Shown: positions 1 through 64,000 of the stretch, in pieces
How positions within the stretch are numbered: the first letter of the stretch is position 1
Layout of the letters: each line of letters begins with the position of its first letter
Source: Selaginella moellendorffii
Lineage: Eukaryota > Plantae > Lycopodiophyta
DNA: 64,000 nucleotides
Reading direction: 5' to 3'
Assembly (NCBI RefSeq): GCF_000143415.4
Contig: NW_003314377.1
Coordinates: 186,001 to 250,000 of the forward strand
Translations under genes and position numbers: made by a program
The notes under the pieces: generated by a model
Told to the model about the DNA's origin: nothing
The model's database searches: none
What the model saw: the letters and a program-made list of their open reading frames with translations, nothing else

Positions 1-51
1 TAGCTTGTGGTTTTCCCTGTAGATCCAACTAACTCTATTCCTACGGCGCAG

Positions 52-910
52 ACGACTTCAAGCTGAACATTGAATGCAACCACGCAACGCTTGCGGGTCA
101 CAGGTAAGACAGCCGAAAGTTTATTGTTTGTACTGATACTCGTGGAATGCAGCTGCTATCATGAACTGGAAGTTTCTCGAATCAATGGAGTTTTGGGAAA
201 CATTGACGCCAACACTGGTGACGCTCAAACAGGTACGTTTTTTCCGCTTCTTCTTTTCACGCAGTACTGAAGAGATTGTTTTTCAGGATGGGATACCGAC
301 CAGTTCCTGATGGATATTGCAGAAACCACGCAAGTGATGCTTTCAGTGCTTCAGAATGTAAGTCACTCAAAAACATGTTTCTTCGCCTGACCGTATCATC
401 TTTTGCTTGTAGGGAGGTCTTGCTCCTGGTGGATTCAACTTCGATGCCAAACTGTGCGTGTATTTAGAAACCATTCCTACCGATTCGTGCTCACTTGTGT
501 GTTGTGTGTTGTTTTTCAGGAGAAGGGAAAGTACAGACGTGGAAGACTTGTTCATCTCTCATATCGCTGGCATGGACGCAATGGCACGCGGGCTTCGCAA
601 TGCAGCCAAAATCCTTGAGGTAAAATTGCTTCATTTGTGGCATTTCTCACGGGCAAGAATTTTTTTTCAGGAGGGTACTCTTCCAAGTATCGTGAAAGAG
701 CGATATGCAAGCTTTGACTCTGCTTTGGGAGCTTCCATTGAGGTACACTAAAGCTTTCTACGACGTTTCATTTACCAATTGCTTTTGGTGTGCTAGTCTG
801 GGGAGCTCGGATTTGAAGAGCTGGAGCAGGAGGCCCTGAGAATGGAGGAGCCACTACCTGCGTCTGGGAAGCAAGAGCTAGCTGAGATGGTGTTCTATAA
901 CTCCATATAA
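52..910 (+). CDS. XYLA: Xylose isomerase, 3' part (5' end lies before the window); exons 52-103, 153-232, 287-357, 413-453, 520-619, 671-742, 797-910
   Basis: The spliced translation reads [50 protein letters not shown]...[33 protein letters not shown]...[15 protein letters not shown]. These are class II xylose isomerase motifs, joined by GT-AG introns of about 50-65 bp. Confidence 0.95.
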
Positions 911-1824
911 CCAGCATGAGATAACTCCATACTCCATATAACGATGTGATATCTATGTAAAGGCTTGATTACATGAACTTGTAAAGAATGTTATCACAAA
1001 ATGTCTTTTACCTCTCAAGGATGAAAGTAGCTTCTCTATTGTAATCGTCACCGTATCGCAACCATCAATCTTCTTTACCAGGTTACAGAATGTCTCCAAG
1101 GTATATATCTGCAGCGGGGGCCTGGAGCTGTATGGAAGCACAGAGATTAGTTTCCTGTAGACCTCTTCCTGGAGCACGCTATTTTGGTGCTCCTCAATTA
1201 CTTCGTAGAACAGCTTCTTCTTGTCTGACTGGGGAGATGGGTTTTATGAACGAGGTTTGGAAGGAGGCCAGAGCTAAAGGTGTGGAAATCAGGCTGGATT
1301 TGAAAGATGTTTGGTCTAGCAAATTGCTTCCGGATGGAAGAAGACAGTCTCTTTGGTGCTTGAGATGGTTGGCTCATATGAGCCAATGTCAAGGGGTATG
1401 AAAGAATGGTGTTGTGTCCATTGTATCCAACGGCAAAACTGAGCCCAAAAGGGAAAAACCTTGTCACTTCGGGCTTGAAACGGGCCCTGGACGATGAAAA
1501 GACTGTGACTTGTTCTTGGATGCGAGACAATAAGCTACCGAGCCTTCCCTCGTACCTTGAAGAAATGTCCAAGGAGGCCTAGAGTCTTCATCATGTCCAC
1601 TGCTTTCAATACGTCAATATGAAACAACCATGGTGAAGGTGTTCTATGTCTCGTCCAGCAACGACAAGGCAATCCGGACATGTCCATTCTTAAAATGCCT
1701 TGCGTTGGCACCCTGTCCAGAATCACGCTGATCAACTCATCGCTAAACAGCTCCTTCCTTTTGTGTAGAGTTGGGCCTTTCAACAGTGCGTCAACCGGTT
1801 TATTAATTTTTAAAAAAAAATTGG

Positions 1825-2050
1825 GACATATGAGGACTATTTGATGCCATGCAAAGAAAGAATCTCGTCTCGTGGACTGCCATGGTAATTCCAGCACGGG
1901 CATCTGGATGAGGCAAACCTTCTATGCCCGAATGATCGCTGCATGGTTCATCTGGGGATTTAAATGGAAGTAGGCAGCTGTTTGAGAAAATGGAAGAAAA
2001 GAATTTGGTGTCGTGGAATGTAATGCTCCCGGCAAATGCGATTTCTCTGG
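1825..2050 (+). pseudogene. PPR gene remnant
   Basis: Degenerate copy of about 2480-2760 (TTTGATGCCATGCAA..AATCTCGTCTCGTGGACTGCCATGG) with deletions and frameshifts. Confidence 0.75.
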
Positions 2051-2316
2051 CGAAACTTGGGCGCTCCTCAAGTTTTAATAAGCTTGTCATCCTTCCTAGC
2101 AAGATCACTGCATAGAAAGTTCTCGAAGAGCTCCATCCCGCGTTTGCTTTACATCGCTATACATCTCCTTTTGATCTGTAAAGTTTGGAGAGCCCGTAAC
2201 ACAGCGTTTCATCCAACTCCACGCTCTCATTCTTTAGCAGAACATTCGAGAGTTTTTAGTAAAATCAACGGTGAAAAAGAAAAGAAGCAGAGAATATTCT
2301 CAAAGTCCAACTCTTG

Positions 2317-3975
2317 ATGAGCTTATATTCCCAAACATCACTTTTAACAGCAGCTGCCAACTCCGGGCATCTGGGAGATGCTAAGAGGATATTTGATGGC
2401 ATTGGGGAGCCAGACGTGGTGTGCTGGAATGCGATGCTTTCGGCATATGCCCGTGCCGGATGTATCTCAGATGCGAGAGGAATCTTTGATGCCATGCAGG
2501 CGAAGAATCTAGTCTCGTGGACTGCCATGGTGTGCGCATATTCCAAGCACGGGCATCTAGACGAGGCAAAGATTCTCCTTGGTGCCATGCCCGCGTGGAA
2601 TGCGGTATCATGGACAGCGATAATCGCTGCTTGTGGTTTAGCTGGAAACTTAAACGAGAGTAAGCAGATGTTTGAGATGATGGAAGAGAAGACTTTGGTG
2701 TCATGGAATGTGATTCTCGCCGCAAATGCTCAAAACGGGCAATTTGCGACTTCTCTGGCGATCTTTCATGCGATGCCGCAGTGGGATCTGGTGTCCTGGA
2801 TCACGCTCCTGGGTGGAATTTCCAGCGATATTGATGCTCTGCTCGAGATTTTCTACGCAATGCCCGAGCACGACATCGTGTGCTGGAATGCGCTGCTATC
2901 GGCTTACGGGACTAGAGGCAGGATTGGCGATACCCAGCTCGTGTTTGAGAGGATGCCAGAGAGGAATTTGATCTCCTGGACCGCGATGCTCAATGCATGG
3001 ATCTTGTGCGGCGACCTGGAACTCGCGAGAGAGCTCTTTGATCGCATGCCGGAGAGGAACCTTGTTTCTTGGACCGCGATCATCGATGCGTATTCGCAGA
3101 GAGGAGATCCGTGCCAGGCCAGGAGCCTCTTCGCCCAGATGCCGGAGCAGAGCCTGGCCTCCTGGAACGCGATCCTCTCCGGCATCGCCCGGTTTGGAGA
3201 TCTGGAAGAGGCGGGAGAGATCTTCGAGAGGATGCCGGAATGGAATTCTTCCTCGTGGAACGCAATGCTGGCCGCCTACACCCTGTCCGGAAAGAATCTG
3301 GAAGAAGCCTGGGCGCTGTTCGCCAAGATCCCTCGCAAGAACCAGCTCTCCTGGAACCTGATGCTCACCGCCGAGAGCCAGCCGCTGGAGTCATCGCTGG
3401 AGATCTTCGCATCGATGCCGGAGCGCGACGTCGTGTCCTGGACGGCGATTCTCACCGCATTTGCCCGCGCCGGCCACAGCTCCCACGCGGAGAAGCTCTT
3501 CGCGCAAATCCCCAGCCCCAATCCCATCTCCTGGGCCGCCCTCCTGGCCGCGCTCTCCACCACCGATCCATTCCCCGCCTTCCACGAGATGGCCATGATC
3601 CACGCACCCACGCCCGCGTGCTTCGCGTCGGTGCTGGCGGCGTGCGTCCACCGTGGCGCGCTGGAGCTTGCCACGTCATATTTCGCTGCCATGGTCCGAG
3701 ACCACGGCGTGACGCCCGGCCGGCAGCACTACGGCTGTATGGTGGACTTGATGGGCCGCGCGGGACGTGTGGATGACGCGCGGCACATTGTCGCCGCCAT
3801 GCCTTGCCACGTGGACGCGCTGGATTGGCGGTGCCTGCTTGGGGCTTGTAGGTGGAGTGGCACGGAGGGTGATCGGTGTGGTACGGACGTGGCCGGGCTT
3901 GCGATGGGGGTGGATCCAGGTGACGCCGCTGCCTACGACCTGGTAGCAAGTGTGTATGAGTATAATAGCGTATAG
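2317..3975 (+). CDS. PLS-class pentatricopeptide repeat protein with E-type C-terminus and no DYW domain (single exon)
   Basis: About 14 tandem 31-aa motifs (VSWTAMxxAY...AxxLFDRMPERN), then HYGCMVDLMGRAG...WRCLLGAC...AAAYDLVASVY. No obvious transit peptide in this frame. Confidence 0.9.
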   Translation: MSLYSQTSLLTAAANSGHLGDAKRIFDGIGEPDVVCWNAMLSAYARAGCISDARGIFDAMQAKNLVSWTAMVCAYSKHGHLDEAKILLGAMPAWNAVSWTAIIAACGLAGNLNESKQMFEMMEEKTLVSWNVILAANAQNGQFATSLAIFHAMPQWDLVSWITLLGGISSDIDALLEIFYAMPEHDIVCWNALLSAYGTRGRIGDTQLVFERMPERNLISWTAMLNAWILCGDLELARELFDRMPERNLVSWTAIIDAYSQRGDPCQARSLFAQMPEQSLASWNAILSGIARFGDLEEAGEIFERMPEWNSSSWNAMLAAYTLSGKNLEEAWALFAKIPRKNQLSWNLMLTAESQPLESSLEIFASMPERDVVSWTAILTAFARAGHSSHAEKLFAQIPSPNPISWAALLAALSTTDPFPAFHEMAMIHAPTPACFASVLAACVHRGALELATSYFAAMVRDHGVTPGRQHYGCMVDLMGRAGRVDDARHIVAAMPCHVDALDWRCLLGACRWSGTEGDRCGTDVAGLAMGVDPGDAAAYDLVASVYEYNSV

Positions 3976-4098
3976 ATCTTGTATATGGAACGTGTTACCA
4001 GACCAGATTAACTGCAAAGTGATTGATTGAGATCATAGTTTTTGCTCAACACGACCAGCGTTTTATTTATTAACCAAAGTGATTGATTGATATCATCC

Positions 4099-4320
4099 TC
4101 ACGGGCAGAACGTAAATGGTGAAAGTTCCTCCGGCTCCAGAAGTCTTGGTGCTGGATCGAACTGGCGCAAGTATTCCCATTCCTGTTCTGGGGAGGACAA
4201 GTTCCAGCATCCGAGATCCAGTGAGTGCCGATGAAGAAGTGGTGATGTCATAGAAGTCCTTGTTGCTATTGTTGTTGATGGAAACCTCGGCCAGTCCAGT
4301 GCCGACCTTTCCCACCCAGA
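4099..4320 (-). pseudogene. Thaumatin-like protein remnant
   Basis: Retains LAEVSINNNSNKDFYDI and a GGTFTI..FCP-like end homologous to 6433-6999, with internal deletions and frameshifts. It abuts the xylose isomerase remnant. Confidence 0.85.
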
Positions 4321-5055
4321 CGACTTTCTGAATGCAACCAACGCTTGCGGGACACATGTAGCTGCTATCATAACTAGAAGTTTCTCGAATCATTGATGAA
4401 CTGGAAAACATTGATACGTCTTTCCGCTACTTCATTACATGCAGTGCTTAAGAGATTTTCTTTCAGGAAAGGATACCGACCGATGGATATTGTGGAAACC
4501 ACAGAAGTAGTGCTTCAGAATGCAAGTCACTCAAAGACATGTTTCTTCGCCTGACCGTAACTCATGCGTTCCTGTTCGTTTGTCTTCGTGTAGGGCGGTC
4601 TTGCTCCTGGTGGATTCAACTTCGATGCCAAACTGTACATAATTTAGAACCATTCCTACCAATTCGTGCTCACTATGTGTGTCGTGTTTCAGGAGAAGGG
4701 AAACTACAGACGTGGAGGACTTGTTCATCTCTCATATCGCTGGCATGGACGCAATGGCACGCGGGCTTCGCAATGCAGCCAAAATCCTTGAGGTAAAATT
4801 CCTTGATTTGTGCCATTTCTCAGGGGCAAGAATTTTCTTTCAGGAGGGTACTCTTCCAAGTATCGTGAAAGAGCGATATGCAAGCTTTGACTCTGCTTTC
4901 GTTGAGGTACACTAAAGCTTTTTACGATGTTTCATTTACAAATTGCTTTTGGTGTGCTAGTCGGGGGAGCTTAGAGTTGAAGGCTGGAGAAAGAGGCCCT
5001 GAGAGCCACTATCCGCGTCTGGGAATCAAGAGCTAGTTGAGATGGTGTTCTAATG
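4319..5055 (+). pseudogene. Degenerate duplicate of the xylose isomerase 3' exons and introns
   Basis: Colinear with 51-900 including introns ([33 protein letters not shown]; [18 protein letters not shown]), with many indels. Confidence 0.92.
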
Positions 5056-6160
5056 TATGTAAGGCGATATCTATGTGAAGGCTTGTTTAAACATTTTTAC
5101 TGTCATGTGTAAAGAATGTTATGGCAATTTTAAATCTTCATTTCAATACTTACCTGGCAGATCCCTCTCAAGGATGAAAGTACCTTCTCTCACCGTTTCG
5201 CAGCAGTTTTCTCACCATCAATTTGCACAGCTTCTCGTCTACCAGTTTACAGAACGCCTGGTAAGTATCTGCAGCGGGATGCCTCCTTAGCAAAGTACTC
5301 TCGGCTTATTGTGCTCGCATCGAAGAACAAGTCATATGCCTCAGTAGCTAGCGTTTCACCGTCCAGCATGAGGCCCCGTTTCAAGCCCGAAGTGACGAGG
5401 TTTTTCCCTTCCGGGCAGTTCGTTGTACATCTCAAGCACATTTTTGGCGTTGGATGCAACATCACCTCCCTTTCCAAAGTTTCTTTTATATGGACAACAC
5501 TAAAGTGTGATCTTTGACCACGTCGAGATGACATTGGCTCGTTAACCATCTCAAGCAACAAATTGTCATTGTATGGATGTATTTAAGGAACACTTTGTCG
5601 TTGCTGGATGAGACATGCGACGAGAACACCTTTCCCATCTGCAGCATCTTTGGGTGCTCTTTTGGAAACGCCTTACAATTAGCGCCTCGCGTCTGGGAAG
5701 CAAGAGCTAGCTGAAATGGTGTTCTATAACGCCACATAACACCCGAATATCTATGTAAAGGCTTTGATCATTTGATGAAGTCAAGCGTTGATATGTGAAC
5801 TCCATGCTAGGGACAGGGGATGATGGGAAATTTGACTCTTTTAACTTCCACTTCCATAAGAGATGTTCAAATCTCACTTCAGTGAGAAGATTGCCGCTCG
5901 TTTCTTTATTTGTTGATCCACCATGTTCAACTCCATGGCTAGGCCGCATCCAGCGCCAGCTCCATGGCCAGAGCGCCAGCTCCATGGCCAGGCCGCCAGC
6001 GCGAGCGCCATGCCCGCGATCACCCATGTAAGTCAAAATTAATGGATTGATGGCGATGAAAGGTTTTTTTAGCAAAAAGTAGCTTTCTGATCCAGGGAAG
6101 TGATTACAGTTGGCCTAGCCAGGGCCAGAAAGCACAGGGAATGGAGTCGTAGAGATTCTC
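5025..6160. repeat. Segmental duplicate, copy 1 (partner 8241-9320)
   Basis: Near-colinear from ATCAAGAGCTAGTTGAGATGG to GGGAATGGAGTC..GATTCTCATC in both copies. Confidence 0.92.
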
Positions 6161-6182
6161 ATCACTCTTCCTCTCTCATCAT

Positions 6183-6360
6183 CCACTACGGCTGCATGGG
6201 ACGTTTGTGGATGACGCGCGGTACATGGTCCCCGCCATGGGGCTTGTAGATGGAACGATACGGAGGGCGATAGGTGTGGTACGGAGGTGGCTGGGCTTGC
6301 GATTGGGATGGATCCAGGTGATGCCGCTGCGTACGACCAAGCTAACGTATCGATCTGAAT
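6183..6360 (+). pseudogene. PPR E-domain 3' remnant
   Basis: CACTACGGCTGCATGGGACGTTTGTGGATGACGCGCGG...GGATCCAGGTGATGCCGCTGCGTACGACC matches 3727-3940 and 13974-14100. Confidence 0.85.
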
Positions 6361-6432
6361 AAACGCGTGACAACATTTTTGCTATAGAATTTATTTATAA
6401 TCATTTATAAAGTGATTGAATAACACCATCGC

Positions 6433-6999
6433 TCACGGGCAGAACGTAATGGTGAAAGTTCCTCCGGTTCCAGTGGCAAAAGTCTTGGTGTTGTCACCAG
6501 ACCAGCTATAAGCATCCGGGCATGAGGCACGGACGTTCTGTGCATACTGGGAGTTTGGATCGTCGCGGTTGGGACTGGTACAAACATTCCCATTCGTGTT
6601 CTCGGGAGGACAAGTCGAAGCCTCTGCTCGGCAAGTCAGACCCCTGCCAGATCCAGTGATGCTCATCCCAGTGCCGATGAAGAAGCCATCCACGGCGCTG
6701 ATGTCGTAGAAGTCATTGTTGCTGTTGCTGTTGATAGAGAACTCGGCCAGGAGGCCAGGAGTTCCAGTGCCGATGTTTCCCCCCCAGAGATCCGGAGGAC
6801 TCAGTGAGCGAGATTCTCCGGGGGCGAGAGTGAATCCGGAGGTTCCGATCGAGGGGCCGGGGTTCTCGCGGACGACAATGTTCTGCGAGCCTCCGCAGCT
6901 ATTGACAACGTTGAAGGAAGTGGCTGCTGCGAGTGGGATTGCTGCAAAACAATGGCTTAGAGCAACAAGAGCAACTAGGATGGCAGTAGAGCTTGCCAT
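6433..6999 (-). CDS. Small secreted thaumatin-like (PR-5) protein, copy 1 (188 aa)
   Basis: Signal peptide followed by FNVVNSC, GFTLAPG, LAEFS, DFYDISAVDGF, CPDAYSW and a terminal TITFCP. Intronless. Confidence 0.93.
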   Translation of the reverse strand: MASSTAILVALVALSHCFAAIPLAAATSFNVVNSCGGSQNIVVRENPGPSIGTSGFTLAPGESRSLSPPDLWGGNIGTGTPGLLAEFSINSNSNNDFYDISAVDGFFIGTGMSITGSGRGLTCRAEASTCPPENTNGNVCTSPNRDDPNSQYAQNVRASCPDAYSWSGDNTKTFATGTGGTFTITFCP

Positions 7000-7708
7000 T
7001 GGAACTGTGTATGCTGTAATATATTTCTGTGAGTTTCTTTGAGGATTTATATAGTCTAGAGAAATTAGTGAAGGTGAAAGAGTTTGTTGACCACACGCAA
7101 AGGAATACCACCCGTGAATAGCGAGAGTTTTCCAAGCAAAAAAAACCTTTTCTTCACAAGACTTTGAAAATCATGTTCATGCCTTGAGTTTTTGCAGAAA
7201 CGTGCTTTGAATATTGAGTCAAGAATGCCGAACTTTGTGAACTAGTGCCAGCTCAATAACTCCTAGTCTCACATTCGGGATTGTTTTCTGTGGATACTAT
7301 TATTTGATTCATAAAGCGTTGAATTCATAATCAAAGCACATCTGATTAAAGGATAAGTTCAAATAAAAAAACTTAAATTTTGATGAACTTAATACTTGCC
7401 CCATGATGCCATGAATATACATAGTTTTCCTGTCCCCCTGCATTTTAAAAAAAAAAGTGAATCTCAAACCTTATTTAGCTCCGCAGTTTACTTCAAAGCT
7501 AAATCTGCTTTGCCGGGCTTGGTTAATCCATGGCGATCTAGAAAATCTTGGCACTGCAGTTGGATTAGTCTTGATTACTAGCAAAGGCAATTATGGCTGC
7601 ATGGAGGAATCTCTCAAGGTCTTCCAAAGAATCAATACAAGAACACTATTAAATAAAAGCTGATAAACATGGGATCATCTATCCCATGGGGCTTTTGCAT
7701 GTGTGCTC

Positions 7709-8235
7709 AATCAACGGACTTTTGGCCTGAGAAGCAGCTTAGGTAAACATATGCACGAAAAAAAAGAGAGGAAAACACACCTGTGTAAACTTGTAGACAC
7801 AAAAGTATGTACTTCCCGGAACTTTTCTTCTAGCACCGTGATACTGGCAGCAGAAGAAGTTAAGTTCTGCTTCACGGAGTGACTGCGTCTTTGCGTGAGA
7901 TTCCTGTTGCTGCAAGGCAAGCATGGTTGACTCTGCCTGCTAATCCATTGTAAATGTCGGATGCAATACATCCAGACAAGAGTGGAACGCCTCTGTTGGA
8001 AGGATTCTCAACTCTCTTTCCAACCCCTTTCTTCAGCTGCTCTTCCTCCCAGATCTTTGAATTCAACGTTCTCAGACACGCCAGCTTTCTTTCCATTATC
8101 CTTGTAAGTGAGCCTCCCTCGAACTTCCCCGGCCTCGTCTTCACTGGAAACAGCCTCGTCTTTCGATGGAGCGTCACAAATTCTGGACCGAAACTTGGCA
8201 TCGCTAGAATGACACCACCAAAAGAAGCATCCATC
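7709..8235 (-). pseudogene. Fragment of the ILP1/GCFC gene, including an intron
   Basis: KIWEEEQLKKGVGKRVENPSNRGVPLL and ESHAKTQS...QNLTSSAASITVLEEKF match 22940-23690, with frameshifts. Confidence 0.9.
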
Positions 8236-8240
8236 AAGGC

Positions 8241-9320
8241 ATCAAGAGCTAGTTGAGATGGTGTTCTAATGTATGTAAGGCAATATCTATGTGAAGGCTT
8301 GTTTAAACATTTCTACTGTCATGTGTAAAGAATGTTATCGCAATTTTAAATCTTCATTTCAATACTTACCTGGCAGATCCCTCTCAAGGATGAAAGTACC
8401 TTCTCTATTGTAATCGTCACCGTTTCGCAGCAGTTTTCATTTGCACAGCTTCTCGTCTACCAGTTTGCAGAACGCCTGGTAAGTATCTGCAGCGGGATGC
8501 CTCCTTAGCAAAGTACTCTCGGTAGCTTATTGTGCTCGCATCCAAGAACAAGTCATATGCCTCAGTAGCTAGCGTTTCACCGTCCAGCATGAGGCCCCGT
8601 TTCAAGCCCCAAGTGACAAGGTTTTTCCCTTCCGGGCAGTTCGCTGTACATCTCAAGCACATTTGGCGTTGGATGCAACATCTTTCCAAAGCTTCTTTTA
8701 TAATGGACAACACTAAAGTGTGATCTTTGACCACGTCGACATAAACCCTTGACATTGGCTCGTCAACCATCTCAAGTAACAAATTGTCATTATATGGATG
8801 TATTTAAGGAGAGCTTTGTACGAGACATGCGACGAGAACATCTTTACGATCTTTGGGTGCTCTTGTGGAAACGCCTTACAATTAGCGACTCGCGTCTGGG
8901 AAGCAAGAGCTAGCTGAAATGGTGTTCTATAACTCCATATAACACCCATGTAAAGGCTTTGATCATTTGATGAAGTTGAATACAAGCGTTGATATGTGAA
9001 CTCCATGCTAGGGCCAGGGGGTGATGGTAGAAATTTGACTCTTTTCCCTTCCACTTCTAATATACACTTAGTGTTTCAGTGAGAGGAGATTGCCGCTCGT
9101 TTCTTTATTTGTTGATCCACCATATTCAGCCCGAGCGCCATGCCTAGGCTGCGGTCGGCGATCACCGTGGCCACTGCCCATTAAGTCAAAATTAGATTGA
9201 TGGGGATAAAAGGCTTTTTAGCAAAAAGGTATTAAGTTAAGCGGTAGCTTTCTGATCCATTACGAGCCAGGGCCTAGCCAGGGCCACAAAGCACAGGGAA
9301 TGGAGTCCTAAAGATTCTCA
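8241..9320. repeat. Segmental duplicate, copy 2 (partner 5025-6160)
   Basis: Direct alignment by eye to 5025-6160. Confidence 0.92.
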
Positions 9321-12300
9321 TCCGCACCACAAGGAACTAGCATCGTCATCACTGCACTCATCCTCATCACTACTCTCATCATCCTCATCACTGGGTTTGT
9401 AGTCCGGATCAAAACTTCCTCTTGTTTGCTTTCCTTGCCAACTGCAACTTGCAGCAGCTAGCATCGGTGTGTCCCTCACAGCGCTTAATAAGCCTACACA
9501 AATCATAAAAACTAATAAAAACAAAAAGAAAAGCATCAATTACTTACCAAATGGACTCTGCTGTGGATACACGTATTGACCTCCATCAGCCTCTGGCACA
9601 ACCATCCTGTTGGAACTTTTGACTTTGGAAATCACGTTATACAATGGTTGATCGGTCATAAGAACCATGGCGTAATTGCCATCTGAAACGACACACAATA
9701 AACCAACCGACAAATAAAAACTAAGTACCTGCCATCCATTGCTCTATCGTCCATATCTTCTTCAGAAAGTCTTCTTCCCACCTGGCTTGCTGTCCTTCAT
9801 AAACGTCCGTGCGTTTGCTCTCAATAAATAAAAAAAAGTCCTGCAGCTTGTTCTCAAGATCCACCAGCTGCAGATGGATGAAGCTATCAGGTCCGTGGTT
9901 GCCAACCCAATAAAAATGCTGCCTGTCCTCTCTTAGAAAGGCCTGAAATACGTCTGCTGTATGTATCTGATGGGGCTGACGTTTTGGAGGTCCAAACGTT
10001 GCACCAGCTGGCAACTGGAACTTCAAAGCTTGCATATTTGCAGGAAGGACGAAATTGAAGGGGAGGATGTCTTTGAGTGTGAACTCAAATACTGTCTCCT
10101 TCTTCTCGTGATCATGAAAAAGCTTACCCATGTATATCATGAAGACAATGCACATAAGGTCTGATACCTCCTTAACAGAATCCAGTATAGGAGGCCATAA
10201 ATGTTTCAGCTCCGCCACATGTAAGTTCTCGATAAGATGGTAAATAAGGAGTGGAGAGAACATGATGGAAAACGAGCGCATTCCATTCCTCACGTCTTCC
10301 TGTTTCGATAATTTTATCTGCTTATTGGGTGGCGGCTCCTGTACAGTAACACCACATAAGCACTCACATAAACTTCTGAAATATCAGAAAAGTACCTCGT
10401 TGCGTAAGAGTCCAACTAAACCGCAAGACTCTAAAAATCCCCACTTATCTTTGTATCTACTACCTGGCCAAACTAGGTCCTCCCGACTGATCAGGGTCCC
10501 CAACAGCGCAACATAAAGAGCTCGTAGCACCAACAAATACCTCTTGTCCACAAGGTAGTGAAAATAATAACCGCGTTTGATAGTACTCCACGCGTTCCTT
10601 ATTGTATCACGGAGATCGGTTTGGCTGAGATCTTGATTCACCTGTAACAAGCATACAGTTTTCTCATCAAGAAAAAGGACAAAAAAGAACGGAAGAAACC
10701 TTTTCGTAGAACTTCGAAGCTTCAAGATGAGGGTGCTCAGGCATCAACCCTCTCAAAAGGTGATTAAGCATGCGAGGATTCCCTCCTGATAACTTTATCA
10801 GCTTCCTTAGTCCGTCCTTCAACTCAAATGGCTTCTCCATGCCGAGAGTATTTCCTAGTCTTGAAAGGAAGATCGTCGTTACGTCTACCACCTCCTCCTC
10901 CTTCAGAGGCCTAATAGGTATAAAAATACTTGTTACCTTCTCTGTGTAACGCATTGTGGCCCCAGAAAATCGGGTCGTTGCTACTTGAAGTACAGGAAAC
11001 GTCATGCCACCTCGGTTACTTTTGATATGTCGAACGTAGGCCGAGAAAGCTTCATGAATCCAGGACGATGCAGCTGGGAGACCTCGCTGAGGTCGGGCCT
11101 TGTTGACTTCATCGAAAAACCAAGATAGAAAAATTCGCTTGTCGGCAGGAACCTTAAGACCGGTTCGAATGAAGTCGATCACATCTCCGAAAGTCAGCAC
11201 ATTCCTCAGGCCCGGAAACATGTCATCCAACTCCTTGAGAAAATCAGCATATGCAGTCGTATTCATTGGACAAAGGGCTGCATGCAAGGACCGAAGCGCC
11301 AAAACCTGTGCGCCTTCCAGGCCGTTCTCGAGCAGAAGTGCACCCCCCGCCATGGTCGTTTCAACCGAATGGTACATACTAAGATCTTTGCCAGTCTCCA
11401 GCACGTTGTTCACCATTTCCTTGAACTGAGTGGCAAGCCCACTGTAACCTAGCTGGTCCTCGAGAATGGCATCTATAGTCCCTGTTTTTGTGTCCCTCTC
11501 CCACGCTTCTCTGAGAAGAGCTGAGAGACATGTCCCGACAGTTGTTTTGCCTGCTCCGGGGAATCCGATGACCATCAACATGAACTCTTTTCGTTCGAAA
11601 TCTGAGGCACTGGAAGTCTTGTTCATGAAAGTTGCAAAGACCCGTGCAGTGGCAGCCATAAGATGCTGAATCATCTCCTCCCTTCCGACCAAAGTAAAAT
11701 AATCTCCGAAGTCCGTCTGTAAACACGGCTGCCCACCGTTGTCCACAAGAGGCAACTTGTAGCCTGGCACCCTCCTCGCCGGCATTCCGTGAAAAACCCT
11801 TGCATCCTCCAGTTGTTTCGTGTATACATCCAGCAACCTCGACACTACAACACAAACTTGTCAGTAGTAGAAGCAAAAAGTAAAAGACGCCAAAAACGAT
11901 AGCCACAGTATACACCAACACATTAAGCAGAAAACCATACGAAGAGACCATGATGCCACAGATGCCGAGAACCCAGGTAACACGTTCTACAAGCTACACA
12001 AGACGCCATGTCGACAGCCACCAACAAAGGCAACAGCCGATCACAATCACACAGACACCATAGCCCCAGCTATAGCCGCACTAGCACCACGACAAGTAAA
12101 ACGCCAAGTTGCAGCCAAGTCGTGGTTTTGCTCAGCAAGTGCTTACCTGGCGCAGCTTGAAGGGTTATCGGCGGGGCCTCTGAAACAGAAATATAAACTT
12201 GTCAGTACTCGGCAATAGCCAGCGGGGCAAGCACAAAACAGCGCGAATAGCCCATGCGAGGAGGCAAAAACAGAAGAAACGATCAAAGCAGACTCCTAAG

Positions 12301-12611
12301 AGACCAAGATTCCAGCAGAACGAGCACATCCCAGGCACCAAATACACACCAAAATGCTACGTACGTGTAGGAGCCTTTGTTGCCCGAATAGTATGAGAAG
12401 ATCCAGGCACATACGTAGACCTGCTCAGGCCGTCTTCCCCTGCCTGTAGACGTCTCCACCTGACCCTCCCTTGCTCATAGCGCTTCACACTGATAAAGAC
12501 AGCCGAGAACTCCTGGAGAACATCATTTACTGCCACTCTACCATCGTTAAGGTAAAACTCGCAACCTTCTGCCCCATCTATGTCTTCAATGAACTCTACA
12601 ATCTCCTCCAT
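9318..12611 (-). CDS. Crinkler/RHS (CR)-type protein: header + P-loop NTPase + PD-(D/E)xK nuclease + acidic tail. Exons 12611-12365, 12179-12147, 11844-10700, 10641-10396, 10338-9729, 9682-9548, 9493-9318 (863 aa)
   Basis: Six GT-AG introns with compatible phases give a 2592-nt open frame. Motifs: Walker A GFPGAGKT, Walker B SWFFDEVN, SGGNPRML, nuclease-like GNHGPDSF...LFIESK, and a C-terminal D/E/S tract. Confidence 0.8.
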
Positions 12612-12769
12612 ACTGTTAACCCTAGCCGGCTGTCCGGGTATATTCAGTCTGATCCTTCAGACATAGAAGTCTACTTGGTGCTTTTGGTGTTAATGATCGA
12701 TGAGAGGCGGTGCTGCTGGTCAGAGTAGCAGAATTGGTTGCAATGGGAGGATCCAATTGTGTGTGATCG

Positions 12770-14100
12770 TGCATCAATTGCCAATTCTGGGCATCTGGGA
12801 GATTCGAGGAGGATATTTGATGGCTAGCTGGAATGCGATGCTTTCGGTATATGCTCGGGCCGGATGTTTCCCAGATGCCACAGGAATTTTCGATGCCATG
12901 CAAGCAAAGAATCTAGTCTCGTGGACTGCCATGTGTGTGCGCATATTCCAAGCACGGGCATCTAGACGAGGCAAAGATTTTTCTTGGTGCTATGCCCGCG
13001 TGGAATGCTGTTTCCTTGATAGCGATAATCGTTGCATGTGGTTTAGCTCGGGGTAATCAGCTGTTTGAGATTACGGAAGCCAAAACTTTGGTGGCGTGGA
13101 ATAATACTCGCCGCAAATGCCCACTTTGCGATTTCTCTGGTGATCTTTCGTGCGATGCCGCAGTGGGATCTGGTTTCGTGGATCACGCTACTGGGTGGAA
13201 TTTCTAGCGATCTTGATGCTCTGCTCGAGATTTTCCACGCAATGCCCAAGCACGGCATCGCGCTGCTATCGGCTCACGCGACTAGAGGCGATGCCCAACT
13301 CGTGTTTGAGCGGATGCCGGAGAGAAATTTTGATCTCCTGGATCGCGATGCTCAATGCATGGATCTTGTGCGGCGACCTGGAACTCGCGAGAGAGCTCTT
13401 CGATCCCATGCCGGTGAGGAACCTGTTTCTCGAACCGCGATGATCGATGCGTATTCACAGCGAGGCGATCCGTGCCAGGCCAGGAGCCTCTTCGCCCAGA
13501 TGGCGGAGCAGAGCCTGGCCTCCTGGAACGCGATTCTTTCCAGCATCGCGCGCTTTGGAGATCTGGAAGAAGCCCGAGAGATCTTCGAGAGGATGCCGCA
13601 GTGGAATTCTTTGTCCTGGAACGCAATGCCGGCCGCCTACACCCTGTCCGGAAAGAATCTGGAAGAAGCCCAGGCGCTGTTCGCCAAGATCCCCCGCAAC
13701 CAGCTCTCTTGGAACCTGATGCTCACAGCCGCTGAATCATCGCTGGAGCTCTTCGCATTGATGCCGGAGCGCGACGTCGTATCCTGGACTGCACAGCATT
13801 TGCCCGCGCTCACGGACAAGCACTGTCCAGTGGGATTCCCGGGGTTGATGAACACTAGAGCTCGGGGCTGCAGAGCTCCCGCGCGGAGAAGCTCTGAATC
13901 CCATCGCCTGGGCCACGCTCCTGGCGCCCTGATCCATTCCCCGCGACCATGGTCGCGACCACGGCGTGACGCCCACTACGGCTGCATGGGACGTTTGTGG
14001 ATGATGGGGTTTGTAGATGGAATGATACGGAGGGCGATAGGTGTGGTACGGAGGTGGCCGGGGTGGATCCAGATGCCGCTGCGCTAACGTATCGATCTCG
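12770..14100 (+). pseudogene. PPR pseudogene (decayed copy of 2350-3950)
   Basis: Colinear with the intact PPR (YSQRGDPCQARSLFAQM, LSGKNLEEA) but broken across several frames. Confidence 0.92.
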
Positions 14101-14194
14101 CGAGTTGGAATTGGAACGCGTGACAAGATTTTTGCTCAATAAGGACTAGAATTTATTTATAATCGTTTATAAAGTGATTGAATAACACCATCGC

Positions 14195-14761
14195 TCACGG
14201 GCAGAACGTAATGGTGAAAGTTCCTCCGGTTCCAGTGGCAAAAGTCTTGGTGTTGTCACCAGACCAGCTATAAGCATCCGGGCATGAGGCACGGACGTTC
14301 TGTGCATACTGGGAGTTTGGATCGTCGCGGTTGGGACTGGTACAAACATTCCCATTCGTGTTCTCGGGAGGACAAGTCGAAGCCTCCGCTCGGCAAGTCA
14401 GTCCCCTGCCAGATCCAGTGATGCTCATCCCAGTGCCGATGAAGAAGCCATCCACGGCGCTGATGTCGTAGAAGTCATTGTTGCTGTTGCTGTTGATAGA
14501 GAACTCGGCCAGGAGGCCAGGAGTTCCAGTGCCGATGTTTCCCCCCCAGAGATCCGGAGGACTCAGTGCGCGAGATTGTCCGGGGGCGAGAGTGAATCCG
14601 GAGGTTCCGATCGAGGGGCCGGGGTTCTCGCGGACGACAATGTTCTGCGAGCCTCCGCAGCTATTGACAACGTTGAAGGAAGTGGCTGCTGCGAGTGGGA
14701 TTGCTGCAAAACAATGGCCTAGAGCAACAAGAGCAACTAGGATGGCAGTAGAGCTTGCCAT
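14195..14761 (-). CDS. Small secreted thaumatin-like protein, copy 2
   Basis: Differs from copy 1 at only 3 residues (S>G, E>Q, S>A). ATG at 14761. Flanks are shared (6183-7290 vs 13974-15090). Confidence 0.93.
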   Translation of the reverse strand: MASSTAILVALVALGHCFAAIPLAAATSFNVVNSCGGSQNIVVRENPGPSIGTSGFTLAPGQSRALSPPDLWGGNIGTGTPGLLAEFSINSNSNNDFYDISAVDGFFIGTGMSITGSGRGLTCRAEASTCPPENTNGNVCTSPNRDDPNSQYAQNVRASCPDAYSWSGDNTKTFATGTGGTFTITFCP

Positions 14762-15129
14762 TGGAACTGTGTATGCTGTAATATATTTCTGTGAGTTTCT
14801 TTGAGGATTTATATAGTCTAGAGATATTAGTGAAGGTGAAAGAGTTTGTCGACCACACGCAAAGAAATACCACCCGTGAATAGCGAGAGTTTGGCCAAGC
14901 AAAAAAAATCTTTTCTTTACGTCACTAGACTCTGAAAGTCATGTTCATGGCTTAAGTTTTGCATCATATAATTACGGACAAATGAGAATATCCGTGCTTT
15001 GAATATTGAGTCAAGAATCTGCTGCCAAACTTTGTGAACTAATGCCAGCTCAATAACTCCTAGTCTCACATTTGGGATTTTTTTCTATGGCTAACTAATA
15101 ACTAACCCTTTTAAGTATTAGTTAGCACA

Positions 15130-15330
15130 GTTTATTAGCCATATAAATTCTTCAATTATTTTTTTAGCATGGCCAAAATAGAAGGGAATAACCCATCGGT
15201 TAGAATAATAATCTATAAAATAAAAATTTATAATAACATCAATTACATTGAAAAATAATAAAAAATTAACATTATTTTATAATCTTTCTTACATCAAAAA
15301 ATGAAAATTATTATAACACAAAAAAAGAGT
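15130..15330. repeat. AT-rich dispersed repeat; inverted partner at about 44510-44680
   Basis: TTTAGCATGGCCAAAATA..GAATAAC and CTTACATCAAA.AATGAAAAT are present as the reverse complement at 44.5-44.7 kb. Confidence 0.7.
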
Positions 15331-15536
15331 ATTATAGTTGTCAAAGTGGTTAATGTTTTAAACAAAAATTTGATTGTGTTTTGAATTTTCACAAATTTTG
15401 CAAAACAATGAATGTACATATTCCTGCAGAGAGAAAAAAGAAAGAAAAACAATCAATCTTACCGCAAGTTCTTGCGTTTGCATTGCCAGTTTTTATGTAT
15501 ATAGAGGCTCGGTCGATCGATCCTGTATGAACAAAC

Positions 15537-18183
15537 TCACATTGACAGCATCTCCATCATCTGGACAACGGCAGCCATGGACGGCCTCCTGCTCGGATCC
15601 TGCGCAGTGCACAGCAGCCCGATCCTGAAAACCTGCATGATCTCGGCCTCTGGAAACGAGCTCATCTCATGGTCCAGGCACTGCAAGCCCCGCCCCTGCT
15701 CGAACGCCGCCTTGGCATACTCGCACAGCACCACCGCGTCCGTCTCCAAGTTTTGCACGGGCCTCCTCCCGGTGACCAGCTCCAGCAGCACCACCCCAAA
15801 GCTGTAGACGTCGCATTTGTCCGTCAGCCTCAGGTTCTGGACTGCCATCTCCGGCGCAACGTATCCCACCGCCAGCTCCAGCTTCCGGTCGGTCATGTAC
15901 GTGTCCAGCTTCGGCAAAAGCCTCCGCAGGCCATAGTCCGAGATGTGAGGCTCAAACTCGTCGTCCAGAAGGATGTTGGTCGACTTCAAGTTGAAGAGGA
16001 GGACCTGTGGCCTGCAGTCGTGGTGAAGGTAAGCCAGCCCCCTCGCGGCGCCCAAGGCGATCTTGAACCGTCTCCACCAAGGCAATGGTAGCTGGCCTTC
16101 CATGCGCTGGTGTAAGTGATGGAAGAGACTGTCGTTGGGGAGGTACTCGGTTAGCAGCAGCTTTGTTGGAGGAGACCAGTAGTATCCTTCCAGCGTCACC
16201 ACGTTCCTGTGCTTTACGTTCTTGAGGATCGCTATTTCCCGCTCGAAGGCCTCCTGGCTGGTTATCTGGCCGAGACTAGAGAGCTTCTTCACAGCGAGTG
16301 CCACTCCGCCATCCACCACGGCCTTGTAAACAGTCCCCAGTGGTCCATACCCGATCACACAGTCCTTGTCTACAAGAGCTTTGGTTCCTTCCTGCCAGTT
16401 CTCGTACTTGGACGGGATGTTCGGGTTGAAGAGGACGAGCTTGCCGATCACACCTGTGCTCGAGTCTGGAGAAGGCGGAGTGCTTTCGTAGACGAGCACT
16501 TCAGCGGGAGTCTTCTTTGGCCTCGTCAAAACCTTGATGTTCAAGATGACGACGATAAAAACACCCAAGGCAACGAGGATTGCGGCGACGATGGCTGCTA
16601 TGGTGTAAGGTGTCAAGACGTGTGTTTTCCCACCACCTTCGAGCGTCGGCGATAATGCTGGTCCTGGCCAAACCATAGGAGTGCACCTCAGTGACAGCGG
16701 CGGACCACACAGAAACGTATTGCCAATGTAAGAACTCCTGTCAAAACGCTGTAACACGCCCCGCCTGGGTATGAATCCAGTTAAGTTGTTGTAGGAGACG
16801 TTGAAGAGCACCAGATGCGACAAGTCACCCAGTTGGATAGGAATACTTCCGGTAATGTTGTTGAAAGAGAGATCCAGCCGCTCTAAGTGAGTTAGCCTTC
16901 CAACCTCGGCGGGAATAGAGCCCTGTAGCATGTTATGGCCAAGAAGGAGTGTCTTCAAGAATGTCAAGTTGTTGAGACTTCGCGGAATGGTACCACTAAG
17001 ATCGTTGCTGGAAAGTTTGCTGGAACAAAGAACCATGGTTTAGAAAAAAACACATGAAGGAAGACGTTGAGCTACGTACAGTTCAATTAAGAACCTCGCC
17101 TGCGTTAGAGCTTGTGGAATACTGCCGTGCATGGCATTGCTGCTAAGATCCAGGCTGACCAAGAATGCGAGCTTCCCAATGGCATCGGGAATCGGAGACG
17201 AAAACCTGTTGTGTGATAAGTTGATGAGCGATAATTCCTGACACTCTCCGAAGTTGGAAGGAATAGGACCTTCGAAGCTATTGTAAGACAAGTCCAGGAC
17301 CTGCGTTCGAGAAAAGAAATTAAAAAGAGTAGAAGACGACATTGGCACCAGCAAATGGGACCTTCATTACCTCGAGTGATCGACACCCATCATCACCTTG
17401 CCTGTCCGGGAGCCCACCGCTGAAAGCATTCTTCGAGCCATTGAGGATATCGAGAGAAGGAAGATAAAGAACCTCTGATGGAAAATCCCCCGAGAGCGAG
17501 TTCTCTTGGATAAGCAACAAAAGCAGCTCGTCCAAGAAAGCGATCTCCGCCGGCACGCTCCCAGTGAGCCGGTTGGAACTAAAATCCACAAACTTCAAGG
17601 ATCCGCAAGAGCCCAGAGCCACTGGCAGGCTCCCAGCAAGCGCATTGCCTGACAGGCTCACGAACCTCAGCTTGGAGCAATTCCCGAACAGCTGCGGCGG
17701 GATCGCGCCCGTGAGGAGATTGGAGGAGAGATCGAGCATCCGGAGCCCCGGAATCTTGCCGATGGAGGCCGGGATGGTGCCGGCGAGCTCGTTGCTGCTG
17801 AGATTTAGCTTCCAGAGGCTCGAAATATGCGAGAGCTGCGAGGGAATGCTGCCTTTGAGGAGATTGTTGGAGAGGGAGAGCGTCCGCAGGAAAGGGAGGC
17901 CGCTGAGCGCCGGCGAGATGGTACCTGCGAGGCCGGCGCCATGGATCAGCAGCTTCTTGACGCGATTGTCATCGTCGCAGAAGACCCCAGTCCAGCCGCA
18001 TGGATCCTCATCCGCCGCATTCCAGCTCGTGAAAATTCCAGTGGGATCCTGCGTAATCTGCATTCGAAAGGCCATGAGAGCGATCCCTTCCTCGTTGAGA
18101 GCTCGCGCCTGGAAGGCCGCGACGAGCACGACCAGGAACTCGATCGCAAGAATCCGACATTGCTGCCCGATCGACATTCTCAC
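15537..18183 (-). CDS. LRR receptor-like kinase (LRR-VII-like pseudokinase); exons 18183-17371, 17300-17080, 17019-15537
   Basis: Signal peptide, LRRNT ([17 protein letters not shown]), LxLSxNxLxGxIP repeats and a TM helix. The kinase has LLFNLKSTN in place of HRD and DYG in place of DFG. Confidence 0.93.
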
Positions 18184-18392
18184 GAGACCCGGCCCACCGA
18201 TTCATCTATCGCCGGGCGCCTCGAGCCGGCAATCCTAGAAACCCTACCCAAAACCCTACGCGCGGCCCCCAGCTCTCTCCTCCCGTGTGGTGCGTCCCAC
18301 GCCATGGCTACAAAGCTCCAGAACACCAAGTCCGTAATGGCCATGGCCCAAAGTACAAAACACCACATATTTTACACGGTGGGAATATAATG

Positions 18393-18549
18393 ACGTGGCA
18401 GCATGCTGTATGATGTGGCAGAGTGGTGCATTACGTGGCACGTGGGACATTACTTTTTTCCCGTGTGAAAACTTGCGCGCCGGGGCTATGACATGGCCAG
18501 CTAGGCAGGGAGGAGGACCGTTGGCAGTTGCTGTTGGAATTTACGTGGC
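18393..18549. promoter_or_regulatory. Cluster of ABRE/G-box motifs upstream of the LRR-RLK
   Basis: ACGTGGC at 18393, 18433 and 18543, and CACGTG at 18439, 210-370 bp upstream of the ATG. Confidence 0.5.
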
Positions 18550-18820
18550 AGGTATGGGTGTCCATTTATTCGATCGCCCATCAATCAATGACTCTCGGCA
18601 CATATATTACATCGTATCACCTTTGCTTGATTAAATCTCAGCCTTGACAACGAAAGATACCTCGTCCCAAAGGTTGTAGAAAGTAAACGATTGCATATAT
18701 ATGAACCACTTTACACTATCATAAAAATCGTACTTTGAATGTACAAACAAACCACCGTGGTGGAACTTGTGGTCGCGATTCCATCGCGATTTTTTGCTTC
18801 TCCATCCTCTTCATCTTCTT

Positions 18821-20461
18821 TCACTGCTGCTGGAGGCGGCTGGCGATGGCGGACCTGTTACCACGATCCACAACGCAGGAGCAATGGACGGAGGTGAGAT
18901 TGGTGCATCCACTTACGTTGAGCGAGTGCCTCTCGGGGCAAGTGTGGAGCGCCGGGAAGGCGTCGCACACCGCCTGGACGGCCTGGCCGGACAAGGCTGT
19001 GCAGCCGCTCAGGTTGAGCGAAACCAGACCATAGCCATCCTGGTCGCTGAGAATGCACTGCACGTAGCTCTTGGTGGACGTCGTGGTGCTGCTGTCGTTG
19101 CTGCTCTGGAAGCTGCTGTTGCTGGAGCTTCCGCTTGTGCTGCAGCTCCCAGTGCTGCTCCTCGTCACGGTGCTTCGAGCGGTAGCGCTACTCCCGGATG
19201 GCGAGAGTTTCTTTTTGCCGCTGCTGCCTTGGGCCCGGTACTTTCGGCTGTTCACCAGCGAGTACATGGACAGATCGGTGATGTTCCTGCAGCAGTGCAG
19301 CCCGAGATATCTCAAGCGGTGGCACTTCTCGGCCAGTGCAATCACGCTCACGTCTGGAAAAGCAAAAGCAGAAAAAGATAAGAACCGAAACAGAGAAACG
19401 ACACGCGGGGTTAAGCCGTGTCAGGCAGTCACCTGAGATAAGATGGCAACCACAGAGGTCGACTCCTCGCAAGTCGGGACACCAAATAGCCATTGCCGAT
19501 ATTCCTTCGTCAGTGATTCTGTCGCACCAGCCGGCATTTAAGATCTGGAGCCCGACGCAGTTCTGCGCGAGAGCCTGCAGGAAGAACCGGAAGAAGTTAA
19601 GAAAAGGAAGCAAAAACAAGCTTTTGGTCGACTTACCTTCAAAGCGTTGTCCGACCCCGCATTGTCGCATCCGCACAGGTTCAGGTGCTTGAGCTGTCGG
19701 CAGCTCTCGGCTAACTGGACGAGCCCAGCCTCAGTAATCCCAATGCAGCCACTCAGGTCGAGCTTCTGGAGCAGCTTGCAACCGTTTGCCAAAGCCACCA
19801 GGGACAAGTCCGTCAGCCTGGTGCCGCTGGACCTCCCGTTTGACAAGTCCAAGCTCGACAGATCGTGGCAGTGCCGCGCGATCGCTTGCACGGCCTGGTC
19901 GTTAAGTAGTGTGCATCTTCGCAAGTTGCAGCTCTGCAAGCGGTAGAACTTGTAGGCCACGGATTGTACAAGCATGCTCACACTCTTCCCACACCTGTGG
20001 ATAAAGAACACGAAAATAAAAAACAAAGTGAGAACCCCAAGGATTTGCATACGTTAACACTACGCAAGAGTTGAAGAAAAAAATGCAAAAAAGAGAAAGC
20101 GAGCTTACCAAGAGAATGAAAGCTCCAGGATGCCAAGAGACAAGGCATCTCGCCAGCCAGTGCACACGCCAGAGGCCACCAAAACCGTGCGGTGGTCGAC
20201 CAGCGCTAGTATCCGCACCAGGAGCTCCATGGGGATGTCTTGCCACTTGGAGTCGCCGACGAGCTCGTGAGCCTCGAAGACGGCGCTGTGCTTTAGGACC
20301 AGCTTCTTCCACTTGTCCCTCATAAACTGCGGTGGCGATTCCATCTCCTCGTCCTCGGTGTCGCGGAAGAACTGCGACAGGCCTCCAGAGGCGGGGTAGA
20401 GTCGGGACTTTTGCTTCTCGTTCATCTCGGCGGTGGTGGTGTGCTGAGCGTCCATATCCAT
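18821..20461 (-). CDS. SKP2: F-box/LRR protein, SKP2A/B-like (4 coding exons)
   Basis: F-box WQDIPMELLVRIL...VASGVCTGWRDA, Cys-containing LRRs, and C-terminal FPALHTCPERHSLNVSGCTNLTSVHC. Confidence 0.9.
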
Positions 20462-21418
20462 ATCACCTGCAAAGAGGAAACAAGAGAAATTAATCGCGAG
20501 GATCCATCACAAGAAGAAGAGGCCCTTTACAAATAGAAAGAAAAAAGAAAAAAAAACGAACAAAGAGACCACGAGCTAAGTTTCGTCAAGAGCGAGAAGA
20601 CAGTCACGCAAACAGCTGCGTAGCTGCCGCTGACAACATATTTTGTGTTGGCATTTTGAAAAATAAAATCCAGTCATACGTAACTTACAAAGATGCCAGA
20701 AAATAAAATTAAAGAGTAAAAAGAAAAAAAAGGAAAAAGACCAAGGCAACAGGAAAAAGCGGAAGCGAGGAAATCATCACAGAGAAAGCAAACAATCAAA
20801 AGCCCTCAATCGATGAAAACCTAATGGATGAAACACACATACCTCGCGAATTCGATGACGCAAAACCCGCGCGTCTCATTCCATACCCTTGACCGATCGA
20901 TCAATCGATCGCGCAAAGAATGCCGTCGAAACAGTGATACCTGGGCGAGCGCTTCCGAATCGATCCAAGACCCTTCTTTCCCTTTTCCTTTTTTTCCTTT
21001 CCTGCGCGAAGCAGTGGCCGAGAGGATCTAAAAACAAAAACAAACAAAATGGTCTCCCAGCAAAAAATTGCCAGCCGCAGATCCAAAGCATCAGAATCTA
21101 GTCACGCCAGCACGTGGCCCTCGCACAGCCGTTGGATCCAGCATCGTTGTCGTCTGACGCATTACTTTGTTTCACGCTATCGCGTCGATCGAGGCGAGCA
21201 TTGTTTCCCTTCGGCCCTGGAAAAGCTCTTGGTCCAGCTCCACAAGGAAAAGAAAAATGGAAAAACGAAAGAATTCTTGCTCCTTACCACGAAGAACTGA
21301 CGAGATTTACACAAGAGCTTGGGTATCGATCTCTATCCAAGCTCTGTATCAGCTTCTGCAAACCAAAAGCCTGGCCACTGTTACTACAAACGAGAGCTTC
21401 CTTGTCAAATCCACTTAC

Positions 21419-24303
21419 TTACACAGCGGGCTCCTTGAGCTGGAAAACTCTCGCAAGTTCTCGGGCCTTCTCGTGCTGGTTTAGAGAGAGTAGCATCTTC
21501 CGGACGGCCTGAGCGAGGGCCGCCACATCGCGCTTCTTCAGCTTCTCCAGCGTCCGTCCCAGGCTAATTACGTGCTGGATAAACGCACCAAGCTCAGGAC
21601 TGCGTCAAGAAAAAGAAGATAGATAGGCATAAAGTTAGCTACACGGAAAAAGTGGAAGAAGAAAAGGTAATAGTATACATACCACATGTCTTTAACGCCA
21701 CTGCTGATCCACGTACCGTGTAGAGCCACAAGCACCGTCTCGGTTCTCGCGACAGCGTCTTCAGGCGCAAGCACGCGGAGGTGTGGAAGAATTCTTCCGT
21801 TCAAGAGCTCCTCTAGTCCCAGCTGGTTCAGCTTAGACAGGGACAAAACATTCTTCCAAAGTCCGATGTTCCGTAGCAGTTTGATAGAAAGCCTGAACCG
21901 ATACTCCGCAATCTCGGCAGCCTGTTCCACGGCCGTTGTAAGTTGAGCACTCCAAGTAGGAACCTGAATGTTTTTCGAGGTCACGGTTAGATCGTCCACA
22001 GTACGAAAACCAATTATTACCTCCACTTCGGAGACAGCTGCTGCAATCCTGCTTCGGACTAGTGCGACCAAATCAATGAAAGCGTCGCTGGTTGCTGGCA
22101 CGTACACCGAAATCTCCTGGACGGCAGCAACGGCGTTTCTTGTTTGAGTCGTACTCAATCGGTCCCAGCAGTGTCCAATGTAATGATGCAATAATGGGAG
22201 CGCCACCCTCTCTACCAAACTTGGCACCAAGTCGGAGTCATCGTACTCGCAAAGGAGAGAATGCCTGGAACCAAAGAAAATCGTTTCAGCGACCAGAACA
22301 CCACACAAAAATTACCTTACCATTTCATACTCTCAAATCCTGCACTGTCACGAAGAGGATCCCATTTGAGAAGCTCCAGTCGAACAAACGGTGCAAATAT
22401 GGCAGGAGCACTGAGCGAGACATAAGCATCCGTGTAGGCCGCTGGATACTCTCGATGCCACTCTGTCAGCCTGTTCTTTACCATCTCGAGTTGGGAGTAT
22501 TCTTCAGACGCGTCGCTGAAAATTCTCTCCGCAGTCTCCAAAGTTTCATCCCGACCAGAACCGAAAGCCATTTCGTTGTCGCTCTCGTCACTGGAACACT
22601 CCTCTGAGGAGGTCTTGGCAAGAACCCGAGATATCCGGCGCTTCCTTGCACTGGCTCTCGACTTCATTTCCATGCGCTTTTGGAGGCTCGTGTCCCTTCC
22701 AAACTCGTCCAGTTCCGGAGCAATGTCATTTAAAGCTGCAGCCGCAGCGGCCTGCGTAGCAGAGGAGGCATGAGCCGACGCTGTCTGTATGCTGCCACCT
22801 CGGGTCAAGACAGCCATAGCCGCTTCAATAGCCGAGTCAAGTTGCACTTTCTCATCAGCACCATCCAGTATCCGTCGTTGAAATACTGCATCCGCACGTT
22901 CCTCATGAAGCTTTTGCATGTGCTCCTCAAGTTCTTCAATCAACGGACTCTTGGCCTGAGAAGCAGCGTAAATACATGCACGACAAAAGAAAAACAGTAC
23001 ATACCTGTAAAAACGCGCATAGTGTTGACACAAAGTCTCTCAGTTGTTGCATGTAGATGTACTTCTTCCCAGCCGACGAGAACTTTTCTTCTAGCATCGT
23101 GATACTAGCAGCAGAAGAAGTTAAGTTCTGTTCCACCGAGTAAAGATCGGACTGCGTCTTTGCGTGAGATTCCTGTAGCCGCTTTAAGCCTTGCTGCAAG
23201 GCGAGCATGGCTGACTCTGCCTGCTGATCCAATGTAAACGTCGGATGCGCTACAAGCGGCCTGCTTGGAACCTGACCATAAGCACCACCGGGCAAGAGTG
23301 GAACACCTCTGCTGGAAGGATCCTCAACTCTCTTCCCAACCCCTTTCTTCAGCTGCTCTTCCTCCCACATCTTCTCCTCGTCTTCTTCTTCGACGTTCTC
23401 GACGAAATCAAACACGCCAGCTTTCTTTCCATTGTCCTTGTGGCCAATAAAAGTGAGCCTCCCTCGAACTTCCTCGGCCTCGTCGTCGCTAGAAACAGGC
23501 TCGTCTTTCTTCGACACCACCTCCGGAGCGTCACGAATCCTCGACCGAAAGTCGGCATCGCTGGACGATCCAACAGGGATATAATCCGGAGCACTGTGAG
23601 CAATCCTCTTCCGTTCCCGCTGTGCCTTGGCCGCGGCGATGGCAGCAGCGTCAGGAATCAGCCCGTTAACACCACCGAAAGCAGCTTCCATCACGGCATC
23701 CACACCATCCTCTGGCGGAACCACCGGCAACTCGTTGCTGCTACTCACAAGTACGCTACTCTCACCATCTTCGTGAAGGACAGGCTTCAAAACTCCCTTG
23801 AGGATCACGAGAGGCTCGGCCGGAGGAGGCTTCGATTCCACAGGCAAAACCGGCTTGGCACCACCCAGCCGGATCGTGTTCTTCTGGAGCTCCTGGAGCC
23901 TCTCGGGAGTGTACTCCCCAGCTTGAGGCAAAACATTGGACACGGCTTGAGCTTTATCCTTGCCCGCCCCCATTGCGTGCCCCGAGCCATGGCTAGGCCC
24001 ATACCCTGATCTCTTGCGGCCCCGAGATGAATTTCCATCCTCCCCATCGAAGCTCAGCAATGTAGAGGAGGAAGCGGGCTTCCTGGGAGGCTTACCTCTC
24101 ACAGCATTCCTCTTCCCTGCCGTGGCCGCGATGCCGGGCGATGGATCATCGGCCTCCTCCGCCGCCTCCTCCGCAAAGCTCAGCAGCTGCTTCCTCCCAG
24201 GCTTGGACGCCGGAATCTTCTCCTTGAGGAGCTTCTGGTCGACCGGATCATCGTCGCCTGCTTCGCCATCGCCACGCTTCCGGAAATTCTTATTCTTGCT
24301 CAT
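21419..24303 (-). CDS. ILP1: GCFC-domain protein ILP1/PAXBP1/NTR2-like (multi-exon)
   Basis: KNFRKR, LLSFAEE, SNVLPQAGEYTPERLQELQKNT, WEEEQLKKG, DEFGRD, FAPFVRLELLKWDPL; ends FQLKEPAV*. Confidence 0.9.
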
Positions 24304-24465
24304 CCTCCCTAAACCCTAACCCTATTTGAGTATATCAAAGCATATTCCTAATATCAAAGCTGAGAATCAGTCAAGCATATTCTAATATCAAAGGTTTAGC
24401 ATATCGAATTTATTCTTTATCAAATGTCTGCCAAAAATCTGTCAAAACTTTGCCTCGAATGGTTC

Positions 24466-26034
24466 CTACACGGATGCCGCGGCTGGTTGCTTGTTAACGA
24501 AATTAATTCCCTTCTCGATGCTGCCCTTGAGCTCTGGAATCAAAGCCTGGAGAGCTTTCTCCTCGTACTCTGTCAGGCCCCGGATGTCCGTGTGGACGAA
24601 TGCCTCCACTCCATCCTTGCCCAGCTTCACTCGCGACGCGAAGAAGGGGAGCTCTTGCATCACCTGGAAAGATCCAAGGAACAAGAGGTTTTAACACCAG
24701 AGTCCCAAAAGTTTCAAATGCTTACATCCGACTTGACGTAAGTGCACTCGTAGACATCAGCGTCGCCGTCAATTGCACGAAGGCAAGACTCCGCAAAGCG
24801 AGCAGCAGCGTAGGCCTAGAACAAAAGAGAGTAAAGCGCTGAAAGACTTAAAAAGAAAAACAAGTACCATCGACAAAGTCGCAGAGCCTGCTCCAGCCTT
24901 TGCCTGTTCGAAACGAAAAACGCGAAAAAATACTCGTCAAATCTCCAAGTGCGGGAAGAAATTCTCAGTTACCTCGACTACTTCTGTGCCAGCGTTTTGA
25001 ATCCTCACTGTCAGCTTCTCGATCTCCTCTTGCGTGAACTCGGTTTTGGGGCGTGTCTTGGACAGCAGCGGAAGAATGGTGATCCCGGCATGTCCACCCA
25101 CGACCGGAACATCCACATCAATGAGCCTCAGAGTCTTCTGCTGAGCTACAAAAGTGTTTGCCCGCACAACGTCGAGAGTCGTCACACCAAAGAGCTTCTT
25201 TGGATCGAACACTCCCTTCTTTTTAAGAACCTCAGCAGCTATGGGCACGGTCGAGTTCACGGGATTGCTGATAATGTTGATCCAAGCCTGCCACAAGGTA
25301 TTCAGTACATTCCATCCTTTTCTAGAGAAAAAAGACGAACCTTGGGTGCGTAATCTGCTGCTGCCTCGACAAGTGTCTTCACAATACCAGCGTTGATGTT
25401 GAAAAGATCGTCTCTCGTCATTCCTGGCTTTCGAGGAACTCCAGCAGGAATGATGATAAGATCTACACCCTTGAGTGACTCCGCGAGCTCCTCAGCTCCA
25501 GTGTAAGGCGTCACCTAGGAAAAAAGTTAGTTTTTTTTCGAAGAGAACGCGCAGAAACCTCGTACCAGTGATGGTGTGTTACAGTGACTCAAATCTGCAG
25601 CCACGCCCTTGACGTTGGCAATATCGTAGAGGTTTAGATGCGAGAGCAGCGGCGACATCTTAAGCAGCAGAGAGAGCGGCTGCCCGATTCCTCCACCAGC
25701 TCCCAGCACGGCCGCCTTGTACGTCGCGGCAGCTCTGGGGCGAACATCGGCGTTCCTGGCAGCGACAGTCACAAGGGGCTTGTGATTCCTCAGCGAAATA
25801 TCGTGCATGTCGCCGCGGAAGAATGCGGCCTGCCGGCATTCTCCACTGGATTTCATGCCGATGAAGCTCTGGAATGCGGGCCTGGCAGGAGACACACAGA
25901 CAACACACAGATCCATCGATTTCGCGAGACGAAGAGCCGAATTACCTGCTGGAAAGGGAAGGAGATCCGCCGGAGTGCTTGGCGCTCACTGGCGCCTGGA
26001 CGAAGCTCGCTGTCGCTGCTGCCGCCGCGGCCAT
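24466..26034 (-). CDS. pdNAD-MDH: Plastid NAD-dependent malate dehydrogenase (multi-exon)
   Basis: Ala/Ser-rich transit peptide from the ATG at 26034; [19 protein letters not shown]...[55 protein letters not shown]. Confidence 0.92.
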
Positions 26035-26265
26035 TGGTCCGAGAACACGAAAGAACGAGCGGCCAAACCCTAAGCCCTGTCCCTCGCACACAACCAAATG
26101 GTTATAACTTTAGTTCACGACATAAGGTCCAAGCATTATTTCAAGGAAATAGCATGGCAAAACAAAGCCAAGGGACGTGGTATATGCTTGGATCAAATTC
26201 TTTGCATTGAGCAGCATAGGACAAATCAACTACAACCAAAGTTTCGCCTGCTATTCTTTTTTCTT

Positions 26266-28138
26266 CTACGCAGCGGCGATGCTTTTCAGGTACGCTTGCC
26301 ACCCAGCGTTTCTATAGTCGCGAGAGGCCAAGGCAGGATTTTTGGCCTTGATAATTCCTCTTCCAACGATGATTATATCACTCTGTCGGTCAGCAATCAC
26401 CTATAACATCCACAGGAAGATTAGCAAATCAAGATACAAAAGAGAAGAAACAAACGAGCAAAGAGAAGAACCGAACGAGCAAAGAGAAGAAACGATCGAG
26501 CAAAGAGAAGAAACGGACGAACAAAACACAAGAAACGAACGAGCAAACAGAAGAAAACCCTTACATTTTCAGGAGTGTTGTACTGCTGGCCAAGATCATC
26601 GCCCCCGGCGCTCATCTGCACTCCGGGAGTCATGTGGATGAATCCGGGATCCGCAGCTTGAGCCCACGCAGCAGGATTTATGGAGATGAATCCCATGACG
26701 AAGTCTGGATTGTCCGCAGCCATTTTTTCTGCTGCTGCTGTGTACTCGCCCTGTGCTAGAGTTCCTTTGGAGCTCATCTCGGCCAGTAGCAGCAAACCCC
26801 GCCCCTTCGCCAGTCCCTATAGCCAACAAAAGACGTAGAGTTTACCATGAATGCTTGAAACTTTTTGGGACTTCTAAACCTTGAGCTTGAGGCCGTCAAT
26901 GATTCCAGGGCCAGGCACTACGTGCGCGTTTGTGATATCCGACCAGTCCACAATCTTAAACGGACCCCTACAAAGAAAAACTCTGCTTTGAGTACAAAAA
27001 CATCTGAAGTAAAAGGATTGTATCTTACCCCTCGTACTGCATACAAACCGTGTTGCCGATATCAGCAAACTTCCGGTCTTCAAAGATCATAAAATCGTGC
27101 TTCTCCGCAATCTGCAAACACACATTTTGTATATCAGAGGCCAAAAGGACACGAGAAAGAAGAAGCAATAGACTCACCGCACGAAGCTTGACTGTGAGCT
27201 CCTCGCTAAAATCCGAGAGCACATCAACGTGCGTCTTGAGCACGCATATCTCGGGCCCGACCTGTATGACCATCACAAACCTTGGATTCAGTGACAAACA
27301 AAAAAAAAGAAAGACAAAACGAACTCACAGCGTCGGCAAGCTTGAGAAGCTCCTCGGACGTCGCGACGTCCGCCGCAACACTCAAGTTAGTCTTCTTCCG
27401 CTCCATGAGCTCCAAGAGTTTCTTCCCAGCAGCATTCTGCGCGAGCACGGCCCTTTCTCCATACGCCAACCTCTTTGGCTTCTTGGCGGCGACAAGAGAA
27501 GAAGCTCCAGGAGGGGTTGAAGGAAGCTCCGCCCTGTTAGATCGAACAAAGCTCTTCACGGACGCCGCCACCTCCTCGCTCACTCTCCCATGCTTCACCA
27601 GAACATCCACCGCGTAGCTCAGAGTGATGGCGGAGTGGAGCCTCAATCCGTGCTTGCGAAGGTTGTCGCCGCCACCCTGCTCTCTATCGATCAACACCAC
27701 CACGTCCGAGACCTTAAGCCCGGCGGCGGTGAGAGGCTCCACGGTCTCGAGCACCGATGCGCCGCTCGTCACTAGATCCTCGATCACCAGGCACGACTGG
27801 CCGCTGGAGAAGAAGCCCTCGATCGCCTTGCGGGTGCCATAGTCCTTGACCTCCTTGCGGCGCATCACCATTGGCACATTGTGCGCGAGGGAGATGCACG
27901 TCGCGATGGGCAGCGCGGTGTAGGGGACGCCGCAGATGAGGTCGAACGGGGCGGCGGGGGCGGCGGCGGCGGACCAGAGCGCGGCGGAGACCTGGCGGAG
28001 CAAATCAGGGTAGGAGACGATCACCCGGAGATCGATGTAGATTGGCGAGATGATGCCACTCTTGAGCTTGAACTCGCCGAATTTCACCGCCTCCGCGTCG
28101 GCGAGCGCAAGGACCAGCGCCGCCGCCTCCTCCCGCAT
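26266..28138 (-). CDS. UMPS: Bifunctional UMP synthase (OPRT + OMP decarboxylase)
   Basis: [41 protein letters not shown]; [47 protein letters not shown]. Confidence 0.96.
26436..26558. repeat. About 21-bp minisatellite (about 5 copies) in the last UMPS intron
   Basis: The unit AACGAGCAAAGAGAAGAA(A/C)CG is repeated in tandem. Confidence 0.85.
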
Positions 28139-28199
28139 TTCTTCCTTCTAAACCCTATACCTCATAGCATCAAACGTCTTGTTCGTAGATTCGCCCATC

Positions 28200-28790
28200 G
28201 GCGTTAGATGATCGTACGCCGGATCACCCGACCTGGACGAGTGCCGCCATCGCGATCGACCACGACACGGCGTTCTTGTCAGTGATCTCCTCGAATGCCG
28301 CCATGGAATCGTCGAAGCTCTGGCAGTGGGCGTACATTCTCACAGCACGGTGGATCGATCCATCTGGTCGCCAGCAATCGCGTAGATTGCCTTCCCAGAT
28401 CCAAGAACTTGGGATCGCAGCACGCCGAGAGCGCAGTGGCGATCGTCGCAGCGTCCGGCAAAACCTGATCGAGCTCCACGAGCTCTTGGAAGAGATCCAG
28501 GCATTGCGGGCATACGCAGCAAGCATGGCATTCAACGCGCTTGCTCTCGATTTTTGCCAGGAATTCCTTCCCCAGCATGCACAAGATCGAAATCGATCGA
28601 TGCGAGGATTCGCTGGTGAAGATCCAATGCCCAGGGCAGCTTCCAGATCCATCCGCCGGAACGCTATCATCGCTTGCACGGATTGCCCATTCCGGGCAAA
28701 TGCCGCGATGAGGATTGTCCAGGACATTGCTATTGGCGATGGGATCGAAGGTCGCTGCTAGAAACCCGGGAATCTCCTCGTCGAGATATG
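28200..28790 (-). pseudogene. PPR remnant
   Basis: SWTILIAAFARNGQSVQAMIAFRRMDLE, NAMLAAYA, MYAHCQSFDDSMAAFEEITDKNAVSW, spread over shifting frames. Confidence 0.8.
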
Positions 28791-28850
28791 GGAGATGCGA
28801 GCCTCGCCAGAATCTTGTCTCTAGGGCGTGGGGCATTTTTTTCTTCTTCA

Positions 28851-29556
28851 TTTTCAGCCCAAAAAGAAGTTAAACATTCTGTCATTTTGCTACTAAATGA
28901 ATAAATGAATATGATAAAATAAGCTCAGGAAAACCCAATTAGTGGATCTGCTCCAAAATGTTTTATGGGATTTTTGTGACACTTTTTGCCTTGCATCCCA
29001 TGTTTGTTGTCTAAGACATACAAGTTACTAAAGTTACTAAGGTAAGAAAATTTGAAAAGAAAAATACTCTCAAAATTAATGAGGATGAGGAGTTATTGGA
29101 CATTGTGGAAGATTATACAATGTATATCATTGTTGTCAAGTTTGTATTCACAAGTGCTCCAAAAGGTTTACAACATTGATGTAAAATTATAACACTAACT
29201 ACCACGCCACCAATAGTTAATGTTGTGATTGGGCAAAACATTGATGTCATAAGCCTGTAGAACACTTGTGAATACAAATTTAGCAACAATGATCAAGAGA
29301 AAAATGTTGATTCCATTGATCACAACGAAAAACTGTTAGACATTATAGAAGATTGCACCATGCACAGAATTTTTTACCTTGGTAACTTTGGTAACCTGTA
29401 TGTTTTAGACAACAAAGATAGAATGCAAGGCGAGAGTGTTGTAGAGATCTTGCAGAACATTTTAGAGCAAGTCCATTAACTGGGTTTTCTTGGGCTTGTT
29501 TCGCCATATTTGCTTAGCGGCATGACAAAATGTTGAACTTCCTTTTAGGCTGAAAA
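28851..29556. mobile_element. Foldback/MITE-like element with about 200-bp degenerate terminal inverted repeats and an inner palindrome
   Basis: 28851-29050 is the reverse complement of 29370-29556 (TTTTCAGCC.AAAA.GAAGTT.AACATT.TGTCAT...). 29126-29200 is the reverse complement of 29213-29294. No coding capacity. Confidence 0.85.
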
Positions 29557-30209
29557 TAAGAGATAAAAGAAAAACAGAAGTTCTATTAATCTATTACAAT
29601 GCAAGTGAAACGAAATAACGTACCAGATCGACTAGGACATCCCACTACCACGACCAACTAAAGCACAATAGGCTGTAATGTTGTTGCTCCAAACCTCCAT
29701 GCAAACCTCCAAACCTTGCATGACTTGGATTGGAACGTGTACAAGAGATCCAGCACCAGGATCCAGCCCTTCCTCAGTTCAGCTCGAAATATTGGCCTAC
29801 TCCTCTTGTTGTGCTGGTTGGAATGCCGGAGCTCCACCCGATGTCGTTCCGCACAGACCAGCCGCTGATCAACACCCTGGTGCTCCCCAAATTCTCCAAG
29901 GTGGCTGCGATTGGAGACAAGGGAGCTCTGCTCGAGGCTAGGATTCCAGCTCAAATCCAGGGTCCTCACGGCAGATTGGTTCTGCGTATCTTCGATCCGA
30001 GAGCAGGAAGCCATCTCGACACGTCTTTTGTTCTCTGTTTGTTCTCTAACTGAGACGAAATGTTCTGGGAATGTGATTCGGGGAAGGAACTCGAGGTCGT
30101 GGCGATCGTCCAGCCAACTCTTCACGGTATCTATATGCTTTTGTGAGTTCTTTTCTTGCATGTCCTTCTGTTCAGGTCCAACGGCTGCTCTTCGAAAACG
30201 TACAGAGCT

Positions 30210-30645
30210 GCATCATGTCGCCAATCTACATCGATCTCCGGGTGATCGTCTCCTACCCTGATTTGCTCCGCCAGGTCTCCGCCGCGCTCTGGTCCCCCGG
30301 TGCCGCGTTCGGAGCCTCTCACCGATCGCTAGAGAGCAAGGTGGCGGCCGCAAGCATGGGTTGAGGCTCCACTCCGTCATCACTCTGAGCTACGCACGAG
30401 AAGGAAGAAACAATAGACTCACCGCACGAAGCTTGACTGTGAGCTCCTCGCTAAAATCCCAAGAGCACACATCAACGCGCGTCTTGAGCACGCATGTCTC
30501 AGGCCCGACCTGTATAAACATCACAAAACTTGGATTCAGTGACAAAGAAAGCAAGAAGGAGAAAACGAACTCACAGCATCGGCAGGTTTGAGAAGCTCCT
30601 CTGACGTCGCGACGTCCGCCATGCGCTCCATGAGCTCCAAGAGTT
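30210..30645. pseudogene. Scrambled UMPS fragments in both orientations
   Basis: The + strand carries [26 protein letters not shown] and HGLRLHS pieces. From about 30395 a copy of 27150-27420 follows in the original orientation. Confidence 0.88.
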
Positions 30646-30689
30646 CATAAGCTAGAGCTGGAGTCGGAGAGCAGGAGGATCACTGTGGT

Positions 30690-31099
30690 GGAGACGTGAT
30701 GAATGTCCGAGGTGTTTACAATCTCTCCAGAGCCTGGGCGACTTTATCTTCAAGGACAACAGAGAAGTCTCGGCTGAAGAACAGATGATTGTTGCTGTCC
30801 CGGAGATCGAGGAGGTAGAAGTTGGCGAAGGGGACGAGTTTCTGATCTTTGCGTCGGATGGGATCTGGCAGCCCCGCGAAAACTCGAGCCTGGAAGTTAT
30901 GCAGTTTGTCAGGAACGACAAGAGAATCCACGAGATAAAGCTCTCGGAAATATGCCTAGATTTTCTAGAGGTTTACATTGCTCGGGAACCTCGCTCGTGT
31001 GGTTACCAAGAATTAGAAGGTGAGTTTTTCATGGAGGTTCTCGACCCTCGGAAAAGCAGTAGCCACGGGACTGATATGGTTGTCGTCCAGATTTCATAA
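30690..31099 (+). pseudogene. Protein phosphatase 2C C-terminal fragment
   Basis: NLSRA-(frameshift)-GDFIFKDN...EEQMIVAVPEI...DEFLIFASDGIW...TDMVVVQI. Confidence 0.8.
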
Positions 31100-31447
31100 G
31101 CTCCTTTCCTGGGGGATCAATTGCTTTTAGCTTGGATTCTGCGGCACTAATTTTCTTTGCTGCTCGTCTCGTTCTTGCTTTCTCGGAACTGTATCCAAGA
31201 GGAACCAAAGTTAAGACAACGCGCAAGAGTAAAAAAGACTCACCGTCGACTCACTTTTTCCAGCTCTGTCAACCTGCTTCACAGTGCACGTCTGTGGCGG
31301 AAACAGGACGAGCTTGAAACTCGACCACCTGGCATAACATCGAAGTCACGCAGTCAGTCCCTGAAAGAAAGAAGTGAAACTTTCTATGCAGAAAGCTTAC
31401 GTGTATTGGCTTGTTCCAGACGAGGAGCGTTTTGAGTGCCACACGAT

Positions 31448-32467
31448 CTACGTAACTTCCACCCCGACCCGGTCACACTCCATCAATGTCCCCGCCTGGT
31501 CACACATTGCTCGTTCTCGCACGTCGGACACCGCCTTGAGATAGCTGTACCTTAGCTCCATTCCATCCCACAGCCGATGGAAGGCAGTGATGCATTCGCC
31601 CCTATCCTTTCTATGGCCGCTCCTGGCACTCAAAGCCTCGCTAACCAATCCCAAGTTTGAGTTCCTGGGATCGCCCCAGTCCCTGGGACTGCCCTCCACC
31701 AGCAGCGGACCCTTCTTGCTACGGCTTGAAACCAGGAAGTTCATAGCGATGTCTTCGCAGTTGATAGCATCATCCACGTACTCCTTGACACCAGCCGGCA
31801 TGGAGCAAGAGTACAAGTAAAGGTTCTCGGTCGCCAAGATCATGAACTTCGTCAGGAGTATCGAGTACCGGATTGAGCTCTTGGTGTAGATCCATGACTT
31901 TGTACCCAGCTGGAAAGAGTGAGACCGCGGGAAGAGGCCCACTATCCTGTCTTGATTCTCGGACCACACTTGGAAAGCGAACTTGAGGCTGGATAGATCC
32001 ACGCTGATATCATCGTCACAAACCAAGACCGCCTGCGTGGAAATCTCCTTCCTTGGAAGAAATCTATTGTTGAGGCTGGAGGAAGGCTGGCGGACGACGT
32101 AAATCGGCGCACCCAAGCTCTCGAGATTGGCGTTGAGCAGCACCTGGTCTGGCGTGGACGTGTTGCCCCAAAGAATGTAGACGGCGTCCACCACAGGCGA
32201 GGCGGAGTACGCCTGTGCGTGCTGCTCCAGGATGTGGATTCTGGCCTCGGAGAAGCCATTCATGAGCACTGTAAGCTGATCGGGGCGAAGATCGATCGAT
32301 TGCGGGTACCTATCTCGTTGGCAAACCCCTGTTTCTCCTGCAAGATCTAGGCGCTTACTTGCTGGAGTGGCGGAAAGGAAGAAGAATGCCGCCAATGCTG
32401 TGAAGATCACGCCAGATCCGAGCAACAGGATGGAGAAGCCCAGGCGCTTTCGCCTCTTTCTTGCCAT
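31448..32467 (-). CDS. Glycosyltransferase family 64 (EXTL/EPC1-like), single exon
   Basis: N-terminal TM anchor; SLNNRFLP, AVLVCDDD, YSILLTK, NCEDIAMNF. Confidence 0.93.
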   Translation of the reverse strand: MARKRRKRLGFSILLLGSGVIFTALAAFFFLSATPASKRLDLAGETGVCQRDRYPQSIDLRPDQLTVLMNGFSEARIHILEQHAQAYSASPVVDAVYILWGNTSTPDQVLLNANLESLGAPIYVVRQPSSSLNNRFLPRKEISTQAVLVCDDDISVDLSSLKFAFQVWSENQDRIVGLFPRSHSFQLGTKSWIYTKSSIRYSILLTKFMILATENLYLYSCSMPAGVKEYVDDAINCEDIAMNFLVSSRSKKGPLLVEGSPRDWGDPRNSNLGLVSEALSARSGHRKDRGECITAFHRLWDGMELRYSYLKAVSDVRERAMCDQAGTLMECDRVGVEVT

Positions 32468-32577
32468 GGAAATGTTTAGGGTTCCTTGATTGAAGGGATT
32501 TTTTGCTCCTTCGAAATTTTCCCGCCCAAAATACTTTCTCGAAAAAAATTCTAGGGTTCTACGGTGGTTTTGGGGCG

Positions 32578-35500
32578 ATGCGAGGGGAGGCGGAGGCGCT
32601 GATCGTGGCGCTCGTCAAGGCGCAGGCGCTTAAGTTCGGTAAGCTCGACAGCCCGATCGACATCGATCTTGGAGTGATTTGCTCGTACCCTGATTTGCTA
32701 CACCGGGTTATCGCTGCGCTATGGTCTGCCGTAGCCGAGCGTGCGACGTTCGATGTCGTTTGCGCTGCGTCACACACGGCCGGGCCGATCGCAGTGTGCT
32801 TCGCACTCGTTTACAGGGTACCAATGGTGATGAGAAGAAGGGAGGTGACGGACTCTAGAGGCATTGATGGTTCCTTTGAGACTGGCCAAACCTGCTTAGT
32901 GATCGATGATCTACTTGCTATCGGGGCTCCGGTGGCCGAAACTGTGGAGCTTCTCAGTGGTGCTGGGCTCAAGGTCTCGGACGTGGTGATCCTGGTCGAT
33001 AGAGAAGAAGGTGGTGCCGAGAATCTACGCAAGAGTGGGCTTAAGGTCCACTCGGCCATCACTTGGAGCGACATAAGGGACGTTCATGGGAGAGTGACTG
33101 CCGACGCTGCTCCACCTGGAGAGGGTTTCGTGAAGACGACTTCGACTCAAGCTGATACATCTGTAACAGAGAAGGCATCGCCTCAAGATACGAACTCGCG
33201 CTTCGTCGACGCAGATATGACTGGATGCGATGATCTCAAAACTCCTGACAATGTTAGTAACTTTTTTTCTTTTCTCTTACGTCGTTAACTGTTTGTCTAA
33301 CTGATGTTCTACAGGTTGTTGGTACAAGTAGAGGTGGCGAAAGGCGTTCTTTTCCCCCTCGTGATGAAGAGGACGATGAACTGTGGATCGTAAGCGAGAA
33401 GTGGAGCACGGGTCGCGAAAGTAAACCAGGGACGGCTGCTAACCAGGTGCAAGTTAACAGTGGCAATTCAAAGAACAAAGCTGTTGGAGCAATTGAAACC
33501 CGCACTCATGAAGCAGATGATTTGACCTTGAAGACTCCGGAATGCAAGCGGTCGTGGTGGCCTCATGGCAAGGGCGCTAGATCGGAAGTCATTGATATCA
33601 GTGATGAGGAGAGTAATGGGGAGACGTCTATACTAGGTGAGAAGCGCAAGCTGCCATTGAGCTTCACACCTCGAGGCCGTCGGGAGACAGTCGCAGTGAA
33701 GGAAGAACCGGGATGGCGTGGTACGGGTGTAAAGAAGAAAGAGCCTCCCGGGAGCTATGCTCAAACAGCTGCCTGGAATGCAGCAACATCGTCTTACGGC
33801 TGGATAGTTGCTCCAAAGATGGAAGAGGTTTTGCCAATGGACAGAAGGTTTGGTAAGCCGGCATCGTCGGGTTCAGAACCGGGATGGCGGGGTACGGGTG
33901 TAAAGAAGGAAGAGCCTCCGGGGAGCTATGCTCAAACAGCTGCCTGGAATGGAGCAACTTCGTCTTACGGCTGGGGAGTTGCTCCAAAGATGGAAGAAGT
34001 TTTGCTGATGGGCAGAAGGTTTTATCAGCCGGCTTCGTCGGGTTCGTCTGTCCATGCAGGCCCAAAGAAGAAGGAAGAACCAGTTCAGAACACGAGCACA
34101 AACACAACTCCAAATCAGCCTGCTCAACCGGTGCCCGTGGTTCGCCGGAATGGTCAAGCCAGCATAGCAACTTCGTCTTGCCGCTGGACAGCTCCTCCAA
34201 ACAAGGAAGAAGTTTTGCCAACTGGTAGAAGGTTTGATCGGCCGTCGTTGTCGGGTTCGCGTGTCCATGCAGGCCCAAAGAAGGAGCCTTCGAGTCAAGC
34301 AACTCCAAAGAAGGAAGAACCAGTTCACAACACGAGCACAAACACAACTCCAAATCAAGCTGCTCAACCGGTGCACGTAGACAAATGTCTTCGCCGGATC
34401 TTGGAGGTACACTTGCACTGACTGCTATTTGGATGTTTACATTTTCTTTTCCCACAGAGAATGATCACTCCTGATACAAACGAAGAGGCCACTCTAGATG
34501 AGGGAATGATGACTATCAATCTTTTGAAACATCAGGTATACTTCAAAATCTTCTATGTTTCACGGGTTTAAAGCGATCTTTGTAGAGAATAGCTTTAGCT
34601 TGGATGGTGAAGAGCGAGGAGCGTGGAAATTGTTCTGGTGGCTTTCTAGCAGATGACCAGGTGAGCCTTTTGTATGTCATATTGGTTGAACAATCTCCTT
34701 GTCGTTGTCTCTAGGGTCTTGGCAAAACAGTGTCTACGATAGCTCTTATTCTCAAAGCTCGGTCGCCAATTCACCTGCTCAATCCGGAAACACAAGCCAT
34801 TAAACCTGAGATTAAACCTGAGATCAAACCTGAGCTTATGCAGAAGCCGGAGCCAAAAAGAAGGGGTGGCACTCTTGTCGTATGCCCGACAAGCGTTTTG
34901 AGACAGTGGTATCATGAGATCGAGGAAAAAGTTACAGCGGCGGCAAGGCTTTCAACACATATTTATCACGGCGGTAACAGGAAGAGGTGTCCCTACGAGT
35001 TAGCCAAATATGACGTTGTGCTAACCACGTACTCAATTGTAACAAATGAGGTGCCTAAGCCAGATGAGGAGATAGAAGCAGATGAGGAAACGTATGCAGA
35101 CTATGGCAGCAGCTGTTCGCAAGCATTTTCAAATAAGAAGACGAAGAAAAGGACCCCGACTCGTGGGGCAGGACCTCTAGCCGAAGTCAAATGGTTTCGA
35201 GTGGTGTTGGACGAGGCACAGACGATAAAAAATGCAAAAACACTAGCAGCGTACGCTTGCTGGGGACTGAAAGCCGACAGACGATGGTGTTTGTCGGGTA
35301 CACCACTTCAGAATACCATCGACGACCTCTTCAGCTACTTTCGATTCTTGCGCTTCGACCCGCTGGATTCATACTCAACCTTCAAGATAAAGGTGAAAGA
35401 ACCAATCTCCCGAGATCCGAGCACAGGATATGCAAAGCTACAGATGATACTCCAGGTGATTATGCTTCGTCGAACAAAAGGCAAGTTCTCAATCTTTTGA

Positions 35501-36826
35501 CTTAAGATTGCCGGGGCCAAAGTTTTGATTTTACAGAAACTGTCATTGACGGAAAGCCCATTCTCCAGCTACCTGAAAAGCATGTGACCATGCTACAGGC
35601 GGATTTCAGCAAAGAGGAACGCGAGTTCTACGACAGTTTGGAGCAGCGCTCACGCGATAAGTTTCAGGTATTATGTTCATTCCTGAGTTCTAAACTTTTT
35701 ATTTTGCTTTTGTTCCAGAGCTACCAACGACGTGGGACTGTTCAAAAAAACTACGCGAACATCATGGTTTTGCTCCTGCGCCTGAGACAAGCATGCTGCC
35801 ATCGGTCCCTTGTTCCGGAAGATAAAGAGTCAAAAATCGAAGATGAAGAGTCAAACATCGATGCAAAGGAAAACGTATCCATATGCACAATATGTGAAGT
35901 AAGTGGTAAACGCAGTTGTTTCGTTACTGACGTTTAGTTTGACACTGTCAGGATGCTCCCGAACAGCCTTTTCTTAGCTGCTGTGGTCACGTCTTTTGCT
36001 CCCAGTGCATCTCAGAGAAATTGCTGACAAGCGAGGAATTGGCGGTCAAGTGTCCCGCTCCAGGCTGCTCTTGCACACTAGAGAGCTCTTTGCTGTCTAG
36101 CTTCATGTCCTTGGATTCCAACGGAGGATATGAGTCGTCCTCAAAGATCAATGCCGTCATGGAGCGCCTGATGAATCTTCCCGTGACGAGTCCTGCAGCA
36201 GCCGGGAAGAAAGCTGTTACCGAGAAAGCTCTCGTCTTCTCGCAGTGGACAAGTTTGCTTGATCTGGTCGAGCCTCGTCTAGAAAAGGCCGGCTTGGAAT
36301 TCAGAAGGCTCGACGGCACAATGTCGGTCATGGAGCGGGACGCAGCAGTTTGCGAATTCAACGAAAAGCCCGAGGTACACTCGTAGCATCTGTTTTTCCA
36401 TATTCTAATCTCTCTTTTTCTTTTTTGGTTTTCTCTTGGAGGTGTCTGTGATGCTCATGGGCCTTAAAGTTGGAAGCTTGGGCCTCAACATGGTAGCTGC
36501 GTGCCATGTCCTTCTTCTCGACGTGTGGTGGAATCCCACGGTGGAGGATCAGGCCATCGATCGAGCTCATCGCATCGGACAGACCCGGGACGTTCACGTC
36601 ACGAGGTTCACTGTGAAGAAAACCATTGAGGACCGGATCCTAGCTTTGCAGGTACCAGAAAGCTCTTTCTCTCTGTAGACATCAAGATCACTGTGACTGT
36701 GTTCTATTTGCACAGGAACAAAAGAAGCAAATGGTTTCGTCGGCATTTGGAGACAGTGGGGGGAGGAACAATCGACGGAACCGGCTCACCATGGATGATC
36801 TGCGCTTCCTGTTTACGAGTTATTAA
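32578..36826 (+). CDS. Chimeric gene: degenerate OPRT domain + repeat region + SNF2-RING helicase (RAD5/16 group, CHR27/28-FRG-like)
   Basis: Exon 32578-33252 (OPRT-like) splices in phase 0 to 33315-34406. Downstream exons give LLKHQ-RIALAWM...[41 protein letters not shown], a C3HC4 [35 protein letters not shown] and [10 protein letters not shown]. Confidence 0.85.
33705..34375 (+). repeat. Coding tandem repeats within the chimeric gene
   Basis: A 171-bp unit ([24 protein letters not shown]...MEEVL...RRF..P.SSGS) occurs twice plus a partial third. [20 protein letters not shown] occurs twice. Confidence 0.9.
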
Positions 36827-36935
36827 CTTTTCTCTCATGATTTATTAACTTTTCCCGCGACTTTTACTCTGAATTGTATAGCATTAATTCGAAGTTACGT
36901 CTCTATACACTTATTAGGGCTTTGAGGGTGGCGAT

Positions 36936-38200
36936 GTGCCAGTTGACCAAGCAGTGCAAGTGGAAGAAGAGAGCGGCTTCTTCTCCAGCACACATGTCCA
37001 ATTGGAGCCGTGGCCACATTTTGGAGAGGATTTGGGGGCCTTCATCAATGGGCTGGACAACACGGAGAAGCGGCTATCGACCTTTTTTAGGGAGCGCAAT
37101 CACTTGCTCGTTGCCTCAGAAGAAAGCATAATGCACGCCCTCAACTTCATTGTCCTCCCGGTGGTGGAAGAAATGGCCGAGCAGCTACGCATCCCGTTCC
37201 GGCTGACGGGAGAGCCTACTGGTTTCCCACCCAGGTTGTTGTTGACACAAGCACGGCCTCTTCTCCTTTCTCGTGCGAAGGAGCCTCCAGGAACGAACCA
37301 TCGGGGGTGCATGGCGTCGGACAGGTAGTCGGCCCCTGGAACGTGGAGCTGACCAAAGTGGGGACTGATGACCGCAGGGTTGAATACCACGTCGAGCGTC
37401 TCTTTGGCAGCATGGTGCTGGACGAGACGCGGGTGGGCTACATCTCGAGCTACCACCAGACTGTTTTCTTTCGCAGGACAGATGCCACCAGCAAGCGCCT
37501 CCAGTTCTCTCCCGTGTTCGGGAGGAAAGACGCAACGGTAGGAGCTTTCTTGTTCTTCCTCCACGGTCTAAGCAAGGACTCAAAGCTTGGATTGGGCCGG
37601 GAGCTTTTTCCCTTTGCGTCCACCCGTGCTCCACACTCCTAGGCATCCGTCCCGCACGTCGAAGCCACGCTCGGCTACAAGTGGTGGATGCAAGCAGACT
37701 CGGCGGGATGTCCGTGCCGAGCATACAGGAGCTCGGACTCACGGGCCGCGTCGCGGGCTGGGCCAGTTTCGGGAACGTCTTGGAGGGGTGTTTCAAGAGC
37801 ACTGGGATCAGGATCGTGCTCAAGACGTTTGATCTGCGGTGGGAGGGCGCGGCAGAGGCGTTCGTGCAGGAGCAGAAGGCCTACATTGCTATGCAAGACC
37901 TCTATGGTGTATATACGCCAACTTTCTATGGGGTGGGCAGGCTACGCGGTCTACTTGGCGCTGTCGGATGAGGGCACAAGGAAGCTTGGAGATATCCGGG
38001 TGACGAGGCTCACTCTGGCTGCCTTGAGGTTGGGGCTGTACAAAATCCACACAAGGGGAGTTCTTCATGGGGATCTCAGGAGGCACAACGTGATGATTGC
38101 TCGCGATGGAAGGCCCCGGTTCCTCGACTTCAACTGCTCTAAGATGCAGCCTAACGCTGGGAAATGCTGGAGGAGATGAACCAAGTGCAAGAGCTTCTAG
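36936..38200 (+). pseudogene. CR-type nuclease-like + kinase gene, frameshifted
   Basis: LEPWPHF...SEESIMHAL; RLFGSMVLDETRVGYISSYHQTVFFRR...LQFSP; IVLKTFD...QEQKAYIAMQDLYGVYTPTFYG; IHTRGVLHGDLRRHNVMI...RFLDFN. Split over four ORFs (at least 3 frameshifts). Confidence 0.7.
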
Positions 38201-38306
38201 AGGAGAACAAACTAAAGCAGCCACGTTCGAGTAAAAAAAGGGGGTTTCACTAGTTTCTGGTAAGTTATGATTTTCTAAATCTTTTTCTAGCAACCTAGAG
38301 GCATGG

Positions 38307-38655
38307 CACCTCCACCAAGGCAATGGTACCTGGCCTTCCATAGGCTGGTGTGATGGAAGAGACAGTCGTTGGGGAGGTACTCAGTTAGTAGCAGTTTTGT
38401 TGGAGGAGACCAGTACATTCTTAGTCACTATTTATCAAACTAGAGAGATTCTTACAGCAATTGCCACTCTGCCATCTTGTAAATAGTCCCAGTGGTCCAT
38501 ACCCGGTCACACAGTCCTTGTAGACAATAGTTTTGGTTCCTTCCTGCCAGTTCTCATAGTGCACGGGATGTTTGAGTCGATCTTGCTGATCACACACCTG
38601 CGCTTGAGTCTGGAGAAGGTGCATGTGTAAACGAGCATTTCAGCGGGAGTCTTCC
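38307..38655 (-). pseudogene. Fragment of the LRR-RLK kinase exon
   Basis: [24 protein letters not shown] and MEGQVPLPWWR match 16065-16520. Confidence 0.9.
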
Positions 38656-39052
38656 CTCGTCAATTTATTCTGATGTCCATGATAACCATAGCCTTCAGTG
38701 ACTGCACAGTAGCCTAAATTGTGAGTTTTATAAATGCAAAATTCTTAACTATATTCAATAGAACCTTCTACATGTACATGGGAGGCATATTGACGAGATC
38801 ACAGTACCATGATAAAGAGAAAAGGAGAAGGGATATATGACTTACCTGTTTCCCAAAGACAAATTATAATAATAAAAGATAGAAAAAGAATACTGTATTG
38901 TCTTTCATCCTGTTTGAGACCGGACATCCTACTACAGTTCTGCGGTCAAGGAACAGTTGCGAAGTTCTAGAAGAGTCCACATAACGCTAAATTTGAAGTC
39001 TCAGCACAATTTGTATTTAAGCTGGAATAAACTTGAATACAATCCCACATCA

Positions 39053-39457
39053 ATGGCATACTATTTAGTAATCTGTTCTCTGGCTGTGCTTTCAGCTGTG
39101 GTACTTGAACAATCTCAAGTCTGTTCCCAAGGTAAATACCAAAGATTTTAAGAGAAATTAACTTATATATATATATATATAGATTTGCAAGCAATTGTAC
39201 AACGCATATGTCACGAATGTGCTGCAATAAACACTGGAAGAGCATGTGATTTATGCAGTGTTGTCAAAGGGCCTTCAAATGTGGAAATAGAGTGTTCCGA
39301 GCATTGCTATCATCGAGACAGTTGTAAGCCTTGTGATACTTATAATCAAGCCACGAACATCAGCTTCTGCAAGAAAATTTGTGGTGAAAATTATCTGAAA
39401 AACTTTAAATTGTGCAAGTATTGCCCAGCTGATGCCCCAACTCCAGAACCATATTAA
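39053..39457 (+). CDS. Small secreted cysteine-rich protein (117 aa; exons 39053-39131, 39183-39457)
   Basis: Hydrophobic signal MAYYLVICSLAVLSAVVL, a phase-1 GT-AG intron containing (AT)n, and 12 paired Cys in exon 2. Confidence 0.72.
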
Positions 39458-40719
39458 AGCTTTATAAATATTTGAGCTTCATATGCTTAATCAAATTGTC
39501 AAAGTTGTTCTCATACATTTGCTTTTCAGAAGAAAGGTACGACTCTTGGAGCATTCCTTTGTCGAAATTCACAATGAGCTGTAGATCTTCCAAGACATTT
39601 CCATCTTCCTTGCCTGTGAAGCTCAAGGCTGGGGAGTTTCTTCCTTGGCAGAACCCCATCCCGGAATTTGGAGTTAGGTGGAGGAATGGATGTTCTCTTG
39701 GATATCGCGGCTGTGTTTAATCGCCTCACCTCTTCCAGGATGCTGTATGCCGGGAATAAGATCCACCGTGTACAGCCTCAACCTGTTGGTGAGATGATCA
39801 ATTGTAGACACCACTCAATCACAAGGAAGAGTTTGGTTGCAGCCAAAGAAATGCAGCTATACATTTGTAGTCTCGTAGATTAATTTGTTTGCTAGAACTG
39901 GTTCCAGTGTGGTAGTAGATCATAGACCGATCACTTCTCTAGAACTAATCACTTATACCAGGAGATTCTAGCTTTTCTATGAGATCACTAGATGAAGTTT
40001 GTGGATCTGCTGAATTTTATTTCCTTGGGTGAGAGAGGCTGGCCTCATGCAACCATTTCTCAACCGCAAGTGGCGGGGTTCCAGGAGAGGTTAATTCTCC
40101 TTCTGAACTCATAAAATTTTTGAACGTTTCCAGAACTCAAATACATACCTTGCTTGAGCTAAATAAACTTTAATAAAGCCAACTGAATGTGAGGTTTACA
40201 TTAATTATTTAACCTGAAGTTAGTGTGTAAGGAATATCCCTAGAATATTTAGGCATATTCTATGAGATTTTTAGTTGAACCTGATACACCTAAAATATGC
40301 TTGGATATTCTAAGATATTTTATCATCATGTTTATAAATTATTAACTTTTTAAAAAACATCCTATTATATTTTAAGTTATTACCATCTAATAGTTGTTAT
40401 ACAATAAGATTAATCTTGTATATACTTAGTTATGAATTTTAATAATTTTATGGTGTTCATAGGAACACCTGGAAGCTGGGAATAATCTGAGGCAAACATG
40501 TTTTTGTACCTTTGGAGAAACTCTAACAATTGTGTTGCATATGCAGGGGGGAAGAACACACATAATCAAGATGGGATTTTTGTCACTAATGAGGTGGACT
40601 TTACGAACTCTAGAATTTAGAGCTAGAGGGATCTCACGATCAAAAAGAGTGTGGTTGTTCTCCACTCATAGGATATTTTGAAAGTTGAAAAACTAAAAGC
40701 ATTCCCCAAGGTCCACAGC

Positions 40720-40995
40720 ACATAAGGTCCTTGAGATTATCCTTCTGCACCTAATACTTACTATGAAGTTGACAGACAATGAGTTGTGAGTCCCTGATGA
40801 AAACCATATATTTGAGCTTGTGATCTTTGGCCAATTGCATAACCAAGATCACTACAAGGTACTCAGCCTCATTTGCTAAAGTAGCAAGCTAGATTATTGC
40901 AAAATGAGCCACCTTTGTCTCTGCTAATTCATGAATCCAAACACCAATCCCTATAAATTGGTTCCTTAGACAAAACACCCTGTCAAAGAAAGTTG
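40720..40995 (-). mobile_element. Degenerate RNase HI-like fragment (retroelement relic)
   Basis: The minus strand reads FFD...IGIGVWI...ANEAEYLVVILVMQLAKDHKLKYMVFIRDSQLIVCQL, with stops. This fits the NxAEY and DSQL RNase HI motifs. Confidence 0.65.
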
Positions 40996-41235
40996 TGAAA
41001 GTGGGATGTAAAGCACTTAAGAAACTCACAACTTCACTCTGAGGTGGATGAAAAGATGCTCCTAAAACCCAGTTAAAAGGATTCCATAGTGAAAAATGTG
41101 GAGAAAATTTATGAGCAGTAAAGGTAAGGCTAGAAGTGATTTCACCTTTCTCCTCATTCCACCTAGAATGCTGGAATCAAAAGTTCTAGCAAGAAAATTC
41201 ACCAATTGCACTACATCGTGATTTCACTACATTTA

Positions 41236-41573
41236 GATCAAGCAGCTATAGAGAAAGCCATGGACTTAGTAAATCATTGCAATCACAATAGCTCATCCCT
41301 ATTTCCACTGTGTTCCTCTTGTTAATCATGCTCTTATCATTGTAAAGTGTCACATAACATGTTACCTAGCACAATCCAAAGAAAATGTTGTTGTTAGCAA
41401 ACTGATCAAGTAGCTATGGAGAAAGTGATGGACTTAGTACATCATTGCAATCACAATCCCCAGATTTTTCCACTGTGTTCCTCCTGGTATTGTTCAATCA
41501 AGCTCTTATCGTTGCAAAGTGTCACATAACATGTTACCTAGCACTATCCAAAGAAAACGTTATAGTTAGCAAA
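41236..41573. repeat. About 170-bp tandem duplication
   Basis: GATCAAG.AGCTAT.GAGAAAG..ATGGACTTAGTA.ATCATTGCAATCACAAT...GTGTCACATAACATGTTACCTAGCAC occurs twice. Confidence 0.9.
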
Positions 41574-43404
41574 CCAAATCTATGGGAAGCCAACTGTCAA
41601 GGCTATAAGACCCCTTGTTATTGGTGTCTTCACTTGGATACAGTCACAGAATTGAAATGACCGGCACTTGTATTGCAAACAGCCATACGCAAGCAAGGGG
41701 CCAGAGAACTATATTCAATAGAACCTTCATATTGATTGTTTGCCAAAAGTCAAATTATAATAATAAAAGATAGAAAAAGAATACTGTTTGGGATTGGTGT
41801 TTCAAGCTGAAATTGGGACAGTAAACACCAATCGAAAAGTTGAAGCAATTGGCAAGGGAACATAGAGTACGTTGACGATCTGAGCACCCATCACAACGCG
41901 GTTTTAAAGGAGTACGATCAGGAGCTGTCGAACGTGATGAAGATGACACTGGGAAGAAGCACATATTTTATGTTTCCTTCTCGTGCTCACTTTGCTGTGT
42001 TGATTTGTTTGTCTTTGGAGCTACGTGTCGCTGAGGAGATGTTTTCCGAATCCACGACGGAGCGCTCTGTCTCTCTTCTGTTCCTTCTTGCAGTCTATGT
42101 AGGCGCGTATATCGAGAGCTCGTTGCGTTCAGTGTGGCGCTCCTGGCAGCGGCGCTTCTCATTTTGCCAAAGACCAAATTCCCAATCGTCCTTGGCTGGG
42201 AGGCTGACGAATCTCCAAATATCCCATCAACATTGCCACAACATCACTCATCGTTGGCCGATATTAACGAAGACTTTTGTCCTTGTTATTTAGCGTGAAT
42301 CGTAAGAGATTTTATTCGTAAGTGTTGGACAATTTTCAGACATTGTTTTGGTCAAGCAAGTCACTTTTAGCAAACTACCCATAAAACAGTTTACACTTTA
42401 TTCAACTTTGGCAATTTGCAAGCATGGTGCTTTCCTTTACTCTTGGATGGATTCTAGCCGTGGGCGTAGCTTCTTTAGCCGCATAGATCGATACCACATG
42501 GTTGCTTCGGCGAGTTCGTCCTCCATGTCACCTCTAAACTTGGGTCTCTCTTCGTCATGCGCACTCCACTTTGGAGACGAGTTGAAGAATAGCTTGTAAA
42601 TCACTCGCCACAATAATCCCCACATACTTTTCACAAATTTCCTTCGATAGGGTTCTTTAGTGCGACACTTTATATAGCCAGAAACAACCTTTTGCTAAAG
42701 ACTTAATAATGCAAAATACCTTTTCTCTTTTCAAAAAACTCCCTTTCAAAAACTGAAGAATGTGAAATAACTAAAATAACATAAAGTTTTTGATTGGACC
42801 CTTGGACACTTAACCTGTTAGTCATTATCCTTGGCAACCGACTTCTGTTTAGCACACCTGCCTTCAACTCGACCAAGAGCAGCGTAGAAGACGCTAAGGC
42901 CTCAGTTGTTCATAGTCTCTGGCCTGCAACGGCTTCCATATCTGTCCACAATGATAATCGTCTAATCGTCTATGCTGTTTTTATCCACTCCATAGGGTGA
43001 TGCGACAAATGCCAAAGGTGCCTCTTTCATGGTGAATGGCTGCAAGGATGACACTATCGTTCTACAGTATTTTCTTGGCATATAAGCTGACCTTCGTCCT
43101 TTATCAATATTTAGGAAGAGGGCTTGAAAAGAGAGAAATTGAGAATGTAAGTTTTTTAATTGCATATTGTAGATGTTGTGTATATGCACCCGTGACGGTA
43201 CTATCTTGGCTGCTGCAGGCCGAGAGTTCTCACAACCCTTCACAAGGTGTGCGAGGCCGTTTTTTATCTTAAAATACGATTTGCATTTATCTGGCGCTGT
43301 GTTGGGAGAGATGGCCAGAATGATAGTGTGGAGTTCGTGCATTTTTGTGCTCGTGTGTGCAGTTTGTGGCAGGCAGAAAACCAATGGTTGACAATTATAC
43401 TGGT

Positions 43405-46045
43405 GGTGGGTGCAAATTAAATCAGTTTGTTTCCAGAGTGATCTGGGAGGCTCGCCAAGTGGAACAAATGTTCAGATTAAAATGCATGTGAGAAAAGCCG
43501 CTGCAAAAAGGATATGTAAAGTGTTTGTACTAACTTTATGAGAGCATCGACCAGGTGCTGGGATTAATACATATGTTGATGTCTAAATCTACTTTAATTT
43601 GTTACTAGCACAAGAATGCACTTGTGAGCCAGACAATTGCAACCAAATCTTTCACAGCTTTGATAGAAAAGGAGAGGCATGCTTTCTTTGCAGGTCTTGA
43701 AAGCAAGGCAAAGGAGGAAGGTGGGACGCAGTTGCAGTTTTGAGAATTAGCAATGTCCTGAATGTGAACCCTCTTCCGAATGTGTCTAGGGAGGGTTGGT
43801 TTTAAATAATATATTGAAAGTATTTGTTAAAAATATATATAATGGTCAAAAAAATATTTGAGTTACTTGATTAAAAATTGAAAGTGATGTTTTTCTTGTG
43901 TTGGTAAAGTCATGATAAAGTTTAAATTATTTCCAGAATAAAAGTTATTATAGTAATGAGAAAATAAAAAATTTAATTTAATTACAATTCTAGATAATTT
44001 TATAAAAATAAGTTCCAATTTAAGTTAAGAATTACCTCAAGAAGTGTACTCAAATTTTGTAATACTTCTATCAAAAGTTCCATATATATTTCTTTGAGTT
44101 GTTGTTAAATTTTCAGAAAAATACTTATCTTCATTCTCTGGAAATTTTAACTAAAATCACATTATTCTTGTTTTATAAGTTCTAATTATTTACCCCGAGT
44201 GGTGTTCTGAAGGCACTGTTCCTTATACTCAATTGATTAGTTTACGACCTCTTCCTCTTTATTCCACAGCTCCTTTTTAAAATGAAGGATGGATAATAAA
44301 GAAACTCAAATAAATATAGAAAGGTAATTTTATATATTTATAAATGTTTTTAAATATTAAAATTTTAAAGATGTGAGTGAGTATACCTTTTATGAGATTT
44401 GTTTGCAAGTAAGAATAATAAATAAATCCACTTTAATTTCTTCAAAATAGTTATACTATCCAGAATTTTAAATAAGTTGAATTTTCTTTTAACTTATTTA
44501 TCAATTTACTTTTTTCTTTTGCTATAATGATTTTCATTCTTTGATGTAAGAAGGATTATAAATCCATGTAATGCTATTATAAATGTTTATTTTAGAGATT
44601 GTTACTCTAACCAATATGCCATACAATGAGTTATTCTCTTTTATTTTGGCCATGCTAAATAAATAAAGAAACTTATAGCCAATATAGTAAAGAGTACTAA
44701 AGTTATAAGTGTTGTTATATTTATGCTTTTATAGGGTTAAAACTTTTACTATTTTATAATAGATGTCAATTGCTTTTTACTGTATAAATTTAGTTATTGC
44801 TAAGTTTGTTTTGTGACTCCAAAAGTTTGTATTGGAATGAATATGTGTTTGTCATGATAAATTTTTTTCATATGTTATTATAAAGGTTTTAAGTTAATGA
44901 ATAAACTCTTCTTATACCACGACACTACATAGGCAATGTAGAGCACATTATGTCAATCACTAAGTTTTCCATAGAAATTTTGAAAGATATTGAACTCATA
45001 TTTGCTGTCATAGTGGTTTCTCATTAATAATGTCACATTAGGTCCTACCAAATCTTGGGAAATTGCAATTGGAGGGGCACAAACAAATAATGTAGTACAC
45101 TCTCATGCAAATTCAATCTTTTTTTGTTCCCTTGAAATGCCTATATATGAAGATTTTTTATGTTTATCTAAATAAAACAAAAAGTTTATGGAGCTCTATG
45201 GATTAAAGAGGAATAACACTAATGCTATCAATTATTACAAAAGGTATTATATTACTTTTGTCTTGCAAGATGACTATTGACCAAGTTCATTTCAAAAAAG
45301 AGTAAAGACTCTTATATGGATTTCTAACTATTTTCCAATTCTAAAGATTGAAGTTTTGATCTATTTAAAGTAAAACTTTGAAGATTTGCAACAATGGGAT
45401 CAATAAATAAACCTCTTTCAATGAAAAAATGAAAAAGCTTAAGAAATTATTATTGTAGATCTTGAGAATTTGTTAATCATTTAATAACATTCTTGAGAAC
45501 TTGATGAAAAAAGGAATAGCTATGGCTATATAATCTTATTCATTGGAATCCAAAACGGCACTATGTTGGGAAAGATGGTGAGAATAATAGTATGCAATAT
45601 GGAATCACCCATGCCCAAATGCTTGCTAAAGAAATTGATGATATATTTTTGTGCTCTTATGTGTGCAATTTAAGCATTGATAAAGATATCAGTAGCGGGT
45701 GCAAATCAAATTAATTTGTTTTTAAAGAGATCTATGAGGCTTGTCAAATAGAACCAATGTCGAGATCAAAATACATATGAGAAAAACCATTGCAAGAAGG
45801 ATATATCAAGTGTTTGTATTAACTTTATAGGAGTATTGATTAGATATTAGGAATGGTATATATATTGATTTCTAGATTTTGAAGATCTACTTCAATTTGT
45901 TATAAGCATAAGAATGTATATGTGAGCTAGACAACTACAACCAAGTCTCTTACAGCTTTGATAGAAGGAGATGCATGCTTTTCTTTACAAGTCTTGAAAG
46001 TAAGGTAAAGAAAGAGGGTGGGATGTAGTAGTGATTTTGAGGATT
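43405..46045. repeat. Diverged direct repeat pair (about 43405-43750 and about 45695-46045)
   Basis: GGGTGCAAAT.AAAT.A.TTTGTTT...ATGTGAGAAAA.C..TGCAA.A.GGATAT...ACAGCTTTGATAGAA is shared by both copies. Confidence 0.8.
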
Positions 46046-46787
46046 ATCGATGTTATTATTAAATAAGTAGTTCTAGATAATAATGTCAAGCATTTGCATT
46101 TCAATATTTATCTTGTTTGAAATATTGTAGTAGCATGTGTTGTGGCACAAACCTATACCATAGACGCAAGTTTATGATGATAAAGTCTACCATGGCTACA
46201 ACTTATCACGTCCCTCTTCTCAATTTGATTGAAGACCTCTTTGGCCTCTCATAGCCTCCCATAGCACAAATACATTTTCACCAACCTAGTTACAAAACTA
46301 TCCCACTCTAGAGGAAGAGGTGATCACGGAGGAATCCATCGTTAGCAAGGCTATTGGCGATAATGTGGACATGGATCTGCATACCAAAAGAGGTCTAGCA
46401 TATTTGCAATTGGAATTGAAAATGGCAAAGATTGTAGGTAAGCCAATTGAAAAAAAATATTGGGAAAATGAGTTGAGTTACTAGCTTTCAATTTAATCTT
46501 CAATATTATATCAAAAATATTCTATGACTCACCTTTTAGGACACACTACCTATATGTAAATAAAATAAAAGTTATTACATGTGAAAGCATTGAATTATAG
46601 AGATTGATGGACAAGCAAAAGGCTCTTATATGATAGAGTTTAAAAAGGCAAGTATAAAGGACTTAATTCTTGCTGAAAAAGGAGTTGGGCAAGGGAGGCC
46701 AAGCAATTGTCTACTAAATTAAACACAAGAGTGACAATCACATATTTATTTGTAATTTGACTTGAGCATTTAAAAGAGGCCCTTGAT

Positions 46788-49700
46788 TGTCACGAATGTG
46801 ACTTCGGGTATCGAAAGTTACTTGTCGGCTACTCCTTACGGACACTCTTTCCTTACTACCATGATGGCAGGAGGTTGGTATTGCTAGACCCATTATCAGT
46901 TCCCACTTGAGCTAGTTGAGAAACTGGTCATTGACCGTGCACTTAAATCGGATAAACATAATGTAAGAACTCCTATGTGTTTTTTGCTAAGCATACTTGG
47001 CCCGGTTTTAGAAACTCCTGTCATTGGCTTGCACTTACTAGTATAAAAAACCCCCGCAATATTGAGCTTGGTCCCTCAATATTCGCTAAATGATAGCTTA
47101 CCATGTCTGCCAAACACCCTTGCTATCATGCCCTTTGTGTTAGTCTCATTTCGGTCCCAAATGCTATTTATGGAAAGTGTCTAGATTTGCTCATTTGGCA
47201 TATCTACAGAATGTAGAGATTGGCCTGAACACAATGGTGTTTGTCCCGTGTCCAAATTCGCATTTTAGCACCATTCCATATTTAGCACGTTTCGAGCTTG
47301 TCCCAGAGACTAACTCCTAATACTAAAGGAGGCTTGGGGTGAAAGCCCAAAGCATGTGTTCCTCAGGGTGGGGGGTTTCAAATGTATAGTAGGGATAGTG
47401 GGTAGCTTAGGCATGGCCGACCAACCTAAGGCATAATCTAGCCCCCGCTTGTGTGCCTATCTTTGTTCTGTGTTTGGCTTGGGTCTAAGCCCAATTTCCA
47501 TTCCATGCTAGTTGGTGGAGTACCTATGTCCTTGCGTTAGGCCACCGGTATGCCGAAATAGCGCTAGACTCCGTTTGGCTCCGTTTTACGTGTTGGTCTT
47601 GGCATTGGGATGTTAGTTACTCTAGGACTGTTCTAAGTCGCTTTGTTGTAGCGCACGTGGTTTTGACCCTTTATCCTATGGTGATTTACCATAGGATAAC
47701 ACCATGAAGCGGAACCTAAACCCTCTTTGTGCCACGTGACAGATGCCATGTGTCACATGCCACGTGTCCATAGGAACCCAAGGTTCAGGACCTTGGGCCA
47801 CTGAACCAGTGAACGGTGCCAAACTCCCAAGCGTGGAGCCAAGGAGTGATGGAACCGAACCACGGAGCAACTCCCGAGCATACAGCCCAAGGAGCGAAGG
47901 GACAGGGGCCCGGAGCGACTTGGAACAGTCTTGGAGCAACCAGCATCCCAATGCCAGGACCAGCACGCAAAACGGAGCCAAACGGAGTCTGGCGCTATTT
48001 CAGCATACCGGTGGCCTAACGTGAGGATATGGGTACTCCACCAGCTAGCATGGAATGGAACTTGGGCTTAGACCTAAGCCGGACGCAGAACAAGGACAGG
48101 CACGCAAGTGGGAGCTAGACTATGCCTCAGGTTGGTCGGCCATGCCCAACCTACCCACTATCCCTACTATACATTTGGAACCCCCCATACCCCCCCCCCC
48201 CCCCCTTGAGGAACACACGCTTTGGGCTTTCACCCCAAGCCTCCCTTAGTATCAGGAGTTAGTCTCTGGGACAAGCTCAAAACTTACTAAATATGGAATG
48301 TCCTTAGATTGCGAATTTGGACACGGGACGAACACCATTGTGTTCAGGACGATCTCTACATTCTGTAAATATGCCAAATGAGCAAATCTGGACACTTTCC
48401 ATAAATAGCATCTGGGACGAATTGAGACTAACACCAAGGGCATGATAGCGAGGGTGTTTGGCAGACACGATAAGCTATCATCTAGCGATGTTGAGGGACC
48501 AAGCTCAATATCGCGGGGGTTCCCAACACTAGCAAGTGCAAGTCAACGAATGAGTTTCTCTAACCAGGTCAAGTATGCTTGACTAATAGCACTTAGGAAT
48601 TCCGTCCTTATGCCCATCTGGTCAAGTGCACATGCGAGGACAAGTTTCTCAACTAGCTTAGGTGGAGACTAATAACGGGTCCAGCAATACCGACCTCCTG
48701 CCGTCATGGCAGTAAGGTAAGAGTGTCCGTAAGGACTGGCCGACAGGTAACTTTCGATACCCGAAGTCACATTCGTGACACTCTCCCCCCCTTGGGAAAA
48801 TCGACGTCCTCATCGATGCACACTCGAGTCTAGAATACTGCCAAGGAAACAACTCCAGAAAAAGTTCACGGTACTCACACTATGTGAGAAATGCACCAAC
48901 TTAAATGAGTTAAGGGGGCAACCTCTTTGTCTAACGCGGATGCACTACCAGCTCAGACACCTTCCGGCCGTCGCCGACAAGGAAATGACCAACACAGTTA
49001 GCCATCCTTGCTGCTCTGGGAGTCACCCAGCTTACAAAAGTGTGATATGCCCCTGCCCGCAGGAACATAGAGAGAGAAGCCAGAGGCCCTAACCCTCCTA
49101 AGCAAAGAAACCAAACCCGTCGGTAAGGTTTAGATAGACTATTGTAAACAGGCAGTTAGAGTTGTTTACACGGTCACGCCCCTTTTTAATGGAATAAGGA
49201 ACATCGACAAGGAGGCGGGTTATGTGACCAGTCGACAGTAGCTACCCCATGACTAGAGATTTCAACATGCACACGAAGTGCCGAATCCAGTCTGCCTATA
49301 CTGGCCCAAACTCAAAGATCAATATATAGGGACTATATCAAAGTCATAAACAATGATATCTTAGAGATTAATTATCAGTGAATAAAGCTTAGATGAGAAC
49401 ACAAATGTATTCCAAGTAAGTTATCATCTGATAAACTAGTATTATAGTATAGGAACCACCAAGATCACTATAATTGGTAAACATAGGAATCACCATCCAA
49501 CAAAATTCAATAGCAAGTATATCATCAAGTAAACTCAATGATAAAACTTAACTACCGAAGATAGCAGACAATAAGCCAACAACTTACTAGAGATAACTCA
49601 AAGAACACAAAGTATCATTGACTAACAAGCACAATGCTCACGAATGTATCACCCGAAGGAAATAACATCCTAATCTATAAGAACTAACTCGAGCAATAAT

Positions 49701-52700
49701 CAACAGAAGAGAATGAATGTAGTAAGACCAACAAACACTCATGCCTGCCAACTATCACAAAAGCCAATCTGAATAAATCCCAGCCAACAATACCAAGGAA
49801 CTCAAGTTGCCTAAGCAAGTGTCAGTAACATCCTACTGACGTCTTAAACCCAAGAGACCAATCCAGAGCAAACCACAAAGAACATGTGGTATTGCGAAAA
49901 GCCAAAAGCCATCAAAGAGAACAACCAACTATCATGAAAGATCGTCAATTAGCCCATCAATGTAGTGATGTATAATCATCGTTGAAGAAAGAATCTACCA
50001 TCCCAAAGAATAGCAAATAATTCCAAACCAACAATAATCAAGCAAAACTTGTGATAAGGACAATCAACTACCCTAGATGATAATCAATCATCACTAATGA
50101 TTGCCAGATGCAAAGCCAACTTCAACATCGAAGCCAATGGGCCAAAATGCCTTCCTCAACAACTTCTAACAAATGGAACAATGAGCATAAAACTCAAAGA
50201 ACCAAAGCTCGAAGAAGCCTATAGCCAAGTCTTGCCTAACAATGATCACAAGTCTCGCACGAACTAACTTCAATGCTAAAGAAGAAATCATGGTAGAACC
50301 ACAATATCCCCTTCATTACATCCATAAGCTAAACTTTATAATGCTAAAGCTAATGAAGAGCATGTCTGCATCAATCCAAAAGCTAAGCATAACGAAGCTA
50401 TGCTTAACAAGTGATCATCAAACGATCCTCCATGAATCCATCTATAGCAAGACGTAATTCACTTCATAACAAGCACAAGAAGAATCATCAATGATAGATA
50501 TAGTCCAACTCAAATCCAATAGGGACTCAAATTGTTTAATATCGAACACTAATTCTTCCTCTCGTGAAGTTAGCATAGTTCACGACTAAATCATTTTTCA
50601 AGGAAAAGCTAAAGCTCAACCCCTACTAAACAATCTCATCTAGAACACAACTAACTCAACTTGCTAGTCAGTTCTTTTGAACGTCAACACAGTTGCTAAC
50701 TAGCAAATGCACGAATGCCAATAACACAAAGCTATAGCCAAATCATCAACATTATATTCATCAAGACTAATGAAACTTAATATCAATCCTTGGAAGGATA
50801 TCTCATTTCACTCAGATCTCAATATCAACAATATCAATGACAAGGCATCACTTCAATGCCATCAACATTAGGACAAAGCTAGAAGAAAGCAAGAGTGAAT
50901 CACCATTCGGAGCTTTCCAGCAACCAAGCTAACCAAAGTCGAAGATACTATACTTAGTATCCGAGACCAATCCTTCAGCAATACTCAGTTACAGATAACA
51001 CTTCATCAAAGAGTGATTCACCACGTCCAAGACTCAATGAAATCTAACACCACGAACTAAACGCAACCAAATGATATCAACAAAGATAGAGTCGACATGC
51101 CAACATGGAAAACCCATGTAAGTCTAACGACACGATCCTCCGCAACACCATCGGGTAAAGCAAGCCCATCACTGCTAAATCATCATCGAGCAAAGCAAGT
51201 ATCAACAGTCTTTTTGACAAAGTCTACAAGTAATCACTAGTCGCAAAGCAACTAACAATCACCCTTCAACTTGCCTTCACAAGACCCGAGCACTAACTCA
51301 TGTCATCGAGTTACATACTTCTCCAACATGAACATAATACCCCAGGTACGAGATAAAAGTTCATAGACAAACACAAACTAAATAACCACTCGAATCCAAC
51401 TCAACCGCAATAAGCTCATTAATGCATTTAGTCAATAGCTCTGAGCATGCCTTGAAGAGGCTAGCTATGTGATCAACACTCAGTCGAAACTAAAGTGAAG
51501 ACCATGAGATGGACTCATATCGGTACACAACCTCCTTATAGACAAAGCTATAGTACAGGTACTAACATCTCAACCTCAAACAACTAAGTTAGACATCACC
51601 ATCCTCAGCCAAGGCGCAGGGCTACCAAGACTAAGTCAAGATCAGTGAGAGCTCACTACTCTCATAGAGTCTAAACAAAATGCAAGGTGCAACCTGCCAC
51701 CGAGTATAATGCTACAAAAGAAAGGCACAAAGGTCACCCTTTTGAGAAAAGTGCAACGACCACTTTTCTACACCAACTCCAGACTCTATCCAACTCAATT
51801 GCCTTAGCCCCAAAAGTTAGCATCCTTTTCAGGTTGCATCATACAAACTACCTACCAAGGTCTAAGTTAACCAAAGTCAACTCCAACCCCTTCACTAGTT
51901 TGTACTGGCCTTCGAAAACGGAATGGTTTTCGGACAAAATGATCAATAGATCAGCCATTGGAAAAGTCTAAGAAAATTTGTGGAAAATTTCCCATCCTAG
52001 AGAAAGAATGACTCTCAGTCCAGGATTGCAAACTTTCAAGACTCAATCAACTTCCTCCTACTAACAACTTCACATAGGCTCACCTCAACACAAATTCTCA
52101 TGATCGAACAACATGCTTAAGCATTGAACATCTTTGCCCATATAACCAACATCCAACACTGACATCCGCAAAGTGCAAAATGAACATCCAAGGCTTGATC
52201 ACGAAGACCACATCTTCGGATATCCACATTGCACTAACACTCTTCTTCAACCACCTTCAAGATCCAATGTGAAGCCAAAACACTAACAAGAAAAATGACA
52301 TGGAAAATCAAGTTTTAAGGAAACTTCCTCATCACTTGAAATAACAATGCCACCTCCACTAACACAAGTGCTAGTGATGTCAATGCCCCAACTATACATC
52401 TTCTCCATCCAACAATCTACTCCAAGTGCTAACAGATCAACCAACAAGCCATAGCAAATGAATGCTATAACCTTTTTCCAACATCTTAATGGGCGAACTC
52501 TAGTAAACAAGGTACCTACTTAAGCTTAGCATAATGAACCACCATCGAGAATCCAGTCAAAGCTACTACAATGCTACTTCGTGCAAGTAGACTAGCTTCT
52601 CCATCAACCACTTTGGGGTTGATCATCATTTACCCAAGCAACTTCGTAAACACATTGCTCATTATCACATGGATATGATATAAATCACAATGACTTGATC

Positions 52701-55157
52701 ATCAATTGAGTAACGCAATGAGCAAGGCTTATGTCATTACTTCAAACATTTATGTGAGTATCAAATGCCAACTCGATTCGACAAAATGCAACATAAATGC
52801 CACACTCCACCAATAGAGATTTACAACACTCAACACCACTAACTTTTGTTCATAACACAGACAAGCTTATGCCACTCTCTTTCCGACCAATCTCAAAACT
52901 ATTCCAACACCAAGCTACTCAAGGAGCAATAGCAAGGTTCCCCGGAAAAGAATTGAGCATTGCAACCCAAGTCTTCCAATAGCAAGCTTAGATAAAATGG
53001 TTTAGTGCTTCACCGCTATCCATCCCACAACTCACCATTGTAAAACCACCATCTCCAACATGCATCAAGATAGGGACTCTTGATTGCATGATGTGAACAC
53101 AAACAATGAGTTAACACCTCGTTGCAAATCATCTCTCCAAGAAGAGAAGATGATTTACGTATTTGATCCTCCGTCCTCGATGACTCTCTTTTCGGTCTCA
53201 TCTTTGACCAAACCTCAAGCTTGCTTTCGCACTGCCTTCAGTTCAATCCAAGAAAAGTTTACAAGAGAGCACGGCAATGATTACTTGAACCAATAGACTA
53301 TTCCTTACAATCTTGATTGATCCAATTATAATCATGCCTAGGAAGGATCCACTAGTGCCGTGCTAAATAGCTACAGACCAGCCTATTTGCCACTCATAGC
53401 AAACTCAGGGAAAGTTTACTTTCACCCATGGTACATGGAACAACTCATGGAACCACCGATAGGCTAACATTAATCCTGCTAACTCAAAGTGTAACCTCGA
53501 GTTGCTAATGCACCTCACTCACGAGCCCAAGCACAAACTCGTGTAATGGAACAACTCAGTCCACCCTATGAGCCCAAGAGCAAGCTCACATAATATGGAA
53601 CAAAAAGGTAACCAAAACCTATCCCAAGGAACCAATGTGAAGTCTTTGCACCAAAACGTGTACCCACTCAGATCATCGTTTTCATCTCTGCGTATGCAAC
53701 GAGACTAGTTGCCCAATCTCATTGGATAGTTCTCGCTGAGACTCTACCTCTGATACTAAGTGTAGCGCACGTGGTTTTGACCCTTTATCCTATGGTGATT
53801 TACCATAGGATAACACCACGAAGCGGAACCTAAACCCTCTTTGTGCCACGTGACAGATGCCATGTGTCACATGCCACGTGTCCATGCCATGTGTCCATAG
53901 GAACCCAAGGTTCAGGGCCTTGGGCCACTGAACCAGCGAACGGTGCCAAACTCCCAAGCGTGGAGCCAAGGAGTGATGGAACCGAACCATGGAGCAACTC
54001 CCGAGCATACAGCCCAAGGAGCGAAGGGACAGGGGCCCGGAGCGACTTGGAACAGTCCTGGAGCAACCAGCATCCCAATGCCAGGACCAACACGCAAAAC
54101 GGAGCCAAACGGAGTCTGGCGCTATTTCAGCATACCGGTGGCCTAACGTGAGGATATGGGTACTCCACCAGCTAGCATGGAATGGAACTTGGGCTTAGAC
54201 CCAAGCCGGACGCAGAACAAGGACAGGCACGCAAGCGGGAGCTATACTATGCCTCAGGTTGGTCGGCCATGCCCGACCTACCCACTATCCCTACTATACA
54301 TTTGGAACCCCCCATACCCCCCCCTTGAGGAACACATGCTTTGGGCTTTCACCCCAAGCCTCCCTTAGTATCAGGAGTTAGTCTCTTGGATAAGCTCAAA
54401 ACTTACTAAATATGGAATGTCCTTAGATTGCGAATTTGGACACGGGACGAACACCATTGTGTTCAGGATGATCTCTACATTCTGTAGATATGCCAAATGA
54501 GCAAATCTGGACACTTTCCATAAATAGCATCTGGGACGAATTGAGACTAACACAAAGGGCATGATAGCGAGGGTGTTTGGCAGACACGGTAAGCTATTAT
54601 CTAGCGATGTTGAGGGACCAAGCTCAATATCGCGGGGGTTCCCAACACTAGCAAGTGCAAGTCAACGAATGAGTTTCTCTAACCAGGTCAAGTATAATAG
54701 CACTTAGGAATTCCGTCCTTATGCCCATCTGGTCAAGTGCACACGCGAGGACCAGTTTCTCAACTAGCTTAGGTGGAGACTAATAACGGGTCCAGCAATA
54801 CCGACCTCCTGCCGTCATGGCAGTAAGGTAAGAGTGTCTGTAAGGACTGCCCGACAGGTAACTTTCGATACCCGAAGTCACATTCGCGACACTTGTGCCC
54901 TTGTTCCTTCGCTCCTTGGGCTTTATGCTCGAGAGTTGCTCTGTGGTTTGGTTCATTCGCTCCTTGGCTCCATGCTTGGGAGTTTGGCACTGTTCCTTCG
55001 TTTAATGGCCCAAGGCCTTGAAACTCGGGTTCCACACCACATTCTTTTGGACATGTGGCATGTGACACATGGCATATGAAGGGTTTAAGTTCCACTTCGT
55101 GGTGTTATCCTATAGTAAATCACTATAGGATAAAGGGTCAAAACCACATGCGCTACA
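46788..55157 (+). mobile_element. Older solo LTR (46788-47646 + 54897-55157) interrupted by a same-family element
   Basis: Starts TGTCACGAATG and ends GCGCTACA. Flanks are TTGAT/TTGAC (5-bp TSD with 1 mismatch). Confidence 0.9.
47647..54891 (-). mobile_element. Non-autonomous LTR retrotransposon (probably Ty3/gypsy-derived); LTRs 47647-48780 and 53761-54891
   Basis: About 1.13-kb, highly similar TG..CA LTRs. PBS-like TAGTATCAGAG (tRNA-iMet, 1 mismatch) follows the 5' LTR and the PPT AAGGGGGGGAGAG precedes the 3' LTR. TSD is TTTGT/CTTGT. The 5-kb interior has no long ORF. Confidence 0.93.
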
Positions 55158-57170
55158 TTGACTTTGTGAAAGAGGTGGAATTGGAGATCAAAGTTCTCAC
55201 AAAACTCAAAAGCAAAGAAAAAAGTGGTGTAATTTAGCTAGTGGGGGTATTCAATGATAAAGAATACTATCATTTAATTACAAAGTTGTGTCAATGTTTG
55301 TTAATGTTGAAAGACAAGAAGAAGTTAAGTTAGTCATGGTGATCAAGAAAGTAGTCAAGACCATGGGTGAGATGCACAACATGTATATAACTCACAGGGA
55401 TATCAAAACATCTTCCTAGAGTTTAATAAAGTTGTTTGATAGTATGAAGTTGACAAACTTTAGACTGTGTTGTTGCAAGAGGGGCCACAGGTAAAATTTA
55501 AAATAAGAATAAAAGGCTAAGTTGGGATAGAGGCATAAAATGGCCTAGAGATAGTGGTTCTTGATGATGATGAGTATGACAAGATGGTAGATGAGTGGGG
55601 TGTGGGCATTGTCTGGGAAGCTTGCATTCTAGGGAAGAGCATCCATGGGTCGTCAAGCATTCAGAGCTAAACTTATTTTTTAATAATGTTTTAGCATTTT
55701 ATTCTTAGTTTGCTTTAGAAAATCTACTTGTAATGCACATTCCTAAATTTTTTAAGTATATTCTAGAAATGTTTTTAATTCTGTGATTTTATAGTTTTTT
55801 TCTAATCAGGTTTATTATTTACTTGTAAAGCTTAGAAACTATATTAGAATACTAGTAATTGCTCAGAAAAATTTAATTAGTTAGCAAAACTTTTCACCAT
55901 AACATTAATTCCTTGTTTTCAAACAATTCACTTCAATTCTCTTAATTACACTATTTATCATTTTGTTATAAAAGAATCTGACAGAACCCTAAAGGCAAAA
56001 AAAATTGAGGAGAGAGAATACCCTTTTGCTTACCAATTGCAAAAATGGGAAAATTACACCTTCAGTTCATATATTAGGAAAATGAGCAATGATGCAATTT
56101 TGACAAGCTTACTTACGAGAGCTTATATGAGCTTCTGGGATAGAGCGTGATTGCTTTGGCTGACCATCATAGAGTGAGAAAAGACCTAGAGATTACTCAA
56201 TTATTAGACGTTTTAGGAAAAAGTAGTGAAAGAAGAAATACACACTAAAGTGTTAGTATTCATAATCTTAATAGTATATTTACACCATTTCTCTATGTGA
56301 AGTTTGATCTCTGGTGATGGTAGTGGTGCTCTGCAAGTCACACATGTAATCTCATATCAAAATTAAGTGGATCCTAACCAACACCCAGCAAAAGAGAGGG
56401 AGCTAAACCATGTGTTGAGAGCAAAGTATGTAGGACGATTAATTTAGGGGCAAGATAAATTGATGACATATGTTGCAATTCCATTTTTCTCCAAAATAGC
56501 AATACCTTTTTTCCATCTCAGCCAGTCTTGATTGATCATCTAAACATCAACTTAAATTTTCATACAATCATGTTTACCAAGATTAACTCTGAGACTAGGA
56601 TCTAACAACTAGTGAGCCTACCCCTTAGACTAGCAAATGCTAGGCATTTTAGAAAGAGATTTAATATAAAACCTCTTTATAGATAGTGTTAATTGTAAAA
56701 ATAAAACAAGTGAAATTTGCCAAAAGACAATTTCCAATCCATTAGATTATTGATTAATAATCTTTAAATGCATTTGACCGAGTTGGAATTTACTTGTGCT
56801 ACCACATTTTGAATGGAATTTCCATATCTTATGGCATTAGTGTGATACACATGATAAAAACTTTTATCCCTTTAAATTGCCCCATCACAATTTCATAATC
56901 TAAACCATCTAGTAGTGCAATTTTTAGAACAAAAGCCATTGCATAATCATGATGATAGAAGACATTTTTTAGGAGAATAAGAATAACACTTTATTTGAGA
57001 GAGAGTTTATGTGGTGGGAGACTAAAAGGTGTAATAAAATTTAAAAATTCTATTGGAAAGTTTTTAGAATGTTCAATGCCAACAAAAATTAACACATTCA
57101 TAAAGAAATTATTTTATTCTTCAGTTTTTTCAATCATTAAACTTAAATTAGATAAATTTGCAATTCAGGC

Positions 57171-58232
57171 ATGTCCATCATTCCTGGACTTCCAGATGAG
57201 CTGGTGTTGGAACATGTCCTGCCGTGGGTACCACCATCTGCAATGCTGACTTCCAAAGCCTTTGAGCGCAGGATTAGAGAGTTAAAGGAGAAGCGACTAC
57301 TGATTTTTGGTTGGAGTCAGGGCTTGATCTGCGGTTGCAAACTTGGCGACGTATTGAACTTCCTCCAGGAGTCAAAGCAAATTGCTTCTGTGAAGGTAGA
57401 GAGCTCTACGGCTTCTTTTCTGAAAAATTCACTCTGGAAAGATGTTGTCGGGTGCTGGCTAGATTAGATGACGATTTCTTCAGTAAGGGCAAGAAGGCTG
57501 CCTGGAACCAATTAATCCAGTGGTGTGGTAGTACATGGAAAACGTCCTACTTTTACCCGACACACCTAATCTCTGGCCAAGGAGGACATGTTCGGAAGAT
57601 CTATTTTAGCAGAGTCTCAAATTTCTTGGCAGCAACCGAGATTTATGTCCCATCCAAAGATGGTGAAGCTATCGAGTATCACAAGTTCGACCATGGAAAA
57701 TACAGCTGGATTTCCTCAAGGCTGATTGACAAGTTGGGGCTACAAGGAGATAAAAATTTTGTGTGTGTGACGAAATACCATGGTCTGTATGCTGCGGTAT
57801 GGAACGAGGCAGAGGGTCAGTTGAGTATTTGTCATGGCACTTGTCCAGCAAGCTCCAGGTCGTGGAAAACATTGTTCTACCCGTGGAACAGAGGGTTGGA
57901 CATGGATAGCCTTATCTGGGCAAAAGTTAGTGACATCCTTGACAAGTTAGTGGATTCAAAGTTGATGAGCTTGGATGCCAATACGTTTAACTCTATGGTG
58001 TTGAAGACGGATGTTTTGAAAGAGCAGAAAGCAAAGCTTAACTTTGGGATGCAATCAAAAAGATTTTATATGGGCAACAGGTAGCGGAATTGGATATCAA
58101 GTTCAGATTAACCCAAGTGGAACTAAATTCAAAAGAACTGATCTCCAAGTTGAAAGTCACCCTATTACGGAAACATGTTTAAACAACTGTGGATTGATAC
58201 GACTTTACGATGACGATGAAGATGAAGATTAG
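57171..58232 (+). pseudogene. F-box-type gene, apparently frameshifted
   Basis: Starts MSIIPGLPDELVLEHVLPWVP (F-box-like). The remaining coding-like sequence continues in other frames (57311-58084, 58044-58232). Confidence 0.6.
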
Positions 58233-59245
58233 CAAAACCAACGAACAAAAGAGAAGAAATGAATGAGCAAAGAGAAGAAAGGAACGAGCACAGAGAAGAA
58301 AACAAATAAATAGAGTTCTCCCGTGATAAAATTTGCACTCGGGGAATTTAATGAACCATCAGAATTTGATAGCTGTTAGAGGTTTTTATATGATCTTCCA
58401 ATTCCGATGGGCGAATTTACGAAAATGGACCAATCTTTCTCTCAAAAGTTTGCATCATACCTTTGTTCCAGGTCCTGACCAGGCCATCCGATTTGGAGTC
58501 CGAGCTCTGTGAATGCACCACCTCCGAGCGACGAGCATCCGGGTCCTGAAAAACCGGCATTTTAGAAAGAAAGAAAGGACGATTGGATATCAAGGAAGAG
58601 GAGATAGAGTTCATATATCCGGCACATGGCATACTGCTTGAACGAAGGCCTGGAAGATCTTTGACAAGATCAGAGGCAGGAGCCCCAGCGACGAATCCAG
58701 CCAGAAATCCCAGCAGCAGCACGGATGGACGAGGCCCTACATTATCAAAATGGCCAAGAGACAGTCTATCAAAGGGAGAGTAAATAAAGGAAGACATCCA
58801 AAAGGCCCGCGGTAAAGAATGGGTTTTTTTTCGTGTGCTCTGAGTGGGAGAACAAGATAAACTGCTTGTACTTCTCCAACGCGGTGCCTCTTTTCATCTC
58901 GGCCATTGTAAACGCTCGCGAGAGCACTCCGGGATTGGTAGGTTGAGGCCATGCAGCAGGAGTTATGGAAATGAATCCGATGACGAAGTCCTGATGGTCT
59001 GCGGCCATTTCGCTGCTGCTGCTGCTGTGTAGTCGCCCTGTGCCAGAATTCCTTTGGGGCCAGTAGCAGCAAACCCCCTTCGTAGTGTAGAGTTTACCAT
59101 GAAAGCTTGAAACTTTCCGGAACTTCTAACCTTGAGCTTGAGACAGGCACTATGTGCGCGTTTGTGATGTCCGACCAGTCCACAAGACCTCTACAAAGTA
59201 AAACTTGGCTTTGAGTACAAAACATCGAAAGAAGGATTGTAGAGA
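58230..59245 (-). pseudogene. UMPS ODCase-region fragments (58230-58300 intron minisatellite; 58925-59245 exons and introns) with unrelated sequence between
   Basis: MAADHQDFVIGFISITPAAW and the intron sequences match 26420-27020. Confidence 0.85.
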
Positions 59246-59289
59246 AACACTGGAACTTCAGGCCAAGTCACAAGCAAGAGCTCGCTAAC

Positions 59290-59770
59290 GAATTTGCAAG
59301 GATACACATTCATCATGTTTCTGGCGCGTTCTTCTTGCACAGCTCCTGTGGTTAATGCAAGAATGACCATCGATTGACCAAGAGGACTGGACATTTTCTA
59401 TGGTCCTTCCTTGGACAGGACTCCACCGCCTGGTTTGTCTTTTTAAGACACTCTTCACTCTAGAAAAAACGTAGAGCCAGAAAACGTTTCGGGTTTCTTG
59501 ATATGGAGGATTGGCAACTACTGCATAGAAATGCTGCTTGAACTTGTCCGGCAGATCTTCAGGATGGTTGTAGTTGTGTATGTGAACTCAGAACCATAAC
59601 GAGAGAAGTGATGATCATACTCAAAAGAGTAGCGCACTCACTTCCACAAAAGATTTGCATCGCAAGCATAGCAATAATTAAGAAAAATTCTAAGAAGTTC
59701 CATAAACCTTAACCCTAAAACAGTCCAAAGGTAAAGATGTGATTTGATGCTTGCGATGCGAATATGATTC
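59290..59770 (-). pseudogene. EEF1A lysine methyltransferase 1 (N6AMT2)-like remnant
   Basis: FEYDHHFSRYGSEFTY / YNHPEDLPDKFKQHFYAVVANPPY / LTTGAVQEERARNMMNVYPC, with frameshifts. Confidence 0.7.
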
Positions 59771-60048
59771 CAAGCATTGGAATGTGATGACGTGCCGGAG
59801 GAAAAAAACCTTTGTGGCTTATCTAAGGATAAAGCGGCATTCCTCGGCCACAAAGCCCAGCGGACGGTCACGATTGGCGCTTCGCGCCATTCAAAGGCGG
59901 TGACCGCCGGAGACTATGAGCCACTCGTCCCGGCCATCTCCAGCCGTTCATTTGCCCTGGTTATTATCATAACCCCCCATGGTAATCTAATGCCAGCGGA
60001 CTTCTTAAGGAGAGTGAGAAGGGAATAGTCTAGGCTAAGCTCGAGGCC

Positions 60049-62644
60049 ATGGCGTCTATCCAGTGCAATGCCGGGCGGCTCGCGGCGTCGGCGCCCTCCC
60101 TCGCGACCTCCTCGCAGCCGGATCGCGTCGCCAGCGCCCGATTCGCCTCCTACACAGGTCTGCGCCAGGCATCGAAATCGCTCTTCGCCGGCGCCTCCTC
60201 GCCACAGATTCGTGCGCTGCCGATTCACAGATCTGGCAAGGCGTCGGCGACGGCCGTGGTGGAGACCGCGCAGAAGGCCGACACCAAGCTGATCGATCTT
60301 TCCGTCAACACGATCCGGTTTCTTGCCGTGGATGCCGTGGAGAAGGCGAATTCCGGCCACCCGGGGCTGCCGATGGGATGCGCTCCAATGTCTCACATTC
60401 TTTTCGACGAGGTCATGAGGTTCAATCCCAAAAACCCTTACTGGTTCAACAGGGATCGCTTCGTTCTCTCGGCTGGTCACGGATGCATGCTCCAATACGC
60501 CCTTCTCCATCTTGCTGGCTACGACAGTGTCAAGGTAGGCTCTCCATTGATCTAGTTTCGAGCTTTTCTATCAAAGTTCTTCCTTTCAACATGGATTTCT
60601 TGTTTGTTTCCAGGAAGAGGATTTGAAGCAATTCCGTCAATGGAGCAGCAGAACTCCTGGTCATCCAGAGAACTTCGAGACTCCCGGCGTGGAAGTCACG
60701 ACTGGTAATTGTTGACTCACTCGTGTTGAATGGTTGTTGATTGTGGCTTGCTTTTCAAACAGGACCTCTTGGCCAAGGTGTTGGGAATGCGGTCGGCTTG
60801 GCTCTTGCTGAAGCAAATCTCGCTGCTCGCTTCAACAAGCCAGACGCTACAATTGTCGACCACTACACGTAAGTTCTCAGTTTTCTCGTTTGTGCGCGTT
60901 TCCTCTAAGAGATTTTTCCTCATTTTTCCTCACAGCTATGTGATTCTCGGGGATGGCTGCAACATGGAAGGCATTTCTAACGAGGCAGCGTCTCTTGCCG
61001 GACACTGGGGACTGAACAAACTTATTTGTTTCTACGATGACAACCATATCTCTATCGACGGGAGCACTGACATTGCGTTCACAGAAGATGTCGAGAAGAG
61101 GTTCGAGGCTCTTGGCTGGCACACAATCTGGGTAAAGAACGGAAACACTGGCTATGATGAGATTAGAGCTGCCATTGCTGAAGCTAAGACGATTAAAGAC
61201 AAGCCAACCATGATCAAGGTATACGAGTCATTATTGTTATGATTTGTCATTGCCTTCTATTTTTTCTCTTAGGTGACGACCACAATCGGATATGGTTCGC
61301 CGAACAAGGCCAATAGCTACAGTGTCCACGGCAGTGCACTAGGCTCGAAGGAAGTTGATGCTACGAGAAAGAACCTTGGCTGGCCTTATGAGCCATTCGT
61401 TGTTCCGGAAGAAGTAAAGAGGTATATTTTGTCACATGATCATCGGGCTCGAAATGGTTCACTTGTAATTCTTTTTCAGCCACTGGAGCAAGCACACCAA
61501 ACTAGGAGCTGACTTGGAAGCTCAGTGGGAGGCCAGCTTGGCTGCTTATGAAAAGAAGTATCCAACAGAAGCTGCGGAGTTCAAACAGCTCATTAGTGGG
61601 GAGCTTCCAGACGGCTGGGACAAAGCTCTGCCGGTAAAACTTTCAGATTTGTTCATCCATGGTTTCTTAATTTCCTGTTCTCAGGTCTACACTCCTGAAA
61701 GCCCCGGTGACGCCACCAGGAACCTTTCACAAACCAATCTCAATGCATTGGTCAAGGTTCTTCCAGGACTTATCGGCGGCAGTGCCGATCTCGCCTCGTC
61801 CAACATGACACTGTTGAAGGCCTATGGCGATTTCCAAAAGAGCACCCCCGAGGAAAGAAACGTCCGGTTCGGCGTGAGGGAACACGGAATGGGAGCTATT
61901 TCCAACGGCATCGCTCTCCACGGCAGCGGCCTCATCCCCTACTGCGCAACGTTCTTCGTGTTCACAGACTACATGCGTGGAGCCATCCGGCTGTCCGCAC
62001 TCGCCGAAGCCGGAGTTATCTACGTCATGACGCACGACTCCATCGGTCTCGGCGAGGACGGCCCGACTCACCAGCCGATCGAGCACCTGGCCAGCTTCAG
62101 AGCAATGCCAAACATCTTCATGTTCCGGCCAGCCGACGGCAACGAGACGGCGGGCTCGTACAAGGTGGCAGTGCTCAGCAGGAAGACCCCCTCGATCCTG
62201 GCTCTCTCCAGGCAAAAGCTCCCTCAGCTGGCCGGCTCTTCGATCGACGCAGTTTCCAAGGGCGCCTACATCCTCAGCGACAACTCGTCCGGAAACAAGC
62301 CGGACCTCATCTTGATAGGCACCGGCTCCGAGGTGGAGATCGCTGCAAAGGCCGCGGACGTGATCAGAAAGGAAGGCAAGAGCGTGAGGGTGGTCTCGTT
62401 CCCGTGCTGGGAGCTGTTCGAGAAGCAAAGTGACGAGTACAAGGAGAGCGTCTTCCCGAGCGAAGTGACTGCCCGAGTGAGCGTGGAGGCCGGGTCGACG
62501 TTTGGATGGGGGAAGTACGTTGGAAGCCGGGGTGTGGCGATCGGACTGGACAGGTTTGGAGCGAGCGCTCCGGCAGGAACTCTGTACAAGGAGTTTGGAT
62601 TCACAGTTGACAACGTTGTTGCGAAGGCAAAGTCGCTGCTGTGA
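60049..62644 (+). CDS. TKL: Plastid transketolase (multi-exon)
   Basis: Transit peptide; [66 protein letters not shown]. Confidence 0.97.
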
Positions 62645-63158
62645 TCTCTTCACATCCAATCCAGCAAAGAAGTTCCTTGGCGAAGTTTTTTTTCTTCACG
62701 CGAGAGAGGAGGAGCTAATGAATCCGCTGACACTATTCTTATAAGTTTTTTTTTTTTCTTGTTAGATTTTTTTTCTTGCAGTTAAGCATGAAGAAGAACG
62801 AAGAAAAAAAAAACCAAGCAAATCGGGAAGAGCGTTTCGAAAAAATTGTGGCCGGTTTTGTTGCTGTAACGTTGCCAGGCTCTCTTTGTTCTATTCTATA
62901 TGATTAAACGAAGTAATAAACCACAGACCAAAAGAGGCTATTGGAATAAGACTGGTTTTCGATTCGATTCTTACAGCTCAAAAGGAAGAGGGCGCGTCGC
63001 ACGACGACGATGGATAAGCTTTGATTTCTCAATGGCCGTACGGGCCACAGGCATGGCCGCCACTGGCATTTGTGGACCACAGGGCGGCTGAGAGAGAAAC
63101 CCTAGTTGTAGAGCTTTCCTCGCGCAGGCGCGCGCTAGGGCAGCCTAGGGTTTTGGGA

Positions 63159-64000
63159 ATGGCAGGGCCCCTGCAAGGTCCAGCAGCAGGATCGCTGGAT
63201 CGGACTCCCTACGGCACAGGTCGCGGCGCTGCTGCTGGAGGGAAGATCAGGTCGGCGCGGCACCACCAGAATTTCAATCAGGATCATCAGGTCTCCAAGC
63301 CCGGGGGAGTGAGGAGAGGGCCGTATGACAGGCCCGTAGGGCGGAATCCTCCGCAGCCGGCGGCTCGGCGAGGTGCTTGGATTGGATCCAGGATTCTCAG
63401 CGGCGCTTCGTCCTTCTTGTCTTCCCTCTTCCGCCGGGACGGCGACGAGACGCTTGCGCTGCCGGCGCCGCCACCGCCGCAATCTTATCAGGTGAGGAAT
63501 GGGATTTTGGCAGCTGACTGACTGTAGATTTTGATGCTCGTCAGGAGGGTTTAGTGAATCACGATGTGAATTTTGGGGGCTCGGGAGACCAGATTGAGGA
63601 TTTGCTCAAGGACCGGATTTTTACAAGGTATTTGTGGTGTGCTCTGTGTGTTCCTACTGACCTTGGTTTTTACCAGGGAGCAATGTGACCGCTTTATCAA
63701 GGTTTTGCAGTCCAAGCTCCAGCCCACTATTCCTAATGGTCTTGTTGGTGATCGAGATCAGCGCTACCCAGAGGATGAGCTGGAAAGAGAACGGGAGAAT
63801 GAAGGGGAACGAGATCGACTTGCGCAAAGGAACATGGTATGTATAAAGTCCTTGCTACTCATTTTGCTGTTGGTCTCATGATAATACTTTTGGTGGTCTT
63901 TCAGGACCATCATGAAGACAGTGGGTCTTCGCCTGTTGACATCGCCAAGGCTTACATGGATAAGCGTTTGTCACCTGTTCCTGCGTCTGTATTTCCTATT
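63159..64000 (+). CDS. NUP1/NUP136- or KAKU4-like nuclear periphery protein, 5' part
   Basis: GGKIR...GPYDRP, FTREQCDRFIKVLQSK, SSPVDIAKAYM. Continues beyond the window. Confidence 0.72.

What the first reader, a model, noticed from the sequence alone, without database searches (positions are those of the whole stretch)
9318..12611. Intact intron-containing Crinkler/RHS-type NTPase-nuclease gene in a land plant
Seen: four ORFs of the track plus two short exons it misses join through six phase-compatible GT-AG introns into one 863-aa frame. It has Walker A GFPGAGKT, Walker B FFDE, a GxP-like GGNPR motif, then GPDSF..(about 20 aa)..ESK, and an acidic tail. Known: header + STAND/AAA-like NTPase + restriction-endonuclease fold is the architecture of CR effectors (oomycete/fungal Crinklers, trypanosome RHS). 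As I recall, the superfamily has been noted in early-diverging plants but is functionally unstudied there. Inference: this may be an NTP-gated nuclease used in immunity or cell death (a non-NLR STAND system), or a domesticated selfish element. It sits beside PR-5 genes and an LRR-RLK.
Basis: partly seen in the sequence, partly recalled or inferred. Interest (0 to 1): 0.9.

Follow-up and report, generated by a model that had tools for sequence, protein, structure and literature searches.

The report
Spikemoss AAA+ ATPase with nuclease-like tail
An unannotated but intact seven-exon gene in the spikemoss Selaginella moellendorffii encodes an ATP-driven switch joined to a DNA-binding domain and a probable DNA-cutting domain. 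It belongs to a small, fast-duplicating green-lineage family that resembles the "Crinkler" proteins of plant pathogens, a resemblance in land plants already noted in the literature.

Summary
RNA reads show five of the six junctions. A RefSeq model of an 82%-identical paralogue is colinear across all six.

The window is S. moellendorffii GL377681.1. No protein at this locus is in the collections searched.

- **ATPase and DNA-binding domain.** Exon 3 folds confidently as an AAA+ ATPase of the ORC/Cdc6-TnsC-archaeal-ATPase kind. Exon 4 is a winged helix.
- **Nuclease-like domain.** Exons 5-6 carry conserved E..D / D / (E/Q)SK residues. These align with the catalytic motif of the restriction enzyme Mrr (P about 0.007). 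The structure model of this part was poor, so the nuclease fold is likely, not shown.
- **Crinkler link.** It rests on shape alone (TM 0.55 to a fungal Crinkler cluster). Pfam Crinkler and RHSP models do not match.
- **Immune role.** Nothing supports one. The PR-5 and LRR-kinase neighbours belong to a decayed local duplication array.
- **This copy.** It is a CDS-sized duplicate that lacks the parent's promoter and basic tail. It is weakly expressed but under purifying selection (dN/dS 0.38).

First-stage notes list at least eight similar genes elsewhere in this genome. Verdict: a new member of a known kind, of moderate interest.

The parts
12365..12611 (-). Exon 1 (aa 1-83): N-terminal beta-rich 'header', fold not resolved
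   Evidence: Start ATG at 12611 and donor GT at 12364. Joint to exon 2 seen in RNA. The same header occurs in paralogues P0002, P0011, P0012 and P0024 and, more distantly, in the fern protein P0003. AF2 pLDDT is 30-55. No Pfam hit, including PF20147 Crinkler.
12147..12179 (-). Exon 2 (33 nt, aa 83-94): linker, alternatively skipped in frame
   Evidence: AG/GT flanks. Joints 11844|12147 (118 and 130 reads) and exon-skip 11844|12365 (10 and 14 reads).
10700..11844 (-). Exon 3 (aa 94-475): AAA+ P-loop NTPase with lid. Walker A at 11566-11543 (K193), Walker B D338/E339 at 11113-11108, GGNPR at 10786-10772
10396..10641 (-). Exon 4 (aa 476-557): winged-helix domain
9729..10338 (-). Exon 5 (aa 558-761): N-terminal two thirds of the REase-like domain. 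Conserved E614/D617 (10170-10159), D708 (9888-9886), E730-S-K732 (9822-9814)
   Evidence: E and D of KE.SD are invariant. N/D of GN.G.D and the K of (E/Q)SK are nearly invariant across Selaginella, Klebsormidium, Chlorokybus and MMETSP members. hhalign places D708 and ESK on Mrr's GDGGIDG...VQAKRW, P = 0.007, reached by 1 of 200 shuffles. The top Atlas shape rows are Mrr_cat and DUF234 clusters, but TM is only 0.30 and 0.24. The structure model is poor.
9548..9682 (-). Exon 6 (aa 761-806): end of the REase-like domain (strand YAMVLMTDQ)
   Evidence: Joint 9682|9729 has 31 and 24 reads, and a 99%-identical X1 contig runs on into exon 6. The TDQ/TDH strand is conserved in P0009, P0010 and P0004.
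9318..9493 (-). Exon 7 (aa 806-863): tail. The last 22 codons plus the stop (9388-9320 and 9320-9318) are an acidic run read from non-homologous filler
   Evidence: Acceptor AG at 9495-9494 and stop at 9320-9318. Homology to the paralogue ends at 9389, and homology to the flanking host repeat starts at 9322. Intron 6 is not seen in reads but is colinear with P0024.
8238..9322 (.). Flank S': copy of 5022-6163, abutting the stop codon
   Evidence: Self-blast, 81.5% over 1191 columns.
12779..15093 (.). Flank: decayed PPR copy (12779-13809, similar to 2355-3470) and thaumatin unit copy (13973-15093, similar to 6183-7296) upstream of the gene
   Evidence: Self-blast, 83.5% and 88.5%. PPR Pfam hits on 13065-14084.

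Best explanation
The locus (S. moellendorffii GL377681.1:195318-198611, complement) is a real, spliced, protein-coding gene.

**Architecture.** Each domain is carried by its own exon or exons:
- a variable N-terminal header;
- an AAA+ ATPase of the ORC/Cdc6-TnsC-archaeal-ATPase type (Walker A K193, Walker B D338/E339, lid motif GGNPR);
- a winged-helix domain;
- a C-terminal domain of about 240 aa that is most likely an Mrr-like PD-(D/E)xK nuclease (E614, D617, D708, E730, K732).

**Likely mechanism (inferred, not shown).** ATP binding and hydrolysis drive oligomerisation or a conformational switch of the AAA+ and winged-helix module on DNA. That switch licenses the C-terminal nuclease to cut.

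**Family.** It is small and lineage-restricted: many Selaginella loci, one fern, streptophyte and trebouxiophyte algae. It has swapped N-terminal headers and swapped tails and duplicates locally. This is the pattern of a conflict-type (defence or selfish) gene family. Its order of domains is that of the CR (Crinkler-RHS-type) NTPase-HTH-REase proteins.

**This copy.** It is a DNA-level duplicate of little more than the coding region. It lost the parent's promoter, first seven codons and basic NLS-like tail. It is weakly transcribed but has stayed under purifying selection.
For: **Gene model and splicing.**

**Species and locus.** 100% identity over 3020 bp to GL377681.1.

**Winged helix.**

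**C-terminal catalytic-type residues.** Conserved across taxa whose overall identity is 17-27%.

**Match to Mrr.** The motif-level hhalign match to 80 Mrr catalytic domains sits exactly on Mrr's D...QxK segment, P = 0.007; 1 of 200 column shuffles reaches the score.

**Shape neighbours of the C-terminal model.** The top two are Mrr_cat- and DUF234-bearing clusters.

**Nearest Atlas neighbours of the ATPase.** By shape, a eukaryotic 'Crinkler family protein' cluster, TM 0.55 over 325 residues. By language-model features, Mucoromycota and Basidiomycota clusters at 0.94 and 0.92, sharing 209 and 181 features.

**Variable N-termini on a constant core.**
- Beta-rich header in the window gene, P0024 and P0002.
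- Coiled coil in P0001 and P0004.
- Ubiquitin plus header in Klebsormidium P0006.
- RRM in P0015.

**Selection.** dN/dS is 0.38 against the L001 paralogue at dS 0.28. All indels in exons 2-6 are multiples of three, while intron indels are not.

**Family range.** 16 hits in 1.84 billion representatives.

**Published CR architecture.** The NTPase+HTH+REase order and its presence in land plants are reported in PMC5289972, summarising Zhang et al. 2016.
Against: - The nuclease fold is not demonstrated. The AF2 model of the C-terminal half has mean pLDDT 55. Foldseek against PDB found nothing at E <= 0.001, and Atlas TM is 0.30 or less.
- Profile against PDB sequences and Pfam gave no significant REase hit; one member hit PDDEXK_15 at E = 0.05.
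- The Mrr match covers only 33 columns with HHsuite probability 5%.
- No Pfam Crinkler (PF20147) or RHSP (PF07999) hit on any family member.
- No oomycete, fungal or kinetoplastid protein appears in the phmmer search.
- The header fold is unresolved.
- Most family members have Q, not E, in the (E/Q)SK motif. P0005 and P0021 have lost the motif.
- This copy has no protein on record. Few reads are 99% or more identical to it. It lacks the NLS-like basic tail of its relatives.
Confidence: 0.6

Rival explanations
1. It is an AAA+/STAND-like ATPase with a winged helix, and its C-terminal domain is not a nuclease. That domain would be a novel regulatory, oligomerisation or ligand-binding domain. The D...ESK pattern would be a structural coincidence. 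The protein would then act as an ATP-dependent DNA- or chromatin-associated switch or scaffold.
For: There is no significant structural or profile match for the C-terminal domain. The AF2 confidence is low. The first Atlas feature search on exon 5 returned GAF-like clusters at 0.87-0.90, sharing few features. Some paralogues (P0005, P0021, P0012) have lost one or more motif residues.
Against: E614, D617, D708 and K732 are invariant or nearly so at 17-27% overall identity. The spacing and predicted helix/strand order fit the REase core. hhalign picks exactly the Mrr catalytic segment, P = 0.007. The two best Atlas shape rows both carry families that are, as I recall, REase-fold.
Confidence: 0.2
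2. The window copy is a by-product of segmental duplication: a promoter-less, tail-less fragment copy of a functional paralogue. It happens still to have an open frame, is barely expressed, and has no function of its own (an incipient pseudogene).
For: Homology to the parent locus starts 4 nt before the ATG (window ATG = parent Val8 GTG) and stops 23 codons before the stop. Both ends are followed by unique filler. No protein for this locus is in the 15-billion-sequence collection. Only 24-28 of about 1270 laid reads per run are 99% or more identical. Exon and intron identities to the paralogue are similar.
Against: The frame is open over 863 codons despite dS 0.28. All indels in exons 2-6 are multiples of three, against 2 to 85 gap positions in introns (mostly not multiples of three). 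dN/dS is 0.38, and 0.19-0.28 in the header and ATPase. Every catalytic-type residue is retained. X1 contigs 99% or more identical include a spliced exon 5-exon 6 joint.
Confidence: 0.13
3. The gene is the cargo or engine of an undescribed selfish DNA cassette. The cassette would spread as a unit of about CDS size, using its own nuclease and a transposon-type (TnsC/MuB-like) ATPase. It would insert at host gene junctions and leave kilobase-scale host duplications.
For: The gene lies exactly between two units of a decayed direct array, with sharp homology breakpoints at its start and stop. The ATPase's best solved-structure neighbours include the transposition ATPases TnsC and MuB. First-stage notes report the same 'wedged between duplications' layout elsewhere in this genome. 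There are many dispersed and clustered copies.
Against: No terminal inverted or direct repeats and no transposase or integrase lie in or beside the gene. Of three other paralogue loci examined, none shows the layout. L085 has no flanking duplication. L084 is an inverted segmental duplication that contains the gene. L001 is a 12-kb tandem array at 99.3% identity that contains the gene. Paralogues differ by header and tail swaps, not by fixed element ends.
Confidence: 0.07

Closest known systems
CR (Crinkler-RHS-type) proteins with the NTPase + HTH + REase module (Zhang et al. 2016, as summarised in PMC5289972)
   Same: The order of domains matches: variable N-terminal header, P-loop NTPase, helix-turn-helix or winged helix, then a C-terminal domain with a D...(E/Q)xK signature. 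N-termini vary on a constant core, and the gene family is expanded. The nearest ESM-Atlas shape neighbour of the ATPase is a 'Crinkler family protein' cluster, TM 0.55. Presence of CR proteins in non-pathogenic land plants is already published.
   Different: No sequence-level match to Pfam Crinkler (PF20147) or RHSP (PF07999). No oomycete, fungal or kinetoplastid hit by phmmer. The header is not shown to be a Ubl. The published plant CR headers are Myb-type HTH in eudicots, which this is not. The gene is endogenous and intron-containing with no sign of secretion.
AAA+ ATPases of the ORC/Cdc6, TnsC/MuB and archaeal ATPase (PF01637; PDB 2qen, 2fna) groups
   Different: Sequence identity is 10-16%. 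No curated family threshold is reached. No transposase, replication-origin or clamp-loader partners are present. A nuclease-like domain is fused at the C-terminus.
E. coli Mrr / Pfam Mrr_cat (PF04471), type IV restriction endonuclease catalytic domain
   Same: The local signature G.G(D/N).G.D(G/S)hh.L ...(6-20 aa)... hhh(Q/E)(A/S)K aligns column for column. hhalign P = 0.007. The best Atlas shape row for the C-terminal model is a cluster that is 92% Mrr_cat.
   Different: The Pfam Mrr_cat HMM does not hit any member. Only 33 columns align. The family domain is about 240 aa with a long N-terminal helical part carrying an extra conserved E..D pair. The fold is not confirmed.
Plant NLRs / STAND NTPases (NB-ARC)

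Membership tests
CR (Crinkler-RHS-type) effector superfamily | N-terminal CR header domain (Ubl-type, Pfam PF20147, or another described CR header) | tested here: inconclusive
   PF20147 is not hit at E <= 1 on exon 1, nor at E <= 10 on 21 family N-terminal halves. AF2 gives a helix plus four or five strands but pLDDT 30-55. The Atlas feature search returned unrelated phage-tail clusters.
CR (Crinkler-RHS-type) effector superfamily | CR-type P-loop NTPase | tested here: inconclusive
   By shape, a 'Crinkler family protein' cluster (PF20147 in 45% of members) gives TM 0.55 by query, 325 residues aligned, rmsd 4.5. By language-model features, the nearest clusters are unnamed Mucoromycota and Basidiomycota ones, 0.94 and 0.92. 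There is no sequence-level link: phmmer found 16 hits, none fungal, oomycete or kinetoplastid among those with a named source. RHSP PF07999 is not hit.
CR (Crinkler-RHS-type) effector superfamily | HTH domain between the NTPase and the nuclease | tested here: met
CR (Crinkler-RHS-type) effector superfamily | C-terminal restriction-endonuclease-fold domain with catalytic D...(D/E/Q)xK | tested here: inconclusive
   Conserved E614/D617, D708 and E730-x-K732. Mrr motif alignment P = 0.007. The model is poor with no significant fold match.
CR (Crinkler-RHS-type) effector superfamily | Delivery into another organism's cell (effector behaviour) | not testable with these tools
   No signal peptide is evident by eye in the N-terminus (MEEIVEFIED...); no signal-peptide predictor was run. 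The gene is endogenous in a free-living plant. PMC5289972 reports that plant CR proteins were proposed to act intracellularly.
AAA+ ATPase superfamily (ORC/Cdc6-TnsC-archaeal ATPase groups) | Walker A, Walker B, alpha/beta core plus helical lid | tested here: met
STAND NTPases: NB-ARC / NACHT (NLR-type) | NB-ARC or NACHT sequence family and a C-terminal repeat sensor | tested here: not met
   Only one of 21 members touches NACHT, at E = 0.014. There is no NB-ARC hit. No LRR, WD40 or TPR is present; the C-terminus is the nuclease-like domain.
Mrr_cat (PF04471) restriction endonuclease family | Match to the family HMM above threshold | tested here: not met
   No Mrr_cat hit at E <= 10 in 12 members. 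There is only a local profile-profile match of 33 columns, P = 0.007.
Retrotransposon hot spot protein (RHSP, PF07999) | Match to the family HMM | tested here: not met
   Not listed at E <= 1 or E <= 10.

The most novel reading that the evidence does not exclude
The Selaginella NTPase-nuclease genes are autonomous selfish cassettes. In this reading a transposon-type AAA+ ATPase and an Mrr-like nuclease, encoded in one ORF, promote insertion of a unit of about CDS size at host gene junctions. Insertion would leave kilobase-scale direct duplications of host DNA and need no terminal repeats or separate transposase. That would be a new kind of eukaryotic mobile element. The window copy, with breakpoints at its start and stop codons between two repeat units, would be one such insertion.
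Probability: 0.07. Interest if true: 0.85.

Novelty: new member of a known kind. Interest (0 to 1): 0.4.

Why it matters
If the C-terminal domain is an active nuclease gated by the AAA+ module, land plants and their algal relatives carry an endogenous ATP-dependent nuclease system. It would be built like the Crinkler toxins that oomycetes and fungi use against plants, and like prokaryotic ATPase-REase defence or transposon modules.

That would give a tractable system for asking what such modules do inside a free-living eukaryote: defence against invading DNA, programmed cell death, or selfish spread. Selaginella has many paralogues with swapped headers and tails.

The practical value now is smaller. 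The work corrects the annotation with an intact 863-aa gene missing from the protein sets. It also defines a Pfam-less family with clear catalytic-type residues to mutate.

Tried and rejected
- **Pfam** on each exon and on family alignments: only sub-threshold generic AAA hits and nothing for the header, winged helix or C-terminal domain.
- **PADLOC** models: nothing but coiled-coil noise.
- **phmmer and profile against PDB sequences**: only P-loop noise and a weak TnsC hit.
- **Word-indexed homologue searches** with P0001, a full-length alignment and an ATPase alignment: they recovered only known Selaginella and Klebsormidium members. I could therefore not fetch Crinkler or RHS sequences for a direct profile-profile test.
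- **Zhang et al. 2016** (PMC4857004, doi 10.1093/nar/gkw221) is not held. What it says is taken second-hand from PMC5289972.
- **ESM-Atlas feature searches** on exon 5 and exon 1 gave uninformative GAF-like and phage-tail rows.
- **Foldseek and VIA on the C-terminal model** matched only its winged helix.
- **Exact-protein look-ups** of the neighbouring RLK and thaumatin ORFs found nothing, so the record's own gene calls at the locus could not be listed.
- **Terminal repeats** around the gene: none.
- **Contamination or horizontal transfer**: rejected. The gene has six spliceosomal introns and lies inside a 507-kb plant scaffold between plant genes.
- **Functional clustering with PR-5 and the RLK**: rejected. 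Those genes are part of a local duplication array.
Full report
**1. The observation**

I rebuilt the model on the minus strand. The exons are 12611-12365, 12179-12147, 11844-10700, 10641-10396, 10338-9729, 9682-9548 and 9493-9318. Every intron starts GT and ends AG, and the phases agree. The joined CDS is 2592 nt, giving 863 aa with one terminal stop.

The listed motifs are all present:
- Walker A GFPGAGKT, aa 187-194;
- Walker B FFDE, D338/E339;
- GGNPR, aa 447-451;
- GPDSF (D708), followed 21 residues later by ESK (E730-K732);
- an acidic tail.

The model is colinear with P0024, with no indel at any of the six junctions. P0024 is the RefSeq model XP_024533344 of a paralogous S. moellendorffii locus and is 82% identical.

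**2. RNA evidence**

Reads were laid on window:9250-12700, which is 3451 letters and within the operators' limit. Two 2026 stranded RNA-seq runs place nearly all first mates on +, so the RNA is on the minus strand.

The joints seen were:
- 9682|9729 (intron 5);
- 10641|10700 after the stated 2-nt shift (intron 3);
- 11844|12147 (intron 2);
- 12176|12365 with three substituted letters (intron 1, read from a paralogue whose exon 2 begins differently);
- 10340|10395 (intron 4, read from a paralogue with one extra GAG codon, as P0024 has).

An in-frame skip of the 33-nt exon 2 (11844|12365) is a minor form. Intron 6 was not covered.

About 98% of the laid reads are only 95-99% alike, carry fixed differences, and cover the gene patchily. 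They therefore come from a more highly expressed close paralogue. Run X1 is different. It holds contigs 99% or more identical to the window in exons 1, 3, 4 and 5. One contig ends at 9729 and runs on with GTAATTGCCAT, which is the start of exon 6. This copy is therefore transcribed and spliced, but at a low level.

**3. Where it is**

A neighbouring GT64 protein is found exactly in S. moellendorffii GCA_000143415.2. The 3020-bp locus is 100% identical to the window. This places window position 1 at GL377681.1:186001 and the gene at 195318-198611 on the complement strand.

No protein from this locus appeared in any search of the 15-billion-protein collection. No family member listed comes from the 507-kb scaffold. 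The gene appears to be unannotated as a protein.

**4. The family**

A full HMMER scan of 1.84 billion representatives with exon 3 gave only 16 hits at E <= 0.001. The sources are:
- numerous S. moellendorffii loci;
- the fern Adiantum;
- Klebsormidium, Chlorokybus, Myrmecia and Coccomyxa;
- one MMETSP transcript;
- three unnamed Logan proteins.

No seed plant, bryophyte, fungus, oomycete or kinetoplastid is among the hits with a named source. No Pfam family covers any part beyond sub-threshold generic AAA matches.

N-termini differ between members:
- the beta-rich header of the window gene, shared with P0024, P0002, P0011 and P0012;
- coiled coils in P0001 and P0004;
- ubiquitin plus a header in Klebsormidium P0006;
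- an RRM in P0015.

Tails differ too. Many members end in basic KRxR-type runs. The window copy ends in an acidic run.

**5. Domains**

*ATPase.* The AlphaFold2 model of P0024:1-490 is about 90% identical to the window in this part. It has pLDDT of about 90 from residue 100 on.
- Foldseek against PDB puts TnsC (2.6e-5), ORC/Cdc6, clamp-loader and RuvB-type AAA+ proteins on top.
- The ESM-Atlas shape search gives its highest TM by query (0.55, 325 residues) to a eukaryotic 'Crinkler family protein' cluster. It also lists a red-algal 'archaeal ATPase' cluster and a bacterial Mrr_cat+nSTAND1 cluster.
- The feature search puts unnamed Mucoromycota and Basidiomycota clusters first, at 0.94 and 0.92.

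*Winged helix.* Exon 4 folds as a winged helix (pLDDT 80-86). Its best matches are the winged-helix domains of NLRs, ORC/Cdc6 and MarR-type regulators.

*Header.* The header was not resolved (pLDDT 30-55).

**6. The nuclease question**

Members are only 17-27% identical overall. Even so, the alignment keeps the following:
- an invariant E..D pair on a long helix (E614/D617 in the window protein);
- a nearly invariant GN.G.D (D708);
- a nearly invariant (E/Q)SK (E730-S-K732) about 20 residues later;
- then a helix and a hydrophobic strand ending in TDQ/TDH.

The AF2 secondary structure has this same order: helix, strands, strand starting after D, strand ending in ESK, helix. Confidence is low, with mean pLDDT 55 and everything after residue 260 of the model disordered. 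Foldseek against PDB found nothing significant. VIA matched only the winged helix. The best Atlas rows are an Mrr_cat cluster and a DUF234 cluster at TM 0.30 and 0.24, too weak to count alone.

I then fetched E. coli Mrr and 80 Mrr catalytic domains from bacterial genomes. hhalign aligned the family core to exactly Mrr's GDGGIDGVISL...VYVQAKRW segment. This puts D708 on the Mrr aspartate and ESK on QAK, with P = 0.007. One of 200 column-shuffled controls reached that score, and the reversed alignment scored 12.3 against 23.7.

Taken together, I rate an Mrr-like REase domain as likely, about 0.7, but not shown.

**7. Is the copy functional?**

Against the L001 paralogue, dS is 0.28 and dN/dS is 0.38. 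By domain, dN/dS is 0.19 in the header, 0.28 in the ATPase, 0.68 in the winged helix and 0.35 in the nuclease-like domain. All indels in exons 2-6 are multiples of three. Introns carry from 2 to 85 gap positions, mostly not multiples of three. That is selection for the frame.

Homology to the parent locus begins 4 nt before the ATG, and the window ATG corresponds to the paralogue's Val8 GTG. Homology ends at 9389, which is 23 codons before the stop. The acidic tail is therefore read from non-homologous filler. The parent's promoter, 5' end and basic tail are absent.

**8. Surroundings**

Self-comparison of the first 22 kb shows a decayed direct array:
- PPR 2355-3470 is similar to 12779-13809;
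- a 1.1-kb segment, 5022-6163, is similar to 8238-9322;
- the thaumatin unit 6183-7296 is similar to 13973-15093.

The gene sits exactly between 9322 and 12779, at a unit boundary. The PR-5 genes 'beside' it are thus array members, and the LRR kinase simply follows the array. I see no basis for a functional cluster.

First-stage notes of this scan describe at least eight similar 'Crinkler-type NTPase-nuclease' genes on other pieces of this genome. Two of them say the gene is wedged between duplications. I checked three other loci.
- L085 has no flanking duplication.
- L084 is an inverted duplication that contains the gene.
- L001 is a 12-kb tandem array at 99.3% identity that contains the gene.

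No terminal repeats or transposase are present. Ordinary local duplication explains the data, and a mobile-cassette reading is not excluded but is unlikely.

**9. Comparison with what is known**

According to PMC5289972, Zhang et al. 2016 defined CR proteins as a variable header joined to toxin modules. The commonest module is P-loop NTPase + HTH + REase. [quoted passage not shown]

The gene here has that order of domains and a variable-header family structure. Its ATPase is closest in shape to a Crinkler cluster. But no defining feature was met at the sequence level, and the header and REase folds are unresolved.

I therefore say it works like, and probably belongs with, the CR NTPase-HTH-REase class. 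It is a divergent green-lineage clade that no curated model covers. It is not an NLR: it has no NB-ARC or NACHT signature and no repeat sensor.

**10. Verdict**

The architecture is right. The CR link is plausible. Nuclease activity and an immune role are untested.
- Novelty: a new member of a known kind.
- Interest: moderate, 0.4. The family is a good experimental handle on endogenous ATPase-nuclease modules in plants. The idea is already in the literature, and this particular copy is a weakly expressed, truncated duplicate.

Noticed in passing
window 1-15100: A decayed three-unit direct array [1.1-kb segment - PPR gene - thaumatin gene]: 2355-3470 is similar to 12779-13809 (83%), 5022-6163 to 8238-9322 (81.5%), and 6183-7296 to 13973-15093 (88.5%). 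The middle unit lacks the PPR part. The NTPase gene sits at one unit boundary.
   Followed up: partly
window 11849-11866 and 12190-12207: The 3' ends of introns 1 and 2 share an 18-nt stretch (on the minus strand TACTGACAAGTTT...), which is branch-point-like and lies just before the acceptor. The 33-nt exon 2 between them is skipped in a minority of reads (11844|12365).
   Followed up: partly
L001 (S. moellendorffii GL377585.1:2243344-2278764): At least three tandem copies of a 12-kb unit at 99.3% identity, each carrying a paralogue (P0024/P0030). Two copies differ in 2 of 860 codons. No ORF of 120 aa or more lies between copies.
   Followed up: partly
L084 (GL377649.1:726743-741431): Two paralogues (P0023, P0026) lie in a 3.8-kb inverted duplication (90.6%), convergent on either side of an O-fucosyltransferase gene.
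   Followed up: no
P0012 / P0011 / P0031 (S. moellendorffii scaffolds of 1,511,927 and 694,339 bases): These gene models join the same header directly to the distal ATPase, winged helix and nuclease-like part, without Walker A or B. P0012 also has a weak protein-kinase match at its C-terminus (Pkinase E = 0.003). They may be mis-models or real header-REase-kinase variants.
   Followed up: no
window 10460-10538: A rare extra joint skips 77 nt inside exon 4 (5 and 4 reads, GT..AG on the minus strand) and would shift the frame.
   Followed up: no
window 44001-46000: A strongly AT-rich stretch (GC 0.27) in a window that otherwise runs 0.37-0.56.
   Followed up: no
window 32578-36826: Another first-stage note on this window describes an OPRT-SNF2-RING fusion. 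Pfam shows a phosphoribosyltransferase-like ORF at 27227-28138 and GT64 at 31451-32467 nearby.
   Followed up: no

Follow-up and report, generated by a model that had tools for sequence, protein, structure and literature searches.

An expressed chimera of a decayed UMP synthase exon and an SNF2-RING helicase gene in Selaginella moellendorffii

Chimeric new genes can be formed by partial duplication and exon capture, as in the case of Drosophila jingwei. Domains of the phosphoribosyltransferase (PRT) fold are found both in enzymes such as OPRTs, which are obligate dimers, and in regulators such as PyrR and PurR, which keep a working PRPP/nucleotide-binding site. The RAD5/16-like SNF2-RING ATPases, for their part, include Rad5, Rad16, Uls1/Ris1, HLTF and FRG1/FRG2 (CHR27/CHR28) of Arabidopsis. 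FRG1/2 are described as RAD5/16 paralogues that act, in Arabidopsis, in RNA-directed DNA methylation (PMC6747262), and CHR27/28 associate with SUVR2 in the same plant (PMC4260354). The gene described here shares with this group the SNF2 motifs I-III, a C3HC4 RING ahead of Helicase_C and a long N-terminal region predicted to be disordered; unlike it, the described members carry no N-terminal PRT-fold domain. As in jingwei-type chimeras, a parental gene is close by, a partial copy of it serves as a coding exon newly gained at the 5' end, and the chimeric mRNA is verified; here, though, neither adaptive nor strong purifying selection is apparent in the sequence of the captured domain. A full-text literature search combining OPRT, SNF2 and gene fusion returned no matching paper.

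The window, that is, the whole 64,000-nt stretch of DNA analysed, corresponds to GL377681.1 of Selaginella moellendorffii. The chimeric gene on its plus strand has 10 exons and an ORF of 1246 aa, running from the ATG at 32578 to the TAA at 36824-36826 (Table 1). Exon 1 (675 nt, 225 codons) ends in phase 0 at the donor GT 33253, and exon 2 and all later exons are open in the same frame with no stop before the TAA; the initial annotation was therefore right to place exon 1 in frame with the helicase. Within exon 2 there are tandem repeats of 171 nt and a VIDISDEES motif that resembles a SIM, and the intron after exon 5 is of the GC-AG type (donor GCAAGT). Upstream lies a divergent GT64 gene whose ATG, at 32467, is 110 bp from ATG 32578. 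Sequence searches were run per exon. In the helicase part, lobe 1 of the SNF2 domain (PF00176, SNF2-rel_dom) holds motifs I, II and III, a C3HC4 RING sits between the helicase lobes in exons 7 and 8 (CTICE...CPAPGC; zf-RING_UBOX 9.9e-6 and zf-C3HC4 1.1e-4, both above the cut-offs), and Helicase_C (PF00271) is matched in exons 8 and 9 (5.1e-5 and 3.6e-9), with motif VI present. With these Pfam families matched, the SNF2-RING-Helicase_C helicase is intact. The relatives of solved structure that match it best are Sso Rad54-like and RAD5 (6l8n), and its database matches are unnamed fragments of about 50% identity, the only informative name among them being 'helicase-like transcription factor'. The architecture, as read from the protein, is that of a general SNF2-RING (RAD5/16-like) ATPase.

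Table 1. Positions of the parts of the chimeric gene and of its parent in the window.
Feature	Position	Strand	Evidence
Minimal 5' UTR, without ATG	32553..32577	+	Start of RNA contig X1 record 2
UMPS-derived part of exon 1, putatively dead OPRT-like type I PRT fold, ~173 aa	32578..33096	+	Homology, motif loss, fold model
Exon 1 tail, without UMPS homology, predicted disordered, in-frame ATG 33217	33097..33252	+	Homology, fold model
Intron 1, 62 nt, GT..AG	33253..33314	+	Spliced out in RNA contigs, two studies
Exon 2, 364 aa, without Pfam domain	33315..34406	+	Translation, Pfam, RNA contigs
Exon 3 (...LLKHQ)	34458..34535	+	Translation, RNA contigs
Exon 4 (RIALAWM...LADDQ)	34586..34660	+	Translation, RNA contigs
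Exon 5, SNF2 N-lobe (GLGKT, DEAQ, LSGTPLQN)	34715..35480	+	PF00176 E 4.6e-47, RNA contigs
Exon 6	35537..35667	+	RNA contigs
Exon 7, ends with first RING half (CTICE)	35719..35898	+	Translation, RNA contigs
Exon 8, remaining C3HC4 RING and Helicase_C start	35952..36374	+	Pfam, RNA contigs
Exon 9, Helicase_C core	36442..36651	+	Helicase_C E 3.6e-9, RNA contigs
Exon 10, TAA 36824-36826	36716..36826	+	Translation, RNA contigs; contigs stop at ~36840
Parental UMPS gene, intact, OPRT + OMPdecase, 483-aa public model	26266..28138	-	Public model, Pfam

The 10-exon frame is a real chimeric transcript, because RNA-type contigs from two independent studies (X1 and X5) join 33252 to 33315 across the GT..AG intron and also confirm the other eight introns, the GC-AG one included. 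The splice that had been read from the DNA is thus borne out, with flanks across the joint of 255 nt (X1) and 97 nt (X5). Record 2 of X1 consists of 32553-33252 joined to 33315-33779. Since the remaining introns are removed precisely, the contigs can be regarded as spliced RNA. Depth on exon 1 is 12.5 vs about 10 on the helicase in X1, and about 5.9 vs 8.8 in X5. A run of raw RNA reads, X15, contains essentially zero reads from the chimeric gene; most of those that align to it show many differences, come from paralogues and are uninformative on the start site. The 5' end of the mRNA was taken from the assembled contig (32553) and not from mapped read starts. As the contigs show, the mRNA begins at least ~25 nt before the UMPS-derived ATG, runs through the OPRT-like exon and is spliced to nine helicase exons. 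Another run, X7 ('Organism B'), was considered as an independent relative and rejected because its GT64 is near-identical and its high-depth contig is LOC9630209.

Exon 1 is a diverged partial copy of the OPRT half of UMPS, in agreement with the initial annotation. Against UMPS exon 1 (28138..27227, minus strand), 4.4 kb away on the opposite strand, it has 54% amino acid identity over 187 aa (E 4e-57), and the nucleotide match is 68% between 32578-33072 and 28138-27614, with the homology beginning exactly at the ATG. A phylogenetic tree places exon 1 as sister to Selaginella UMPS (support 99/97), on a branch of 0.82 vs about 0.02 for SmUMPS. The broken UMPS scraps reported nearby are indeed present; they occupy 30.2-30.6 kb and 58.9-59.2 kb, with frames and orientations mixed. 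There is also a second chimera in the same region, LOC9630209, which includes exon 2 from residue 85 in a frameshifted copy and was the sole match in a search with exon 2. The paralogous exon 2 copy, about 97% identical, has lost 8, 4, 11 and 26 nt in separate deletions. Scraps and exon 2 copy are disrupted neighbours with which the open frame of exon 1 can be compared. GL377704.1 was evaluated as an allelic locus or a relative and ruled out; it carries a UMPS paralogue of 92% nucleotide identity. A search for the other haplotype by way of the GT64 protein matched only the window's own scaffold.

The layout suggests how the chimera could have been assembled. The 5' part of UMPS, from the start codon to about OPRT residue 173, would have been partially duplicated, and the duplicate would have come to sit head-to-head with GT64 and upstream of a RAD5/16-type SNF2-RING-Helicase_C gene. 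The UMPS-derived exon may then have been captured as the start codon and 5' exon of the helicase. Comparable fusions were sought with exon 1 in an exhaustive HMMER search, which gave 2395 matches among 1.84 billion representatives. The best 150 of these 2395 are OPRT/UMPS-type proteins of at most 55% identity (about 50% for the strongest); none of the 150 is longer than 841 aa, none is fusion-like and none is a second pseudo-OPRT, a result that is no proof of lineage specificity since a fusion from another species could hide in an SNF2 cluster. A word-indexed protein search with exon 1, in which the subjects were 124-394 aa long and hence excluded UMPS and any fusion, returned one bacterial OPRT.

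Exon 1 descends directly from the OPRT domain of UMP synthase (EC 2.4.2.10), by way of the neighbouring UMPS gene. Its predicted fold matches that of a UMPS OPRT domain, but the copy is without the OMP decarboxylase half and the sequence elements required by the enzyme are altered. In the reference haplotype six residues of the orotate hood, FKLKSG, are deleted, with further Y>D and R>G changes in the SPIYxDLR region. The loss of FKLKSG had been claimed outright; it holds for the haplotype in the window and is partly haplotype-specific, as the other, expressed allele has 12 additional bases after 32652 and reads KLDSASHP in the hood. The other two alterations that had been pointed out are both present in the alignment. 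In the catalytic loop RKEVKDYGT has become RREVTD---S (K>R, K>T, YGT deleted), and in the PRPP loop EDLVTSGAS has become DDLLAIGAP, where both acidic residues and the Gly persist and two serines are replaced (Ser>Ile, Ser>Pro); the X1 and X5 allele has A>T in addition, so that TSGAS corresponds to TIGAP. Among the columns with >=90% conservation, eleven carry a change or a deletion (L25, K26, G28, Y34, R38, P72, Y73, K98, G101, E107 and S128), K98>T and the lost G101 being those of the catalytic loop. With all three elements damaged, the OPRT-like domain is predicted to be incapable of catalysis, and the claim that its catalytic motifs are lost stands. The PRPP-motif DD, R87, E89, D141-R142 and G145-G146 are retained. 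In Pfam (PF00156) exon 1 scores 18.4 bits, under the 26.3 cut-off, although genuine UMPS exon 1 falls just short too at 25.4. An AF2 model of exon 1 has a pLDDT of 86 with residues 1-176 ordered, and Foldseek finds OPRTs as its top matches, the best in the PDB being 2wns, the OPRT domain of human UMPS (E 3e-20, TM 0.69-0.79). Exon 1 can thus still be modelled as a PRT fold, but the model is no proof of folding because genuine OPRTs made up the alignment behind it.

Selection on exon 1 can be judged from its frame and from its residues. In the case of the frame, the probability of finding no stop under neutrality is 0.03-0.08. Each of the four indels between exon 1 and UMPS, as counted on a protein-guided alignment, spans whole codons, and the polymorphic indel is 12 nt long (a global nucleotide alignment was over-gapped and was discarded). 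The replacements are milder than neutral, a result reached in 4-61 of 3000 simulations (p 0.001-0.02). These three findings argue that the exon 1 frame is maintained. Combined by Fisher's method, stops, indels and replacement type give approximately p < 0.001 against a free-running leader. The residues present another picture. The consensus is retained in 8/14, 21/33 and 30/48 columns of the successive conservation classes, about 60% throughout. In neutral simulations at ~0.2 substitutions per site, 23.2 of the 35 conserved polar/ligand-contact columns are expected to be kept and 23 are, so that the 12 changed or deleted match neutral expectation; for the hydrophobic core the figures are 39.1 expected and 40 of 47 kept, and neither test gives a signal above neutral. 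The residues of exon 1 therefore appear to be lost at a single rate, the one expected under neutrality. Pairwise dN/dS between exon 1 and UMPS is 0.26, mostly because the UMPS partner is highly constrained; 42 changes can be assigned to the exon 1 branch and 3 to that of UMPS. For the exon 1 branch itself dN/dS can only be bracketed at about 0.5-0.75, since dS is uncertain (1.12 by NG86; 0.75 +/- 0.18 at four-fold sites, n = 57, the standard error being our own estimate). The proposed dN/dS check hence gives a low pairwise value that says little of exon 1 and a much higher one for its own branch. The view that the surviving frame suggests selection is supported by stops, indels and replacement type but not by residue retention.

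Taken together, the reading we favour, and consider reasonably probable, is that of an expressed chimera in which the UMPS-derived exon was captured as start and 5' exon, with the OPRT-like domain mostly a tolerated N-terminal passenger and not a nucleotide sensor. Since exon 1 starts the helicase, a premature stop or a shifted frame there would prevent the helicase from being translated, and the frame would accordingly stay open for the helicase's sake. The sensor idea of the initial annotation finds no support, in view of the excess of changes on the exon 1 branch, its dN/dS and the neutral loss of ligand columns. The chimera resembles PyrR and PurR in that a PRT fold belongs to a protein concerned mainly with nucleic acids, but, unlike theirs, its ligand-contact motifs have been lost at the pace expected under neutrality.

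Alternatively, exon 1 could encode a neofunctionalised pseudoenzyme, the dead OPRT fold being retained to serve the remodeller in dimerisation, in partnership with UMPS or in ligand sensing after the manner of PyrR and PurR; each of these would tie the ATPase/RING activity to pyrimidine status. We regard this as unlikely, though it is the best placed of the alternatives. Some constraint on the OPRT-like fold, and hence a function for it, may exist because the replacements are conservative and the AF2 model is confident; the open frame with only whole-codon indels, the retained motif residues and an exon 1 transcript as abundant as the helicase exons are in keeping with it. The need to translate the helicase explains the open frame equally well, however, and retention does not rise across the conservation classes, polar and core columns alike being lost at the neutral rate. 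Furthermore, the damage extends to hood, catalytic loop and phosphate loop alike, and two expressed alleles differ in the hood by an indel of 4 aa. That the fold actually works within the remodeller, by dimerising the SNF2-RING protein, pairing with UMPS or binding a pyrimidine-pathway ligand in a remodelled pocket, is more doubtful still.

A further alternative, about as improbable as that last proposal, treats exon 1 as a long 5' leader. The helicase would then be made from a downstream AUG (33217 or 33819), through internal-start transcripts or leaky scanning, with the OPRT frame open by chance or as a translational brake. Before the junction there are further in-frame ATGs at 32824, 32830 and 33217 (Met214, in the part of the tail that is not UMPS-derived), and another, 33819, lies in exon 2. 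The statement that the helicase has no other evident start exon therefore needs to be softened: no AUG of the contig precedes 32578, but the in-frame ATGs at 33217 and 33819 leave the helicase not strictly without other possible starts. In addition, the public GenBank model starts at the internal Met at 32824, the X5 depth is somewhat lower on exon 1, and the chance of an open frame under neutrality is small yet not negligible. On the other hand, ATG 32578 has a purine at -3 and is the first AUG as far as the contig reaches, so scanning ribosomes should translate the 1246-aa protein from it; leaky scanning is unlikely because three more in-frame and seven out-of-frame ATGs (32721 to 33251) precede the junction. 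The whole-codon nature of all five indels and the combined tests also count against a leader. Finally, a read-through or mis-assembled contig joining an OPRT pseudogene transcript to a helicase transcript is very improbable, for although the support consists of assembled contigs, for which the index only guesses at an RNA source, and the raw-read run leaves exon 1 uncovered, the same GT..AG joint with its long flanks is common to two studies, all other introns are precisely removed and depth is even across the joint.

With exon 1 as captured start and 5' exon, the predicted protein would consist of a dead OPRT fold, about 400 disordered residues and an SNF2 ATPase with a RING insert. This is a clean, transcript-supported new architecture: a chromatin/DNA-repair ATPase takes its start codon and its N-terminal fold from the partial duplicate of a housekeeping enzyme gene, and close by lie the parent UMPS, several sister fragments that have decayed and another chimera built from the same material. 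The chimeric transcript also corrects the public gene model. If the OPRT-like domain were functional, which is unlikely on present evidence, it would be an unusual physical link from pyrimidine metabolism to an SNF2-RING protein, and if the module reading were true, nucleotide supply would tune, in this lycophyte, a protein that is both a chromatin/DNA-repair ATPase and an E3 ligase. The locus is also a case in which to test how enzyme domains, once captured, either decay or are put to new use.

The fusion of an OPRT-like exon to an SNF2-RING helicase is transcribed. The sequence reads as a 10-exon gene with an uninterrupted frame of 1246 aa, and when four public sequencing runs were compared with 31900-36950, the intron at 33253-33314 (GT..AG) was exactly absent from contigs of two studies (X1 and X5), as expected from the initial annotation, in which exon 1 splices in frame into the helicase at 33252/33315. 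Record 2 of X1 runs unbroken from 32553-33252 into 33315-33779. All remaining introns are removed at their predicted borders in both runs, and because this removal is so precise, X1 and X5 can be read as spliced RNA (the index label ‘RNA’ being only a guess). The intron after exon 5 is of the GC-AG type (35481-35536, donor GCAAGT), as confirmed by spliced contigs from two runs. Exon 1 has a word depth similar to that of the helicase exons (12.5 vs ~10 in X1 and ~5.9 vs 8.8 in X5). The contig begins 25 nt 5' of the ATG at 32578, with no other ATG between and a G at position -3, but this is the end of an assembled contig, so the mRNA would begin 25 nt or more before the ATG; the raw-read run X15 has almost no reads from the gene. 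The public GenBank model (1524 aa, 32824-39230) takes a Met inside exon 1 as its start and combines the helicase with kinase-like ORFs further downstream; RNA contigs stop near 36840 and agree with neither end of that model. The protein-kinase resemblance of one such ORF, 37688-38176, is weak (Pkinase E 7.8e-6, below cut-off).

Exons of the fusion gene and UMPS-derived scraps in its vicinity
Feature	Position	Strand	Remark
Exon 1	32578-33252	+	
Exon 2	33315-34406	+	
Exon 3	34458-34535	+	
Exon 4	34586-34660	+	
Exon 5	34715-35480	+	
Exon 6	35537-35667	+	
Exon 7	35719-35898	+	
Exon 8	35952-36374	+	
Exon 9	36442-36651	+	
Exon 10	36716-36826	+	
UMPS scraps, mosaic pseudogene	30173-30645	mixed	mixed frames; 82-94% identical to UMPS
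UMPS scrap	30204-30306	+	
UMPS scrap	30324-30395	+	
UMPS scrap	30395-30620	-	

Exon 1, a 225-codon frame closed by the GT donor at 33253, is indeed a diverged copy of the OPRT half of UMPS. Its protein is 54% identical (E 4e-57) to that of UMPS exon 1 (28138-27227, opposite strand), and a maximum-likelihood tree of OPRT domains groups it with the UMPS copies of Selaginella as their sister (support 99/97), on a branch of 0.82 vs ~0.02 for UMPS. DNA homology (68%, 32578-33072 vs 28138-27614) begins exactly at both ATGs, with none upstream of them, and protein homology reaches ~33096 in tblastn with a plant UMPS. The last 52 codons are of non-UMPS origin and predicted to be disordered.

The functional motifs are altered, as first described. 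Among columns conserved in at least 80% of 119 OPRT domains, genuine UMPS retains 47/47 and exon 1 29/47; the hood FKLKSG is deleted, SPIYIDLR becomes SPIDIDLG, GVPYTALP becomes AASHTAGP, the catalytic loop reads RRREVTD---SR, and the PRPP loop EDLVTSGAS reads DDLLAIGAP. Judged from these residues by established knowledge of type I PRTases, the domain cannot be an active OPRT. AF2 predicts a PRT fold for residues 1-176 (pLDDT 86) from a 50-sequence alignment that leans on true OPRTs, with the human UMPS OPRT domain as best match (2wns, E 3e-20). Two alleles are expressed, one with 12 additional bases after 32652 that reads KLDSASHP, nearer the parental sequence; an A>T change in both X1 and X5 brings back the PRPP-loop Thr.

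The helicase exons carry SNF2-rel_dom (4.6e-47), Helicase_C and a C3HC4 RING divided between exons 7 and 8 (all Pfam), with undamaged SNF2/helicase motifs. Among solved structures, a Sulfolobus Rad54-like enzyme and yeast RAD5 come closest, and the best named match is a ‘helicase-like transcription factor’. This establishes a RAD5/16-like SNF2-RING architecture, a group that includes Arabidopsis FRG1/2 (CHR27/28) (PMC6747262, PMC4260354); the likeness shown is one of architecture. We found no paper describing an OPRT-SNF2 fusion, and no such fusion among the best 150 of 2395 exon-1 matches (1.84 billion representatives), a search that could overlook fusions clustered with helicases.

Uls1/Ris1-type SNF2-RING proteins typically carry SUMO-interaction motifs, and exon 2 holds a putative one at ~33588-33614, where a hydrophobic core precedes a stretch of acidic/Ser residues. 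Between 33704 and 34378, exon 2 is repetitive: a 171-nt unit occurs twice in tandem (33704-33874 and 33875-34045, 91% identical) and a third time in part, and a 71-nt repeat recurs at a spacing of 240 nt. These repeats encode repeated peptide units ending ...APKMEEVL. Its sole named relative is an S. moellendorffii protein; the window itself matches scaffold GL377681.1 of the S. moellendorffii assembly GCA_000143415.2 without differences. On GL377704.1, LOC9630209 is a second chimera matching 33546-35104, in which an unrelated 299-aa N-terminus is joined to a frameshifted copy of exon 2, from residue 85 onward (97% identical, with 8-, 4-, 11- and 26-nt deletions relative to the window), that retains the SUMO-interaction-like motif; the expression of this chimera is high, with a depth of 89 in run X7.

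Unlike exon 1, other duplicated material in the genome is broken. The initial annotation had pointed to frameshifted UMPS scraps, and mixed frames and orientations are found at both 30.2-30.6 kb and 58.9-59.2 kb. The former are much younger than exon 1. The latter belong to a second, older fragment (58224-59900) from the OMP decarboxylase half, which is 73% identical to UMPS 26643-27022, split into several frames, and a candidate for the missing second half of the duplication that yielded exon 1. It is 85% identical to a piece of GL377704.1, where a UMPS paralogue (9616-12811, DNA 92% identical to the window's UMPS) is joined to a copy of this fragment; its public 449-aa model (P0019) includes frameshifted stretches. 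Five tandem 21-nt units (AAAGAGAAGAAACNAACGAGC-like) lie at 26418-26565, within the span of UMPS on the opposite strand, with related repeats near 58224-58303. A single-exon GT64 glycosyltransferase gene (31448-32467, minus strand) and the fusion gene are arranged head-to-head, with just 110 bp separating their start codons (32467-32578), implying a very short common bidirectional promoter. G+C drops sharply to 27% at 44001-46000, vs 45-55% in the gene-rich part.

Of the selection originally proposed for exon 1, there are signs in the maintained frame, but residues are retained as expected under neutrality. Pairwise dN/dS against UMPS is 0.26 (dN 0.29, dS 1.12), and polarisation with nine outgroups assigns 42 replacements to the exon-1 branch vs 3 to UMPS; by our arithmetic the exon-1 branch has a dN/dS of roughly 0.5-0.75, depending on whether NG86 dS or the four-fold-site distance (0.75) is the neutral yardstick. 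The absence of stops over 204-225 codons has a neutral P of 0.03-0.08, all indels, four fixed and one polymorphic, span whole codons, and amino-acid changes are more conservative than chance would give (4-61 of 3000 simulations); combined by Fisher's method, our calculation gives ~p < 0.001. Consensus residues, however, are retained at 57%, 64% and 62% of positions across the three most conserved classes of column, and neutral mutation of UMPS codons (~0.2 substitutions per site) reproduces retention in both the hydrophobic core (40/47 vs 39.1 simulated) and the conserved polar/ligand columns (23/35 vs 23.2). Since observed and simulated retention agree, nothing shows protected ligand-binding residues or core, and the suggestion of a nucleotide-sensing domain finds no positive support.

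The simplest account is that exon 1 is a captured start codon and 5' exon of the helicase. It is possible that the fold is re-used non-catalytically, as a dimeriser, UMPS partner or remodelled sensor, an idea compatible with the predicted fold but lacking positive support. Less likely, exon 1 is a pure leader with initiation downstream at Met214 (33217), against which stand the whole-codon indels and the many AUGs between 32578 and that start. Under capture, the UMPS fragment would provide the first AUG of the mRNA, and the frame would stay open because any stop or frameshift would abolish the helicase, while the amino-acid sequence would drift in other respects.
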